Shown here: one piece after another, positions 1 through 47,099 of the stretch
How positions within the stretch are numbered: the first letter of the stretch is position 1
Layout of the letters: each line of letters begins with the position of its first letter
Origin: Gammaproteobacteria bacterium
GTDB lineage: Bacteria > Pseudomonadota > Gammaproteobacteria > GCA-001735895
Reading direction: 5' to 3'
NCBI GenBank assembly: GCA_052030825.1
Contig: JBPEYE010000029.1
Span: forward strand, 1 to 47,099
Length of the DNA: 47,099 bases
Position numbers and translations under genes: made by a program
Notes under the pieces: generated by a model
Seen by the model: only the letters and a program-made list of their open reading frames with translations
What the model was told of the DNA's origin: nothing
The model's database searches: none

Positions 1-1373
1 CGGATGACAACGAAGAACGAGCCGCCGCCGCGGTTGACGCGCAGCAGGACCGACGTCATGTTGGCGTCGAGCGCGCCGTAAAACGACTGCAGGTCGCGCA
101 CCCGGCGCTTGTTGACGCCGACGATCACGTCGCCCGGACGCAACCCGCTGAAAGCCGGCGTCGAGTTCGGCTGCACGTTGACGACCAGCACGCCGTCGCC
201 GTCGGGGTTGTCGTCGAGGCTCAGGCCCTCGAGAATCGCCGGCAGGCGGCCGCTGCCGGCCTGCGCCACCTGGCCCTGTGGTTTGCCGACATCGAGGTTG
301 AGCTTGATTTCCTTGCCTTCGCGCAACAGCGTCAGGCGCACCTTGTCACCGATTTGTTTGATGCCGATCGCGCTGCGCAGCTGGCCGGTCGACGTGGTCT
401 GCTTGCCGTCGACTTCGACAATAATGTCGCCGGCCTTGACCCCGGCCTTGTCCGCCGGCGAGCCGTCGAACACGTTGGTCACGAGCACGCCGAACTGGCC
501 GACCTCGAGATCGAAGGCATCGCGCAGATCGGGCGTGATGTCCTGGATGCCGACGCCGATCTGGCCGCGACGGACCTCGCCGTAGGCGAGTATCTGGTCC
601 ATGCTGGCTTTTGCCATGTCGACCGGGATCGCGAAACCGATGCCGACGTTGCCGCCGGCCGGCGAGATGATTGCGGTGTTGATGCCGACCAGTTCGCCCT
701 TGAGGTTGACCAGCGCGCCACCGGAGTTACCCGGGTTGATCGACGCGTCGGTCTGAATGTAATTCTCGTAGCCTTCCATGCCGATACCGCTGCGCTCGAG
801 CGCGCTGACGACGCCGGTCGTGACCGTCTGGCCGAGCCCGAACGGGTTGCCGATGGCGACGACGAAGTCACCGACTTCGAGCTGATTCGGATCGGCAAAT
901 TTGACGTCGACCAGCTTGTCCGCCTTGATTTCGAGGATCGCGATGTCGAGGTCGGGGTCGGTGCCGACGACTTTCGCCTTGTAGCTGCGGCCATCCTCCA
1001 GACCGACGTGGACTTCGTCGGCATTGCGAATCACGTGGTAATTGGTCATGACGATGCCTTTCTTCGCGTCGACGATGACGCCCGAACCGGCGCTCTGTTG
1101 GCGTCGCTGAGGGCGCTGCTCACGCTGATCGGGCACTGGCGGCAAATCGAAGAAGCGGCGGAAGAACGGGTCCTGCAGCAGCGGGTTGCTGGTCACTTCC
1201 TGGGTCGAGAAGGTCGCGATGTTGACGACCGCCGGGTTGACCTGTTTGAGCATCGGCGCGAGCGATGGAAACGGTCGACCCTGCGCGTCGGTGCCCGGCA
1301 GCACCGCGTGCGCGCTGGGCAAGCCTACCGTCAGTAGCATCAGCGCAAGTAACAAGTGAATTCGTGGCTTCAT
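1..1373 (-). CDS. Do/DegP/DegQ-family periplasmic serine endoprotease (C-terminus cut by window edge)
   Basis: Open minus-strand frame that reaches the window edge, so it is absent from the ORF track. The ATG is the complement of 1371-1373. The translation starts MKPRIHLLLALMLLTVGLPSAHA (signal peptide). Trypsin-fold triad contexts are TNYHVI (His), DLDIAILEI (Asp) and TDASINPGNSGGALVN (Ser). Two PDZ-like segments follow (GVLVTNVFDGSPADKAGVKAGDIIVEVDG; GVLVVNVQPNSTPAFSGLRPGDVIVGVN). Confidence 0.9.
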   Translation of the reverse strand, partial: MKPRIHLLLALMLLTVGLPSAHAVLPGTDAQGRPFPSLAPMLKQVNPAVVNIATFSTQEVTSNPLLQDPFFRRFFDLPPVPDQREQRPQRRQQSAGSGVIVDAKKGIVMTNYHVIRNADEVHVGLEDGRSYKAKVVGTDPDLDIAILEIKADKLVDVKFADPNQLEVGDFVVAIGNPFGLGQTVTTGVVSALERSGIGMEGYENYIQTDASINPGNSGGALVNLKGELVGINTAIISPAGGNVGIGFAIPVDMAKASMDQILAYGEVRRGQIGVGIQDITPDLRDAFDLEVGQFGVLVTNVFDGSPADKAGVKAGDIIVEVDGKQTTSTGQLRSAIGIKQIGDKVRLTLLREGKEIKLNLDVGKPQGQVAQAGSGRLPAILEGLSLDDNPDGDGVLVVNVQPNSTPAFSGLRPGDVIVGVNKRRVRDLQSFYGALDANMTSVLLRVNRGGGSFFVVI

Positions 1374-1433
1374 GATTCGGTCTCGTTGATCAGGTTGATA
1401 GCCCGGCCTTATCGCTTACGGTCAAAGCCGGGA

Positions 1434-1458
1434 GGTCCGGCCGACCTGCGGCCGGACC
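1434..1458 (-). terminator. GC-rich hairpin downstream of hsp20 (putative terminator, poor U-tract)
   Basis: GGTCCGGCC (1434-1442) and GGCCGGACC (1450-1458) are perfect 9-bp inverted repeats around a 7-nt loop, 15 nt past the hsp20 stop. No clean T-run follows on the minus strand. Confidence 0.35.
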
Positions 1459-1472
1459 GGGTATAAACCGCG

Positions 1473-2048
1473 CTATGCGGCGATCGAAATCCGTTTCACG
1501 TCCTTGCTTGCGGCTTCGCGGCGCGGAATCTCGAGCCGCAGTACGCCGTTGTCGAGCTTCGCGACGATCGCGTCGACGTCGACGTCGTCGGGCAGCGACA
1601 GGGTTCGCTGAAACGATCCATAGCTGCGCTCGACGCGGTAGAACTTCTTGTCCTTGTTCTCGCTCTCGTGCTCGACTTTGCCCTTGATCATCAGCCGGTC
1701 GCCGGCCACCTCGATGCTGAGGTTTTCTTCGCTCATGCCGGGCACGTCGAGGCTGATTTCGTATTGCTTGTCGTCGCCGGACACGTCGATCCGCGGACGA
1801 AAGAATCCGCCAGGCGTCGCGAGCGGCATTTCGCCGAAACCGGCGTTCCAGGACGGCATACCGAACGACTGAAACATGTCGTTGAACCAGCGGTCCATTT
1901 CGCGGTGCATCCGCATCAGCGAATCCGGGCCACTCAGGGTCGCCGGAACGCCGCCGGTTTCGGTGCGCAGGACCGGAACGTGCTGATCGCCGGTCTCGCC
2001 TTCCTCGTGCTTGAACCAGTTCCAGGGTTTCAGTTTTTCGATGTTCAT
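1473..2048 (-). CDS. Small heat-shock protein, Hsp20/alpha-crystallin family
   Basis: ORF track 1473..2057. Alpha-crystallin core: PRIDVSGDDKQYEISLDVPGMSEENLSIEVAGDRLMIKGK...FYRVERSYGSFQRTLSLPDDVD...AKLDNGVLRLEIPR. I prefer the ATG at 2048 (MNIEKLKPWNW) because GGAGAG lies 8 nt upstream. The track start at 2057 is a GTG. Confidence 0.9.
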   Translation of the reverse strand: MNIEKLKPWNWFKHEEGETGDQHVPVLRTETGGVPATLSGPDSLMRMHREMDRWFNDMFQSFGMPSWNAGFGEMPLATPGGFFRPRIDVSGDDKQYEISLDVPGMSEENLSIEVAGDRLMIKGKVEHESENKDKKFYRVERSYGSFQRTLSLPDDVDVDAIVAKLDNGVLRLEIPRREAASKDVKRISIAA

Positions 2049-2117
2049 TCGTATCACTCTCCGTTATCGCTCATTGAACAACAACGCTCGTGAAGAGCGG
2101 CCTTTCGGCGCGCCCTA

Positions 2118-2145
2118 AACTAGGGTCGGACGGGAAAAATTCAAG
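2118..2145 (-). promoter_or_regulatory. Sigma-32 (RpoH)-type heat-shock promoter candidate for hsp20
   Basis: The minus strand reads CTTGAAT-N13-CCCTAGTT. The E. coli sigma-32 consensus is CTTGAAA-N13/14-CCCCATNT. The site lies about 70 nt upstream of the hsp20 ATG. Confidence 0.45.
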
Positions 2146-2286
2146 CCCGATCGGATCGCCGCGGCCGCGGCCGTTGACGGGCCATCGGGCGGCTACTAGG
2201 ATGCACGCAAACGACCGGACCCAAGGCCGACGACCAGGATTGACCCATATGCACCGCCACCGCCCGCTGCCGGCGTCGAAACCATC

Positions 2287-3090
2287 ATGAGCGCACCCGC
2301 CAGCCATGCCGTAGCCATTCCCGCGCCGCGATCGGGCAATCGCCGGCTGAAGACGCTGGTGCGCAAACTCCGGTTCTTCGGCCGTCGCTACCATTGCCCG
2401 CTGTGCGCATCGAATCTGCGCAAACTCAGGCCCTACGGCTTCGATTTCCCGGTCCTGACCGAGAAACGCGTGGTCGGCGGCGGATATCGATTACAGGCAC
2501 AGTGCCCGGTGTGCAAGTCGACCGATCGGGAGCGTTTGCTGTATTTGTATCTCGCGCGCGAGACCGACCTCTTCGAAAGACCGGTCAAGCTGCTGCACGT
2601 GGCGCCGGAACCCGCGTTGAGCGCCTGCCTGCGAGCCACCCCGGGAATCGACTACCTCAGCGCCGACCTGGCTTCCGATTCGGTCATGGTCAAGATGGAC
2701 ATTACCGCGATCGACTGTCCGGACGACAGTTTCGACGTCATCATCTGCAACCACGTGCTCGAGCATATCCCCGACGACCGCCGCGCGATGCGCGAACTGT
2801 GCCGGGTGATGCGGCCGGGCGGCTGGGGCATCCTGCAGGTGCCGATGTCGCTTGCGCTCGAGCAAACCCTCGAAGACCCGAACGTCACGTCACCCGACGA
2901 ACGCGAACGCGTATTCGGTCAATCCGATCACGTGCGCATCTACGCCGCCGACTATGTCGACCGCCTCGAATCCTGCGGTTTCGCCGTGAACCGCTATTGC
3001 TGGTGGCAAGACCCCGAGCTGGCCGCCAACGACAATCCCTTCGGATTGTTGCCAGACGAAACCCTGTACCGCGTCGACAAGCGCCCGTGA
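2287..3090 (+). CDS. Class I SAM-dependent methyltransferase with N-terminal CxxC...CxxC zinc ribbon
   Basis: 267-aa ORF. It has HCPLC...CPVCKSTDRERL, then DVIICNHVLEHIPDDRRAMRELCRVMRPGGWGILQVP, typical of Methyltransf_11/23-type enzymes in glycan clusters. Confidence 0.8.
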   Translation: MSAPASHAVAIPAPRSGNRRLKTLVRKLRFFGRRYHCPLCASNLRKLRPYGFDFPVLTEKRVVGGGYRLQAQCPVCKSTDRERLLYLYLARETDLFERPVKLLHVAPEPALSACLRATPGIDYLSADLASDSVMVKMDITAIDCPDDSFDVIICNHVLEHIPDDRRAMRELCRVMRPGGWGILQVPMSLALEQTLEDPNVTSPDERERVFGQSDHVRIYAADYVDRLESCGFAVNRYCWWQDPELAANDNPFGLLPDETLYRVDKRP

Positions 3091-3247
3091 GTCAGCCAGC
3101 AATGCCTCGCCGTTTCCGATCACCGGCATCGTTTCGGGCACCCGGCCCGTGGTGGCGTCATTTCGGTGCCCGCTGTCATTGGCGCAAGCCCGGCATTGCC
3201 GGGGCGACGGATACCGGCAGGCCGAACGAATGCCGGGCGATCGCGGC

Positions 3248-4261
3248 ATGAACACGGCCGCAAGCGCGGGAAATCCGGTCGAGATCTCGATCATCGTGCC
3301 GGCCTACAATGTCGCACCCTATATCGGGGAATGCCTGCAAAGCATCGAGGCGCAGGCATTCGCCGGTCGCATCGAAGTCTTGCTGATCGACGATTGCTCC
3401 ACCGACGACAGTTTCGCGATCTGCCGTGACTTCGTCGCCAGCCACCCGGAAAAATACCGGCTGCTGCAAAACCCGGCCAACCAGGGCGTCAGCGCGACCC
3501 GCAACCGCGGACTCGACGAAGCGCGCGGAACCTTCTTCCTGTTCATCGACCCCGACGACCTGCTCCCTCCCGATGCGCTGACGGCGCTATACGAGGCGGC
3601 CTCGACTTCCGGTGCAAGCATCGTCAAGGGCAACAACACGATCTTCGATGCGACGCGCGAGCGGGACGCGCGTTACAACGCCGAACGCAGCTATCGCGTC
3701 GATGGGGACGCGGTGCTGACCACGCTGTACCGACACGAACACGTGCGAGGCCACCCCTGGGGCAAGCTGTTTCGCCGTGAACCGCTCGGCCAGTACCGCT
3801 TTCCGCTCGGCGTGCGCATGGCGCAGGACCTCTACTACTGCAGCGAGGTTTTCGCGCATGCGGACTCGCTGCTGCTGCTGGCGCGCACGGTCTATCGCTA
3901 TCGCGACCGCGACAGCGGTTCGACCGGGCGCAAATTCCGCTCCGGCTCGTTTCTCGACTGGCTCGATTCGGTCGAAAAGACCGGCGATTTCGCGGTTACG
4001 CCGGGACAACGACGCGCCCACCGCGAGCTGCTGGTCCGCACGATCAATCAACTGGCCCGTGAAAGCCGCGCCCTGCCGCCGGACGAGGCCTCGCGGGTGC
4101 TTGGCGAGATCGAGGAACGCTGCCGTCGCTGGGAGATTCGGCTCGGGACGCTGCTGGCACGCGATCGCCTCGGGCCGCGCTCGCTGCTGCGTTACCTGAA
4201 GATGCGGCTGGCGCTGCGCGCGACCCGCCGCGGGCTGGGCCAGGCGGGGGCGGCGAAATGA
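3248..4261 (+). CDS. Family 2 glycosyltransferase
   Basis: Start taken at the internal ATG 3248 (MNTAASAGNPVEISIIVPAYNVAPYIGECLQSIEAQ). GT2 hallmarks present: IVPAYN, LIDDCSTDDS, NQGVSATRN and the DPDD (DxD) motif. The stop overlaps the next start (ATGA at 4258-4261). Confidence 0.85.
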   Translation: MNTAASAGNPVEISIIVPAYNVAPYIGECLQSIEAQAFAGRIEVLLIDDCSTDDSFAICRDFVASHPEKYRLLQNPANQGVSATRNRGLDEARGTFFLFIDPDDLLPPDALTALYEAASTSGASIVKGNNTIFDATRERDARYNAERSYRVDGDAVLTTLYRHEHVRGHPWGKLFRREPLGQYRFPLGVRMAQDLYYCSEVFAHADSLLLLARTVYRYRDRDSGSTGRKFRSGSFLDWLDSVEKTGDFAVTPGQRRAHRELLVRTINQLARESRALPPDEASRVLGEIEERCRRWEIRLGTLLARDRLGPRSLLRYLKMRLALRATRRGLGQAGAAK

Positions 4262-5382
4262 ACGCCGCGGCGACGGCCCCGAGTCCGGGCGTCGTGATAT
4301 TTCGCAAACGTCTGCTGCCCTACTCGGAAACCTTTATTGCCGACCAGGGCCACCGGCTGCCTCGCTATCGGCCGCTGTACTGCGGTTTTCGTCGCGACCC
4401 GTCCGGCCTCGCCCTGCTCGGCGACGCGCCGCGCGCGTTGCTCGACGATACGAGCCCGCGGGCGACGCTCGACAAGCTTCGCTTCCGTCTCGGCCTTGGT
4501 GGCGCTCGCGCCTGGCTCGAGACCATCCGCGCGCATCGGCCGGCGCTCGTGCACGCGCATTTTCTTGCCGATGGCATCGATGCGGCGCGCCTCGGCCGCT
4601 TGCTCGCGTTGCCGACGGTCACCACGCTGCACGGCCACGATATCAGCAAACACCCCGCCGGCGGCAGTCGCGCCACGCGAACGCTGTTCGACCGCGCCGG
4701 GCGGGTCATCGCGGTATCGCATTTTATCGCCCGTGAGGCGCTCGCGCGCGGTTGCCCGGAATCCAAACTGCGCCAGCACTACATCGGCATCGATCTGGAC
4801 AAGTTCAGCTTGCCGCGGCGCGAAGTCGATACACCGAGTCTGCTGTTCGTCGGCCGGCTGGTCGAGAAAAAAGGCTGCACCTATTTGTTACAGGCGATGG
4901 AGGCATTGCGCGACCGCGTTGCCGATCTGAGCCTGAGAATCATCGGCGATGGCATATTGAAGCCGGCGCTCGAGCGCGAAGCGGCGGAACGAAAACTCGC
5001 AGTCGAGTTCGTCGGCAGCGTCGCGCCCGAGACCGTACGCGACGAGCTCGCCCGCTGCTGGCTGTTCGTCGCCCCGAGCGTTACCGCGACCGACGGTGAC
5101 GTCGAGGGCCTCGGCATGGTATTCCTCGAGGCGCAGGCGCTCGAGGTGCCCGTGGTCAGCTTTGCCAGCGGCGGCGTGGTGGAGGCCGTGGTCGACGGCG
5201 AAACCGGGTTGCTTTGCGCCGAAAAAGACGTTGCCGCGCTGGCGGACAATATTGCCCAATTGCTGGAAAACACGGCGCTGCGCCACCAGATGGGACAACG
5301 CGGGCGGGCGCGGGTCGAGGCGCAATTCGACATCCGCAAACAGTGCGCGCTATTAGAGCAGATTTACGACGAGATCATTTGA
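4258..5382 (+). CDS. Family 4 (GT-B, RfaG/WcaL-like) glycosyltransferase
   Basis: 374 aa. The C-terminal half reads LLFVGRLVEKKGCTYLLQAM...PSVTATDGDVEGLGMVFLEAQALEVPVVSFASGGVVEAVVDGETGLL, the E-x7-E GT4 signature region. Confidence 0.85.
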   Translation: MNAAATAPSPGVVIFRKRLLPYSETFIADQGHRLPRYRPLYCGFRRDPSGLALLGDAPRALLDDTSPRATLDKLRFRLGLGGARAWLETIRAHRPALVHAHFLADGIDAARLGRLLALPTVTTLHGHDISKHPAGGSRATRTLFDRAGRVIAVSHFIAREALARGCPESKLRQHYIGIDLDKFSLPRREVDTPSLLFVGRLVEKKGCTYLLQAMEALRDRVADLSLRIIGDGILKPALEREAAERKLAVEFVGSVAPETVRDELARCWLFVAPSVTATDGDVEGLGMVFLEAQALEVPVVSFASGGVVEAVVDGETGLLCAEKDVAALADNIAQLLENTALRHQMGQRGRARVEAQFDIRKQCALLEQIYDEII

Positions 5383-6218
5383 TGTTCGCCTCGGTCATAT
5401 TCACGACCTACAACCACCCGAAGTGGCTGGAGAAAACGCTTTGGGGATTCGCCGCACAGACCTGGCGCGACTTCGAGATCGTCGTCGCCGACGACGGTTC
5501 CGGCGCCGAGACCCGCGAGGTCATCGAGCGGGCGCAGCGGGAGATCGACATCCCGATCCAGCATCTCTGGCAGGAAGACGACGGTTTCCAGAAGTGCAGG
5601 ATCCTGAACAAGGCAATCGTCGCGAGCCGCGGCGAGTACCTGATTTTCACCGACGGCGATTGCATCCCGCACCCCGATTTCGTCCGCAACCACGTCGAGC
5701 TCGCGGAACCCGGCACGATGCTGTCGGGCGGCTATTTCAAGCTGCCGCTCGAGGTTTCGCGCGCAATTACGCGCGCGGACATCGATAACGGCAATGCCAC
5801 CCGCCCGGGCTGGCTGCTGCGACACGGCGTGCCGTTCACGCCGAAGATCGCGAAGCTGTGCACGAACCGGACCCTGGGCGCGATACTCGACGCGTTGACG
5901 ATCACGCGCGCGACCTGGAACGGGCATAGCTCATCGACCTGGAAAGAGCACATCGTCGCGACCAACGGCTTCGACGAGCGCATGCAGTACGGCGGCCAGG
6001 ACCGCGAATTCGGTGAACGGCTGAGGAACATGGGGATCCGGACCAAGCAGGTGCGCTACCGCTGCAGTTGCGTGCACCTCGATCACGGTCGCGGCTACGC
6101 CAATCCCGACTCGATCGCGAAGAATCGCGCGATCCGGCGCCATACCCGCGAACACCGGGTTACGCGAACCCCCTACGGCATCGTCAGCGAACAGCCGCTC
6201 GCGGCGGACCCCGCCTAG
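5382..6218 (+). CDS. Family 2 glycosyltransferase (galactosyltransferase-like C-terminal region)
   Basis: Start at ATG 5382 (MFASVIFTTYNHPKWLEKTL), overlapping the upstream TGA by 1 nt. Motifs: VVADDGSG, LIFTDGDCIP (DxD) and NGFDERMQYGGQDREFGERL. The track start at 5214 lies inside the previous gene. Confidence 0.85.
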   Translation: MFASVIFTTYNHPKWLEKTLWGFAAQTWRDFEIVVADDGSGAETREVIERAQREIDIPIQHLWQEDDGFQKCRILNKAIVASRGEYLIFTDGDCIPHPDFVRNHVELAEPGTMLSGGYFKLPLEVSRAITRADIDNGNATRPGWLLRHGVPFTPKIAKLCTNRTLGAILDALTITRATWNGHSSSTWKEHIVATNGFDERMQYGGQDREFGERLRNMGIRTKQVRYRCSCVHLDHGRGYANPDSIAKNRAIRRHTREHRVTRTPYGIVSEQPLAADPA

Positions 6219-7573
6219 AGGTACCAGGCGTATTCGCGCTCGTGGATCGCCTCCATGAAGGCGTCGAATTCAGCGTCCTTCACATCGGCATAGATTTGCA
6301 GGTACTCGGCGCCCAGGTAGTCGGGCAAAATGCGCGCACCGCGCAAAGCCGGCAATGCCTGCCACAGCGCCAGCGGTAGCCCGGCATCGACTTCGGCGCC
6401 GGCGTTACCGGTGTGCTTGTCGCCGGCGTCGAGCCCCGCGGTCAGGCCGTGGTGCACCCCGGCGAGGACCGCGGCAACGACGAGGTAGGGATTGGCCTCG
6501 GCGCCGGCAACCCGGTGTTCGATACGGCGGCTGGCGGCGTCGCTCGGCGGTATCCTGAAGGCCACCGAGCGGTTGTTGTCTCCCCAGTCGGTCGTTACCG
6601 GCGTGAACTCGTCGGGTTTGAAGCGCCGGTAAACGTTCAGGTTCGGCGCGAACAACGCCATCGCCTCGGCCATCGTCGCCTGCAGACCGCCGACCGCGCG
6701 CGACAGCGTCGAATCCGATCCGCTGCGCTCGGCGTCGAAGACGTTTTCGCCGTCGGCATCGAGCAGCGACAGGTGAACGTGCATGCCGCTGCCCGACTGG
6801 TCGATGAACGGCTTCGACATGAAGGTCGCGTCCAGGCCGAGCGAGCGGGATACGCCAATCACCGCGCGGCGCAGCAAGGCGGCATGATCGGCCGCCAGCA
6901 ACGGATCGTCCAGGTGCTGCAGATTGATTTCGAACTGGCCGGCGCCGTACTCGCTGATCATCGATGTCGTCGGAATACCCTGCAGGTGGCAGGCACGCTC
7001 GATCGCGCCGAGCACCTCGTCGAACTCGTCGAGCTTGTCGAGCGACAATACCTTGCCGCTCGAATCCGGTCGCCCGCTGCGGGGCGAGGTCGCCGGACGC
7101 GGCGCGCCGTCGTCGCCGCGCTCGCGATCGAGCAGGTAGAACTCCAGTTCGACCGCGAGTCGGGGGGTCAATCCGAGACTGTCGAATTTTTCCACGACTC
7201 GCCGCAATACGCGCCGCGGCTCGTACCACAACGGCGCGCCGTCGCGCGCACCGGCAAATTCGCACAGGACCTGGCTGCGTTGCCCACCGAGCCACGGCAC
7301 CGGCCTGAGCGTGCCGGCGATCGGTCGGGCGAAGGCGTCGGGATCCCCGTCCGAGAATCCGTAACCCATCGGGTCGGCGGTATTGCCCATCACGTCGACC
7401 AGCTGCATCGCCGCGCAGACCGGCGTGCCCTGGTCGAAAACCGACGCCATCGCACTCGCCGGCACGCGCTTGCCGATGGCGTTGCCGCACAAATCGATGA
7501 TCAGCACGTCGAGATGCGTGGTTTCGGGGTGCGCTTCGAGATATCGCGTCAGTTCTTCGTTACCGTTGTTCAT
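6215..7573 (-). CDS. Glutamine synthetase-family ligase (gamma-glutamyl-amine synthetase / PuuA-GlnA3-like)
   Basis: 452 aa. GS catalytic-domain motifs: LEFYLLD, ISEYGAGQFEIN, MSKPF...GSGMHVHLSL, NNRSVAFRIP and IEHRVAGAEANPYL. Confidence 0.85.
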   Translation of the reverse strand: MNNGNEELTRYLEAHPETTHLDVLIIDLCGNAIGKRVPASAMASVFDQGTPVCAAMQLVDVMGNTADPMGYGFSDGDPDAFARPIAGTLRPVPWLGGQRSQVLCEFAGARDGAPLWYEPRRVLRRVVEKFDSLGLTPRLAVELEFYLLDRERGDDGAPRPATSPRSGRPDSSGKVLSLDKLDEFDEVLGAIERACHLQGIPTTSMISEYGAGQFEINLQHLDDPLLAADHAALLRRAVIGVSRSLGLDATFMSKPFIDQSGSGMHVHLSLLDADGENVFDAERSGSDSTLSRAVGGLQATMAEAMALFAPNLNVYRRFKPDEFTPVTTDWGDNNRSVAFRIPPSDAASRRIEHRVAGAEANPYLVVAAVLAGVHHGLTAGLDAGDKHTGNAGAEVDAGLPLALWQALPALRGARILPDYLGAEYLQIYADVKDAEFDAFMEAIHEREYAWYL

Positions 7574-7576
7574 GGT

Positions 7577-8209
7577 CTAACCTGTTCGGCGGTATGCTTG
7601 GGCGAGACTGAGCGGCTCGGCGGCATGAGCGCGCATGGTCTCGTCGGAATGATACTGCAATCGCGACAGGAATCGCCGCCAGCGTCGCTCGATCTTGCGT
7701 CGGGCAAAGTAATCGATGTTGTCCAGCCAGTTGAGCGCGGTGTGGTTGCCGAGGCCATCGATGACGACGAGCCTGGCCGCGTTCTCGGACTGGCGTCGAA
7801 ACAGCACGTTGAAACGGCCCATGTCGACGCAGAATATAATGCGGTACGCGAGCAGGTTGCGTTTCAGGTCGTCGAGATAGGGCATGAATTCCGCCAGCGG
7901 GTAACCGCGCTCGAAATGCCACCACAACGATCGCGACTCGCCGCCGTCGAAATCGCGAATCCGGTCGACGACGAAGCCGCGACCGAGATTGGTGTCGACT
8001 TCGCCGTAGAACCGCGGAATATGGTCGTAGCTGACGTCGTCACGGCGTTCGAGCCAGCGATAGAACGTCAGTTCGCGCCGGGTTTGCTTGTCGATGGTGC
8101 CACGCTGGACCTTGACCACCTTGTCCGAATCCTGTGGGTGGACGTAACAGGCGCGCTCCTGGCCGACGCCCAGCGGTTCGCCGCTCAGCGTTATGATCTG
8201 CTGCTGCAT
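7577..8209 (-). CDS. yrbL: YrbL-family (PhoP-regulon, kinase-like fold) protein
   Basis: From the internal ATG (MQQQIITLSGEPLGVGQERACYVHPQDSDKVVKV...RRELTFYRWL...IPRFYGEVDTNLGRGFVVDRIRDFDG) the protein is collinear with E. coli YrbL (LSEQSPLGTGRHRKCYAHPED...RRELKYY...IPRYHGTVETDCGTGYVYD). The stop is 4 nt before the GS-like start, suggesting an operon. The 8284 start would add 25 poorly supported residues. Confidence 0.75.
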   Translation of the reverse strand: MQQQIITLSGEPLGVGQERACYVHPQDSDKVVKVQRGTIDKQTRRELTFYRWLERRDDVSYDHIPRFYGEVDTNLGRGFVVDRIRDFDGGESRSLWWHFERGYPLAEFMPYLDDLKRNLLAYRIIFCVDMGRFNVLFRRQSENAARLVVIDGLGNHTALNWLDNIDYFARRKIERRWRRFLSRLQYHSDETMRAHAAEPLSLAQAYRRTG

Positions 8210-8282
8210 ACGGCGGCCAACCTTAGCACGAATCGATTCGCCTGGCTGCACCCGGCCAGGGTCGTGGCATAATACGCGAGCC

Positions 8283-9089
8283 ATGCCCTTGAGTCCGACT
8301 GAAATTGACGCCTACCACCGCGATGGTCTCGTGATCCCGACCGACTACCGCGTGCCCGCGGAAGTTCTCGCCCGGATCGACGCGCTTTATCGAAATCTGC
8401 TCGCCGACAATCGCGGCCATCCGGATTTTTCGCCCGATTTCATTCTCGGACCGCATCTCGACGCGAGCGGCACCTACGGCGTCAAGGGCGATCCGGCGTG
8501 GCTCGAGTTTGCGCGCATCGGCGAAATTCTCGATATGGTCGAGCAACTGATTGGCCCCGATTTCATCCTCTGGGGCATGACGATCTTCGGCAAGCCGGCG
8601 CGTGTCGGCAAGGCGACGCCGTGGCATCAGGACGGCGATTATTACCCGATCGAGCCGCTCGAGACGCTGACCGTCTGGATTTCGCTCGACGGCTCGACGC
8701 CCGAACAGGGCTGTATGCGCTACGTTCCCGGCTCGCATCGCGACCGCCGCGTCTATTCGCACCATTTCGAGCATCGCGACGATTACACCCTCGCCCAGGT
8801 CATCGACGACGGCCAGGTCGACCTGTCGAGCGCCCGCGACGTCATTCTCGAGCCCGGACAGATTTCGCTGCACGACGTCTACCTCGTGCACGGCTCGGAA
8901 GCCAATCGCTCCGAGCGCCGCCGCATGGGCCTGGTCCTGAGGATCATGCCGGCGACGAGTTTCTACAACCACGACAGCGGCAAGATCAAGGAAGACGCCG
9001 GCTCGCCGCACGGTTACTCGAATCGTGCGCTGTTCCTGTTGCGCGGCGAAGACCGCAGCGGGCGCAACGATTTCGAACGGGGCCATTGA
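8283..9089 (+). CDS. Phytanoyl-CoA dioxygenase (PhyH)-family Fe(II)/2-oxoglutarate oxygenase
   Basis: MPLSPTEIDAYHRDGLVIP..., WHQDGDYYP (HxD), TVWISLD and YVPGSHR. Start chosen at the internal ATG 8283. Confidence 0.85.
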   Translation: MPLSPTEIDAYHRDGLVIPTDYRVPAEVLARIDALYRNLLADNRGHPDFSPDFILGPHLDASGTYGVKGDPAWLEFARIGEILDMVEQLIGPDFILWGMTIFGKPARVGKATPWHQDGDYYPIEPLETLTVWISLDGSTPEQGCMRYVPGSHRDRRVYSHHFEHRDDYTLAQVIDDGQVDLSSARDVILEPGQISLHDVYLVHGSEANRSERRRMGLVLRIMPATSFYNHDSGKIKEDAGSPHGYSNRALFLLRGEDRSGRNDFERGH

Positions 9090-9092
9090 CGG

Positions 9093-9860
9093 GTGACGAC
9101 GCTCGGCTTCATCGGCGTCGGCGAACTCGCGCGCTACACCATCGAAGGCTTGCGCCGCGGTGGCTACAGCGCACCGATCGTGCTGAGTCCGCGCAACCGG
9201 GAGCATGCCGCGTGGCTTGCGACCCATCGCGATTGCGAGGTACTGGCGGACAATCAGGCCGTCGCCGACGCCAGCGACATCGTCGTCCTCGCGACCCGCC
9301 CGGCCCAATGCCTCGACGCGCTGTCCCGGCTCGAACTCGACGCCAGCCAGGTGCTGCTCAGCGTCGTCGCGGGCGTCACCATCGCCGAATTGCGCGGCGC
9401 ACTGACGACCGAGGTCGAAATCGTCCGCGCGATGCCGGTCAGCTGCGCCGCGGTCGGCATGAGCCCGACGCTGATCTACCCGCGGCACGCCGCCGTCGGC
9501 GCCCTGTTCGACGATTGCGGCAAGACCATTGCGGTCGATGACGAGCGTCACTTCGACCAGGGCACGATCCTCGCCTGCGTCTATTCCTGGTATTTTGCCC
9601 TGTTCGACAACCTGATCGGGGCCACCGGCGGGCCGACGCTGCCGCCGGCGATTGCCCGCGAACTGGTGCTCGGCATGGCAGGCGGCGCGGCCGAGCTGGC
9701 GCTTGCCCGTCCCGAGCTGTCCCCGGGCGAGATCGCCACGCATATCGCGACCCCGGGCACCTATTCGCGACTCGGCCTCGATCTGCTCGAACACGAACGC
9801 GCTTTCGATTGCTGGCGCCACGCCTGCGAGCTGCTGCGCGAGCGTCTCGACCGCGGCTGA
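9093..9860 (+). CDS. Pyrroline-5-carboxylate reductase-like NAD(P)-dependent oxidoreductase
   Basis: GTG start 4 nt after the PhyH stop. Rossmann N-terminus LGFIGVGELARYTIEGL, a DIVVLATRP segment, and a ProC-like C-terminal dimerisation region (HIATPGTYSRLGLDLLE). Confidence 0.7.
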   Translation: MTTLGFIGVGELARYTIEGLRRGGYSAPIVLSPRNREHAAWLATHRDCEVLADNQAVADASDIVVLATRPAQCLDALSRLELDASQVLLSVVAGVTIAELRGALTTEVEIVRAMPVSCAAVGMSPTLIYPRHAAVGALFDDCGKTIAVDDERHFDQGTILACVYSWYFALFDNLIGATGGPTLPPAIARELVLGMAGGAAELALARPELSPGEIATHIATPGTYSRLGLDLLEHERAFDCWRHACELLRERLDRG

Positions 9861-9952
9861 TCGCCGGGTCGCTCGCCGAAACCCGACGCGCATTCATTTT
9901 TCCGGTCACACCGCCGACAAAGAGAATATACTTGTGAACCCGAGGCCGGATC

Positions 9953-10324
9953 ATGCATCCAAAGGTCATGCAGCACCTCAAGTTCAACCGGTGGTACGAA
10001 AGACAGCTGTTCACCGGCTTCGCCTGGCTCGTCAGCTGCCTGCTGTGCGGCTTCCTGTTCGCCGCGATCGTCGAGTACGTCGCCAAGTATTCGTCGGGCA
10101 TCTTCACCCTGATTTCGCTGATCGTGCTCTACGGCCTCGGCATCGGCTGTATCGAGCTGTTTCGTCGATTCTGGATGCGATTGTCGTTCGCGCAATACTG
10201 CGCCAATTCGGCGACCTGCAGCGACTGCGGCAGCTACGGCCTGTTCGACGTGCGCAAAGACACCTGGCCGATCTACGCGCGTTGCCAGAAGTGCGACCAT
10301 CGCTGGGTCATCGGTCAGGACTGA
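9953..10324 (+). CDS. Small membrane protein with C-terminal zinc ribbon (hypothetical)
   Basis: 123 aa. Two hydrophobic helices (FTGFAWLVSCLLCGFLFAAIV; IFTLISLIVLYGLGIGCIELF) are followed by CSDCGSYG-x17-CQKCDH. No recognisable family. Confidence 0.55.
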   Translation: MHPKVMQHLKFNRWYERQLFTGFAWLVSCLLCGFLFAAIVEYVAKYSSGIFTLISLIVLYGLGIGCIELFRRFWMRLSFAQYCANSATCSDCGSYGLFDVRKDTWPIYARCQKCDHRWVIGQD

Positions 10325-10411
10325 AACGGCGACGACGCCCCGCCAGCGCCGGGTTTGACCTGCCGGGCGCGGTGGTCTTTAATGGGTCGGTCTGCTCATC
10401 GGTATCCCCTA

Positions 10412-11365
10412 ATGTCGCCTAAAGACACCTGTATCTACCTCGGCCAGGAACTCGCCGACTACGGTTTCAAGGACGGGCATCCGTTCGGGCCGCAGCGCCA
10501 CGACGTCTTCAAGGAAGAATTGCTCCGCCGCGGGCTCGACCGCGAGCTCGACGTGCAAAAGCCGGTGGCCGCAAGCACCGACCGGATCCAGTTGTTCCAC
10601 ACCGACGACTACATCGACAAGGTTCGCGATTACTCGAAAAGCGGCCACGGCTACCTCGATGCCGGTGACACGCCGTCGTTCGTCGGCATGTTCGAAGCCG
10701 CGAGCCACGTCGCCGGCTCGGTCACCGACGCGATCGACCGGATCATGCAGGGAGAGTATCGCCGGGCCTTTTCGCCGATCGCCGGCCTGCACCATGCGCG
10801 GCGTCACGTTGCCGCCGGCTTTTGCGTGTTCAACGATTGCGGCATCGCAATCGAGTATCTGCGCCAGCAATACGGCATCAAGAAAGTCGCCTACATCGAT
10901 ATCGACGCGCATCATGGCGATGGCGTGTTCTACAGTTTCGAGGACGATCCCGACCTGCTGTTTGCCGACATCCATCAGGACGGGCGCACGCTCTACCCGG
11001 GCACCGGGTTCGTCAACGAAACCGGCACCGGCCCGGCGGCAGGCACCAAGCTCAATATCCCGGTGCCGCCGTTCTCCGACGACAAGGTATTCGCCGAGGT
11101 GTGGCCAATCGTCGAAGCCTACCTGCGCGAGAAGGAGCCCGAATTCATCCTATTGCAATGCGGCGCCGACAGCATCAAGGGCGACCCGATCACCAACATG
11201 GAGTTCAGCCCCGCGGCACACGCCAAAGCCGCGCGCAGCCTGCGTCAGATCGCCGACGATTATTGTCACGGACGCATGCTGGCAATGGGCGGCGGCGGTT
11301 ACAACCACGCCAATATCGCCCACGGCTGGACCGCGGTCGTCGATGCGATGGTGTCGGCCGACTGA
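10412..11365 (+). CDS. Histone deacetylase-family Zn amidohydrolase (AcuC / acetylpolyamine deacetylase-like)
   Basis: Internal ATG (MSPKDTCIYLG). Motifs: GLHHARRHVAAGFCVFND, IDIDAHHGDGV and GGGGYN. Confidence 0.85.
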   Translation: MSPKDTCIYLGQELADYGFKDGHPFGPQRHDVFKEELLRRGLDRELDVQKPVAASTDRIQLFHTDDYIDKVRDYSKSGHGYLDAGDTPSFVGMFEAASHVAGSVTDAIDRIMQGEYRRAFSPIAGLHHARRHVAAGFCVFNDCGIAIEYLRQQYGIKKVAYIDIDAHHGDGVFYSFEDDPDLLFADIHQDGRTLYPGTGFVNETGTGPAAGTKLNIPVPPFSDDKVFAEVWPIVEAYLREKEPEFILLQCGADSIKGDPITNMEFSPAAHAKAARSLRQIADDYCHGRMLAMGGGGYNHANIAHGWTAVVDAMVSAD

Positions 11366-11411
11366 ATCATCCGGCGGCGGCGCTCCGAACCACCGCGATG
11401 CGTTCGACGAT

Positions 11412-12905
11412 TCAGCGCCCCTTGAAAATCGAGCCGAGAATGCCGCGCATGATCGCGCGACCGATACCGCTGCCGATACTGCGCGCAGCGCTCTTGACGA
11501 GCGCTTCGCCGATTCCCTGACGCGAGCGGCGGCGCGGTGCGCGATCGGCATAGGCTCGTTTACGAGTCGGCGCCTGTTGCGCAGTGGTCACGGCCGCGGC
11601 TTCGGCCCGCGCCGCCAGCATTTCGAAAGCGGATTCGCGATCGATGCCGGTAGCGTACTTGTCGGCCAGATCGCTCTCCATCATGATTTCGTAGATTTCG
11701 CCCTTGCGCGCGGGACCGATGCGTGAAACCGGCGGCTTGACCAGCGCGCGCCGCACCACCGACGGCGCGCCGCTGGCCAGCAAGGTCGAAATCAGCGCCT
11801 CGCCGACGCCGAGTTCACCGATCGCGGTCTCGACCGCGAAACTGCCGTCCGAGCGAAAGGTTTGCGCCGCGGCACGGACCGCGCGTCGCTCCTTCGGCGT
11901 AAACGCGCGCAAGGCATGCTGGATTCGATTACCGAGCTGGCCAAGGACCGCATCGGGCAAATCCCCGGGACTCTGGGTGACGAAATAGACCCCGACGCCC
12001 TTGGATCGGATCAGGCGCACGACCTGTTCGACCTTTTCGACCAGGGCCGGCGACGTACCCTTGAACATCAGGTGGGCCTCGTCGAAGAAAATCACCAGCC
12101 GCGGTTTGTCCGGGTCGCCGATCTCGGGCAGGTTTTCGAACAGTTCGGACAACAGCCACAGCAGCACGGTCGAATACATCGCGGGCTGCTCAACGAGTTT
12201 GCTCGCCACCAGTACGTTGACGTAGCCCGCACCCCGCGAATCGACGCGCATCAGATCATCCAGTTCGAGCATCGGTTCGCCGAAAAAATGCTTCGCGCCA
12301 CTGCGCTCGAGCACCAGCAGCCGCCGCTGGATCGCACCGACCGAACTCGCCGATACCCGGCCATAGGTACGCTCGAGATCGCTCGCCGAATCGGCGACGT
12401 GGGTCAGCATCGAACGCAAATCCTTGAGATCGAGCAACAGCAAACCGTTGTCGTCGGCAACCGCGAACACGATGTTGAGTACGCCCTGCTGGGTTTCGTT
12501 CAGTCCGAGCAGCCGCGCCAGCAGCATCGGGCCCATGTCGGAAACCGTCGCGCGCAAGGGGTGGCCCTGCTTGCGATAAAGATCCCAGAACACGGTCGGG
12601 TTGCCCTGCCACTGATCGGTCGGCAGCCCCAGCGCGGTAAGCCGCGCTTCGACTTTCGGATGCGATTTGCCGGGCTGGCTGATACCCGACAAGTCGCCCT
12701 TGACGTCGGCCACCAGCACCGGCACACCCTGCCGCGAGAAGCTCTCGGCGAGTGCCTGCATCGATACCGTCTTGCCGGTACCGGTTGCGCCGGCGATCAG
12801 GCCGTGACGATTGGCGCGTCGTAAATCGAGGCCGACCGGATAGACGCCTGCGGCCTTGTTCTTGTCCTCGGTCGCGTAGCCGAGCAGGATTTCGGATTCC
12901 GACAT
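11412..12905 (-). CDS. DUF853 / YjgR-type HerA-like P-loop ATPase
   Basis: 497 aa. Walker A is LIAGATGTGKTV and Walker B is LVIFFDEAHLMF. The basic C-terminal tail (RRRSRQGIGEALVKSAARSIGSGIGRAIMRGILGSIFKGR) is typical of YjgR. Confidence 0.85.
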   Translation of the reverse strand: MSESEILLGYATEDKNKAAGVYPVGLDLRRANRHGLIAGATGTGKTVSMQALAESFSRQGVPVLVADVKGDLSGISQPGKSHPKVEARLTALGLPTDQWQGNPTVFWDLYRKQGHPLRATVSDMGPMLLARLLGLNETQQGVLNIVFAVADDNGLLLLDLKDLRSMLTHVADSASDLERTYGRVSASSVGAIQRRLLVLERSGAKHFFGEPMLELDDLMRVDSRGAGYVNVLVASKLVEQPAMYSTVLLWLLSELFENLPEIGDPDKPRLVIFFDEAHLMFKGTSPALVEKVEQVVRLIRSKGVGVYFVTQSPGDLPDAVLGQLGNRIQHALRAFTPKERRAVRAAAQTFRSDGSFAVETAIGELGVGEALISTLLASGAPSVVRRALVKPPVSRIGPARKGEIYEIMMESDLADKYATGIDRESAFEMLAARAEAAAVTTAQQAPTRKRAYADRAPRRRSRQGIGEALVKSAARSIGSGIGRAIMRGILGSIFKGR

Positions 12906-12914
12906 CGGCCCGCC

Positions 12915-13973
12915 CTAGCCGACCTTGACCTGATACTGCGTCTGCGTCGGGAAGGCCATCTCGAGTCCGCGCTCACCGAAACGGCGCAATATTTCGAGGT
13001 TGATCGCGGTCTGGGTCGCGCCGATGTCCTCGCCCTTCCTGATGTAGTAGATAAAGCAGATATTCAGCGCAAAATCGCCAAAATTGTTGAATGCCATCCA
13101 GGTATCTTGCTCGGTACTCGGGTGTTGATCGGCGATATCCTTGAGAATCGACATCGCCTCCTCGATTTGTTCGGGACGGGTGTCATAGACGAGTCCGAGA
13201 TTCAGCACGACCTTGCGCGACGGTTCCCAGCTGACGTTTTCGACCGCGCTGTCGGCGAACGTCGAGTTCGGGATCGTGACGACGCGCCCGTCGAGCGTCT
13301 TGAGCCGCGTGCTGCGCAGCCCGATTTCGTTGACGGTGCCATCGAATCCACTGACCTTGATGCGATCGCCGATCGTGAACGGCTTGTCGGTAAAGATCGT
13401 AAATCCGCCGAAGATATTCGATACCGTATCCTTGGCCGCCATGGCCAGCGCCAGACCGCCGATACCGAGACCGGCGATCAACGCCGCGACGTCGTAACCC
13501 GCGTTGTTCATGCCGATGATGAATGCCATCGACCAGATGATCAGCTTGACGCCCTTGCTGATGATCGGCGCGAGCTGGTCATCGAGATCGGTTTCCGATT
13601 TTTCGACCAGCCTGACGATGTAGCGTCGATAGAAGGCATCGAACAGGCGCGACAGCAACCATCCGACCAGGAGCGCGACGATGACGTGATAGGAATTACC
13701 GATCGCAAGCTCGATGCGCTCGGGCAACACCAGCGTTTCGAGACCGAACCAGATGCCGCTGGCAATGATGATGAAAACGACCGGTTCCTCGACCATGTCG
13801 ACGATAACATCGTCGATTTCGCTCTTGGAGCGACTGGTAAAGACGCTGGCGACTCGCGAGAAAATCCAGTACACCGCACGCCCCAGTACCATCGATCCGA
13901 GAATAATGCCGAATCCGATCAACCAGCCCTGGAGCGTATTACCGTAGTAGGTTTGCGTGAGCAGTTCTTGCAT
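12915..13973 (-). CDS. Small-conductance mechanosensitive channel (MscS family)
   Basis: 352 aa. Several N-terminal TM helices, then the MscS pore/beta-domain signature SNIFGGFTIFTDKPFTIGDRIKVSGFDGTVNEIGLRSTRLKTLDGRVVTIPNS. Confidence 0.85.
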   Translation of the reverse strand: MQELLTQTYYGNTLQGWLIGFGIILGSMVLGRAVYWIFSRVASVFTSRSKSEIDDVIVDMVEEPVVFIIIASGIWFGLETLVLPERIELAIGNSYHVIVALLVGWLLSRLFDAFYRRYIVRLVEKSETDLDDQLAPIISKGVKLIIWSMAFIIGMNNAGYDVAALIAGLGIGGLALAMAAKDTVSNIFGGFTIFTDKPFTIGDRIKVSGFDGTVNEIGLRSTRLKTLDGRVVTIPNSTFADSAVENVSWEPSRKVVLNLGLVYDTRPEQIEEAMSILKDIADQHPSTEQDTWMAFNNFGDFALNICFIYYIRKGEDIGATQTAINLEILRRFGERGLEMAFPTQTQYQVKVG

Positions 13974-14043
13974 GCTGAATGTGTGGTGATTTTAGCCCGG
14001 CACGATTATCGGGATTAAGCGGAAATTATCAAGCCGAATCAAT

Positions 14044-15603
14044 TCAGGAGGCTGCGATCAGTGCCTGGCGTTGAAATGCTCGCGTCAGGCGCGAGCAGTA
14101 TTCGGCGAAACGCAGACTTGCCGCACGCTCGGCGTCACCGTTGCTTGTAAGTACATCTGCCGCCAGCAATTCCGCGCCTTCGCTGGCGAGTTCACCGACG
14201 TCAGCCGAGTCGGCACCCGGCAGCAAGCGCGCCAACATCTGTTCGAACGGATACCAGTCGCTCGCGTCGCGCAGGTCGCGGTGGATCTGCGCGAGCAGCA
14301 CGTTACGCGGACCCTCCCACAGCTCGTTGACCATCGAGTCGCGCAGCAATCGCGGCAGCGCGGAAAAGTCCTCGATCGCGCCGTGGCCACCGAACACCGA
14401 GATCGCAAGCCGCAGCGCGTCGACGCTATCGGCCGCGGTGGTGATCTTTTGCAGCATGATCATGAGGCGCAGATCGAAACCGGCGCGCCGCGACTCGGCG
14501 TCGGCGGCTTCCCCGCGCGCGCGCTGCGCCTCGATCATTTGCGCCAGCCTGAAAACTCCAGCGGTTGCGGCGGCAGCGGTCGCCTCGAGCTGCTCGATTT
14601 GCGCGGCCAACAGCGGGAACTCGCCGATCGGACGGCCGAAGGCTTCGCGGAATCGCGCATAGCCGGCGGCTTCGCGCGCCGCGCGGGTCATTACCGCGGC
14701 GCTGTAGATCGCAACGGTGACGCGCGACGTCGACAGCACGATCGCGACCATGTTGGCGAGGCCGTCCGCGAGCGGGCCCACCGGGAAAGCCAGTGCATCG
14801 TCGAACTCGATTTCCGCGGTCGGCAGCTCACAGGTACCGAGTTTCGACTTGAGGCGCTCGATGCGCTGGCCGTTACGACGTTCACGATCGCCCGGCAGGT
14901 AGGCGGGTACGACGAAGGCGCCGAGCGCTTTCGCGCCGACCGGACGCGCGGTGACGAGCGCATAATCGGCGTGCGCGACCGAGCAGAAGAATTTTTTACC
15001 GTGGATCCGCCAGGTTCCGCCGGATTCGCGGGCCTCGACGCGATTGGCATTGACGTCCGAACCGCCCTGGATTTCGGACAGGAATTGTGCACCGATCGCG
15101 TATTCGCCATCGATCCCGTCCTCGACGTGCTGCCGGATCGATTCGAGCGCCGGCGTATCGGCGAAGCGCCCGAGCATCGCCGCGAGACCCTCGGTGCAGG
15201 TCAGCGGGCAGGCGATCGACGCCTCGCCGTTCTGGTAGATGAGAAAGTATTGGGCGACGCGCTCCCAGTACGAGCATTGCTTCGAAAACAATCCGAGCGC
15301 GAAGATTTCGCGCTCGAGCTGGCGCGTGGCCGCGGATCGCTCGATCCGGTCGACGCGCCGATCGTAGGCATCGAAGTGCACCAGGCGCGGATGATGGTCC
15401 GGGCGCGCGGCCTCGTCGGCGAGCAATCGCCAGCGGGTAGACGCACGCGCCGAGATTGCGTCCGCCGCGGCGCTCGCGGCTTCGGCGTCATCGCCGGCGT
15501 AATGTTTCAGTAGCCGCGCGAGCAGCGGGTCGTCGTGAAAATAATCGACCCCGTCGCGCCAGTCGAGATAGGCGTCGAAACCGTAATCATTCCCAGCGGA
15601 CAT
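14044..15603 (-). CDS. Acyl-CoA dehydrogenase-family flavoprotein (AidB-like)
   Basis: Start at the internal ATG 15603 (MSAGNDYGFDAYLDWRDG). ACAD middle/C-terminal motifs present (EIQGGSDVNANRVEA...WRIHGKKFFCS; FGGHGAIEDFSALPRLLRDSMVNELWEGPRNV). The upstream 60 codons of the track ORF are Arg/Pro-rich and implausible. Confidence 0.8.
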   Translation of the reverse strand: MSAGNDYGFDAYLDWRDGVDYFHDDPLLARLLKHYAGDDAEAASAAADAISARASTRWRLLADEAARPDHHPRLVHFDAYDRRVDRIERSAATRQLEREIFALGLFSKQCSYWERVAQYFLIYQNGEASIACPLTCTEGLAAMLGRFADTPALESIRQHVEDGIDGEYAIGAQFLSEIQGGSDVNANRVEARESGGTWRIHGKKFFCSVAHADYALVTARPVGAKALGAFVVPAYLPGDRERRNGQRIERLKSKLGTCELPTAEIEFDDALAFPVGPLADGLANMVAIVLSTSRVTVAIYSAAVMTRAAREAAGYARFREAFGRPIGEFPLLAAQIEQLEATAAAATAGVFRLAQMIEAQRARGEAADAESRRAGFDLRLMIMLQKITTAADSVDALRLAISVFGGHGAIEDFSALPRLLRDSMVNELWEGPRNVLLAQIHRDLRDASDWYPFEQMLARLLPGADSADVGELASEGAELLAADVLTSNGDAERAASLRFAEYCSRLTRAFQRQALIAAS

Positions 15604-15886
15604 GGGTTTCGTCAGCGGCCGCCGCGCGCAGCAGCTCGAGCAATGGCCGCGCGCGGGTGTGCAGGCTGACCGGCGGTTCCTCGTCGTCGGCCTCGGCCGC
15701 CGGGGGGGCGTCCCTGGGAATCCGGTCGAGCGCCTGCTCGAGGTTTTCGAGCGCGCGCGGCACGTCGGCAGCATCGATCGCACCGGGCACGCCCTTGCCG
15801 AATCCCATCAGATCGAGCATTTGCGTGGCGACCTCGCCGAGCATCGTGATGTTGGCGTAAGCGCTGGTCTTGAAAGTTACCGCCAT
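15587..15886 (-). CDS. DUF1840-like small protein (hypothetical)
   Basis: Internal ATG 15886 gives MAVTFKTSAYANITMLGEVATQMLDLMGFGKGVPGAIDAADVPRALENLEQAL.... The gene starts 5 nt after the acnA stop, and its end overlaps the ACAD start by 17 nt. Confidence 0.55.
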   Translation of the reverse strand: MAVTFKTSAYANITMLGEVATQMLDLMGFGKGVPGAIDAADVPRALENLEQALDRIPRDAPPAAEADDEEPPVSLHTRARPLLELLRAAAADETHVRWE

Positions 15887-15890
15887 CGCA

Positions 15891-18524
<2,634 letters not shown>

Positions 18525-18529
18525 CGAGG

Positions 18530-18554
18530 CTCTCCGAGAGTTCAGTGCGGAGAG
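18530..18554 (-). promoter_or_regulatory. Hairpin that includes the acnA Shine-Dalgarno sequence
   Basis: CTCTCCG (18530-18536) and CGGAGAG (18548-18554) are perfect 7-bp inverted repeats with an 11-nt loop. On the mRNA the 3' arm, CGGAGAG, contains the SD, 5 nt before the ATG at 18524. Confidence 0.3.
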
Positions 18555-18592
18555 TATATCGCGTTATGCGCGCCGGGGTAATTTGCCGGGGT

Positions 18593-19498
18593 CTACTCGC
18601 AGAGAAAGTGAATCAGGTTGGGGTCGTTGAGGTCGACTTTCTTGCCCAGGCTGATATATCCCGAGCCGAACAGCGTGAATTCCTCGCGACGCAGAAAAAT
18701 GTCCTGTCCCTCGGTGGTACGGATAAAAGTCCCGTTGGTGCTCTGATCGGTAATGATGAACTTGCCGCGGCGATGCTCGATCTTGGAGTGGTGGCGCGAA
18801 ATCAGGTCACCCTTGACAATCATCTCGCAATCCTTGCCGCGCCCGAGGATGAAGGAAGCGGTGCCGGTCGGAATTCCGGACTCGCTGCCGTTGTAGTTCA
18901 GGGTCAGGTTTTGGACCTGTTCGTGGCGCGCCGGATTGGTGAAACTGCTGGCCGTCGCCATGTTGGTCAGGTCGCCGTCCTCTTCCCAGCCGAACATGTA
19001 CACATCGAGATGCTCGTTGCGGCCCTTGACGCGGATGCGATCGTAGGGACGCATATTGTTCGACAACTCGGCACCCTTGACCATGAACGCAATCTCCTGG
19101 GTACACAGGATCTGGCGCGCCTTGGCCATGCTCGCGATCCGCGATGCGACATTGACCGTGTCGCCGAATATGTCGTCGTTTTCGAGGATTGCGCTACCGT
19201 ACTGCATTCCGATCCGGATCGAGACGCCAATGGTCTCGGGCGAGCGGTCGTCCTCCATGGTTTCCTGGATCGCGCGCGCGGCGTGGACCGCCATGTCGAC
19301 GTCGGTGAAGTAGACCAGAATCTCGTCGCCGATAGTCTTGACCAGTTGGCCGTTGTGCCGGCGCGAGATCGAGATCAGCGCGTTGAGGGCCTTCGAAATA
19401 CGCTCGCGCGCGAGTTCGTCACCCATGTTTTCGTACATGGCGGTGCTGCCGGCTACGTCGGCAAACATCACTACGCAATTGATCGTTTCTCGCGACAC
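18593..19498 (-). CDS. Class III adenylate/guanylate cyclase domain fused to a C-terminal FHA domain
   Basis: 301 aa. Cyclase motifs: VVMFADVAGST, VKTIGDEILVYF and FGDTVNVASRIAS. The FHA-like C-terminus reads FILGRGKDCEMIVKGDLISRHHSKIEHRRGKFIITDQSTNGTFI. Confidence 0.85.
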   Translation of the reverse strand: MSRETINCVVMFADVAGSTAMYENMGDELARERISKALNALISISRRHNGQLVKTIGDEILVYFTDVDMAVHAARAIQETMEDDRSPETIGVSIRIGMQYGSAILENDDIFGDTVNVASRIASMAKARQILCTQEIAFMVKGAELSNNMRPYDRIRVKGRNEHLDVYMFGWEEDGDLTNMATASSFTNPARHEQVQNLTLNYNGSESGIPTGTASFILGRGKDCEMIVKGDLISRHHSKIEHRRGKFIITDQSTNGTFIRTTEGQDIFLRREEFTLFGSGYISLGKKVDLNDPNLIHFLCE

Positions 19499-19692
19499 TC
19501 AGGTTATCCGTTACGAAAGCCGGGCAGCACTGGCCGCTCCGCGAGGCGCCGGGTCCGGCCGATACCGTTGGCCTGGCGCGATTCGCGCCCGTATCCATCG
19601 GCAAACCGGGGCGAGTCTAACACGACCGCTGCAGCGCTTCCTTAAGTTTATATAGCATGTTGCTGAATATTATAAAGATTCGAGGTCCAATT

Positions 19693-21099
19693 TCATTGCG
19701 ATTCGGCGCGGATAAAGGCGATCGCCCGCTCGATTCGGGCCAGGCTGCGGGCGCGACCGAGCAGCGCCACGGTCTGATCGATCGGCGGCGAAAAGCCGCC
19801 GCCGGTGAGCGCGACTCGCAGCGGCTGCCCGACCTTGCCCATGCCGACCCCGAGATCCCGGGTCACCGCATCGATGACTTCATGCAAAGCGTCCCGTTCC
19901 CAGTTTTCGAGCGCGGCGAAGCCGGCGTGCAGGCGTTCGAGCGGCTCGACCGCGTCGACAACAAGCGCCTTGCGCGCCGCCTTGGCGTCGTACTCGGCAA
20001 ACTCTTCGAAACAATAGCGGATGCTGTCGACCAGCTGGTTGATCGTCGTCACTCGCTGACGATAAAGGTCGACGACCGGGTCGAAGTCGAAATCTTCGCC
20101 ATACTCGATGCCGAGCACCCGAAGCCGAGCGCGGACGAGATCGACGATGCGCTCGAGCGACGAATGCATCAGGTACTGCTGATTCACCCAGTCGAGCTTG
20201 GCGCTATCGAAGGATGCCGCCGACGCGTTGAGCCCTTCGAGCGAAAACAACCGGACCATTTCGTCGCGCGCGAAAATTTCCTGGTCGCCATGCGACCAGC
20301 CCAGGCGCACGAGATAATTGAGCATCGCCTCGGGTAGGTAGCCCGCGTCTCGATACTGCATGACGCCAACGGCGCCGTGACGCTTGGACAGCCGTTTGCC
20401 GTCGTTACCGAGGATCATCGGCAGGTGTGCGTATTCGGGCAGCGAAGCACCCAACGCCTCGAGGATGTTGATTTGCCGCGGCGTATTGTTGACGTGATCG
20501 TCACCTCTGATCACGTGCGTGATCGCCATGTCCATGTCGTCGACGACGACCGACAGGTTATACGTGGGACTGCCGTCGCTGCGCGCGATGACGAGATCGT
20601 CGAGTTCGGCATTGCTGACGCTGACGACGCCCTTGACGTGGTCGACGAAACGGACCTCACCGTCGCGCGGATTGCGGAACCGGACCGCCATCGCCGTGCC
20701 CGCGGACGGCTGCAGCCCACGGTCGCGGCAGTGGCCGTCGTAGCGCGGTTTGAGCTTTGCCGCCATTTGCTCGGCGCGCAGGGCGTCGAGCCGTTCCCGC
20801 GTGCACTCGCAGTAGTAGGCATCGCCCTGCGCGAGCAGTCGCTCGATGATCTCGCGATAGCGGTCGAAGCGTTCGGTCTGGTAGTACGGCCCTTCGTCGT
20901 AATCGAGCCCCAGCCAGTCCATGCCGTCGAGGATGGCCTGCACCGATTCGGGCGTCGATCGTTCGAGGTCGGTGTCTTCGATTCGCAGCACGAACCGGCC
21001 ATTCGTCTTGCGGCTGAACAACCAGCAGAACAGCGCGGTGCGCGCGCTGCCGACGTGCAGCACACCGGTCGGACTCGGAGCGAAACGGGTCTTGATCAT
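19693..21099 (-). CDS. gltX: Glutamate--tRNA ligase
   Basis: 468 aa. Motifs: RFAPSPTGVLHVGSARTALF (HIGH-type) and GKRLSKRHG (KMSKS-type). Confidence 0.95.
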   Translation of the reverse strand: MIKTRFAPSPTGVLHVGSARTALFCWLFSRKTNGRFVLRIEDTDLERSTPESVQAILDGMDWLGLDYDEGPYYQTERFDRYREIIERLLAQGDAYYCECTRERLDALRAEQMAAKLKPRYDGHCRDRGLQPSAGTAMAVRFRNPRDGEVRFVDHVKGVVSVSNAELDDLVIARSDGSPTYNLSVVVDDMDMAITHVIRGDDHVNNTPRQINILEALGASLPEYAHLPMILGNDGKRLSKRHGAVGVMQYRDAGYLPEAMLNYLVRLGWSHGDQEIFARDEMVRLFSLEGLNASAASFDSAKLDWVNQQYLMHSSLERIVDLVRARLRVLGIEYGEDFDFDPVVDLYRQRVTTINQLVDSIRYCFEEFAEYDAKAARKALVVDAVEPLERLHAGFAALENWERDALHEVIDAVTRDLGVGMGKVGQPLRVALTGGGFSPPIDQTVALLGRARSLARIERAIAFIRAESQ

Positions 21100-21174
21100 G
21101 GAGTCAGGGATCGGCCGGGTACGAATCGCGCGGTATTCTACTCGATTCGCGGGGCTCCGGCAGGTCTTTTGTCG

Positions 21175-21837
21175 TTAGAAGCGTTTTTCGATCTCGAGCA
21201 CCGATCCGGCCTGCTGGATACTGGTGTGACGCAGGAAGGAATTGCCGAGCAAAACTTCGGGTGGCGCGTTCCCTTCGATGACGGTCGCATCGACATCGCG
21301 CACGCGAATCCCGCCGATACTGACCGATTGCAGCCGGACCTGCCACACCGGCACGACCGCGGCCGCGGTCTGGGCCGAGCCCGGCACGCCGACGCGCCGG
21401 TAATCGATCTTGAGGCTGCGCGCCTTGGCACCCGAGAGGGTGACGTAGGTCGCGCCGGTATCGACCAGAAAACGCGTCGGCTGGCCGTTGATCTTGCCGC
21501 TGACGAAATACATCCCGAGATCGTCGGGATAGATTTTCATCGCGCTGCGCGTCGGCGCCTTGAAGTTGCCCGCGATCGACTGGTTCAGGCCCAGCGCCAG
21601 CGACTGCCCGTCGATTTCGACCACCGCGCCGCGACCCGAGGCCGACTTGAGCAGCACCCCCTTGAAGGTTTCGCCGACCCTGACGATCTTCTGCTCGCCG
21701 TCGATCTGCAGCAAGGCCTTGTCGGTGAATAGTGCGATGACCTTGACCCCGATTTCGGCACTCATCGCGAGGGGCGCCGCGACGACCAGCAGCGCGAAGA
21801 CGGCGGCGCGGTAAACCCGCCGCGTCACGCCAGCCAC
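21175..21837 (-). CDS. Secreted retropepsin-like (clan AA) aspartic protease
   Basis: 220 aa. Signal-like N-terminus (VYRAAVFALLVVAAPLAMSA). The FLVDTGATYVTLS motif (DTG active site) sits in the C-terminal half. Confidence 0.7.
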   Translation of the reverse strand: MAGVTRRVYRAAVFALLVVAAPLAMSAEIGVKVIALFTDKALLQIDGEQKIVRVGETFKGVLLKSASGRGAVVEIDGQSLALGLNQSIAGNFKAPTRSAMKIYPDDLGMYFVSGKINGQPTRFLVDTGATYVTLSGAKARSLKIDYRRVGVPGSAQTAAAVVPVWQVRLQSVSIGGIRVRDVDATVIEGNAPPEVLLGNSFLRHTSIQQAGSVLEIEKRF

Positions 21838-22328
21838 CAGTGCGCGGCCTGCAGGCAGCCGAGCGCATAGCCGCCAGCGAGGAGGTCGTCGAGCATGATT
21901 CCAAAACCGCCGTGCATATTTTTATCCGCGAATCTGACCGGCCAGGGTTTGACGATGTCGAAAAATCTAAATAGCACAAATCCGGCGACAATCCACGGCC
22001 AGGTCGGCGGCAGCGCGGTCATCGCCAGCCAGAAACCGACAAACTCGTCCCAGACGATCGCACCGTGGTCGTGGACCCCGAGCGCATCGCTGGTATAGCG
22101 GCACAGGTACACGCCGGCGGCAAATCCCAGGCCGACCGCGACCAGGTAGAGCGGCCAGTCGAGCTGGGCGAGCAACAGGTAGGGCGGGATTGCCGCCAGC
22201 GTGCCGCAGGTACCGGGCGCCCGCGGTGCCAGGCCCGAACCGAATCCGAGGGCGAGGCAATGCAGCGGATTGCGCAACAGCGCTGGCGACGGGCTAGCCA
22301 AAGTGCCGATATCCGCCGGCGGCCGCAA
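21825..22328 (-). CDS. pgpA: Phosphatidylglycerophosphatase A
   Basis: LRNPLHCLALGFGSGLAPRAPGTCGTLAAIP...HGAIVWDEFVGFW...FRFFDIVKPWP. The start is uncertain; the track start overlaps thiL by 35 nt. Confidence 0.85.
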   Translation of the reverse strand: MRPPADIGTLASPSPALLRNPLHCLALGFGSGLAPRAPGTCGTLAAIPPYLLLAQLDWPLYLVAVGLGFAAGVYLCRYTSDALGVHDHGAIVWDEFVGFWLAMTALPPTWPWIVAGFVLFRFFDIVKPWPVRFADKNMHGGFGIMLDDLLAGGYALGCLQAAHWWLA

Positions 22329-23256
22329 GGTCGGTATGGCGGCCGTCGTGTTCGAGCAGGTAATCGGTTTCGGTGAGCGTGCCGATCACGCTGAGCGGGC
22401 AGTCCGGGTGTGCCGCGTTCCATGCATCGATGGCGGCCTGCGCGCGCGGCGGCACGCAACAGCAGATCTCGTAGTCGTCGCCAGCGCCGAGCGCGAATTC
22501 CCAGGCATTTTTCCGGCGGATGTAGTCGTTGACCGGCAGCGCGTCGCGCACGAGCAAGCCGCCACAGTGGCTCGCGCGCAGGATGTGGCGCAGATCGCCC
22601 CGCAGGCCATCCGACAGGTCGATCGCGGCGCTCGCGTGCGCGCGCAGGAACGGCACCAGTTCGAGTCGCGGCTGCGGACGGTTGAGCGCCAGCCGGCAGG
22701 TTTCGGCGAGCGCCGGGGGCAGCTCGACGCGGCCGTCGCTCGCGGCCAGCCCGAGCCCGGCGTCGCCGAGTCGCCCCGAGACCACGACCAGGTCCCCGGG
22801 CGACCCGCCGGCGCGGGTCACGTATGCGTCGGCGGGTACCGTGCCGGCGACCTGCACCGTGACCGCGAGCGGTCCGCGGCAGGTGTCGCCCCCGATCAGC
22901 GCGACGCCGTGAGCGCGCGCGGTCGCGTCGAGTCCCTGCGCGAACGCCTCGAGCCAGCCCGCGTCGGCGCGCGGCAGAGTTAAAGACAACTGGAACCAGT
23001 CGGGCTCGGCGGCCATCGCGGCGAGGTCGCTCAGATTGACCGCGAGTGCCTTGTGGGCGACGTCGGCGGCGGCGGTAGCGGATGGAAAATGGATACCCTC
23101 GACGAGGGTGTCCATCGCGACGACGAGCTGTTGTCCCGGCGGCAAATCGACGACCGCGCCGTCGTCGCCGATACCGAGTCGCAGATTGGCCGAGGCTTCG
23201 CCGAGCGCGCCGAAGTAATCGTCGATCAGTGCGAATTCATCGAGCGCCATCGCCAC
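22294..23256 (-). CDS. thiL: Thiamine-monophosphate kinase
   Basis: 320 aa. Motifs: [39 protein letters not shown] and LIGGDT. Confidence 0.9.
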   Translation of the reverse strand: MAMALDEFALIDDYFGALGEASANLRLGIGDDGAVVDLPPGQQLVVAMDTLVEGIHFPSATAAADVAHKALAVNLSDLAAMAAEPDWFQLSLTLPRADAGWLEAFAQGLDATARAHGVALIGGDTCRGPLAVTVQVAGTVPADAYVTRAGGSPGDLVVVSGRLGDAGLGLAASDGRVELPPALAETCRLALNRPQPRLELVPFLRAHASAAIDLSDGLRGDLRHILRASHCGGLLVRDALPVNDYIRRKNAWEFALGAGDDYEICCCVPPRAQAAIDAWNAAHPDCPLSVIGTLTETDYLLEHDGRHTDLAAAGGYRHFG

Positions 23257-23698
23257 CCTTCGCGTTCTTTTCCAGCGCGCGCAACTCGGCCGCCAGCGGA
23301 TCGAGCACGCCGTTGACGAACTTGTGGCTATCGTCGGCGCCGAAGCGTTTCGCCAGGTTGATCGCCTCGTTGATTACGACCCGGTAGGGGATTTCCAGAT
23401 GCTCGAGAAACTCGTAGGTCGCGATCCGCAGGATGTTGGTTTCGATCGGGTCGAGGTGATTCTCGAATTGCGCGACGTGCTTGTGAAAATGCGCGTCGAG
23501 CTCGTCTACGCGCGGCGGAATCCGGTAGAGCAACTCGAGGAAATAGGCTTCGTCGCCCGCCGCCACGCCCTGCTCGGCGAGATAGTGATCGCGGATCCAG
23601 TCGAGCTCCTCGCCCGATAACTGCCACTGGTAGAGCGCCTGCAGGCCTTTTTCGCGGGCATGCTTGCGTTGCCTGATCGCGCGTGCCTTGTCATTCAC
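23237..23698 (-). CDS. nusB: Transcription antitermination factor NusB
   Basis: 153 aa. Motifs: [45 protein letters not shown] and KFVNGVLD. Confidence 0.95.
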
Positions 23699-24186
23699 CG
23701 CCGGTCCGGGGACACCCTGATCTTGCGCAACAGGCTGATCATTTCGAGCGCGGCAAGGGCCGCGTCGGCGCCCTTGTTGCCGGCCTTGGTGCCGGCGCGT
23801 TCGACCGCCTGTTCGATCGTTTCGGTGGTCAGGATGCCGTTGATGACCGGCACCGAATGCGCCAGCGCGAGGCCCGCGAGCGCCCGCGCGCTCTCGCCGG
23901 CGACGAGGTCGAAATGCGGAGTCGCGCCGCGGATCACGGCACCGAGCGCGATGACCGCGTCGTGCTTTCCCGCGATCGCGTATTCCTGCACCGCGAGCGG
24001 GATTTCGAGCGCCCCGGGTACGTGGCTGACGGTGATGTCACCGGCGTCGATACCGGCCCGCGCGAGCGTGTCGAGCGCACCGCGTAACAGGCTTTCGACG
24101 ATGAAGTCGTTGAAGCGCCCGGCGACGATTGCGATCTTTGCCTGCGCGACCGTCAGGTCGCCGTCGACCTGGTCAACCTCGGCCAT
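23695..24186 (-). CDS. ribH: 6,7-dimethyl-8-ribityllumazine synthase
   Basis: 163 aa. Motifs: [47 protein letters not shown] and [11 protein letters not shown]. Confidence 0.95.
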
Positions 24187-24189
24187 GGC

Positions 24190-25329
24190 TCAGTCCGTCG
24201 CCTTGTAGTAATCCACGACCTCGAGGCCGAATCCGGCGAGTCCGTGGAATACCTTGGGCGCGCTCAACAGGCTCATCTTGCGCACCCCGAGGTCGGCGAG
24301 TATCTGCGCGCCGATGCCGTAGGTGCGCTGGTCGTCGCCGCGTTCGTCGTCGGAATGCCCCTGGATCAGGCTCTCGATGCGGTGGACGATGTCCTTCGGC
24401 GTCTCGGCCTGGCGCAGGAACACGATGACGCCCGCGCCCGCGCGCGCGATGGTTTGCATGACGTCGCGCAGCGGCCAGCCGCGTCCCTCGGTCCCGGCGA
24501 GCGCGTCGGTCAACGTATTCTGGACGTGGACGCGCACCGGGATCGGTTGCTCCGGATCGATCGTGCCCATGACCAGTGCGAGGTGCAGCTCGTTGGCGAT
24601 GCTGTCCTCGAAGGCATAAAGCTTGAATTCGCCGAAATCGGTCGGAAAGCGCGATTCGACGATGCGCTCGACCGTGTGCTCGTTTTCGATGCGGTAGCGG
24701 ATCAGGTCCTCGATGGTGCCGATCTTGAGGTGATGTCGGCGGGCGAACACTTCGAGATCCTTGCGCCGTGCCATCGACCCGTCGTCGTTGAGAATCTCGA
24801 CGATGACCGCGGCCGGTTCGAATCCGGCGAGCCGGGCAAGATCGCAGCCGGCTTCGGTGTGGCCGGCGCGAAACAGCACCCCGCCCTTGCGCGCCATGAC
24901 CGGAAAGATATGTCCCGGCTGAACGATGCTGTCGGGCGTCGCGTCTGGCCTGACCGCGGCGCGAATCGTCGTCGCGCGGTCGGCTGCCGAAATGCCGGTG
25001 GTCACGCCCTCGGCGGCTTCGATCGAGACGGTGAAATTGGTTGCCATTTTTTCGCGATTGTCGCCGACCATCAGCGGCAGGCGCAGTTGCCGGCAGCGCT
25101 GCTCGGACAGCGTCAGGCAGATCAGGCCGCGCCCGTATTTGGCCATGAAGTTGATGTGTTCCGCGGTCACCGCTTCCGCCGCCATGATGATGTCGCCCTC
25201 GTTCTCGCGATCCTCGTCGTCCATGATCACGACCATCTTGCCGGCCTTGATGTCGGCAATAATTTCCTCGGTCGTATTGAGCTGCATGTCGAGCTCGACG
25301 GGTTTGTTCATTTCAGCGGGCTTGTTCAT
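24190..25329 (-). CDS. ribB: 3,4-dihydroxy-2-butanone-4-phosphate synthase with a degenerate GTP cyclohydrolase II-like C-terminal domain (RibBX-type)
   Basis: The N-terminal half has DHBP-synthase motifs ([39 protein letters not shown]). The C-terminal half aligns to RibA, but it reads [21 protein letters not shown] where RibA has RVHSECLTGD...RCDCG, so all three zinc cysteines are missing. Confidence 0.85.
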
Positions 25330-26017
25330 CGTCGGTAAATCCCGATTCTATCAGGGTTTGCAGAAATCGTCGGTCGCGCTCGGCGGCGGACTCGGCGCGT
25401 CCGTCGAGCAACCGTTCGAGGTAACGCGCCAGCAAATCGACCTCAATGTTAACCCGATGACCGACTTCGTAGAACTGGAATGTCGTCTGCGTCTGGGTGT
25501 GCGGCACGATGTTGACGTCGAAACGATTGCCGTCGACGAAATTGACAGTGAGGCTGACCCCGTCGATGGTCACCGAGCCCTTGACCGCGATGTAACGCTG
25601 TAACGCCGGGTCGACCTCGAAGCGGAAGCGTACCGAGCGCGCCGCCGGTTCGCGCTCCAGCAGCGTCGCCAACCCGTCGACGTGGCCGCTGACGAGATGC
25701 CCGCCGAGCGCGCGTTCGAGCGTCAGCGCCGTTTCGAGGTTGACCGGGTCGCCTGCGGCGAGTTCGCCGAGGCTCGTCTTGTCGAGGGTTTCGCGCGAAA
25801 CGTCGGCGGCGAAACCCGCGTCGTCGAATTCGACCGCGGTCAGGCAAACGCCGTTGACCGCGATGCTGTCACCGGGCGCCGCGCGGCCGAGGTCGAGCGT
25901 GGCGGCGTCGATCAGGAGGCGCAGGTCGCCGTCGCTCCGGGCGCCGTCGCGCCGGGCGCCGCCGCGCGCCTCGCGCTGCCGGATACTGCCAAGCGCCTCT
26001 ATGATGCCGGTAAACAT
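25313..26017 (-). CDS. ribE: Riboflavin synthase (alpha chain)
   Basis: 234 aa. Motifs: [37 protein letters not shown] and PHTQTQTT. It has about 10 extra Arg/Gly-rich residues near the N-terminus compared with E. coli RibC. Confidence 0.9.
25931..25960 (-). repeat. 15-bp in-frame tandem duplication inside ribE
   Basis: gtcgcTccgggcgcc (25931-25945) is followed by gtcgcGccgggcgcc (25946-25960), with one mismatch. On the coding strand they encode [10 protein letters not shown]. Confidence 0.8.
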
Positions 26018-26589
26018 CAGCCGAGTTCGAGCGTGTAGTGGGTCATCGGCAGCGCCGAGCCGGTATCGAAGGCGGCGCCGGCCGCGATCCCGGCGGTGGC
26101 GATTGCGACCGCATCGTCGCGCTCGGCATAGATCGCGTGCATCGCGCCAAGCGCGAATTCGGCGCCCGAACCGATCGCCCAGAAACGGGTGTACTGGTCG
26201 ACCTCGCGCAGCGCGTAGAGGCCGAAAATCCCGTTGCGGTTCATGATCAGCGCGTCGACCCGGGACGACTCGTAGGTGTCGTCGTCTTCGTCCTTGCTGT
26301 TGAGATAGTACTCGTCTTTCAGAATCGGGTGCAGCTGACGCATGGTTTCGAAGATTCGCGCGCGGTCGGACAGATCGATACGGTCGGCATGATGCTCGAG
26401 CAGATTGCGCACGACGAGATGATGGGCGGCGCTGCCGACGATGCCGATGTAGTGGTCATCGCCGAAGCGGATGATCTTGTCCGAATCGGTGACGAAGTCG
26501 GCGGCCTGGCGGGTATCGCCGAACGTGGTCAGGCTGTCCGCGGCGATACAGGCAAGTCCGGATTTGACGACTGCGACGATGGTTGACAC
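26017..26589 (-). CDS. HslV / proteasome beta-subunit-like Ntn hydrolase (hypothetical)
   Basis: 190 aa. N-terminus MSTIVAVVKSGLACIAADSLTTFGDT (compare HslV [26 protein letters not shown]), plus IGIVGSAAH and AIGSGAEFALGAMHA. The start is 6 nt after the ribD stop. The stop overlaps the ribE ATG by 1 nt (TGATG). Confidence 0.6.
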   Translation of the reverse strand: MSTIVAVVKSGLACIAADSLTTFGDTRQAADFVTDSDKIIRFGDDHYIGIVGSAAHHLVVRNLLEHHADRIDLSDRARIFETMRQLHPILKDEYYLNSKDEDDDTYESSRVDALIMNRNGIFGLYALREVDQYTRFWAIGSGAEFALGAMHAIYAERDDAVAIATAGIAAGAAFDTGSALPMTHYTLELG

Positions 26590-26595
26590 GTTGGT

Positions 26596-27711
26596 TTACT
26601 CCAGGGACAGGATCAGGCGGAGGTCGTCGCCGACCTGCCGGTTATCGCGGATGGTAACATCGCGGCGCGCCGCCATCTCGCGAATTTCGCCGAGATCGAA
26701 GCCGCCGCGAGCGGCGCTGCCGAGCAGGTGCGGTGCCAGGTAGAGCACGATCTGGTCGGCATGGCCCTCGCCAACGAGCGCGCCGGCAAGCCCGGCGCCG
26801 CATTCGGTGTGCAGCTCGTTGACACCGCGCCGGGCAAGATCGTCGAGCATCGCGCCCAGATCGATCCGATCGCCGCCCGCACCGGTTTGCGTGATGATCG
26901 TCGCGCCGCGTGCCTCGAGCCGCGCGCGGCGCTCAGCGTCGGCGCTCAGCGTGTATATCCAGATTTCGCCGCCGCGCGTGAATATTTTTTCGTCACCCCC
27001 AAGCTCGAGGCGTGCATCGACGATCGCCCGCGCCGGCTGGCGCGGTGCGCGCGACTGGCCGAGCGCGGTGGCGTCGAGCCGCAGGTCCAGCGACGGGTCG
27101 TCGGCGAGCACGGTGCGCGCACTGCTCAGGATGGCCGCCGCGCGGGCGCGCAGAAATTGCACGTCGCGGCGCGCCGCTTCGCCGGTGATCCACTGGCTGA
27201 CGCCATTGGCGAGCGCGGTCTTGCCGTCGAGAGAACAGGCCATCTTGACGCTGACGAACGGCCGCCCGCGTTGCATGCGCTTGACGAAGCCGCGATTGAG
27301 CGCCCGCGCCTCGGACTCGAGGACGCCACAGACGACCTCGATGCCCTGCGCACGCAACTGCTCGAGGCCGCGCCCGCCGACTTCGGGGTTGGGGTCGGCC
27401 ATCGCGGCGACGACGCGCGCCGGCCGGCACGCGATCACGGCGTCGACGCACGGCGGCGTGCGGCCATGGTGCGAGCAGGGTTCGAGCGAGACGAAAAACT
27501 CCGCGCCTGGCGGTATCTCGGCCGCGCTGATCGCATTGACCTCGGCATGCGGGCCACCGGCGAACTCGTGCCAGCCGGAGGCGAGCAGCCGTTCGCCGGC
27601 AACGATCACGCAGCCGACGCTCGGGTTGGGTGGCGTACTGTACAAACCGCGGCGCGCGGCGCGCAGCGCCTCGGCCATCCAGCGCTGGTCCCGGCCTGGC
27701 GTCAAGGTCAA
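26596..27711 (-). CDS. ribD: Bifunctional diaminohydroxyphosphoribosylaminopyrimidine deaminase / 5-amino-6-(5-phosphoribosylamino)uracil reductase
   Basis: 371 aa. Deaminase zinc motifs HAEVNAI and LEPCSHHGRTPPC are followed by a reductase domain (KMACSLDGKTA...). Confidence 0.95.
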   Translation of the reverse strand: MTLTPGRDQRWMAEALRAARRGLYSTPPNPSVGCVIVAGERLLASGWHEFAGGPHAEVNAISAAEIPPGAEFFVSLEPCSHHGRTPPCVDAVIACRPARVVAAMADPNPEVGGRGLEQLRAQGIEVVCGVLESEARALNRGFVKRMQRGRPFVSVKMACSLDGKTALANGVSQWITGEAARRDVQFLRARAAAILSSARTVLADDPSLDLRLDATALGQSRAPRQPARAIVDARLELGGDEKIFTRGGEIWIYTLSADAERRARLEARGATIITQTGAGGDRIDLGAMLDDLARRGVNELHTECGAGLAGALVGEGHADQIVLYLAPHLLGSAARGGFDLGEIREMAARRDVTIRDNRQVGDDLRLILSLE

Positions 27712-28211
27712 CTATCCTCGTCGATCAGCGGGACCTGGCGGCGATGCTCCTCGGGCGTCGGCTCGGCCGCCAGCGCCTTGATCGCTTCCTCGAAAGCCTC
27801 GATGTCCTCGAAACTCAGGTAGACCGAAGCAAAGCGGAGATACGCGACGTGATCGACACGCCTGAGTTCGTGCATGACCATTTCGCCGATCTGGCGCGAC
27901 GGGATCTCGCGCGAATCGACGCCGACCAGCTGGCGCTTGATGTGGTTGATCGCGTCCTCGATCTGCTCGGCGGTGACCGGACGCTTCTCGAGCGCGCGCA
28001 GCATTCCGCCGCGCAGCCGTGCCTCGTCGAAAGTGTCGCGACTGCCGTCGTTCTTGATCACCATCGGCATATTGAGCATTGGCGACTCGTAGGTCGTGAA
28101 GCGCGATTCACAGGTCACGCACTCGCGTCGCCGCCGCACCTGGGTCGATTCGGATGCCAGCCTCGAGTCGACGACGCGGGTATCCGGGGTGCCGCAAAAC
28201 GGGCATTTCAT
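27708..28211 (-). CDS. nrdR: Transcriptional repressor NrdR
   Basis: MKCPFCGTPDTRVVDSR...RRRECVTCESRFTTYE zinc ribbon plus an ATP-cone (VIKNDGSRDTFDEARL...). Confidence 0.95.
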   Translation of the reverse strand: MKCPFCGTPDTRVVDSRLASESTQVRRRRECVTCESRFTTYESPMLNMPMVIKNDGSRDTFDEARLRGGMLRALEKRPVTAEQIEDAINHIKRQLVGVDSREIPSRQIGEMVMHELRRVDHVAYLRFASVYLSFEDIEAFEEAIKALAAEPTPEEHRRQVPLIDEDS

Positions 28212-28224
28212 GGCGCGACCGGAT

Positions 28225-29481
28225 TTACTCCCGGTAGACCGGCTTGCGTTTGCAGATCTCGCCGACCTTTTCCTTGACCGTCGCCAGTACTTCCTCGTTG
28301 CCCATGTCGTCGAGGATATCGCAGATCCAGCCGGCGAGGTCGCGCGATTCGTTTTCGTCGAAACCGCGCGTGGTGATCGCCGGCGAGCCGATGCGCAAGC
28401 CCGAGGTCACGAACGGCGATTGCGGGTCGTTCGGCACCGAGTTCTTGTTGACCGTGATGTGCGCCTTCGACAACGCTGCGTCGGCATCCTTTCCGGTCAA
28501 GCCCTTGCTGATCAGCGACAGCAGGAACAGGTGATTGTCGGTGCCACCCGAGACCACGTCGTAACCGCGTTCGATGAACGTGTTGGCCATGGCCTGGGCG
28601 TTGACGACGACCTGTTTCTGGTAGGCGACGAATTCGTCGCTCATCGCTTCCTTGAAGGCCACCGCCTTGGCCGCGATGACGTGCATCAGCGGGCCGCCCT
28701 GGGTCCCCGGGAAGACCATCGAGTTGAGTTTCTTTTCGACTTCCTCGTTGGCGCGGGCGACGATGATACCGCCGCGCGGACCGCGCAGGGTCTTGTGCGT
28801 GGTGCTGGTGCAGACGTCGGCATGCGGCACCGGGCTCGGGTAGACTCCGGCCGCGACCAGCCCGGCGACGTGCGCCATGTCGACGAAAAGGTAAGCCCCG
28901 ACGCTGTCGGCGATCTCGCGAAATCGCTCCCATTTCATGATCCGCGAATAGGCCGAAAAGCCGGCGATGATCATTTTCGGCTGGTGCTCTTTCGCCAGCG
29001 CTTCGACCTGGTCGTAATCGATTTCGCCGGTTTCCGAATCGAGGCCGTATTGCACCGCATTGAAGATCTTGCCGGAAAAGTTGACCGGCGAGCCGTGGGT
29101 CAGGTGGCCGCCGTCGGACAGGCTCATGCCGAGAATCGTGTCGCCGGCCTTGAGTAGCGCAAAATAGACCGCGGCGTTGGCCTGCGAACCCGAATGCGGC
29201 TGCACGTTGGCGTAGTCGGCGTTGAACAGCTGTTTAACGCGTTCGATCGCGAGCGCCTCGGCGACGTCGACGAACTCGCACCCCCCGTAATACCGCTTGC
29301 CGGGATAGCCCTCGGCGTACTTGTTGGTCAGAACCGAGCCCTGCGCCTGCATCGTGCGCGGGCTGGTGTAGTTTTCCGAGGCGATCAGTTCGATATGGTC
29401 TTCCTGGCGTTGCGCCTCGTCTTCCATCGCCTGCCAGAGTTCCGGGTCGAAATCGGCGATATTCATCGTTTTGGCAAACAT
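28225..29481 (-). CDS. glyA: Serine hydroxymethyltransferase
   Basis: Start at ATG 29481 ([38 protein letters not shown]; compare E. coli [22 protein letters not shown]...). PLP-lysine motif [13 protein letters not shown]. The 586-aa track ORF carries a spurious 168-codon N-terminal extension. Confidence 0.95.
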
Positions 29482-29667
29482 GCGGCATCCTCGAGCTCGA
29501 AAAAGAAGGCGATAGTACGAAAAAAACCCCCAATAATCACGCCAAAGGCGACAAAATCGCTCGCCAGAACGGCATTCCGGACCGCCGGCGGCGCGATCCG
29601 GTTGATTTCCCCTGGCGTCCGCCCATATTGTATAATTCGCCGATTGGCAACAGCAGGTGCAAGCAAG

Positions 29668-30102
29668 ATGGACAACGTAGGTATTTACACGCCGCCGAAA
29701 CCGGCACAGCCCGCCGGCGATGCGAGCGACGCATTTCGCGCCGACCTGTCGTCGGACGAGCTCGAAGTCACACCGTCCGCCCAGGAAAAGCTGCACGAAA
29801 TCATCTCTCAAACCGACGAGGACGTCTCCGCGATTCGGATCTACATCAGCGGCGGCGGCTGTGGCGGCCTGTCCTACGGTATGACGTTTACCGAGGACCG
29901 ATCGCCTTACGACACCGCGCTCGATTTCGGCGATTTCAAAATTCTCGTCGATGTCGTCGCGCTGAACTACCTGCGCGGCGCGCAAATCGACTACATCCAG
30001 GAAGTCGGCCGCGAACGCTTCGTCTTCAACAACGTGTTCGCCGAAACCGGCGGCTCGGGCGTTTGCGGCGGCTGCGGTGCGGCCGGCGGTGGCTGCGCCT
30101 AG
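29668..30102 (+). CDS. HesB/IscA/ErpA-family iron-sulfur cluster insertion protein (atypical C-terminus)
   Basis: ATG 29668 (MDNVGIYT...). Core reads [15 protein letters not shown]...[19 protein letters not shown]...[16 protein letters not shown]. The C-terminus is [14 protein letters not shown] rather than the usual CGCGxSF. Confidence 0.8.
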
Positions 30103-31399
30103 GCCGAACTCGACCTTCTCGCACGCATCTTCGAGGCCTGGCGCGAAGCCGGGCCTCGTCGTTTTGGTCGCGCCTGCCGGCAGTTACCGGATCGCCGCGT
30201 ACACCGCTGCGGCGCGCGCACTCGGCCGGTCGATCCTGGTCGTTTCCAACAGCGAGCACTCCCTGGTGCCCGAAATCGCCACCGGCATCAGCGTCGATTT
30301 CGAGGATCCCGCAGGCGCCCTGGACCGGATAATTGCGGCGATCGGTCAGCGCGCCGTCGCCTGCGTGCTCGCCACCGACGATACCTGCGTCGCGCTCGCC
30401 AGTCGCGTTGCCGAAGCTTTCGACCTGCCGCAGAACGGTTCCGCGGCCGCGCGCCTGACGCAGCGCAAGGATCTCGGCCGCGCGGCGCTCCGGCAAGCCG
30501 GTTGCCGGACACCCGCGTTCCAGGTCGTCGCGCTCGCCGCGGCAGACGACATCGCGTCGCGAATCGAGTACCCGGTCGTGGTCAAGCCACTCGCGCTCGC
30601 CGGCAGCCGCGGCGTGATTCGGGTCGACGACCCCGGCCAGTTCGCCGCCGCCTGCCGTCGCATCGATCCGATACTCGCGCGCGCCGGGCTCAGCGGCTTC
30701 GCCCGCGAACACGTGCTCGTGGAGGCGTACCTGGAAGGTCCGGAGTATGCGGTCGAGGGCTTCATCGTCGATGGGACATTCCGCCTGCTGACGATCTTCG
30801 ACAAGCCGGAACCGCTCACCGGTCCGTTTTTCGAGGAGACCTATTACCTGACGCCGAGCCGCCTCGATGCGGAATCGGCCGCGACGCTGGTCGCTGAAGT
30901 CGCACGCTGCGCAGCGGCCTACGGCCTCGCCCACGGCCCGGTTCACGCCGAGGCGCGGCTGACCGCCGACGGTCCGGTGCTGCTCGAACTGGCGTCGCGC
31001 ACGATCGGCGGCCAGTGCGGACAGCTAATCGAGTTCGCCGTCGGGCAATCCCTCGAGGCCGTCGTCATCGAGGGCATGTGCGGGCAGCTGCCGGATATCG
31101 ACGCCGACGCGTCCGCCGGCGTGTTGATGATTCCGATTACCGAACGCGGCATCCTGCAGCGCGTCGAGGGATTGACCGACGCGCTGCAAACGCCGTGGGT
31201 GCGCGACGTCGAGATCCACATCAGTCCGGGCTACGAACTGCTGCCGCTGCCGGAAGGCGCGAGCTACCTCGGTTTCATCTTCGCCCAGGCGCCGAACTTC
31301 GACGAGACCTATACGGCGCTCAAATCGGCATACGCGAAACTGCGCTTCGTAACCCGGCCGAACTGGGCGCTCGAGGCCGGGACCCGCGCTACTTCTTAG
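30077..31399 (+). CDS. ATP-grasp domain ligase (unknown substrate)
   Basis: 440-aa ORF with a GTG start that overlaps the HesB-like gene by 26 nt; the true start may be further downstream. ATP-grasp layout: [18 protein letters not shown]...[21 protein letters not shown]...[17 protein letters not shown]...GPVHAEARL...[11 protein letters not shown]. Confidence 0.7.
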
Positions 31400-31673
31400 C
31401 GCCGGGCGGCCGGTATCCGGCCGGCAGATTGCCCATATCGCCCTCCTTGAACAGGAAGCCGAGCATGTGCTGTTCGAGGATGTCGAGACTCGCCGGATCG
31501 ATTGTCGACAAACCGTTCTCGTTGATGATCATCGTCTGGCGCTCGACCCATTGACGCCAGCCCTCGGCGGAAACGTTGTCGTAGATACGCTGACCGAGTT
31601 CACCCGGGTACGGCACGCGCTCGAGCCCCGGGGCTTCCTCGCCGAGCACCACGCATTTCACCGTCCGCGCCAT
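31389..31673 (-). CDS. yggX: Fe(II)-trafficking / oxidative-damage protection protein YggX
   Basis: 94 aa. MARTVKCVVLGEEAPGLERVPYPGELGQRIYDNVSAEGWRQWVERQTMIINE is collinear with enterobacterial YggX. Confidence 0.9.
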   Translation of the reverse strand: MARTVKCVVLGEEAPGLERVPYPGELGQRIYDNVSAEGWRQWVERQTMIINENGLSTIDPASLDILEQHMLGFLFKEGDMGNLPAGYRPPGAKK

Positions 31674-31704
31674 GTTGCACCTCTAAAATGTCCCGGCCCG
31701 GTAC

Positions 31705-31740
31705 GAGCCGCCGTCAATCTTAGCAAATTCGAGGCGGCTC
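31705..31740 (-). terminator. Hairpin at the 3' end of the outer-membrane-barrel gene (putative terminator)
   Basis: GAGCCGCC (31705-31712) and GGCGGCTC (31733-31740) form an 8-bp stem with a 20-nt loop that overlaps the stop codon. On the minus strand a short T-run (CATTTTA) lies about 20 nt downstream. Confidence 0.3.
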
Positions 31741-32437
31741 AAAACGCATAATTTACGCCCAGCGAAAGAATCGGCCACGCATCGAATCCGTCGAGGTCGC
31801 TTTCCGCGTCGTCTTCGAGATCCCGCAGGCGCGCATCGAGCTCGGCCTGGCTGAGCGTGTTTGCACCGCCCCCATCGACGGTCGCCTCGAGATCGACGCT
31901 CGGATCGAGCAACGCGACGCCGACATCGATCGAGATCGACAATCCACCCCCGTCGCCGGCCTTGCGCCCCCAGCCGAAACCGAGGTACGGCTGGTACGAA
32001 CTGGCGAGTTTCACTTCGCCACCGATGTCGGAGGCGAAATCGCTGGGATCGAGGGCCTGGCCGTCGATCGTGATCGCGCTGAGCAGCGTGCCGCTGAAAT
32101 CCGCGCCGCCGTTGTGCCTCAGCATTCCCGCGGTCAGGTGAAAACTGCCGTTGAACACGTACCAGTCGACGAACACCGCGTTGGATCCGAAATCGAGACC
32201 GAGTTCGCTGTCGATATCGCCTTCGGCGCCCTCGTCACCGACGGTAATGGTTTCCTCTTCGTCGTCGATGTCGATGTCGGTCAGGCTCAGGCGCAGCGCG
32301 ATACTCCGGGTCAAACCGAAGCTGAGATCGATGCCCGGTCCGGCGGTGCCGACCTTGGCCCCGATACCCACGTCGAGCGCGATTGCCGGGGACGCGAAAA
32401 ACATCAGCCCGAAGGCCAGCCAGAGGTGTTTTTTCAT
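31739..32437 (-). CDS. Small outer-membrane beta-barrel protein (hypothetical)
   Basis: 232 aa. Signal peptide MKKHLWLAFGLMFFASPAIA, alternating amphipathic strands, acidic loops, and a C-terminal LSLGVNYAF (terminal Phe). Confidence 0.6.
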   Translation of the reverse strand: MKKHLWLAFGLMFFASPAIALDVGIGAKVGTAGPGIDLSFGLTRSIALRLSLTDIDIDDEEETITVGDEGAEGDIDSELGLDFGSNAVFVDWYVFNGSFHLTAGMLRHNGGADFSGTLLSAITIDGQALDPSDFASDIGGEVKLASSYQPYLGFGWGRKAGDGGGLSISIDVGVALLDPSVDLEATVDGGGANTLSQAELDARLRDLEDDAESDLDGFDAWPILSLGVNYAF

Positions 32438-32616
32438 GGACTCGTTCCTTATCGAAGGGGGGATCGAGGCAAAGTATAGAAGATAATTCGGCGCGTGACC
32501 GCGCCACCCTAACTTCCCGATATGCGCAGTTCCTCACGTTCTCGGGCAATAATTCTCAATTAATTGTCTATTATCACTATAAATGACAGAATACCGCCGA
32601 TTTTGAAGGAGTTGCG

Positions 32617-33408
32617 TTGTCTGGTCACGTCGCAAAAACCGAGCAGCAATCCCCAGTCAGCTTCCAAATATGTAGCAACGGTGTCACCCACACCGGCCAC
32701 GTCAGAACAAGAAACGAAGATTCGATTCTGGTGCATGCCGACGAGAACGTCTGGATCGTCGCCGACGGTATGGGCGGACATCACGCCGGCGATTTCGCGA
32801 GCCAGACGATCACCAACAACCTGAGCCTGTTCAAGCAGCACGCGTCGCTCGAAGACAACATTTTGCTGCTCGAGGAAAACATCCTCAATTCGAACTCCAT
32901 CATTCGAAAAAAATCCTTTAAACTGGGTCGCAACGCGACGATCGGCAGCACCATCGTTTGCGTTTACGTCTGGCACAACCTGATGTTCGTGCTCTGGGCG
33001 GGCGATAGCCGACTCTATCGATACAGGGACGGCAAGCTGGAACGCTTGACTGAAGACCATAGTTACGTCGAGGAACTGGTCAGAATGGGAAAAATCGAAG
33101 CGCGCGATGCCGAGGAACATCCCGCGGCGAACGTCGTGCTCAAGGCGGTCGGCATCGACGATCGCCTGTGCATGGATCTCGAATACTACGAACTCCAGGA
33201 CGGCGATATCTACGTTATCTGCTCCGACGGTCTCTACAAGGATCTGGAAGAACGGAAAATAACGCCTATTATTGAATCCCATCCGGAAGATATGAACGAG
33301 CTGTCGCAAGCCCTGCTGGCATCGGCGCTCGACGCCGGCGGAACCGACAACACGTCAATCATCACGCTGAAATCCTGCCAGAAGGTAAACGATGTCCCAG
33401 GTCTGTGA
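32617..33408 (+). CDS. PP2C-family Ser/Thr protein phosphatase
   Basis: TTG start 5 nt after GAAGGAG. Motifs: VADGMGGHHAGDFAS, GSTIV, WAGDSRLY, EDHS, ICSDGLY and GGTDNTSII. The 3' end overlaps the kinase start by 17 nt. Confidence 0.85.
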   Translation: MSGHVAKTEQQSPVSFQICSNGVTHTGHVRTRNEDSILVHADENVWIVADGMGGHHAGDFASQTITNNLSLFKQHASLEDNILLLEENILNSNSIIRKKSFKLGRNATIGSTIVCVYVWHNLMFVLWAGDSRLYRYRDGKLERLTEDHSYVEELVRMGKIEARDAEEHPAANVVLKAVGIDDRLCMDLEYYELQDGDIYVICSDGLYKDLEERKITPIIESHPEDMNELSQALLASALDAGGTDNTSIITLKSCQKVNDVPGL

Positions 33409-35368
33409 ATCGCTGATCAACGACTATCTGGCGGGCGCGCTCAACATCCACGATCTCGAGCAAGGGCTGGCCAGTCTCTTCGATGCCATGCCGCAAGGCC
33501 ACGTGCAGGCACAGACTTACCTGCAGTCGCTCTACACCAAGGACAAGATCGATTCCGACGGTTTTACCCAGATTTCGCAGGTCATTTCCAAGGTCAACAT
33601 CCAGGCGACGCTGAAAAGCAGTCCCGAGCCCGACATCTCCTATTTCGGCGACGACCGGACCATGCACCTGACCGACCTCGAGGAAGACGACAGCAACGAC
33701 AAGACCGTCATCGTCAGCGTCGGCAAGAGCGATGCCGACAGCATCGAACAGTCGCAACCCTCGCTCGACCCCCAGGACCTTGCGGCCAGCGATCCGAAAA
33801 TCATCGATAAACCGCACAAATCGAGTCGCTACGAAAACCTCGGACCGGGAGTCACGCTGAAGGAAAGGTTCGTGTTGCTTGAAAAACTCGGCCAGGGCGG
33901 CATGGGCGTGGTGTTCAAGGCCAAGGATCTGCTCAAGGTCGAGGCCAAGGACAAGGATCCCTACGTCGCGATCAAGGTGCTGACCGATGCTTTCAAAAAG
34001 TACTCGGGTTCGTTTATCGCGCTGCAGCGCGAAGCCAGCAAGGCGCAACGCCTGGCGCACCCGAATGTTGCGACCGTCTACGACTTCGACCGCGACGGCA
34101 ACACGGTCTTCATGACCATGGAGTTCCTGCAGGGCAAGCCGCTCAATCAGCTGATCAAGGAAATCTCGAAAAAGCCGCTGAAAATGGACCATGCCCTGCA
34201 TATCATCGACGAGCTTTGCAGCGGCCTGGCCTATGCGCACGAAAAGCAGCTCATCCATTCCGATTTCAAGCCGGGCAACTGTTTTCTGCTCAATGACGGC
34301 CACGTAAAGCTGCTCGATTTCGGCATTGCGCGCGCCAGCACCGCGCCCGACGAGGAGCGCGAAGCGACGATGTTCGACCCGGCCAAGCTCAGCGCGGTAA
34401 CGCCGGCCTACGCGACGCCGGAAATGTTTGCCGGCATGAACCCCGACCCGCGCGACGATATCTACGGTCTCGCCTGCGTCGCTTACCAGTTGCTCGCCGG
34501 CGGCAAACACCCCTATAACAAGGTCGCTTCGCCGAAAATCAAGGAACTCGGAATCAAGCCGAAACCGATCAAGGGGCTCAACCGGCGCCAGCAGAAGACC
34601 CTGATGAAGGCCCTGTCGGTCGTCCGCGAAGACCGCATCGACAGCGTCGCCAAGTTTGCCGAAGGCATGCGCGTGCGGAAATCGCACAGCAAGACGATCC
34701 TGCTCGGTTTCCTGTTTCTGCTGATTATCGGCGCCGGCATCGGCTACAGACCGTTCATGGCCTTCCAGGCCGAGCAGGCGCTGTACGACAAGATTCAGCG
34801 CATCAAGAACGGCGACAAGGCGCTGATGATCGAAACCATCTGGGGCCTCGACCAGATGGATGCCGAGCAGCAGAAAATCATCTCGGTCGGGCTGCGGCGC
34901 GAGATCATCACCTTTTACCGCGATCGGATTCGTTCGGTCTTTCTGCCCAAGGAAGGCCTCTACGATTACCCGCAGGCGCAAAGCCTGCTGGCCCAGGCCA
35001 AGCGCCACTATCCCGATTCGGTCGCGCTGTCGACCATCGAGGACCAGGTCAAGGAACAGCGCGATCGGCTGATGACGAGCCTGATCTCGCTCTACAAGCG
35101 ATATCTCGCCGAGAAAAAGCTGATCAAAACCCCGAGTGGCGAGGACTTGACGACCGTCATTCCGCTGATCAAGCGGGTCGATCCCAAGCACTACCTGCTG
35201 AAGGACAAGGAGCTTGCCGACCTCTACTTGTCCGAGGCGGAAAAGCTGATTGCCCGGCGGCAGTATGGCGAAGCCTCCAACTACATCGTCACCGGGCTCA
35301 AGATTTTTCCTGAAGACACCCGCTTGCAGAGCCTCAACAAGCAAATCAACGCGCAGAAGCTCGAGTGA
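33392..35368 (+). CDS. Hanks-type Ser/Thr protein kinase, non-RD, with one TM helix and a helical/TPR-like C-terminal domain
   Basis: 658 aa. Motifs: GQGGMGVVFKA, VAIKVL, catalytic loop IHSDFKPGN (HSD at 34256-34264, not HRD), LLDFGIA and TPAYATPEM. TM helix ILLGFLFLLIIGAGIGY, followed by about 200 aa of helical sequence. Confidence 0.9.
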   Translation: MSQVCESLINDYLAGALNIHDLEQGLASLFDAMPQGHVQAQTYLQSLYTKDKIDSDGFTQISQVISKVNIQATLKSSPEPDISYFGDDRTMHLTDLEEDDSNDKTVIVSVGKSDADSIEQSQPSLDPQDLAASDPKIIDKPHKSSRYENLGPGVTLKERFVLLEKLGQGGMGVVFKAKDLLKVEAKDKDPYVAIKVLTDAFKKYSGSFIALQREASKAQRLAHPNVATVYDFDRDGNTVFMTMEFLQGKPLNQLIKEISKKPLKMDHALHIIDELCSGLAYAHEKQLIHSDFKPGNCFLLNDGHVKLLDFGIARASTAPDEEREATMFDPAKLSAVTPAYATPEMFAGMNPDPRDDIYGLACVAYQLLAGGKHPYNKVASPKIKELGIKPKPIKGLNRRQQKTLMKALSVVREDRIDSVAKFAEGMRVRKSHSKTILLGFLFLLIIGAGIGYRPFMAFQAEQALYDKIQRIKNGDKALMIETIWGLDQMDAEQQKIISVGLRREIITFYRDRIRSVFLPKEGLYDYPQAQSLLAQAKRHYPDSVALSTIEDQVKEQRDRLMTSLISLYKRYLAEKKLIKTPSGEDLTTVIPLIKRVDPKHYLLKDKELADLYLSEAEKLIARRQYGEASNYIVTGLKIFPEDTRLQSLNKQINAQKLE

Positions 35369-35640
35369 TGGAACAGCACGGCACCCCGCTGCGAGTCCTG
35401 GCCAAGACCTACGCCAACGATCTGATTTCGCGCGAACAATACGTCGAAATACGCTCGCAGTTGCTCAAGAAGCTGCAAACCAAGGGCCGCATCGACGAAT
35501 CCGACCTGAAAAATTTCACCGCCATCACGCGCGAAACCGAGGCGCCGCGGGTGCGCAAGTCCTACACCTCGTCTGACTGGATCATCATCGCCCTGGGCCT
35601 GGCCGCATCGGCGGTGCTCGCCTTCGTCCTGTACGGCTGA
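35368..35640 (+). CDS. SHOCT-like, C-terminally anchored small membrane protein (hypothetical)
   Basis: The ATG overlaps the kinase TGA (GTGATGG). LAKTYANDLISREQYVEIRSQLLKKL resembles the SHOCT motif. C-terminal TM helix WIIIALGLAASAVLAFVLY. Confidence 0.5.
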   Translation: MEQHGTPLRVLAKTYANDLISREQYVEIRSQLLKKLQTKGRIDESDLKNFTAITRETEAPRVRKSYTSSDWIIIALGLAASAVLAFVLYG

Positions 35641-35728
35641 TCGAGCGCCATCGGGCGTCAAAAATAAGTCACAATAACGCTGCCGCGGTGCCCGTGCAGC
35701 GGATTTTTGGGTTGAATACGCCTCAAAC

Positions 35729-35752
35729 TAAGTTATTATCATCAATAACTTA
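35729..35752. promoter_or_regulatory. Perfect 9-6-9 inverted repeat in an AT-rich island upstream of lapE (candidate operator)
   Basis: TAAGTTATT-atcatc-AATAACTTA, inside the AT-rich stretch 35715-35782. It is followed by AACTTAACTT. Confidence 0.4.
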
Positions 35753-35903
35753 ACACTAAAACTTAACTTTATTTATTAAAAGCCAACCGGCGCTGCCGTA
35801 ATTTGCCAGAAATGTTAGGCAAGTCTCCGTCCGCCGGTTTGCCGGACGGTAGGCTCGACGGCGCAAGATTCGGCAATTGCCGGAAGGTCGACAACTCCAT
35901 CGA

Positions 35904-38084
35904 ATGGGAACGGGAATGATCGCAGGTAACGGTCGCGGCTCGATATTGGCGCAATGGACCACGGGAATGATCCTGTGGCTCGGCTCGCTATTGCCCGCCG
36001 CCGCGCTCGACATGACCGACATGCTCGTCGATTCGATCAGCGCGCATCCCGAGGTCAAGGAAAAAATCCACGTCTATCGACAGGCGGTCGGCGATCAGCG
36101 AATCGCGGAGAGCGGCTGGCGCCCGAGCGTCGATATCGAGGCCTCGACCGGGACTTTCGATACCGACTCGCCGGCGACCGGCAACACCTCGGTCGACTAC
36201 GAAAGTTCGGTGGTTGAACTGTCGGTGACGCAAAACCTGTTCAATGGCTTTGACACGACGTTTCAGCTCGAGCAAACCAGCGCACGCGCGCGCGCGGCGC
36301 TGTTCGACATTTACGATACCGCGGACAACATCGCGCTGCGGGCGGTCCAGGCCTATCTCGACGTCCTCAAGCAGCGGCGATTGCTGCAGCTGGCCCAGGA
36401 AAACGTCGACGCGCACGAAGAAATTCTCTCCCGGATTCGGGAACGCAACCTGTCGGGCGTCGGTCGACGCTCGCAGCTGCAGCAGACCGAGGGGCGTCTC
36501 GCGCGCGCGCAGGCCAGCCTCGTCGCGCAGCAAAACAATCTCGAGGACGCGGCGACCCGACTGCACGAAGTGCTCGGCCGTTACGTCGATCCGCTCGCAA
36601 TGTCGGCACCGACCCTGCCGCGCCTGCCGGACGCCGATCTCGATACCCTGATCGACCAGGCGCTGGCCAGTCATCCGGCCATGCAGGTGGCCGAGAGCAA
36701 CGTGCTCGCCGCGCAGGCGGATCACCGCCGTTCGTTGCGGACCCGTTATCCCACGGTCGACCTGCGCCTCGCCACCGAACACGGCGACGATATCGGCGGC
36801 CTGCCGGGCAACACCGACGAGACCAGCCTCGTGCTCAATTTCAGCTACAACCTGTATCGCGGCGGGCGCGACCAGGCCGAGCAGCAGAAAAGCATCAGCG
36901 CCGTGTTCGAGCAGAAGGAATTCGCCGCGCGCGTGCGCCGCCAGGTCATCAACACGTTGCGCCTCGCCTGGATCGCGGACACCTCTTTGTCGCGCCAGCT
37001 CGGTTTTCTCGAGACCCACGTGCTCAAGTCCGGCCAGACGGTCGAATCCTATAAAGAGGAATTTTTTATCGGCCAGCGCGATCTGATCGACTTGCTCGAC
37101 GCCGAAAACGAACTCAACAGCGCCAAAAACCAGTTCGCCGAAGCGCGTTTCGATGCGCTGGCGGCGCGATTTCGGGTCTACGAAGGCGTCGGCCAGCTGT
37201 TCGACGCGACCGGCGTCGACTTCGAACTCGGCGATGGGCGCCTGCGGGTCGCACGCCTGGACAGTAACGGTGTCGACCGGCTGCCGATACCGGTCGACGA
37301 GGACGCCGACCGGGAACGCGACCCGATGGATCACTGCGACAATTCGCTGCGCGGCGTCGACGTCAATCCGTTCGGCTGCCTCGAGCCGGTCGAAATCAGC
37401 GTGGTCGCACCGCCGGCGCCACCGCAGAATTCGCCGCCGGAACTCGGCGACGACCAGTTTGAAATCGACACCAACGGCATCCTGGTCCTCACGCCGCAGC
37501 AGCTGCTTGCCAACGATAGCGACGCCGACGGCGATCGTCTCGAGATCGTCGACGTCAGCCAGCCCGAAACCGGGCGTCTCGCGTTCAACCAGAACAGTAA
37601 CCTGGTCTACCGCCCGCTCGAAGGATTCATCGGCGTCGATTCGTTCAAATACACGGTAGCCGACAATCGCGGCGCCTCGGCGACGGCGACCGCAACGGTG
37701 CGCATCAACGTCCGCGAGCCGAAGGTCGTCAGCCTCGACAAAACCCAGCTGGTCAACTTCGAGTACGACGAAGCCGAATTGACCGCGGTATCGAAGGCCA
37801 AGGTTGCCCGCATCATCGAGCGCATCAAACAGGCCGGCGACGTGCAAATCGAAATCTACACCTATACCGACAATATCGGCTCCGATGCCTACAACCTTGC
37901 GCTGTCGCAGCGGCGCGCCGAGGCGCTGCGCAATTTACTGATCCAAAATGGCATCGACCCCGCCGCGATCATCGCAATCGCGATGGGCGAGCAGCAGCCG
38001 ATTGCCGATAACTCGACCGAATCCGGACAGGCGATCAACCGGCGCGGCGAGTTCGTCTTTCGCGCCAGCACGGGGACAGAGTAA
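35904..38084 (+). CDS. lapE: TolC-family T1SS outer-membrane channel (LapE/AggA-like) fused to TSP3-like, cadherin-like and OmpA C-terminal domains
   Basis: 735-aa track ORF from TTG 35877. The ATGs at 35904, 35916 and 35967 are all possible starts and the signal region is unclear. About 430 aa are TolC-like with two repeats (SVDIEASTG...LFNGF...; VDLRLATEHG...NLYRGGRD...). These are followed by DEDADRERDPMDHCDNSLRGVDVNPFGC, then LLANDSDADGDRLEIVDVSQPETGRLAFN...VDSFKYTVADNRGASATATATVRINV, then OmpA_C (IEIYTYTDNIGSDAYNLALSQRRAEALRNLL...INRRGEFVF). Confidence 0.85.
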   Translation: MGTGMIAGNGRGSILAQWTTGMILWLGSLLPAAALDMTDMLVDSISAHPEVKEKIHVYRQAVGDQRIAESGWRPSVDIEASTGTFDTDSPATGNTSVDYESSVVELSVTQNLFNGFDTTFQLEQTSARARAALFDIYDTADNIALRAVQAYLDVLKQRRLLQLAQENVDAHEEILSRIRERNLSGVGRRSQLQQTEGRLARAQASLVAQQNNLEDAATRLHEVLGRYVDPLAMSAPTLPRLPDADLDTLIDQALASHPAMQVAESNVLAAQADHRRSLRTRYPTVDLRLATEHGDDIGGLPGNTDETSLVLNFSYNLYRGGRDQAEQQKSISAVFEQKEFAARVRRQVINTLRLAWIADTSLSRQLGFLETHVLKSGQTVESYKEEFFIGQRDLIDLLDAENELNSAKNQFAEARFDALAARFRVYEGVGQLFDATGVDFELGDGRLRVARLDSNGVDRLPIPVDEDADRERDPMDHCDNSLRGVDVNPFGCLEPVEISVVAPPAPPQNSPPELGDDQFEIDTNGILVLTPQQLLANDSDADGDRLEIVDVSQPETGRLAFNQNSNLVYRPLEGFIGVDSFKYTVADNRGASATATATVRINVREPKVVSLDKTQLVNFEYDEAELTAVSKAKVARIIERIKQAGDVQIEIYTYTDNIGSDAYNLALSQRRAEALRNLLIQNGIDPAAIIAIAMGEQQPIADNSTESGQAINRRGEFVFRASTGTE

Positions 38085-38247
38085 AGCCGGCGCGAGTTTT
38101 ATCAATTGGACTAAACTTGGAGGCAGATGCGGTCGATTGGTAGTCCCCCCTGAACAACCGAATTCCAAGTGCCCTGTTCCGCTCCAGGTTCGCCCGGCGT
38201 ACCGGTCATTTTGAAACCGGCCCGAGCCGCTGCGGAAAGCACGTTTC

Positions 38248-38901
38248 GTGAAGCGGGCGTTCGTCAAGATGGGCGCCCTGCTCGCGCTCAGCATGCCAGG
38301 CAGTCACCACGCAGATCCGTTGATCAGTGAAGATATGTTAGCCCACCTCAACAACCGCTATTCCAGCCAGGCTTACGAACGCGGGCTCGCGGTCAATCGC
38401 CTGCTCGAGCAACTCGAGGGCCGCGATGTCCGGACCCAGCTGGTCGAGGTCAACCGGTTTTTCAATCGCTTTCGCTACCGCGAGGATCATCTTCACTGGG
38501 GACAACAGGACTACTGGGCAACGCCCACCGAGTTCATCGGCACCCACCAGGGGGATTGCGAAGATTTCGTCATCGCCAAGTATTTTGCGCTGCGCAAGAT
38601 CGGCGTACCCGACGAGCGCCTGTACCTGACCTACGTCAAGGCGCTGCGGCAAAACGTCGCGCACATGGTTTTGAGCTACTTTGAAAATCCGAACAGCGTG
38701 CCGTTGATCCTCGATAACTATAATCCCGAGATCCTGCGCGCGACCGAGCGACAGGATCTTCTGCCGGTCTACAGCTTCAATGCCAGATCATTGTTCCTGA
38801 CCAATGCCTCGGCGGGCCTCGGGCGATCGCTGCCCACCGACAAGATCAAGAACAGCAAGTGGCGCAAGCTGCTCGAAGACATTCGCAAGGAACAACCATG
38901 A
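38248..38901 (+). CDS. lapG: LapG-type periplasmic transglutaminase-like cysteine protease (BTLCP, MEROPS C93)
   Basis: GTG start with a signal-like N-terminus. Motifs: YWATPTEFIGTHQGDCEDFVIAKYFALRKIGVPDERLYLTYV (Cys codon 38557-38559), VAHMVLSYF (His), PLILDN (Asp) and LLPVYSFN. Confidence 0.9.
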   Translation: MKRAFVKMGALLALSMPGSHHADPLISEDMLAHLNNRYSSQAYERGLAVNRLLEQLEGRDVRTQLVEVNRFFNRFRYREDHLHWGQQDYWATPTEFIGTHQGDCEDFVIAKYFALRKIGVPDERLYLTYVKALRQNVAHMVLSYFENPNSVPLILDNYNPEILRATERQDLLPVYSFNARSLFLTNASAGLGRSLPTDKIKNSKWRKLLEDIRKEQP

Positions 38902-40823
38902 CCCTGTTCAAACAGATTGCATTACTGGTTTCGATCGTGTTCCTGCTGCTGCTTGCGATCATCGTGGTCAACGATTTGCGGCGCGCGAGCGAATTTCAGC
39001 AGGGCCAGTTGCAAACCACCGCGCAGGACATGGCGACCACGCTCGGCATCGCCATCAGCAACCTGCCACAGGGCAACGACCCGTCAACGCTCGAAGTCCT
39101 GTTCAACGCCGTTTTCGACAGCGGCTATTACACGCGCATCGAACTGGTCGGTACCGACGGCCAGACGATCCACGGCAAGCGCCAGCAAATCGATCTCGAA
39201 CAGGTGCCCGCCTGGTTCGTCGAAACGGTGCCGCTCGACAGTGCCCAGGGTACGACCCGCGTCATGCAGGGCTGGACCCAGCTCGGCGAATTGCGTCTCG
39301 AGTTACACCCGGGTTTCGTTTATCGCGGCCTCTACGAGGGCCTGCTGACGACGCTGCAGAGCTTCGCGTTGCTGTTCGCGGGATCGATACTGGTCCTCTG
39401 GCTGTTGCTGCGTTTCGTGCTCGAACCGCTGCAGCGAGTCAAGGAACAGGCCGATGCAATCCACGCCAACCGCTTCGTTCAACAGGAAAAGATCCCGGCC
39501 ACGGTCGAGCTCAAGCGCGTCGTCGAGGCGATGAACCTGATGGTGACCAAGGTCAAGAGCATCTTCGACGACCAGGAAGCGACGCTGGCGCAGTACCAGC
39601 AAGTACTCTATCGCGACAAGTTGACGAATCTCGGCAACCGCCGTTACCTGCTGGATCAGTTGCAGCAGTCGATGTCCGAGGAATCCGGGCTGCATGGCAG
39701 CATGGCGATCATCAAAATCGGCGATTACGAACACCTGCGCGACCACCAGGGATACGAAATAGCCGACAATCTCGCGCGTATCATCGCCGACTTGTTGCGC
39801 CAGCAGCACGCCGGTATCGAAGCCGAGCGCGCATCGCGCTTCAACGACGACGAGTTCGCTTTTCTGAGCATGGCAGACGAAGTCGCAGTCAGTGACTATA
39901 CGCGCGCCCTGTTCGACGCCTTTGCGGGCCTGGCCGAGCGCGACCCGGCACTTCGCGACGTATCGCTGCATGCCGGAATCTGCACCCTCGAGACCGGGGG
40001 CGAGATCGGCAAGGTGCTCGCCGCTATCGACTACTGCCTGTCGCAAGCCGCGACCCGGGGTCCGTTCGCGATCGAGCGCAAACCGAGCACCGGAATTGAT
40101 CTACCCGAGGGCAAGATGCAGTGGCGCGCCTGGCTCGAGGCGGTGCTCGAATCGAACCAGCTGTTTCTCGTCGGCCAGCTTGCGCTCGGCGACGAAGCTC
40201 GGCCGTACCAGCGCGAACTGTTCGTGCGCGCCCGCAACGCCAAAAACCAGGTGGTGCCCGCATCGGTCTTCATGCCGATGGCAGCGAGTCTCGGCATGTC
40301 GCTGGACATCGACCGCGAGGTTTTTCGCCTGGTCGCGGCCAACAAGACGCTCGACGCCGAAGTGCCGCTGGCAATCAACCTCAGTGCCGCGTTTTTCGAG
40401 CTGGCCGAAGCGCAGGAGGATTTCGACCAGCTCCTGTTCGCCTGCGAACAATCCAATCGCCGGCTCTGCATCGAAGCCAGCCATCCGATCCTGCAGCAGC
40501 ACCCGCTGATGTGCGGCAAGATTTCGGAGCGGGTGCGACGCCACCAGCATCGCTTTGGCATCGACAACCTCGATCTCGGGCTATCGCTGCAGCTGCTGCA
40601 GTCCGGGCAGTTCGACTACGTCAAGATCAATGCGCAGACGCTGCACGCGATGGGCGAGGACGACGCGGCCGCTGGCTTCCAGGCGCTCAAGACGATCACG
40701 GATACGCTGGAGATCGACATCGTGGCGGTCGGCGTCGACTCGCAGGAAGTCTTCGAACGCCTGCGGGCGCTCGGTATCGACATCATGCAGGGTAATTTTC
40801 TCGATTCCCCGGAGCCGATCTAG
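38898..40823 (+). CDS. lapD: LapD-type inner-membrane c-di-GMP receptor (periplasmic LapD_N domain-HAMP-degenerate GGDEF-degenerate EAL)
   Basis: ATG 38898 overlaps the lapG stop (ATGA). TM1 is IALLVSIVFLLLLAIIVV. The periplasmic domain carries GWTQ (39270-39281). TM2 is followed by a HAMP domain. The GGDEF position reads RFNDDEF (39843-39857). The EAL position reads ELF (40215-40223), with IEASH, IDNLDLG and KIN replacing the catalytic EXTE, DDFGTG and KID motifs. Confidence 0.9.
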   Translation: MTLFKQIALLVSIVFLLLLAIIVVNDLRRASEFQQGQLQTTAQDMATTLGIAISNLPQGNDPSTLEVLFNAVFDSGYYTRIELVGTDGQTIHGKRQQIDLEQVPAWFVETVPLDSAQGTTRVMQGWTQLGELRLELHPGFVYRGLYEGLLTTLQSFALLFAGSILVLWLLLRFVLEPLQRVKEQADAIHANRFVQQEKIPATVELKRVVEAMNLMVTKVKSIFDDQEATLAQYQQVLYRDKLTNLGNRRYLLDQLQQSMSEESGLHGSMAIIKIGDYEHLRDHQGYEIADNLARIIADLLRQQHAGIEAERASRFNDDEFAFLSMADEVAVSDYTRALFDAFAGLAERDPALRDVSLHAGICTLETGGEIGKVLAAIDYCLSQAATRGPFAIERKPSTGIDLPEGKMQWRAWLEAVLESNQLFLVGQLALGDEARPYQRELFVRARNAKNQVVPASVFMPMAASLGMSLDIDREVFRLVAANKTLDAEVPLAINLSAAFFELAEAQEDFDQLLFACEQSNRRLCIEASHPILQQHPLMCGKISERVRRHQHRFGIDNLDLGLSLQLLQSGQFDYVKINAQTLHAMGEDDAAAGFQALKTITDTLEIDIVAVGVDSQEVFERLRALGIDIMQGNFLDSPEPI

Positions 40824-40955
40824 CCGAGTTTAAACGCCGAAGATGACTGCCTGTAACTTCAAACTTACGCCATCCGCGCGCGCTCGCATCGCGACCGTTT
40901 GTCACGGCCGCGACGCTCCGCCGCGGATGCGGTTTTTCCTTTCCCGGGTTCCTTC

Positions 40956-43106
40956 ATGATCGATCCGCACCATCAATACGATCCGCTGCTCGAGTGCCTG
41001 GTGATCTTCGCCAAGATCCATAACCGCCCGATCAGCGTCGAAGCCCTGATCGCGGGTCTACCGGTCGAGCCGGGCGCCGACGGACCGGAGCTGTTCAGCA
41101 TCGACAAGCCCAAGGGACTGTTCTCGCGCGTCGCCGCGCGGGCCGGCTTCGCGAGTCGCCTGATTCGGCGTGACCTGAACAGTCTGTCGCGACTGTTGCT
41201 GCCCTGTATCCTCGTCCTGCGCAACGGCAATGCCTGCATCCTCGAAAGTCTCGATCGCAAGCAGCGTCGTGCCAAGGTGATCTTCCCCGAGGTCGGTGAG
41301 GGCGAGGAGTGGCTCGACTTCGAAACGCTCAAGCGCGAGTACCTCGGCTACGCCTTTCTGCTCAAGCGCGAACTGCAGCAGCAAACCCAGAGTCGCGAGC
41401 CGCTGGCGCTCGATTCGAGCCACTGGTTCTGGGGCACGCTGCGCAAATCCCGCGAGATATTCGCCAGCGTGCTGTTGTCGTCGATCCTGATCAACCTGTT
41501 CGTGCTGGCGACGCCGATGTTCACGATGAACGTCTACGACAAGGTCGTGCCCAACGACGCGATCGAAACGCTGTGGGTACTGGCTGCCGGTATCGTCACC
41601 GTATATGCTTTTGACACGGTGCTGCGCTTCGTGCGCAACTACCTGCTCGAGATTGCCGGCAAGAAGAGCGACGTGATCATGTCGTCGCTGCTGTTCTCGC
41701 AGGTACTGAACCTCAAGATGTCGCAATGGCCGCAGAGCGTCGGCGCCTTCGCGAGCCAGCTGCGCGATTTCGAGAGTATCCGCAATTTCTTTACCGCAAC
41801 CACGATGGCGACGCTGGTCGACCTGCCCTTCGCGATTATTTTCCTGTTGGTGATCTACTACATCGGCGGGCCGATGATCGCGGTGCCGCTGATCGTCATC
41901 GCCTTCCTGCTGGCCTACAGCCTGATTCTCGCCAAACCGCTCAAGCAAAGCATCGAGGCAACCTACGAGGCGAGCGCGGCAAAGAACGCTCAGCTGATCG
42001 AAACCCTGCACACGATCAAGACGATCAAGACGCTCGGTGCCGCCAATTACGCGCAATGGGTCTGGGAAGAATCCTCGGGCACGATCGCCGATCGGTCGAT
42101 GCGCGCGCGCACGCTGTCGGCTTCGATCCTGGTGGTCACGAACCTGCTGGTACAGCTCAACACCGTCGGCCTGATCATTTTCGGAATTTACCGCATCAGC
42201 GATCTCGAACTCAGCCTCGGCGGGTTGATCGCCATTGTCATGCTGGCGTCGCGCGCGGTCGCGCCGATGGGCCAGATCGCCGGCCTGATCACGAGCTTCG
42301 AGCAAACCCGCACCGCCTATCGCGCCCTCGACGGCATCATGCAGCAGGAAACCGAGCGGCCGGAGGGCACGTCCTACGTCCGCCGCGCGGCCTTCGAGGG
42401 CGCCATCGAATTCCGCCATGTCGATTTCAGTTATCCCGAGTCGCCGAAAAAATCGCTCGCCGACGTCGGTTTCAGTATCCAGCCCGGAGAACACGTGGGC
42501 ATCATCGGCAAGGTCGGCTCGGGCAAGAGCACGCTGGTCAAGCTCATCATCGGGCTTTACCAGGCTGAAGGCGGTTCGATTTCGATCGACCATATCGACA
42601 TCAACCAGATCGACCCGGCCGACCTGCGCCGTCACGTCGGCTACCTGTCCCAGGATGTCGAGCTGCTGCGCGGCACGATTCGCGACAACCTCGCCTACAA
42701 GGATCTGCACGTCAACGATGAGCGGCTGCTGCAGGCCGCGCGAATCAGCGGCGTCGACCTGTTCGTCAACCGGCTGCCGCAGGGTTTCGACACCCAGATC
42801 GGCGAACAGGGCGCGCTGCTGTCCGGTGGACAGCGCCAGGCGATTGCGCTCGGCCGCGCGGTGTTGCTGAACGAGCCAATCCTGATTCTCGACGAGCCGA
42901 CCAACAGCTTCGACAATACGACGGAATCGGTTGTCAAGCAGCGCCTGTTCGACTATACCCGCGACAAGACCCTGTTGCTGGTCACGCACAAGGCGCCGAT
43001 GCTCGATCTGGTCGAGCGCCTGCTCGTCATCGACGACGGCAAGCTGGTCATGGACGGTCCCAAGGCCGACGTGCTGAACGCGCTCAAAGGTACGCAGAAT
43101 GCATAG
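40956..43106 (+). CDS. lapB: Type I secretion ABC transporter (LapB/LssB-type, N-terminal C39-like domain)
   Basis: ATG 40956 (MIDPHHQYDPLLECLVIFAKIHNRPISVEALIAGLP, a C39-like domain). Six-TM region. Walker A GKVGSGKST, signature LSGGQRQ, Walker B ILILDEPT. Confidence 0.9.
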   Translation: MIDPHHQYDPLLECLVIFAKIHNRPISVEALIAGLPVEPGADGPELFSIDKPKGLFSRVAARAGFASRLIRRDLNSLSRLLLPCILVLRNGNACILESLDRKQRRAKVIFPEVGEGEEWLDFETLKREYLGYAFLLKRELQQQTQSREPLALDSSHWFWGTLRKSREIFASVLLSSILINLFVLATPMFTMNVYDKVVPNDAIETLWVLAAGIVTVYAFDTVLRFVRNYLLEIAGKKSDVIMSSLLFSQVLNLKMSQWPQSVGAFASQLRDFESIRNFFTATTMATLVDLPFAIIFLLVIYYIGGPMIAVPLIVIAFLLAYSLILAKPLKQSIEATYEASAAKNAQLIETLHTIKTIKTLGAANYAQWVWEESSGTIADRSMRARTLSASILVVTNLLVQLNTVGLIIFGIYRISDLELSLGGLIAIVMLASRAVAPMGQIAGLITSFEQTRTAYRALDGIMQQETERPEGTSYVRRAAFEGAIEFRHVDFSYPESPKKSLADVGFSIQPGEHVGIIGKVGSGKSTLVKLIIGLYQAEGGSISIDHIDINQIDPADLRRHVGYLSQDVELLRGTIRDNLAYKDLHVNDERLLQAARISGVDLFVNRLPQGFDTQIGEQGALLSGGQRQAIALGRAVLLNEPILILDEPTNSFDNTTESVVKQRLFDYTRDKTLLLVTHKAPMLDLVERLLVIDDGKLVMDGPKADVLNALKGTQNA

Positions 43107-44469
43107 CGACAACGAAGACCGAACCGACTTCGAAGACACGACGCAGATCGGGGCGCACGGCAAGCAGGATCTCGTTTATATGCGCAGCCTGTCGGCGGCG
43201 GTGGTTCACCGCACGCCGCGTCACCTGATCACCGTCGTCGCGATTCTGGCAATCTTCGTCATCGCGGCGATCGTATGGATGAACTGGGCGAAGATCGATG
43301 TCGTCATCCGGGGCGCCGGCAAGGTCACTCCGGCCAGCCAGGTGCAGAATATCCAGAGTCTCGAGGGTGGCATCGTCGAGGATATCCTCGTCGCCGAGGG
43401 CGAAGTCGTCGACGTCGGTCAACCGCTGCTCAAGATCAGCGACGTCGCCTTTTCGAGCTCGTTCGAGGAAAATCGCCTGCTCTACCTCGAGTTGCTGGCA
43501 CGCGCGAGCCGCCTGAACGCCGAAGCCTTCGACCGTGATTTCGAGCCTCACCCCGAGATACAGCGCGAAGCGCCGGCGCTGCTGCGGTCGGAAAAAAGCC
43601 TCTACGAATCCAATCACCAGCAACTGAAGGAAACGCTCGGCATTCTCGAGGAAAAGATCAACCAGCAGCAGAGCGCGCTGCGCGAGGCGCAGTCGAAGCA
43701 GCGCCAGCTGCGCAGATCGCTCGAACTCGTGCAAAAGGAAATCGAGATCAAGAAGCCGCTGAAGGATCGCGGCATTATCAGCGAAGTCGAGTTTCTGCAA
43801 TTGCAGCAGCGCGAAGCCGAATTCGAGGGCGAGCTCGATGCCGTCAGCCTGTCGATCCCGCGCATCGAGTCGACCATCGAGGAGGCCCGGCTCGCGCGGC
43901 TAAAAGAAAGCCTCGATTTCCAGAACAAGGCGAAAAAAGAGCTCAACGAGGTCAACGCGGAGATTGGTCGTATCCGCGAGGCGCAGACCGCATTGCAGGA
44001 TCGCGTTCGGCGCACGACGCTGCGCTCGCCGGTCAGGGGCGTCGTACAGCGCCTCTACGTCAATACCATCGGCGGCGTCATCAATCCGGGTGGCAATATC
44101 GTCGACATCGTGCCACAGGAAGATTCGCTGCTGGTCGAGGTGCGGATTCAACCGGCTGATATCGGCCACATTCACGTCGGCCAGTTCGCCCGGCTCAAGT
44201 TCTCGGCCTACGATTTCGCGATCCACGGCAGTCTGCAGGGTATCGTCACCTTCGTCAGCGCCGATACCATTACCAACGAAGACGGCGAGAGCTACTTTCT
44301 CGTGCGCGTCAAGCCCAACCGGCTCTATCTCGGCAGCCAGTCCGACGAATTGCCGATCAGGGTCGGCATGACCGCCGAGGCCGACATCATCACCGATAAG
44401 AAAACCATCCTGTCCTATCTCACCGAGCCGGTTCATCGCGGCATCGACAAGGCCCTGCGGGAACGCTGA
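43099..44469 (+). CDS. lapC: HlyD-family type I secretion periplasmic adaptor (LapC-like)
   Basis: 456 aa; overlaps lapB by 8 nt. N-terminal TM helix LITVVAILAIFVIAAIVW, a long coiled coil (QQLKETLGILEEKINQQQSALREAQSKQRQLRRSLELVQKE...), and the C-terminal motif PIRVGMTAEADIITDKKTILSYL. Confidence 0.9.
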   Translation: MHSDNEDRTDFEDTTQIGAHGKQDLVYMRSLSAAVVHRTPRHLITVVAILAIFVIAAIVWMNWAKIDVVIRGAGKVTPASQVQNIQSLEGGIVEDILVAEGEVVDVGQPLLKISDVAFSSSFEENRLLYLELLARASRLNAEAFDRDFEPHPEIQREAPALLRSEKSLYESNHQQLKETLGILEEKINQQQSALREAQSKQRQLRRSLELVQKEIEIKKPLKDRGIISEVEFLQLQQREAEFEGELDAVSLSIPRIESTIEEARLARLKESLDFQNKAKKELNEVNAEIGRIREAQTALQDRVRRTTLRSPVRGVVQRLYVNTIGGVINPGGNIVDIVPQEDSLLVEVRIQPADIGHIHVGQFARLKFSAYDFAIHGSLQGIVTFVSADTITNEDGESYFLVRVKPNRLYLGSQSDELPIRVGMTAEADIITDKKTILSYLTEPVHRGIDKALRER

Positions 44470-45071
44470 TGCGGCTGGTCGTCTACACCGCCCTCCCCGA
44501 CTTCGAGCGCTTCCTCGGCGATCATCTCGATTTGCCGTTCGATTCGCATCCGCAGCTCGGGTCGCCGGACGAAGATCCCGGGTGCATTCACCTGTTACAC
44601 CTGTCAGGCATGGCCGATGCCTGCTACGAGTGGATGCAGCAATACCTTCCCGGCCAGCCGACCCGGGTCGCGCTCTGCTCGGACCGACCCAACCTGCAGG
44701 AAATGCTCGAAGGCGTGCGTCTCGGTGCTCGCGCTTACTGCAACAGCTACATGGCGGCAAACCACTATTACCAGATGCTGCAACTCGTCGAAAGCGGTCA
44801 AAGCTGGTTTCCACCGCAACTGCTCGAGCAAACCTTTGTGCTCGCCCGGCAGGCGGCCGCACGCCCGAAATTCGACCTCAACGCCCTCGCGGACCTGACC
44901 GCTCGCGAGCGTGAAATCGCGCTCGCGGTCGGCGACGGCAAGTCGAATCGCGAGATCGCACAGCAGTTCGAAATCACCGAGCCGACGGTCAAGACGCACC
45001 TCGGTAACATCTTCCGTAAACTCGATCTCAAGGACCGGATCGGTCTCGTTTTGCTGCTCAAACAGAGCTGA
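44469..45071 (+). CDS. LuxR/CsgD/VpsT-family transcription regulator with a pseudo-receiver N-terminal domain
   Basis: The ATG overlaps the lapC TGA by 1 nt. C-terminal HTH: LTAREREIALAVGDGKSNREIAQQFEITEPTVKTHLGNIFRKLDL. The N-terminal domain is collinear with REC but lacks the acidic pair (VVYTAL). His44 sits at the phospho-Asp position (IHLLHLSGM) and there is no conserved Lys (AYCNSYM). Confidence 0.8.
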   Translation: MRLVVYTALPDFERFLGDHLDLPFDSHPQLGSPDEDPGCIHLLHLSGMADACYEWMQQYLPGQPTRVALCSDRPNLQEMLEGVRLGARAYCNSYMAANHYYQMLQLVESGQSWFPPQLLEQTFVLARQAAARPKFDLNALADLTAREREIALAVGDGKSNREIAQQFEITEPTVKTHLGNIFRKLDLKDRIGLVLLLKQS

Positions 45072-45158
45072 AATGCGAACCATTTCCGGTGTCGATGTGA
45101 CCCGGATCTCAAAGCGCTGAAAAACCCGATTTCGTCTACGACCATGGTATGAGACACC

Positions 45159-45197
45159 GGTCCGAATTCTGACCTATATAAGCGGTTCGAATTCGAA
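45159..45197. promoter_or_regulatory. Two GAATTC-centred palindromes flanking a TATATAA box upstream of the adhesin gene
   Basis: GGTCCGAATTCTGACC (45159-45174, 14 of 16 positions symmetric), then TATATAAG, then TTCGAATTCGAA (45186-45197, a perfect 12-bp palindrome). The region ends 13 nt before the ATG at 45211. Confidence 0.3.
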
Positions 45198-45210
45198 AAT
45201 TGGCGCGATC

Positions 45211-47099
45211 ATGGCAACGAAAAGCATCGGTTATGTCGTTGAATTATCTGGCGAAGCACAGGTTCGTTCGGTCGACGGGATCATTCGCGTACTGAGCGTC
45301 GGAGACCCGGTACACGAGGGCGATCTGCTAATCACCGGGGTCAATTCACGCATCGTCGTCGAGTTCTTCGACGGCGCGAAACTGCCGCTCGGTGAAAACG
45401 CCGAGGTGCTGCTCGACGAAACGGTTTTCGCCAGCCAGGTCGCGTTTCCGGACGATCGCGTCGCCCAATTGGCCGAGCTTCAAAGCCTGATCGTCGAGGG
45501 CATCGACCTCGCCGAACTCGAAGCCACGGCGGCCGGCGCGGCGCCGGTATTTGCCGACGGCCTGCACCAGGCCTCGATCTACGATCGCGACGGTGACGAA
45601 GGGATCGTCGAGACGCGGCTGACGTCGTTCGGCGTGACCGATTCGGGACAAAGCGGATTCACGACCCTCGACGACGACAATGCCTTGCTCGCCTCCGATT
45701 CGACCGATTCGGGCACGGCGTCGCCGACGATCACGCTTCCGGTAGCGACGATCAGCGTCGATCCGATTACCGCCGACGACATCCTTAATGCCGCCGAGTC
45801 GGGCGGTGTCGTCAACGTGACCGGTTCGGTGAGTGGCGCCGCATCGACCGGCGACGCCATCGATTTCACGGTTAACGGGACGCCCTATTCCGGCGTGGTC
45901 AACGCCGGCAACGTCTTCAGTATCCCGGTTGCCGGCGCGGATCTGGCAGCCGACACCAGTTTCGACGCGTCGGTCAGTGGACTCGACGGATCCGGCAACC
46001 CGTTCGTCGCGATTACCACCTCGACCCACCTGGTCGATACCACCGCAACGGCAACGATCACGCTCGACCCTGATATCACGGCTGACGACATCATAAGCGC
46101 GGCCGAGGCCGGGAGCACCATCGCGATCACCGGCTCGGTTGCCGGTGATTTCCAGGCTGGCGATACGGTCACGCTGACCGTCAACGGCGTCAACACCAGC
46201 GGCGCGGTCGCGGCCGACGGCAGTTTCAGCATTGACGTGCAAGGCAGCGACCTGCGTGACGATCCCGATAGCACCATTGACGCGTCGTTCGTCGCAACCG
46301 ACGCGGCAGGCAACGTGGGCGCAGCGGTTACCGACAGCGAATCCTACTCCGTCGACGTTACCCCGCCGACCGCATCGATCGCGCTGGACCCGAACATCAC
46401 CGCCGACGACATCATCAACGCCGCCGAGGAAGGCGCCAACGTCGCGATAACCGGAACCGTCGGCGGCGACGTTGTCGATGGCGACACGGTTACCCTCACG
46501 ATAAACGGCAACACCTTCACTGGCGCCGTCAACGGCGGCGGATTCAGCATCGACGTGCCCGGTACCGAGCTCACCGCAGATGCGGACCTGACAATCGATG
46601 CCAGCGTCACGACGTCGACCGGCGACGTCAACGGCGAGGCAACCGCGACCGACAGCGAGACCTATTCGGTCGACACCACGGCGAATGCGACGATCACGCT
46701 CGACGCCAATATCACTGCCGATGACATCATCAACGCCGCCGAATCCGGCGGCCCGGTTGCCATTACCGGCACGGTTGCCGGTGATTTCCAGGCGGGTGAC
46801 ATCGTTACCCTGACGGTCAACGGCGTCGACAGTACGGGGGCCGTCGCTGCCGACGGCAGCTTCTCGATCAATGTTGCGGGCAGCGATCTGGCCAACGACC
46901 CCGATCAGACGATCGATGCGTCGTTCGTTGCGACCGACGCGGTCGGCAACGTTGCCGCGCCGGTCACCGATACCGAGTCCTATACGGTCGATACGACGGC
47001 CATCGCTACCATTACGCTCGATGCCAACATCACCGCCGACGACATCATCAACGCCGCTGAAGCGGGTGGCCCGGTTGCGATCACCGGCTCGGTGGCCGG
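45211..47099 (+). CDS. lapA: LapA-like giant repeat adhesin / T1SS substrate, 5' part only (runs off window)
   Basis: The frame is open from ATG 45211 to the window end (629 codons), so it is absent from the ORF track. N-terminal retention-module sequence: [43 protein letters not shown]...[17 protein letters not shown] matches the P. fluorescens LapA cleavage region. Tandem Ig-like repeats follow. Confidence 0.9.
45526..45537 (+). other. LapG-type cleavage motif T-A-A-G (residues 106-109 of the adhesin)
   Basis: acg gcg gcc ggc in frame, in the context [13 protein letters not shown]. The P. fluorescens LapA site is TAAG with cleavage between Ala108 and Ala109. Confidence 0.7.
45745..47099 (+). 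repeat. In-frame tandem repeats of 309-321 bp (103-107 aa) encoding Ig-like adhesin modules
   Basis: The anchor GCYGAYGAC (ADD in [11 protein letters not shown]) recurs at 45772, 46081, 46402, 46717 and 47035, giving periods of 309, 321, 315 and 318 bp. Unit consensus: [103 protein letters not shown]. Confidence 0.9.

Follow-up and report, generated by a model that had tools for sequence, protein, structure and literature searches.

The window, that is, the whole stretch of DNA analysed, is a 47099-nt contig from an uncultured marine gammaproteobacterium. Its last part (35904-47099) carries seven genes on the + strand, encoding in this order a TolC-type channel (lapE), LapG, LapD, an LssB-type ABC exporter (lapB), an HlyD-type adaptor (lapC), a LuxR-type regulator and the 5' part of an adhesin (lapA-like). 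All seven open reading frames listed in a preliminary description were recovered on this strand, each with a profile match. Curated profiles stand behind all seven assignments, and their cut-offs are exceeded for four assignments to specific T1SS subfamilies and for the retention module. The identification of the region as a Lap-type, LapD/LapG-gated T1SS adhesin locus is well supported by the agreement of profile HMMs, solved-structure alignments and synteny. The short overlaps reported earlier are present: lapG and lapD share ATGA and are translationally coupled, lapB and lapC overlap by 8 nt, and lapC and the regulator gene join at TGATG. The tight coupling claimed for the whole cluster applies to these G/D and B/C/R junctions but not to E-G (a gap of 163 nt), D-B (about 75-130 nt) and R-A (139 nt), R being the regulator gene and A the adhesin gene.

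The lapE gene (35904-38084, +) begins with ATG; an alternative TTG start is possible at 35877. The product combines a TolC-family channel (residues ~34-439), a Cys-x-Cys linker, a cadherin-like/Big_9 domain (509-602) and an OmpA-like peptidoglycan-binding domain (619-713). It scores 276.6 bits with TIGR01844 (cut-off 225), while OEP, Big_9, Cadherin_5 and OmpA each exceed the Pfam cut-off, and the OmpA-like domain motif TD..GS..YN..LS..RA...NRR can be read in the sequence. The TolC-cadherin-OmpA fusion is kept in all syntenic loci that extend to lapE. By analogy, the cadherin-like and OmpA-like part, located in the periplasm, probably anchors the channel to peptidoglycan. In Shewanella, biofilm formation requires SO4321, an OmpA-like protein whose gene lies between aggA (TolC) and bpfG (PMC4523816), and the LapE extension would do in cis the job of this separate protein of the bpf operon.

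The exporter gene lapB (40956-43106, +) likely starts at ATG 40956, giving a protein of 716 aa in agreement with its orthologues (716-717 aa), while the longest open reading frame begins at TTG 40899. The product is an LssB/LapB-type permease/ATPase with 891.6 bits to TIGR03375 LssB (cut-off 693); the score with TIGR01846 HlyB (428 bits) stays under the cut-off of that model, and the top PDB match is HlyB 7SGR (E 5.5e-88). The C39-like domain attributed to this exporter corresponds to an N-terminal, non-catalytic domain; the LssB type is confirmed, but the Pfam C39 match is sub-cut-off (17.4 against 22 bits). The overlapping lapC (43099-44469, +) encodes an HlyD-family T1SS periplasmic adaptor matching TIGR01843 HlyD over its full length (395.7 bits, cut-off 208.65).

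The adhesin gene (+) starts at ATG 45211 and continues for 629 codons, without a stop, until the window ends at 47099; the contig thus ends within the repeats, as do the adhesin contigs of close relatives, and the C-terminal region, in which RTX repeats and a T1SS signal would be expected, lies beyond it. The encoded part comprises a retention module (aa ~1-105), a predicted LapG site TAAG (aa 106-109) and about five Ca2+-stabilised Ig-like extender repeats of ~100 aa. The retention module is recognised by retention_LapA NF033682 (59.9 bits, cut-off 50) and the repeats by Ig_like_ice in five stretches (E 3e-91). The closest solved structures are those of MpIBP of Marinomonas primoryensis: residues 5-152 align with its RI N-domain, the plug domain 5IX9 (E 3.7e-9), and residues 178-594 with the RII tetra-tandemer 4P99 (E 1e-66), built of Ca2+-dependent Ig-like extenders of ~104 aa. 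Unlike MpIBP, the adhesin has no evident ice-binding domain within these first 629 residues. The adhesin product at the related locus L003 reaches 4423 aa. The adhesin of the syntenic locus L030 is complete (1718 aa): besides a PAAG site, cadherin repeats and a VWA domain, it has RTX nonapeptides (HemolysinCabind, E 3e-10) and, at its C-terminal end, a typical secretion signal. The predicted TAAG site fits the published LapG motif [T/A/P]AA[G/V] (bioRxiv 10.1101/198937).

The lapG gene (38248-38901, +) encodes a protein with an N-terminal signal peptide, predicted to be a calcium-dependent cysteine protease of the transglutaminase-like type (BTLCP) that acts in the periplasm. It matches Peptidase_C93 PF06035 (54 bits, cut-off 27), positions 33-215 of the 221 in NF045674 (E 6e-58), L. 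pneumophila LapG 4FGO (E 1.5e-44) and LapG in the LapD complex 4U65_E (E 2.5e-41). The previously quoted motifs DCEDF, AHMVL, LDN and TAAG were all found, those of LapG reading GDCEDF, AHMVL and LILDN; its Cys/His/Asp contexts (gdCEDF, AHMVL, LILD) line up with solved LapG structures. The adjacent lapD (38898-40823, +) encodes a transmembrane segment, a LapD/MoxY periplasmic domain, a second transmembrane segment and degenerate GGDEF (NDDEF) and EAL (ELF) domains; by this architecture, it is a predicted inner-membrane c-di-GMP receptor. LapD_MoxY_N is matched with 112 bits, GGDEF and EAL are detected as well, and residues 1-640 align with positions 1-646 of the 647 in NF045673 (E 3e-89). The profile searches proposed earlier gave significant matches for the LapG (BTLCP), LapD N-terminal and T1SS families alike. 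Both proteins score under the NCBIfam equivalog cut-offs (LapG, 195.6 against 320 bits; LapD, 300 against 1020 bits) and are therefore LapG/LapD-like rather than close orthologues of the Pseudomonas proteins.

These low scores, together with the Glu of the EAL motif that LapD retains (ELF, against KVL in P. fluorescens), could indicate that the adhesin is retained without LapG regulation (cf. PA1874 of P. aeruginosa) or that LapD is an enzyme, either phosphodiesterase or cyclase, and not a receptor. This is very improbable. The adhesin site is the canonical TAAG and not the degenerate AAAIG (bioRxiv 10.1101/198937), and lapG and lapD are translationally coupled within the operon. Alignment of the LapD periplasmic domain with 4U64 and 3PJV shows the LapG-binding Trp loop (GW-x-Q) to be conserved. 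The cytoplasmic module of LapD can be aligned with P. fluorescens LapD 3PJW; the GGDEF motif is NDDEF, and compared with active EAL enzymes at least four catalytic or metal positions are replaced (DDFG by DNLD, KID by KIN, EGVE by VGVD, E-TE by EASH), several of them likewise in 3PJW. The reading of LapD as a receptor that controls LapG is hence preferred.

The regulator gene (44469-45071, +) always lies between lapC (5') and the adhesin gene (3') in the loci compared. Its product, a locus-specific transcription regulator, has a NarL/FixJ fold with an aspartate-less receiver-like domain and a LuxR/GerE helix-turn-helix (GerE, 58.5 bits); the Pfam profile search gave no Response_reg match in it. 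His44 occupies the phospho-acceptor position, so that the receiver would not be phosphorylatable on the canonical Asp. Across the regulator family, His44, YCNS and W(F/Y)PP vary little or not at all. The AlphaFold2 model (mean pLDDT 90.1) shows a (beta-alpha)5 domain plus HTH, and its best Foldseek matches are VraR, LiaR, VpsT and CsgD. With GerE matched here, and TolC, Big_9/Cadherin_5 and OmpA in LapE, the extra LuxR-type regulator and the multi-domain LapE noted before are both confirmed by profiles.

The presence of VpsT (3KLN/3KLO) and the CsgD receiver domain (5XP0) among the structural matches raises the question of a VpsT/CsgD-type c-di-GMP-binding transcription factor. Control by c-di-GMP would then be dual, acting on transcription through the regulator and on surface retention through LapD. 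The regulator aligns to VpsT over the motif region, with Trp113 on the Trp of the VpsT motif W[F/L/M][T/S]R. The motif here is nevertheless W-F-P-P; 29 close homologues have it without variation, and distant ones have W(F/Y)PP. Both the Thr/Ser and the Arg are absent, and VraR/LiaR-type response regulators match no worse than VpsT. The '..P' pattern is how the linker helix of the NarL family ordinarily begins, which also counts against this assignment. In Vibrio, VpsT-type regulator genes of the LuxR/CsgD/VpsT family adjoin operons for T1SS and secreted Ca2+-binding biofilm matrix proteins, namely brpT-cabABC (PMC6978666) and cpsQ-mfpABC (PMC5552913), and BrpT binds directly 5' of cabA (PMC6978666). 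However, those regulators are VpsT homologues, whereas the present one has WFPP and lacks both W[F/L/M][T/S]R and the receiver Asp; their substrates are small matrix proteins and not LapG-gated retention-module adhesins. A VpsT/CsgD-type function is thus quite unlikely.

A regulator without the phospho-acceptor Asp probably controls the promoter of the adhesin gene itself. The R-A gap contains the element TACGACCATGGTATGAG (TACGAC-N5-TAYGAN; 45137-45153, +), 74 nt 5' of the adhesin ATG and followed by the conserved CCTATATA, which is a candidate regulator-binding site or adhesin promoter; regulation would act via its TACGAC-N5-TATGAG form. Each of 16 close-clade loci, the window and the two Thiotrichales-MAG loci has a single copy of it, at an unchanged position. 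Elsewhere just two matches were found in 454 kb, and the whole 47-kb window has one.

A second conserved site lies 5' of lapE. The predicted sigma-70-type tolC/lapE promoter (35712-35751, +) consists of TTGAAT (35712-35717), a 16-nt spacer and TATTAT (35734-35739), and was the sole match of the promoter scan in 10 kb. It is overlapped by a candidate operator, the perfect 8-6-8 palindrome AAGTTATT-ATCATC-AATAACTT (35730-35751, +). The core TTATTATC(A/T)TCAAT(A/G)A is present in a single copy per locus, 170-178 nt 5' of tolC, in the window and 10 of the 12 close-clade loci checked; it was found in 16 loci in total (three being duplicate contigs), with no further site in 454 kb.

Upstream of this region, a PP2C phosphatase, a Hanks Ser/Thr kinase and a 90-aa membrane protein are encoded (32617-35640). 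If they belonged to the Lap system, Ser/Thr phosphorylation of the aspartate-less regulator, for example, could make adhesin expression respond to an envelope signal; the regulator is not phosphorylatable on the canonical Asp, and the kinase combines a single TM helix with an extracytoplasmic domain of ~220 aa. In all close-clade loci long enough, the kinase gene and the 90-aa ORF stand directly 5' of tolC and share its strand; the identity of the small ORF is 71-91%. Conservation within one clade may nonetheless mean mere common descent. A promoter region of ~260 nt, rich in AT, separates the block from tolC. More distant loci share the operon and its regulator but have different genes 5' of it: holA at L007, aspartokinase at L027 and L030. 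In L026, the block is still there while lapGD and the adhesin gene are gone. Its membership in the system is therefore considered unlikely.

The order E-G-D-B-C-R-A was called unusual in the preliminary description. It recurs, however, in every related locus with enough contig among the 26 species-level loci compared, all from uncultured marine gammaproteobacterial MAGs, and is kept down to 36-46% regulator identity; the B-C-R-A sub-order has already been published. The relative L026 has the same operon without lapG, lapD and the adhesin gene, which shows that the module is open to decay or rearrangement. As the close relatives are all uncultured MAGs, it is a fair assumption that the locus has probably not been studied in this lineage.

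The lap genes of P. fluorescens are not dispersed, contrary to the preliminary description: lapA, G, D, E, B and C of strain Pf0-1 lie in close proximity (PMC6890996; PMC4523816 Fig. 1A). All six functional components of this LapABCDEG system are found here, also clustered, including a retention-module RTX-type adhesin with [T/A/P]AA[G/V], a LapEBC T1SS with an LssB-type exporter, LapG as the BTLCP protease and, as the receptor, a LapD with degenerate GGDEF-EAL and the periplasmic Trp loop. Unlike in Pf0-1, the gene order and orientation are different, LapE has its C-terminal cadherin-like and OmpA-like part, a NarL-fold regulator gene separates lapC from lapA, the adhesin has repeats of the MpIBP RII type, and LapG and LapD are distant relatives. 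The single-cluster locus of Shewanella, bpfA-aggCBA-OmpA-like-bpfG-bpfD (PMC3672883), is likewise co-directional with seven genes and has TolC, OmpA-like, LapG and LapD in the same order. There, however, the OmpA-like protein is encoded separately and not fused to TolC through a cadherin-like domain, the adhesin and ABC/MFP genes precede TolC instead of following LapD, and no LuxR-type regulator is embedded. The artA locus of Achromobacter xylosoxidans, tolC-hyp-hlyB-hlyD-luxR-artA-BTLCP-EAL (PMC9430717 Fig. 5), has luxR between hlyD and the RTX adhesin gene. It shares the sub-order ABC, HlyD, luxR-type regulator and adhesin with a di-alanine site, as well as the BTLCP and EAL genes. Compared by published gene order, it differs in having lapG and lapD 3' of the adhesin gene and not between tolC and the ABC gene, and a TolC-OmpA fusion is not reported. 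The same B-C-R-A core is found in Halomonas sp. PA16-9.

As judged from its sequence, the locus is a known system in a layout common to at least 26 related lineages and, for that reason, no surprise. The variations are real but modest: the LapE extension, a regulator without the phospho-acceptor Asp and the VpsT motif, and the conserved elements 5' of the adhesin gene and of tolC. The system very probably follows the four-step Lap model with two lineage-typical additions, every step being deduced from homology and synteny. LapB, LapC and LapE would export the giant Ca2+-stabilised Ig-repeat adhesin with its C-terminus leading. The N-terminal retention module would be unable to pass LapE, and the protein would therefore stay threaded in the channel and displayed on the cell. 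Periplasmic LapG could free it by cleaving the di-alanine site TAAG right behind this module. Upon binding cytoplasmic c-di-GMP, the catalytically dead GGDEF and EAL domains of LapD would enable its periplasmic domain to capture LapG by the conserved Trp loop. High c-di-GMP would therefore mean attachment, and low c-di-GMP, release.

Seven co-directional ORFs occupy 35904-47099, and each Pfam and NCBIfam assignment agrees with the preliminary description of a Lap-type secretion locus; profile searches with the seven proteins matched the LapG, LapD_MoxY_N and type I secretion system (T1SS) families. The LapG protein matches PF06035 (Peptidase_C93/BTLCP) with 54 bits against a cut-off of 27, NF045674 with an E-value of 6e-58 and the Legionella structure 4FGO with 1.5e-44. 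The motif contexts described for it (GDCEDF, AHMVL and LILDN) are present and in line with those of 4FGO. In the alignment with 4FGO and 4U65_E, gdCEDF, AHMVL and LILD(n/s) stand in register as the Cys-His-Asp triad.

The LapD protein matches PF16448 (LapD_MoxY_N) with 112 bits, and GGDEF and EAL domains are detected as well; the alignment with NF045673 runs end to end (E 3e-89). Its architecture comprises a transmembrane helix, the LapD/MoxY periplasmic domain, a second transmembrane helix, a degenerate GGDEF and a degenerate EAL domain. In alignments with the LapD output domains 4U64 and 3PJV, the periplasmic domain retains the LapG-binding Trp loop GW-x-Q (GWTQ here); the cytoplasmic part could be aligned with 3PJW, the LapD of P. 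fluorescens. The GGDEF position reads NDDEF (RGGEF in P. fluorescens LapD) and the EAL position ELF (KVL in P. fluorescens LapD). Compared with active EAL enzymes, DDFG is replaced by DNLD, KID by KIN, EGVE by VGVD and E-TE by EASH. Judged by its sequence, the GGDEF-EAL module is a receptor-type, catalytically dead one. Both proteins score below the NCBIfam equivalog cut-offs (195.6 vs 320 bits for LapG with NF045674; 300 vs 1020 bits for LapD with NF045673) and are thus classed as LapG- and LapD-like rather than as strict Pseudomonas orthologues.

The dedicated T1SS consists of an LssB/LapB-type ABC exporter (TIGR03375, 891.6 bits vs a cut-off of 693), a HlyD adaptor (TIGR01843, 395.7 vs 208.65 bits) and a TolC-type channel (TIGR01844, 276.6 vs 225.15 bits). 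The C39-like domain ascribed to the exporter is visible as a match, which is sub-threshold (17.4 bits vs a cut-off of 22). The lapB gene most likely starts at ATG 40956, giving 716 aa as in the orthologues, and not at an upstream TTG.

The channel protein LapE is a fusion. Its TolC part (residues ~34-439) is followed by a linker with a Cys-x-Cys motif, a Big_9/cadherin-like domain (residues 509-602, window 37428-37709) and an OmpA-like domain (residues 619-713; PF00691, 75.5 bits vs a cut-off of 27.2). In the latter, the OmpA-family peptidoglycan-binding signature is readable as YTDNIGSDAYNLALSQRRA...NRR (pattern TD..GS..YN..LS..RA...NRR). TolC-family proteins have a periplasmic C-terminus, which would place the LapE extension in the periplasm; there the OmpA-like domain is predicted to bind peptidoglycan. 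If LapE is anchored to the wall in this way, the cell wall and not the outer membrane would bear the pull on the megadalton adhesin. When the extension (aa 473-726) was searched against a library of 1.84 billion proteins, the best 150 matches were all giant adhesins, each with numerous cadherin/Big_9 repeats. The single Big_9/cadherin-like domain shares 29-40% identity with extender repeats from thousands of giant adhesins and 34% with one repeat of the adhesin from the related locus L005. Thus, the channel protein has recruited an adhesin-type domain.

The window comprises the entire contig of 47099 nt. The adhesin gene starts with ATG at 45211, and its ORF is cut inside the repeats by the contig end. 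Its N-terminus carries the retention module (retention_LapA NF033682, 59.9 bits vs a cut-off of 50, aa 6-116) and five Ig_like_ice repeats follow. The TAAG site of the preliminary description is found at residues 106-109 and fits the LapG-site motif [T/A/P]AA[G/V] as defined in bioRxiv 10.1101/198937. Residues 5-152 match 5IX9 (E 3.7e-9), the MpIBP RI N-domain solved by NMR and proposed as the TolC plug (PMC5550230); for the repeats, the match is to 4P99 (E 1e-66), Ca2+-dependent Ig domains of the RII type. Tandem Repeats Finder detected no DNA-level array in the adhesin gene; the repeats are visible at the protein level only.

Homologues of the adhesin N-terminus were all partial proteins (at most 368 aa), most of them on short contigs, and the exact-protein look-up of the regulator gave just two Logan contigs, both below 2 kb. 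When the first part of the 4423-aa adhesin from metagenome locus L003 served as query, the matches were at most 700 aa long and did not include the target. A regex scan of L003, L007 and L008 revealed no RTX repeats. The only complete adhesin recovered (1718 aa) belongs to L030, a more distant, syntenic locus. It contains a retention module, a PAAG site, cadherin repeats, a VWA domain and RTX nonapeptides, and ends in a typical acidic/hydrophobic C-terminus, so that the C-terminal T1SS signal, whose lack the preliminary description named as a refutation, is seen in L030 only.

In P. fluorescens, the N-terminal module holds the adhesin in LapE and LapG cuts at a di-alanine site, while LapD bound to c-di-GMP sequesters LapG (bioRxiv 10.1101/198937; PMC6890996). 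The mechanism of the present locus would follow this paradigm: the adhesin would be retained in LapE and released by the LapG cut unless c-di-GMP-bound LapD sequestered LapG. Heterologous reconstitution in P. fluorescens devoid of its own lap genes has been carried out for Desulfovibrio (PMC10990149). A Lap-type mechanism is considered highly probable, though short of certain given the truncated adhesin and the divergence of the LapG-like and LapD-like proteins. The annotation of the locus is right and robust.

The preliminary description regarded the gene order as unusual, taking the lap genes of P. fluorescens Pf0-1 to be dispersed. The latter is wrong: the Pf0-1 genes are 'located in close proximity' (PMC6890996) and are drawn as a single cluster (PMC4523816 Fig. 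1A). The Shewanella genes form one seven-gene operon, bpfA-aggC-aggB-aggA-OmpA-like-bpfG-bpfD (PMC3672883), and biofilm formation is impaired when SO4321, the OmpA-like gene, is deleted (PMC4523816). This operon has the same block of TolC, OmpA-like protein, LapG and LapD as the window, where TolC and OmpA are one polypeptide. The artA locus of Achromobacter xylosoxidans is arranged as tolC-hyp-hlyB-hlyD-luxR-artA-BTLCP-EAL (PMC9430717 Fig. 5); thus, a luxR gene between adaptor and adhesin was already on record. Halomonas sp. PA16-9 shares the TolC-LapB-LapC-LuxR-LapA core and has an Asp-less regulator like that of the window, but lacks the OmpA extension and the interposed lapGD. The linkage of VpsT-family regulators to T1SS matrix-protein operons in brpT-cabABC and cpsQ-mfpABC (PMC6978666, PMC5552913) is only a looser analogy to the regulator-adhesin linkage. 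The gene order is not odd: precedents exist for every 'extra', and the arrangement as a whole recurs as an operon type in marine Gammaproteobacteria. The tight coupling of the genes holds in part: lapG/lapD share ATGA, lapB/lapC overlap by 8 nt and lapC/regulator share TGATG, whereas gaps separate lapE from lapG (163 nt), lapD from lapB (~75-130 nt) and the regulator from the adhesin (139 nt).

Adhesin-homologue look-ups in metagenomes gave four loci (L003-L006) with the order of the window (kinase, 90-aa ORF, TolC/OmpA, LapG, LapD, ABC, HlyD, LuxR, adhesin) and proteins 58-82% identical to its own. A fifth, L007, has the same operon behind holA. A regulator-alignment scan of GTDB species representatives yielded 26 loci, all in MAGs of uncultured marine Gammaproteobacteria, including bins labelled Thiotrichales, Kangiellaceae, Oleiphilus and Litorivivens. 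The closest locus (L009, MAG Ww580, JAHEKJ010000100.1) shows 79-93% identity. In the tblastn survey, the regulator follows lapC in every locus reaching upstream except L022, and a retention-module adhesin follows the regulator wherever the contig continues, except in L026 and L032, the adhesin being absent after the regulator in the latter. Where 10 kb upstream were available, the full order from the LapE-OmpA fusion through lapG, lapD, lapB, lapC and the regulator to the adhesin was found down to 36-46% regulator identity.

Several loci depart from this pattern. L026 (JAIBDO010000009.1, 1-13078) keeps the kinase block, TolC/OmpA, ABC, HlyD and regulator, while lapG and lapD are absent between TolC and ABC, and no adhesin follows the regulator, with ddl 1.7 kb further on; the operon seems reduced or decayed here. 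L022 (JAACFA010000161.1, 816-7519) has an orthologous regulator, the TACGAC element and an apparently complete retention-module gene (738 aa), preceded by genes for a PapD_N-like chaperone and an 890-aa SdrD_B-domain protein, which are not T1SS components. On long-read ENA contigs, the L003 adhesin (10001-10615) is split by a frame shift into 188 and 4423 aa and the L007 lapD (3853-5785) into 351 and 300 aa; assembly errors are more likely here than pseudogenes. L008 (ERZ25039541 contig_64161, 648-21854) begins with the adhesin, followed by a plain 620-aa TolC lacking OmpA, two unknown ORFs, LapG and LapD. This layout differs, and therefore more than one Lap operon type coexists in these sediments.

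The regulator contains a GerE/LuxR HTH (58.5 bits) and gave no match to Pfam Response_reg. Its AlphaFold2 model, built with 29 homologues (mean pLDDT 90.1), has a (beta-alpha)5 receiver-like fold joined to the HTH, as in the NarL/FixJ type, and the best Foldseek matches were VraR, LiaR, VpsT, FixJ, NarL, RcsB and the CsgD receiver. The phospho-acceptor Asp is absent at the end of beta3, where an invariant His44 stands in the motif LLH(L/I)S. Y-T/S takes the place of the acidic pair that follows beta1, and C-N-S that of the conserved Lys after beta5. VpsT-like sensing of c-di-GMP was considered for this protein and rejected, as the binding motif W[F/L/M][T/S]R is missing: W-F-P-P aligns on the W-L-T-R of VpsT, WFPP being invariant across the 29 homologues, and distant ones having W(F/Y)PP. 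Taken together, His44, Y-T/S, C-N-S and WFPP define an Asp-less NarL-fold regulator, not a VpsT-type c-di-GMP sensor. In place of aspartyl phosphate it might respond to a small ligand, to metal or redox cues, or to being phosphorylated on Ser/Thr by the adjacent Hanks kinase/PP2C pair. Querying a plasmid database with the regulator brought up mostly generic proteins of the NarL type; the sole informative record was an unannotated one from Halomonas.

Two non-coding elements are conserved. The scan for sigma-70-like promoters gave a single match in 10 kb, TTGAAT-16-TATTAT (35712-35739), upstream of tolC (lapE) and overlapped by a perfect palindrome, AAGTTATT-ATCATC-AATAACTT. The palindrome core has a single copy per locus, lying 170-178 nt upstream of tolC. 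It was found in 16 loci, three of which are duplicate contigs; the window has it, as do 10 of the 12 close-clade loci examined, and the 454 kb searched contain no other copy. The second element, TACGAC-N5-TA(T/C)GA(N), lies ~74 nt before the adhesin ATG (45137 in the window). It is found at that position in the window, 16 close-clade loci and two loci of Thiotrichales MAGs, with only two further matches in 454 kb; distant loci carry GTAC-containing repeats there. Each is a good candidate operator or promoter element. The regulator inherited along with them would be the obvious protein to bind them, and it may drive the adhesin's own promoter via TACGAC-N5-TAYGAN. Separately, the 8-mer AGGTCACA occurs upstream of tolC in forward orientation (35653-35665) and upstream of the adhesin in reverse, as TGTGACCT (45096-45104), and is kept in the window and L003-L005. 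It may be a half-site common to both regions or a chance match; as a single short shared word, it was set aside as a common operator of tolC and the adhesin.

Directly upstream of tolC, on the plus strand, lie genes for a PP2C phosphatase (32617-33408), a Hanks-type Ser/Thr kinase (33392-35368; 658 aa, one transmembrane helix and an extracytoplasmic C-terminal domain of ~220 aa) and a tail-anchored 90-aa membrane ORF (35365/35368-35640). The three are translationally coupled, and the promoter region lies between them and tolC. The kinase gene and 90-aa ORF adjoin tolC throughout the closer clade; the PP2C gene lies beyond the fetched flanks of all loci but L026, which has it. In distant loci the operon is preceded by different genes, and the block was rejected as an obligatory part of the system since these syntenic loci lack it. 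It is treated as a neighbour; a regulatory link confined to the clade is the less likely alternative. Its G+C content is 0.56-0.58 against a window average of ~0.63. A minus-strand gene at 18593-19498, 14 kb from the kinase, encodes an FHA domain (of the phospho-Thr-binding type) joined to a class III adenylate/guanylate cyclase domain and may likewise take part in signalling by Ser/Thr phosphorylation. Elsewhere the window consists of ordinary chromosomal genes (glyA, ribD, ribBA, thiL, gltX, aconitase and others), and its gene content includes no diguanylate cyclase or phosphodiesterase gene near the lap locus.

Mild novelty lies in finding the LapE-cadherin-OmpA fusion, the Asp-less regulator family and two conserved cis elements together, all in a lineage without cultured members. 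It is possible, though rather unlikely, that the operon family adds two layers jointly, a regulator independent of Asp phosphorylation that drives the adhesin promoter and a wall anchor on LapE. The practical value is modest, and the understanding of the Lap mechanism is unchanged. The recurrent subtype defined here (LapE-OmpA fusion, lapGD, lapBC, Asp-less regulator, adhesin and two candidate cis elements) can serve as a test case for the transcriptional control of RTX adhesins and for the mechanical anchoring of a TolC-type channel. The Lap 'inside-out' c-di-GMP switch thereby reaches uncultured marine-sediment Gammaproteobacteria known solely from MAGs, a group that gains a well-supported annotation of a biofilm/attachment module.

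What the first reader, a model, noticed from the sequence alone, without database searches (positions are those of the whole stretch)
37284..38084. TolC/LapE channel carries a ~265-aa C-terminal extension: TSP3-like Ca-binding motif + cadherin-like domain + OmpA peptidoglycan-binding domain
After a full TolC-like region (about residues 45-465 of the track ORF), the same frame continues without a stop into three further segments:
- DEDADRERDPMDHCDNSLRGVDVNPFGC (37296-37379), which resembles the thrombospondin-type-3 / D-x-C-P...GC linker seen ahead of OmpA domains;
- a cadherin/VCBS-like module, LLANDSDADGDRLEIVDVSQ...FKYTVADNRG...VRINV (about 37434-37712);
- a canonical OmpA_C domain, TDNIGSDAYNLALSQRRAEAL...NRRGEFVF (37713-38081).

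The C-terminus of TolC lies in the periplasm. The fusion would therefore tether the T1SS exit duct to peptidoglycan and place an Ig/cadherin-like module where the adhesin retention module and LapG act. In Shewanella, as I recall, a separate OmpA-family gene sits next to aggA in the bpfA locus. Here the two appear fused. I know of no functional study of such a fusion.
Basis: partly seen in the sequence, partly recalled or inferred. Interest (0 to 1): 0.65.

Follow-up and report, generated by a model that had tools for sequence, protein, structure and literature searches.

The report
TolC adhesin channel fused to peptidoglycan anchor
The outer-membrane exit channel of a giant-adhesin secretion system carries a built-in cell-wall-binding tail that related bacteria encode as a separate neighbouring gene; the fusion is real, conserved in about 60 marine species and apparently unstudied, and it suggests the channel holding the adhesin is bolted to the cell wall.

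Summary
One intact gene (35916-38084, +) encodes a TolC-family type I secretion channel. After its last equatorial-domain strands it continues in frame into four segments:
- a 28-residue acidic two-cysteine repeat;
- a Pro-rich spacer;
- a Big_9/cadherin-like beta-sandwich;
- an OmpA_C peptidoglycan-binding domain.

Contigs from four independent metagenome runs cross the junction without indels. The same fused ORF occurs in 61 reference-genome loci. Most are uncultured marine Gammaproteobacteria, but cultured Zhongshania species also carry it. In 55 of 56 testable loci lapG follows directly, then lapD, ABC, MFP, a LuxR-type regulator and a retention-module giant adhesin.

Salinivibrio, Vibrio, Aliivibrio and Marinomonas have the same operon position split into two genes: TolC, then a small secreted TSP3-repeat + OmpA protein. 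Published work reports a separate OmpA-like gene at this position in Shewanella (SO4321), needed for biofilm, with its role unknown.

The window therefore holds a fusion of those two genes plus an inserted cadherin-like domain. The most likely function is to tether the adhesin-holding channel to the cell wall. That is inferred, not shown. I rate it a new variant of a known kind, of moderate interest.

The parts
35916..38084 (+). Fused gene: TolC-family T1SS outer-membrane channel with a C-terminal TSP3-like / cadherin-like / OmpA_C extension. The likely start is the ATG at 35916 (722 aa). The longest ORF runs from the TTG at 35877.
   Evidence: P0001 = 722 aa. The junction is verified in 4 independent runs.
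35916..36005 (+). Predicted signal peptide (MIAGNGRGSILAQWTTGMILWLGSLLPAAA | LDM...). Inferred from the sequence and from the conserved A-x-A | L(D/E) boundary in homologues.
   Evidence: Alignment A1. No signal-peptide predictor was run.
36003..37220 (+). TolC / OEP channel part (two OEP repeats).
   Evidence: TIGR01844 residues 43-448, 276.6 bits against a cutoff of 225.15. Pfam OEP x2. The AF2 model's top Foldseek hits are TolC, ST50 and OprM.
37281..37379 (+). LPxP + a single diverged thrombospondin-type-3-like repeat with two invariant cysteines (DEDADRERDPMDHCDNSLRGVDVNPFGC). Probably Ca-binding and disulfide-bonded. It begins the flexible tether.
   Evidence: D461, E462, D463, D465, D469, D472, C474, D475, N476, G487 and C488 are invariant in 25 sequences. 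The core D(H/Q)CDN...GC is kept in all distant loci. It aligns in exact register with Pfam-verified TSP3 repeats. The Pfam TSP_3 HMM itself is negative. AF2 pLDDT is below 50.
37380..37427 (+). Pro-rich spacer of variable length.
   Evidence: Variable in length and sequence among homologues; Kangiellaceae locus L058 is the longest fused ORF (791 aa, ~40-80 aa above the others) and has a longer spacer. Low pLDDT.
37428..37709 (+). Big_9 / Cadherin_5 ('tandem-95') beta-sandwich with an NDxDxDxD calcium-type motif.
   Evidence: Pfam Big_9 E 1.6e-19 and Cadherin_5 E 1.2e-17. NF012211 tand_rpt_95. The AF2 strands 513-600 have block pLDDT mostly 81-88, with one block at 66. The same repeat type builds giant adhesins.
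37758..38042 (+). OmpA_C-like peptidoglycan-binding domain (the whole fold is about 37719-38057).
   Evidence: Pfam OmpA E 4.3e-21. It aligns end-to-end with the OprF C-domain 5u1h, E 5e-19, with TDxxGSxxYNxxLSxRRA and NRR intact. Foldseek TM is 0.87 to Pal 4g4v. The motif is invariant in A1.
38248..38901 (+). LapG-type periplasmic cysteine protease (BTLCP).
   Evidence: Pfam Peptidase_C93, 54 bits against a cutoff of 27. The best NCBIfam match is LapG, below the equivalog cutoff.
38859..40823 (+). LapD-type c-di-GMP receptor (LapD_MoxY_N + GGDEF + EAL).
40899..43106 (+). T1SS ABC transporter (LssB type).
   Evidence: TIGR03375, 891.6 bits against a cutoff of 693.1.
43099..44469 (+). T1SS membrane-fusion protein (HlyD family).
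   Evidence: TIGR01843, 395.7 bits against a cutoff of 208.65.
44469..45071 (+). LuxR/GerE-type regulator, conserved at this position in all related loci.
   Evidence: Pfam GerE. Synteny.
45208..47099 (+). N-terminus of the giant adhesin (it runs off the window): a LapA-type retention module with a TAAG di-alanine motif, then Ig-like repeats.
   Evidence: NF033682 retention_LapA, 59.9 bits against a cutoff of 50; Ig_like_ice and Ca_tandemer. Translation.

Best explanation
The gene encodes the outer-membrane channel (a LapE/AggA-type TolC-family factor) of a Lap-type type I secretion system. That system exports a giant calcium-dependent adhesin and then retains it at the surface.

In TolC-family proteins the C-terminus emerges in the periplasm, at the equatorial belt of the helical barrel. 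Here it continues into:
- a flexible tether made of one diverged TSP3-type acidic repeat with a probable disulfide, plus a Pro-rich spacer;
- a cadherin-like beta-sandwich;
- an OmpA_C domain that binds peptidoglycan non-covalently.

A channel trimer would therefore carry three cell-wall anchors.

The protein is the fused equivalent of two adjacent genes in the Lap operons of Vibrionaceae and Marinomonas: TolC, then a small secreted TSP3-OmpA protein. According to the literature, Shewanella has the same split arrangement.

The most likely role is to fix the channel to the sacculus. This channel is plugged by the adhesin's retention module and so bears the pull of the surface-bound adhesin. With the anchor, the load would pass to the cell wall rather than to the outer membrane alone, and the channel would stay in register with LapD/LapG.

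Shown: architecture, continuity, conservation, synteny, intact peptidoglycan-binding motif and fold, and the split/fused relationship.
Inferred: peptidoglycan binding itself, periplasmic calcium binding, and the load-bearing purpose.
For: - Domain calls and fold.
- No indel at the junction in four independent runs.
- Conservation: all 120 best clusters share the architecture. 61 of 68 genome loci have one fused ORF, 55 of 56 have lapG immediately downstream, and 41 of 41 have the complete lapG-lapD-ABC-MFP-luxR set.
- The acidic/Cys motif and the OmpA TD..G..N..LS..RA / NRR motif are invariant.
- The adhesin carries a LapA retention module.
- Split equivalents sit at the same operon position: Salinivibrio (TolC/OmpA with a 4-nt overlap; lipobox LLSGC), V. 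fluvialis, A. fischeri and Marinomonas. Their TSP3 repeats align in register with the window motif.
- In fused loci no separate OmpA gene is detected in the operon.
- Deleting the Shewanella stand-alone gene SO4321 lowers biofilm (PMC4523816).
- Analogy: the periplasmic OmpA-like protein TpgA binds the anchor of the trimeric autotransporter adhesin AtaA, and simulations indicate it raises the force needed to extract that anchor (PMC12523085; PMC13082670).
- Established knowledge: TolC termini lie at the periplasmic equatorial domain (1EK9; review PMC8277102).
Against: - There is no experimental datum for this protein or any fused member.
- Pseudomonas LapE and the P. aeruginosa, Arcobacter and Pseudoalteromonas lapGD loci have no adjacent OmpA partner. 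An anchor is therefore not a general requirement of Lap systems.
- The cadherin-like domain is absent from the stand-alone proteins, and its role is unexplained by a simple tether model.
- SO4321's own domain content could not be verified.
- The AF2 model is a monomer, and the linker has low confidence.
- One related locus (L056) keeps the fusion but lacks lapG/lapD.
Confidence: 0.6

Rival explanations
1. Docking or regulatory platform. The conserved cadherin-like domain, with the Ca-binding repeat, binds the adhesin's N-terminal retention module, LapG or the LapD periplasmic domain. The channel itself would then be part of the c-di-GMP/Ca-controlled release switch, and the OmpA domain would only position it.
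For: - The cadherin-like domain is conserved in every fused member, although stand-alone OmpA partners lack it.
- The same repeat type occurs in the N-terminal ~1000 aa of the cognate adhesins in several loci, at 33-39% identity.
- The gene directly precedes lapG in 55 of 56 loci.
- LapG-type proteases are calcium-dependent (established knowledge).
Against: - No interaction evidence exists.
- The domain evolves faster than the TolC part (36-84% against 50-92% identity).
- Big_9 domains are generic spacers in many proteins.
- L056 keeps the domain without lapG/lapD.
Confidence: 0.2
2. Assembly or localisation aid. Peptidoglycan binding serves to place or assemble the T1SS at particular envelope sites, or to thread it through the sacculus. 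This is the role proposed for peptidoglycan-binding modules of other secretion machines. It would not serve to bear load.
For: OmpA_C modules are recurrent in trans-envelope machines: TssL long form, PorE, MotB/MotY and TraB all appear among the NCBIfam matches of the domain. The authors of the Shewanella study speculated that SO4321 helps localise BpfA.
Against: Classical T1SSs assemble without such a module. The fusion and the split partner are specifically linked to retained-adhesin (Lap) operons in all cases seen.
Confidence: 0.15
3. Artefact: a sequencing or assembly frameshift, or a missed stop, joins two separate genes (TolC and an OmpA protein).
For: Split two-gene versions exist in other genera. 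One related contig end (L001) does carry a frameshift in a long-read assembly.
Against: Four independent runs show no indel across 36900-38200. The same single ORF is found in 61 loci from different studies, at 36-84% identity in the extension. The extension has no signal peptide or lipobox of its own.
Confidence: 0.01

Closest known systems
AggA (TolC-like) plus the SO4321/Sputcn32_3595 OmpA-like protein of the Shewanella bpfA operon, and the equivalent TolC + ~200-aa OmpA gene pairs of Salinivibrio, Vibrio fluvialis and Aliivibrio fischeri and the TolC + lipoprotein + TSP3-OmpA trio of Marinomonas
   Same: - Same operon position: T1SS outer-membrane factor, then OmpA module, then lapG/bpfG and lapD/bpfD.
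- Same retained giant adhesin.
- The Vibrionaceae and Marinomonas stand-alone proteins carry the same 28-residue TSP3-type repeat followed by OmpA_C.
- SO4321 is needed for normal biofilm (PMC4523816).
   Different: - Here the two are one polypeptide. The OmpA module has lost its own signal peptide or lipobox.
- A Big_9/cadherin-like domain is inserted between the repeat and OmpA_C.
LapE of Pseudomonas fluorescens (LapEBC T1SS for LapA)
   Same: A TolC-family channel of a T1SS that secretes a retention-module adhesin controlled by LapG/LapD. Here TIGR01844 membership, the operon partners and the retention module are all present.
   Different: LapE is a plain TolC-sized protein with no peptidoglycan-binding extension (my own knowledge). 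The sampled Pseudomonas lapGD locus has no adjacent OmpA gene.
TpgA-AtaA of Acinetobacter sp. Tol 5 (a periplasmic OmpA-like protein bound to the membrane anchor of a trimeric autotransporter adhesin)
   Same: An OmpA_C peptidoglycan-binding module is physically coupled to the outer-membrane anchor of a very large adhesin. A mechanical reinforcement role is proposed (PMC12523085, PMC13082670). The NCBIfam TpgA model is among the matches of the window's OmpA domain.
   Different: It belongs to a different secretion system (type Vc against type I). The complex is non-covalent rather than a fusion, and it has no cadherin-like or TSP3 element.
Peptidoglycan-anchored components of other envelope machines (TssL long form, PorE, MotB/MotY, Pal)
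   Same: The same OmpA_C fold and binding motif, used to fix a trans-envelope machine to the sacculus.
   Different: None of these is an outer-membrane factor of a tripartite or T1SS system. The 2021 Chem Rev review of these systems does not mention OmpA in the 300,000 characters held.
OmpA/OprF-type porins with TSP3 linkers (beta-barrel + TSP_3 + OmpA_C)
   Same: A TSP3-type acidic Cys repeat directly upstream of OmpA_C is a widespread module.
   Different: In those proteins the membrane part is an 8-stranded OmpA-type barrel, not a TolC channel, and they are not linked to T1SS/Lap operons.

Membership tests
TolC family type I secretion outer-membrane protein (TIGR01844 / Pfam OEP) | Scores above the curated family threshold, with two OEP repeats | tested here: met
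   TIGR01844 276.6 bits against 225.15. Pfam OEP 150.2 bits with 2 stretches.
TolC family type I secretion outer-membrane protein (TIGR01844 / Pfam OEP) | TolC fold (beta-barrel strands + long helical barrel + equatorial domain) | tested here: met
   The AF2 model has long helices at 115-179, 185-220, 320-381 and 387-425 and strand pairs. Foldseek's top hits are TolC, ST50 and OprM at E 1e-14 to 1e-16.
TolC family type I secretion outer-membrane protein (TIGR01844 / Pfam OEP) | Encoded with the cognate ABC transporter and membrane-fusion protein | tested here: met
   An LssB-type ABC (TIGR03375) and HlyD (TIGR01843) lie in the same operon. They are conserved in 41 of 41 loci.
TolC family type I secretion outer-membrane protein (TIGR01844 / Pfam OEP) | Forms a trimeric channel that conducts the substrate | not testable with these tools
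   Only a monomer prediction was possible.
OmpA_C-like peptidoglycan-binding domain (PF00691) | Pfam score above the gathering threshold, and the Pal/OmpA-C fold | tested here: met
   75.5 bits against 27.2. TM 0.87 and rmsd 1.4 A to Pal 4g4v.
OmpA_C-like peptidoglycan-binding domain (PF00691) | Conserved Asp and Arg of the TDxxG...LSxxRA motif, and NRR, which contact the diaminopimelate of peptidoglycan in solved complexes | tested here: met
   YTDNIGSDAYNLALSQRRAEAL and NRRGEF are present and align with OprF-C. They are invariant in 25 homologues. The contact role of these residues is from established structural knowledge, not tested here.
OmpA_C-like peptidoglycan-binding domain (PF00691) | Actual binding to peptidoglycan | not testable with these tools
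   Needs a sacculus pull-down.
Big_9 / Cadherin_5 bacterial cadherin-like domain | Pfam score above the gathering threshold, and a beta-sandwich fold | tested here: met
   Big_9 71 bits against 23.6. Cadherin_5 64 bits against 26.5. The AF2 model is all-beta over 513-600, with block pLDDT mostly 81-88 and one block at 66.
Thrombospondin type 3 repeat (PF02412) | Recognised by the Pfam TSP_3 model | tested here: not met
   No hit at E<=10 for residues 452-521.
Thrombospondin type 3 repeat (PF02412) | DxDxDGxxDxxDxC...GC spacing shared with verified repeats | tested here: met
   Exact 28-residue register with the four Marinomonas repeats (TSP_3 51.5 bits against 25) and with the Salinivibrio and V. 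fluvialis repeats. D1, D3, D5, D12, C14, G27 and C28 are shared, and the Gly at position 6 is replaced by Arg. Pairwise BLAST gives 43% identity over 42 aa, E 1.3e-5. I therefore describe it as a diverged TSP3-like repeat, not as a Pfam member.
Lap-type retained-adhesin system (LapA/LapG/LapD) | Adhesin with an N-terminal retention module and a di-alanine LapG site | tested here: met
   NF033682 59.9 bits against 50. A TAAG motif is in the translation. Cleavage itself was not tested.
Lap-type retained-adhesin system (LapA/LapG/LapD) | LapG (BTLCP protease) and LapD (LapD_MoxY_N-GGDEF-EAL) are present | tested here: met
   The Pfam domains are all above threshold. The NCBIfam equivalog cutoffs, which are built on Pseudomonas, are not reached (195.6 of 320; 299.9 of 1020). 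These are family members, not close orthologues.
T1SS-associated stand-alone OmpA protein (SO4321 / Vibrionaceae ~200-aa family) | Located between the T1SS TolC gene and lapG; TSP3-type repeat + OmpA_C | tested here: met
   Positional and domain equivalence.
T1SS-associated stand-alone OmpA protein (SO4321 / Vibrionaceae ~200-aa family) | Independent secreted protein or lipoprotein with its own signal peptide or lipobox | tested here: not met
   Here it is the C-terminal part of the TolC polypeptide, with no signal sequence of its own and with an added cadherin-like domain.

The most novel reading that the evidence does not exclude
The periplasmic cadherin-like domain is not a passive spacer. 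It would be a calcium-dependent docking element that holds the adhesin's retention module (or LapG/LapD) at the mouth of a cell-wall-anchored channel. The outer-membrane factor itself would then be a mechanical and regulatory part of the c-di-GMP-controlled attach/release switch. In that case the stand-alone OmpA partners of Shewanella and Vibrio would be the missing structural component of Lap systems in those genera.
Probability: 0.15. Interest if true: 0.7.

Novelty: new variant of a known kind. Interest (0 to 1): 0.42.

Why it matters
Lap-type systems are the best-understood model of how bacteria attach to and release from surfaces. The current model has the giant adhesin held only by its retention module plugging a TolC-like channel in the outer membrane. 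What holds that channel against the pull of the adhesin has not been addressed.

A conserved covalent fusion of the channel to a peptidoglycan-binding module gives a 'Rosetta-stone' argument. It implies that the small OmpA-like proteins encoded next to the channel gene in Vibrionaceae and Marinomonas, and the OmpA-like SO4321 at the same position in Shewanella, work physically with the channel. One of them, SO4321, has a biofilm phenotype but no assigned role. The fusion turns that open point into a directly testable hypothesis.

It also adds type I secretion to the list of envelope machines with a built-in cell-wall anchor. Cultured carriers (Zhongshania) make experiments feasible.

Tried and rejected
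- (1) Stand-alone versions sought by homology to the extension. All the short hits I read were contig-truncated fragments that begin inside the fused protein's own sequence. The one candidate on a long contig (P0157/L001) is a contig-end copy with a tandem (cadherin-OmpA)x2 module and a frameshift, not a clean split gene.
- (2) Exhaustive profile search with the extension. The best 150 were all giant adhesins with 15-58 tandem Big_9 repeats, so it said nothing about fused versus stand-alone frequency.
- (3) Pfam TSP_3 on the linker: no hit. The label was rescued only by register alignment with verified repeats.
- (4) tblastn of the extension against plasmids: only generic cadherin-like or OmpA hits, none covering 80% or more.
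- (5) The profile of three stand-alone OmpA proteins against the big protein collection. It returned generic barrel-TSP3-OmpA porins and the Vibrionaceae ~200-aa family. No Shewanella protein appeared, and none of the top 120 had an OEP domain. SO4321's make-up stays unverified.
- (6) Literature searches for the fusion or for peptidoglycan anchoring of LapE: nothing.
- (7) L066 looked like an unfused TolC. It is a truncated gene joined to an unrelated RTX-type ORF on a 4-kb MAG contig.
- (8) The frameshift/artefact reading is rejected.
Full report
**1. What is in the sequence**

The + strand carries one uninterrupted ORF from 35877 to 38084 (735 aa from the furthest upstream TTG). The gene caller's product starts at the ATG at 35916 and is 722 aa (P0001). 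A signal-peptide-like N-terminus ends at a conserved A-x-A | L-D/E boundary.

Domain calls, in ORF numbering:
- Pfam finds two OEP repeats, a Big_9/Cadherin_5 domain (518-611) and an OmpA domain (628-722). All are far above their gathering scores.
- NCBIfam places residues 43-448 in TIGR01844, the type I secretion TolC subfamily, above its curated cutoff.

**2. Is the fusion real?**

Contigs from four independent marine-sediment runs cover 36900-38200 with a handful of substitutions and no insertion, deletion or joint. One contig spans 37068-38099.

All 120 best homologue clusters (62-100% identity, 684-755 aa) have the same five Pfam domains.

A scan of one genome per species returned 69 loci. 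I labelled their stop-to-stop ORFs and analysed 68 of them:
- In 61 loci the TolC part (50-92% identity) and the extension (36-84%) lie in one ORF.
- Six of the other seven are cut by a contig end.
- One (L066) is a truncated gene joined to an unrelated RTX ORF.

The fusion is therefore genuine and under purifying selection.

Most carriers are uncultured marine and sediment Gammaproteobacteria. They also include cultured Zhongshania borealis and Z. guokunii (Cellvibrionales, Spongiibacteraceae), plus Litorivivens, Kangiellaceae and 'Thiotrichales' MAGs.

**3. Context**

In the window the gene is followed by:
- a LapG-type protease (38248-38901);
- a LapD-type receptor (38859-40823);
- an LssB-type ABC transporter (40899-43106);
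- a HlyD-type adaptor (43099-44469);
- a LuxR/GerE regulator (44469-45071);
- the start of a giant adhesin (from 45208). Its N-terminus passes NCBIfam's retention_LapA model and contains a TAAG motif.

Across related loci, lapG follows the fused gene directly in 55 of 56 loci with enough DNA. All 41 loci with at least 7.6 kb downstream have lapG, lapD, ABC, MFP and luxR. This is a Lap-type retained-adhesin operon, and the fused protein is its only outer-membrane factor.

**4. Anatomy of the extension**

The AF2 model (25-sequence alignment, mean pLDDT 73) gives:
- a confident TolC body;
- two short equatorial strands (436-445, P0001 numbering);
- a low-confidence stretch, 453-504;
- a confident beta-sandwich (513-600);
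- a confident alpha/beta domain (611-717).

Foldseek matches the body to TolC/OprM. It matches the last domain to Pal and OprF-C at TM about 0.87.

The low-confidence stretch is not poorly conserved. LPxPxDEDxDxxxDxxDxCDN...GC is almost invariant, both cysteines included. The core D(H/Q)CDN...GC persists in the most distant loci. It is followed by a Pro-rich spacer of variable length.

The OmpA domain aligns end-to-end with the OprF C-terminal domain. It keeps the TDxxGSxxYNxxLSxRRA and NRR motifs, and these are invariant in the family.

**5. The split counterpart**

In Shewanella, SO4321/Sputcn32_3595 is a separate OmpA-like gene between aggA and bpfG. It is part of the seven-gene bpfA operon. 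Its deletion reduces biofilm, and the authors state that its role is unknown (PMC4523816 and PMC3672883).

Using LapG as a probe against annotated records and assemblies, I found the same arrangement elsewhere:

| Organism | Arrangement |
|---|---|
| Salinivibrio proteolyticus | TolC, then a 202-aa OmpA lipoprotein overlapping by 4 nt, then LapG-LapD-ABC |
| Vibrio fluvialis | TolC, then a 208-aa OmpA protein |
| Aliivibrio fischeri | OEP-OmpA two-gene unit beside the Lap genes |
| Marinomonas | TolC, LptE-like lipoprotein, 294-aa OmpA protein, then LapG-LapD-ABC-MFP-regulator |

These stand-alone proteins consist of a signal peptide or lipobox, one to four TSP3 repeats and OmpA_C. Pfam TSP_3 scores 51.5 bits in Marinomonas.

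Their 28-residue repeats align in exact register with the window's DEDADRERDPMDHCDNSLRGVDVNPFGC. Pfam's TSP_3 model does not call the window motif itself.

None of the stand-alone proteins has a cadherin-like domain. The window protein is therefore TolC + (TSP3-OmpA protein minus its own export signal) + an inserted Big_9 domain. No separate OmpA gene is detectable in the fused operons.

Other Lap loci have no OmpA partner nearby: P. aeruginosa, Arcobacter and Pseudoalteromonas.

**6. Mechanism**

The C-terminus of TolC-family proteins lies in the periplasm, at the equatorial belt of the helical barrel (1EK9; review PMC8277102). A flexible tether of about 50 residues, a beta-sandwich and an OmpA_C domain attached there can reach the peptidoglycan layer. 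A trimer would carry three such anchors.

In the Lap model the adhesin stays at the surface because its folded N-terminal retention module cannot pass the channel. The channel therefore bears whatever force the surface-bound adhesin transmits.

I consider it most likely (0.6) that the extension fixes this channel to the sacculus. That would pass the load to the cell wall and keep the channel in place relative to LapG/LapD.

A documented analogue is TpgA, an OmpA-like periplasmic protein that binds the membrane anchor of the trimeric autotransporter adhesin AtaA. Simulations indicate that it roughly doubles the force needed to extract that anchor (PMC12523085; PMC13082670).

Peptidoglycan binding, calcium binding and the load-bearing purpose are all inferred. 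The role of the cadherin-like domain is open. It may be a rigid calcium-stiffened spacer, or it may be a docking site for the retention module, LapG or LapD. The second option is my main rival explanation and the most novel reading.

**7. Novelty and verdict**

The proteins are already in public databases under automatic names ('TolC family outer membrane protein', 'adhesin transport system outer membrane protein'). I found no paper that describes the fusion or a peptidoglycan anchor on a T1SS outer-membrane factor. The 2021 Chem Rev review does not mention OmpA in the 300,000 characters held.

All the components and the general principle are known: envelope machines with OmpA_C anchors, and an OmpA-like gene beside aggA. 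I therefore rate this as a new variant of a known kind, of moderate interest.

Its main value is as a natural fusion. It argues that the T1SS-associated OmpA proteins of Vibrionaceae and Marinomonas, and the OmpA-like SO4321 at the same position in Shewanella, act on the channel itself, and cultured carriers exist for testing that.

Noticed in passing
window 32617-35368 (+): A PP2C-type phosphatase (32617-33408) and a Hanks-type Ser/Thr kinase (33392-35368) lie directly upstream of the fused gene. The pair is syntenic in the closer relatives (TolC part 68-92% identical; e.g. L002-L018, L022, L056, L064). It is absent upstream in the more distant loci. It may add a phospho-regulatory input to this Lap operon.
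   Followed up: partly
window 35365-35640 (+): A 91-aa ORF overlaps the kinase stop codon. It has a hydrophobic C-terminal segment (WIIIALGLAASAVLAFVLYG) and no Pfam match. It may be a small membrane-anchored partner of the kinase, or not a gene at all.
   Followed up: partly
window 45208-47099 (+): Start of the giant adhesin: a LapA-type retention module (NF033682), a TAAG di-alanine motif, then Ig_like_ice/Ca_tandemer repeats like those of the Marinomonas ice-binding adhesin. The gene runs off the window end. A related locus has a 5583-aa product (L001).
   Followed up: partly
window 44469-45071 (+): A LuxR/GerE-type regulator lies between the MFP gene and the adhesin gene. It is conserved at this position in all 41 complete related loci and also in the split Marinomonas operon. 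It has no recognisable receiver domain in Pfam.
   Followed up: partly
L001:2-1318 (ENA contig end, 740-kb contig): A relative carries a tandem duplication of the module (cadherin-like + OmpA, twice) ahead of lapG. There is an apparent frameshift in the first OmpA copy of a long-read assembly. The TolC part would lie beyond the contig end.
   Followed up: partly
L073:7096-7950 and L082:3039-3893 (Marinomonas): In the split Marinomonas operons a 284-aa lipoprotein lies between the TolC gene and the TSP3-OmpA gene. It has a weak LptE-like match (Pfam LptE E 1.3e-6) and is annotated 'LptE'. It is a third envelope component, absent from the fused and the Vibrionaceae versions.
   Followed up: no
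L025, L034, L035, L036, L038, L042, L050, L059 (adhesin ORFs starting ~19,000): The first ~1000 residues of the cognate adhesins contain a domain 33-39% identical to the extension's cadherin-like domain. This raises the possibility that the channel's periplasmic domain was captured from the adhesin, or mimics one of its domains. There is no baseline against unrelated Big_9 domains.
   Followed up: no
L056:9908-16321: One relative keeps the fused TolC-cadherin-OmpA gene, but it is followed directly by the ABC transporter. lapG and lapD are missing from the operon.
   Followed up: partly
window 38859-38901: The longest LapD ORF overlaps the end of lapG. An internal ATG (MTLFKQ...) at about 38898 would overlap the lapG stop codon, suggesting translational coupling of lapG and lapD. 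The ABC/MFP (43099-43106) and MFP/luxR (44469) junctions overlap in the same way.
   Followed up: no
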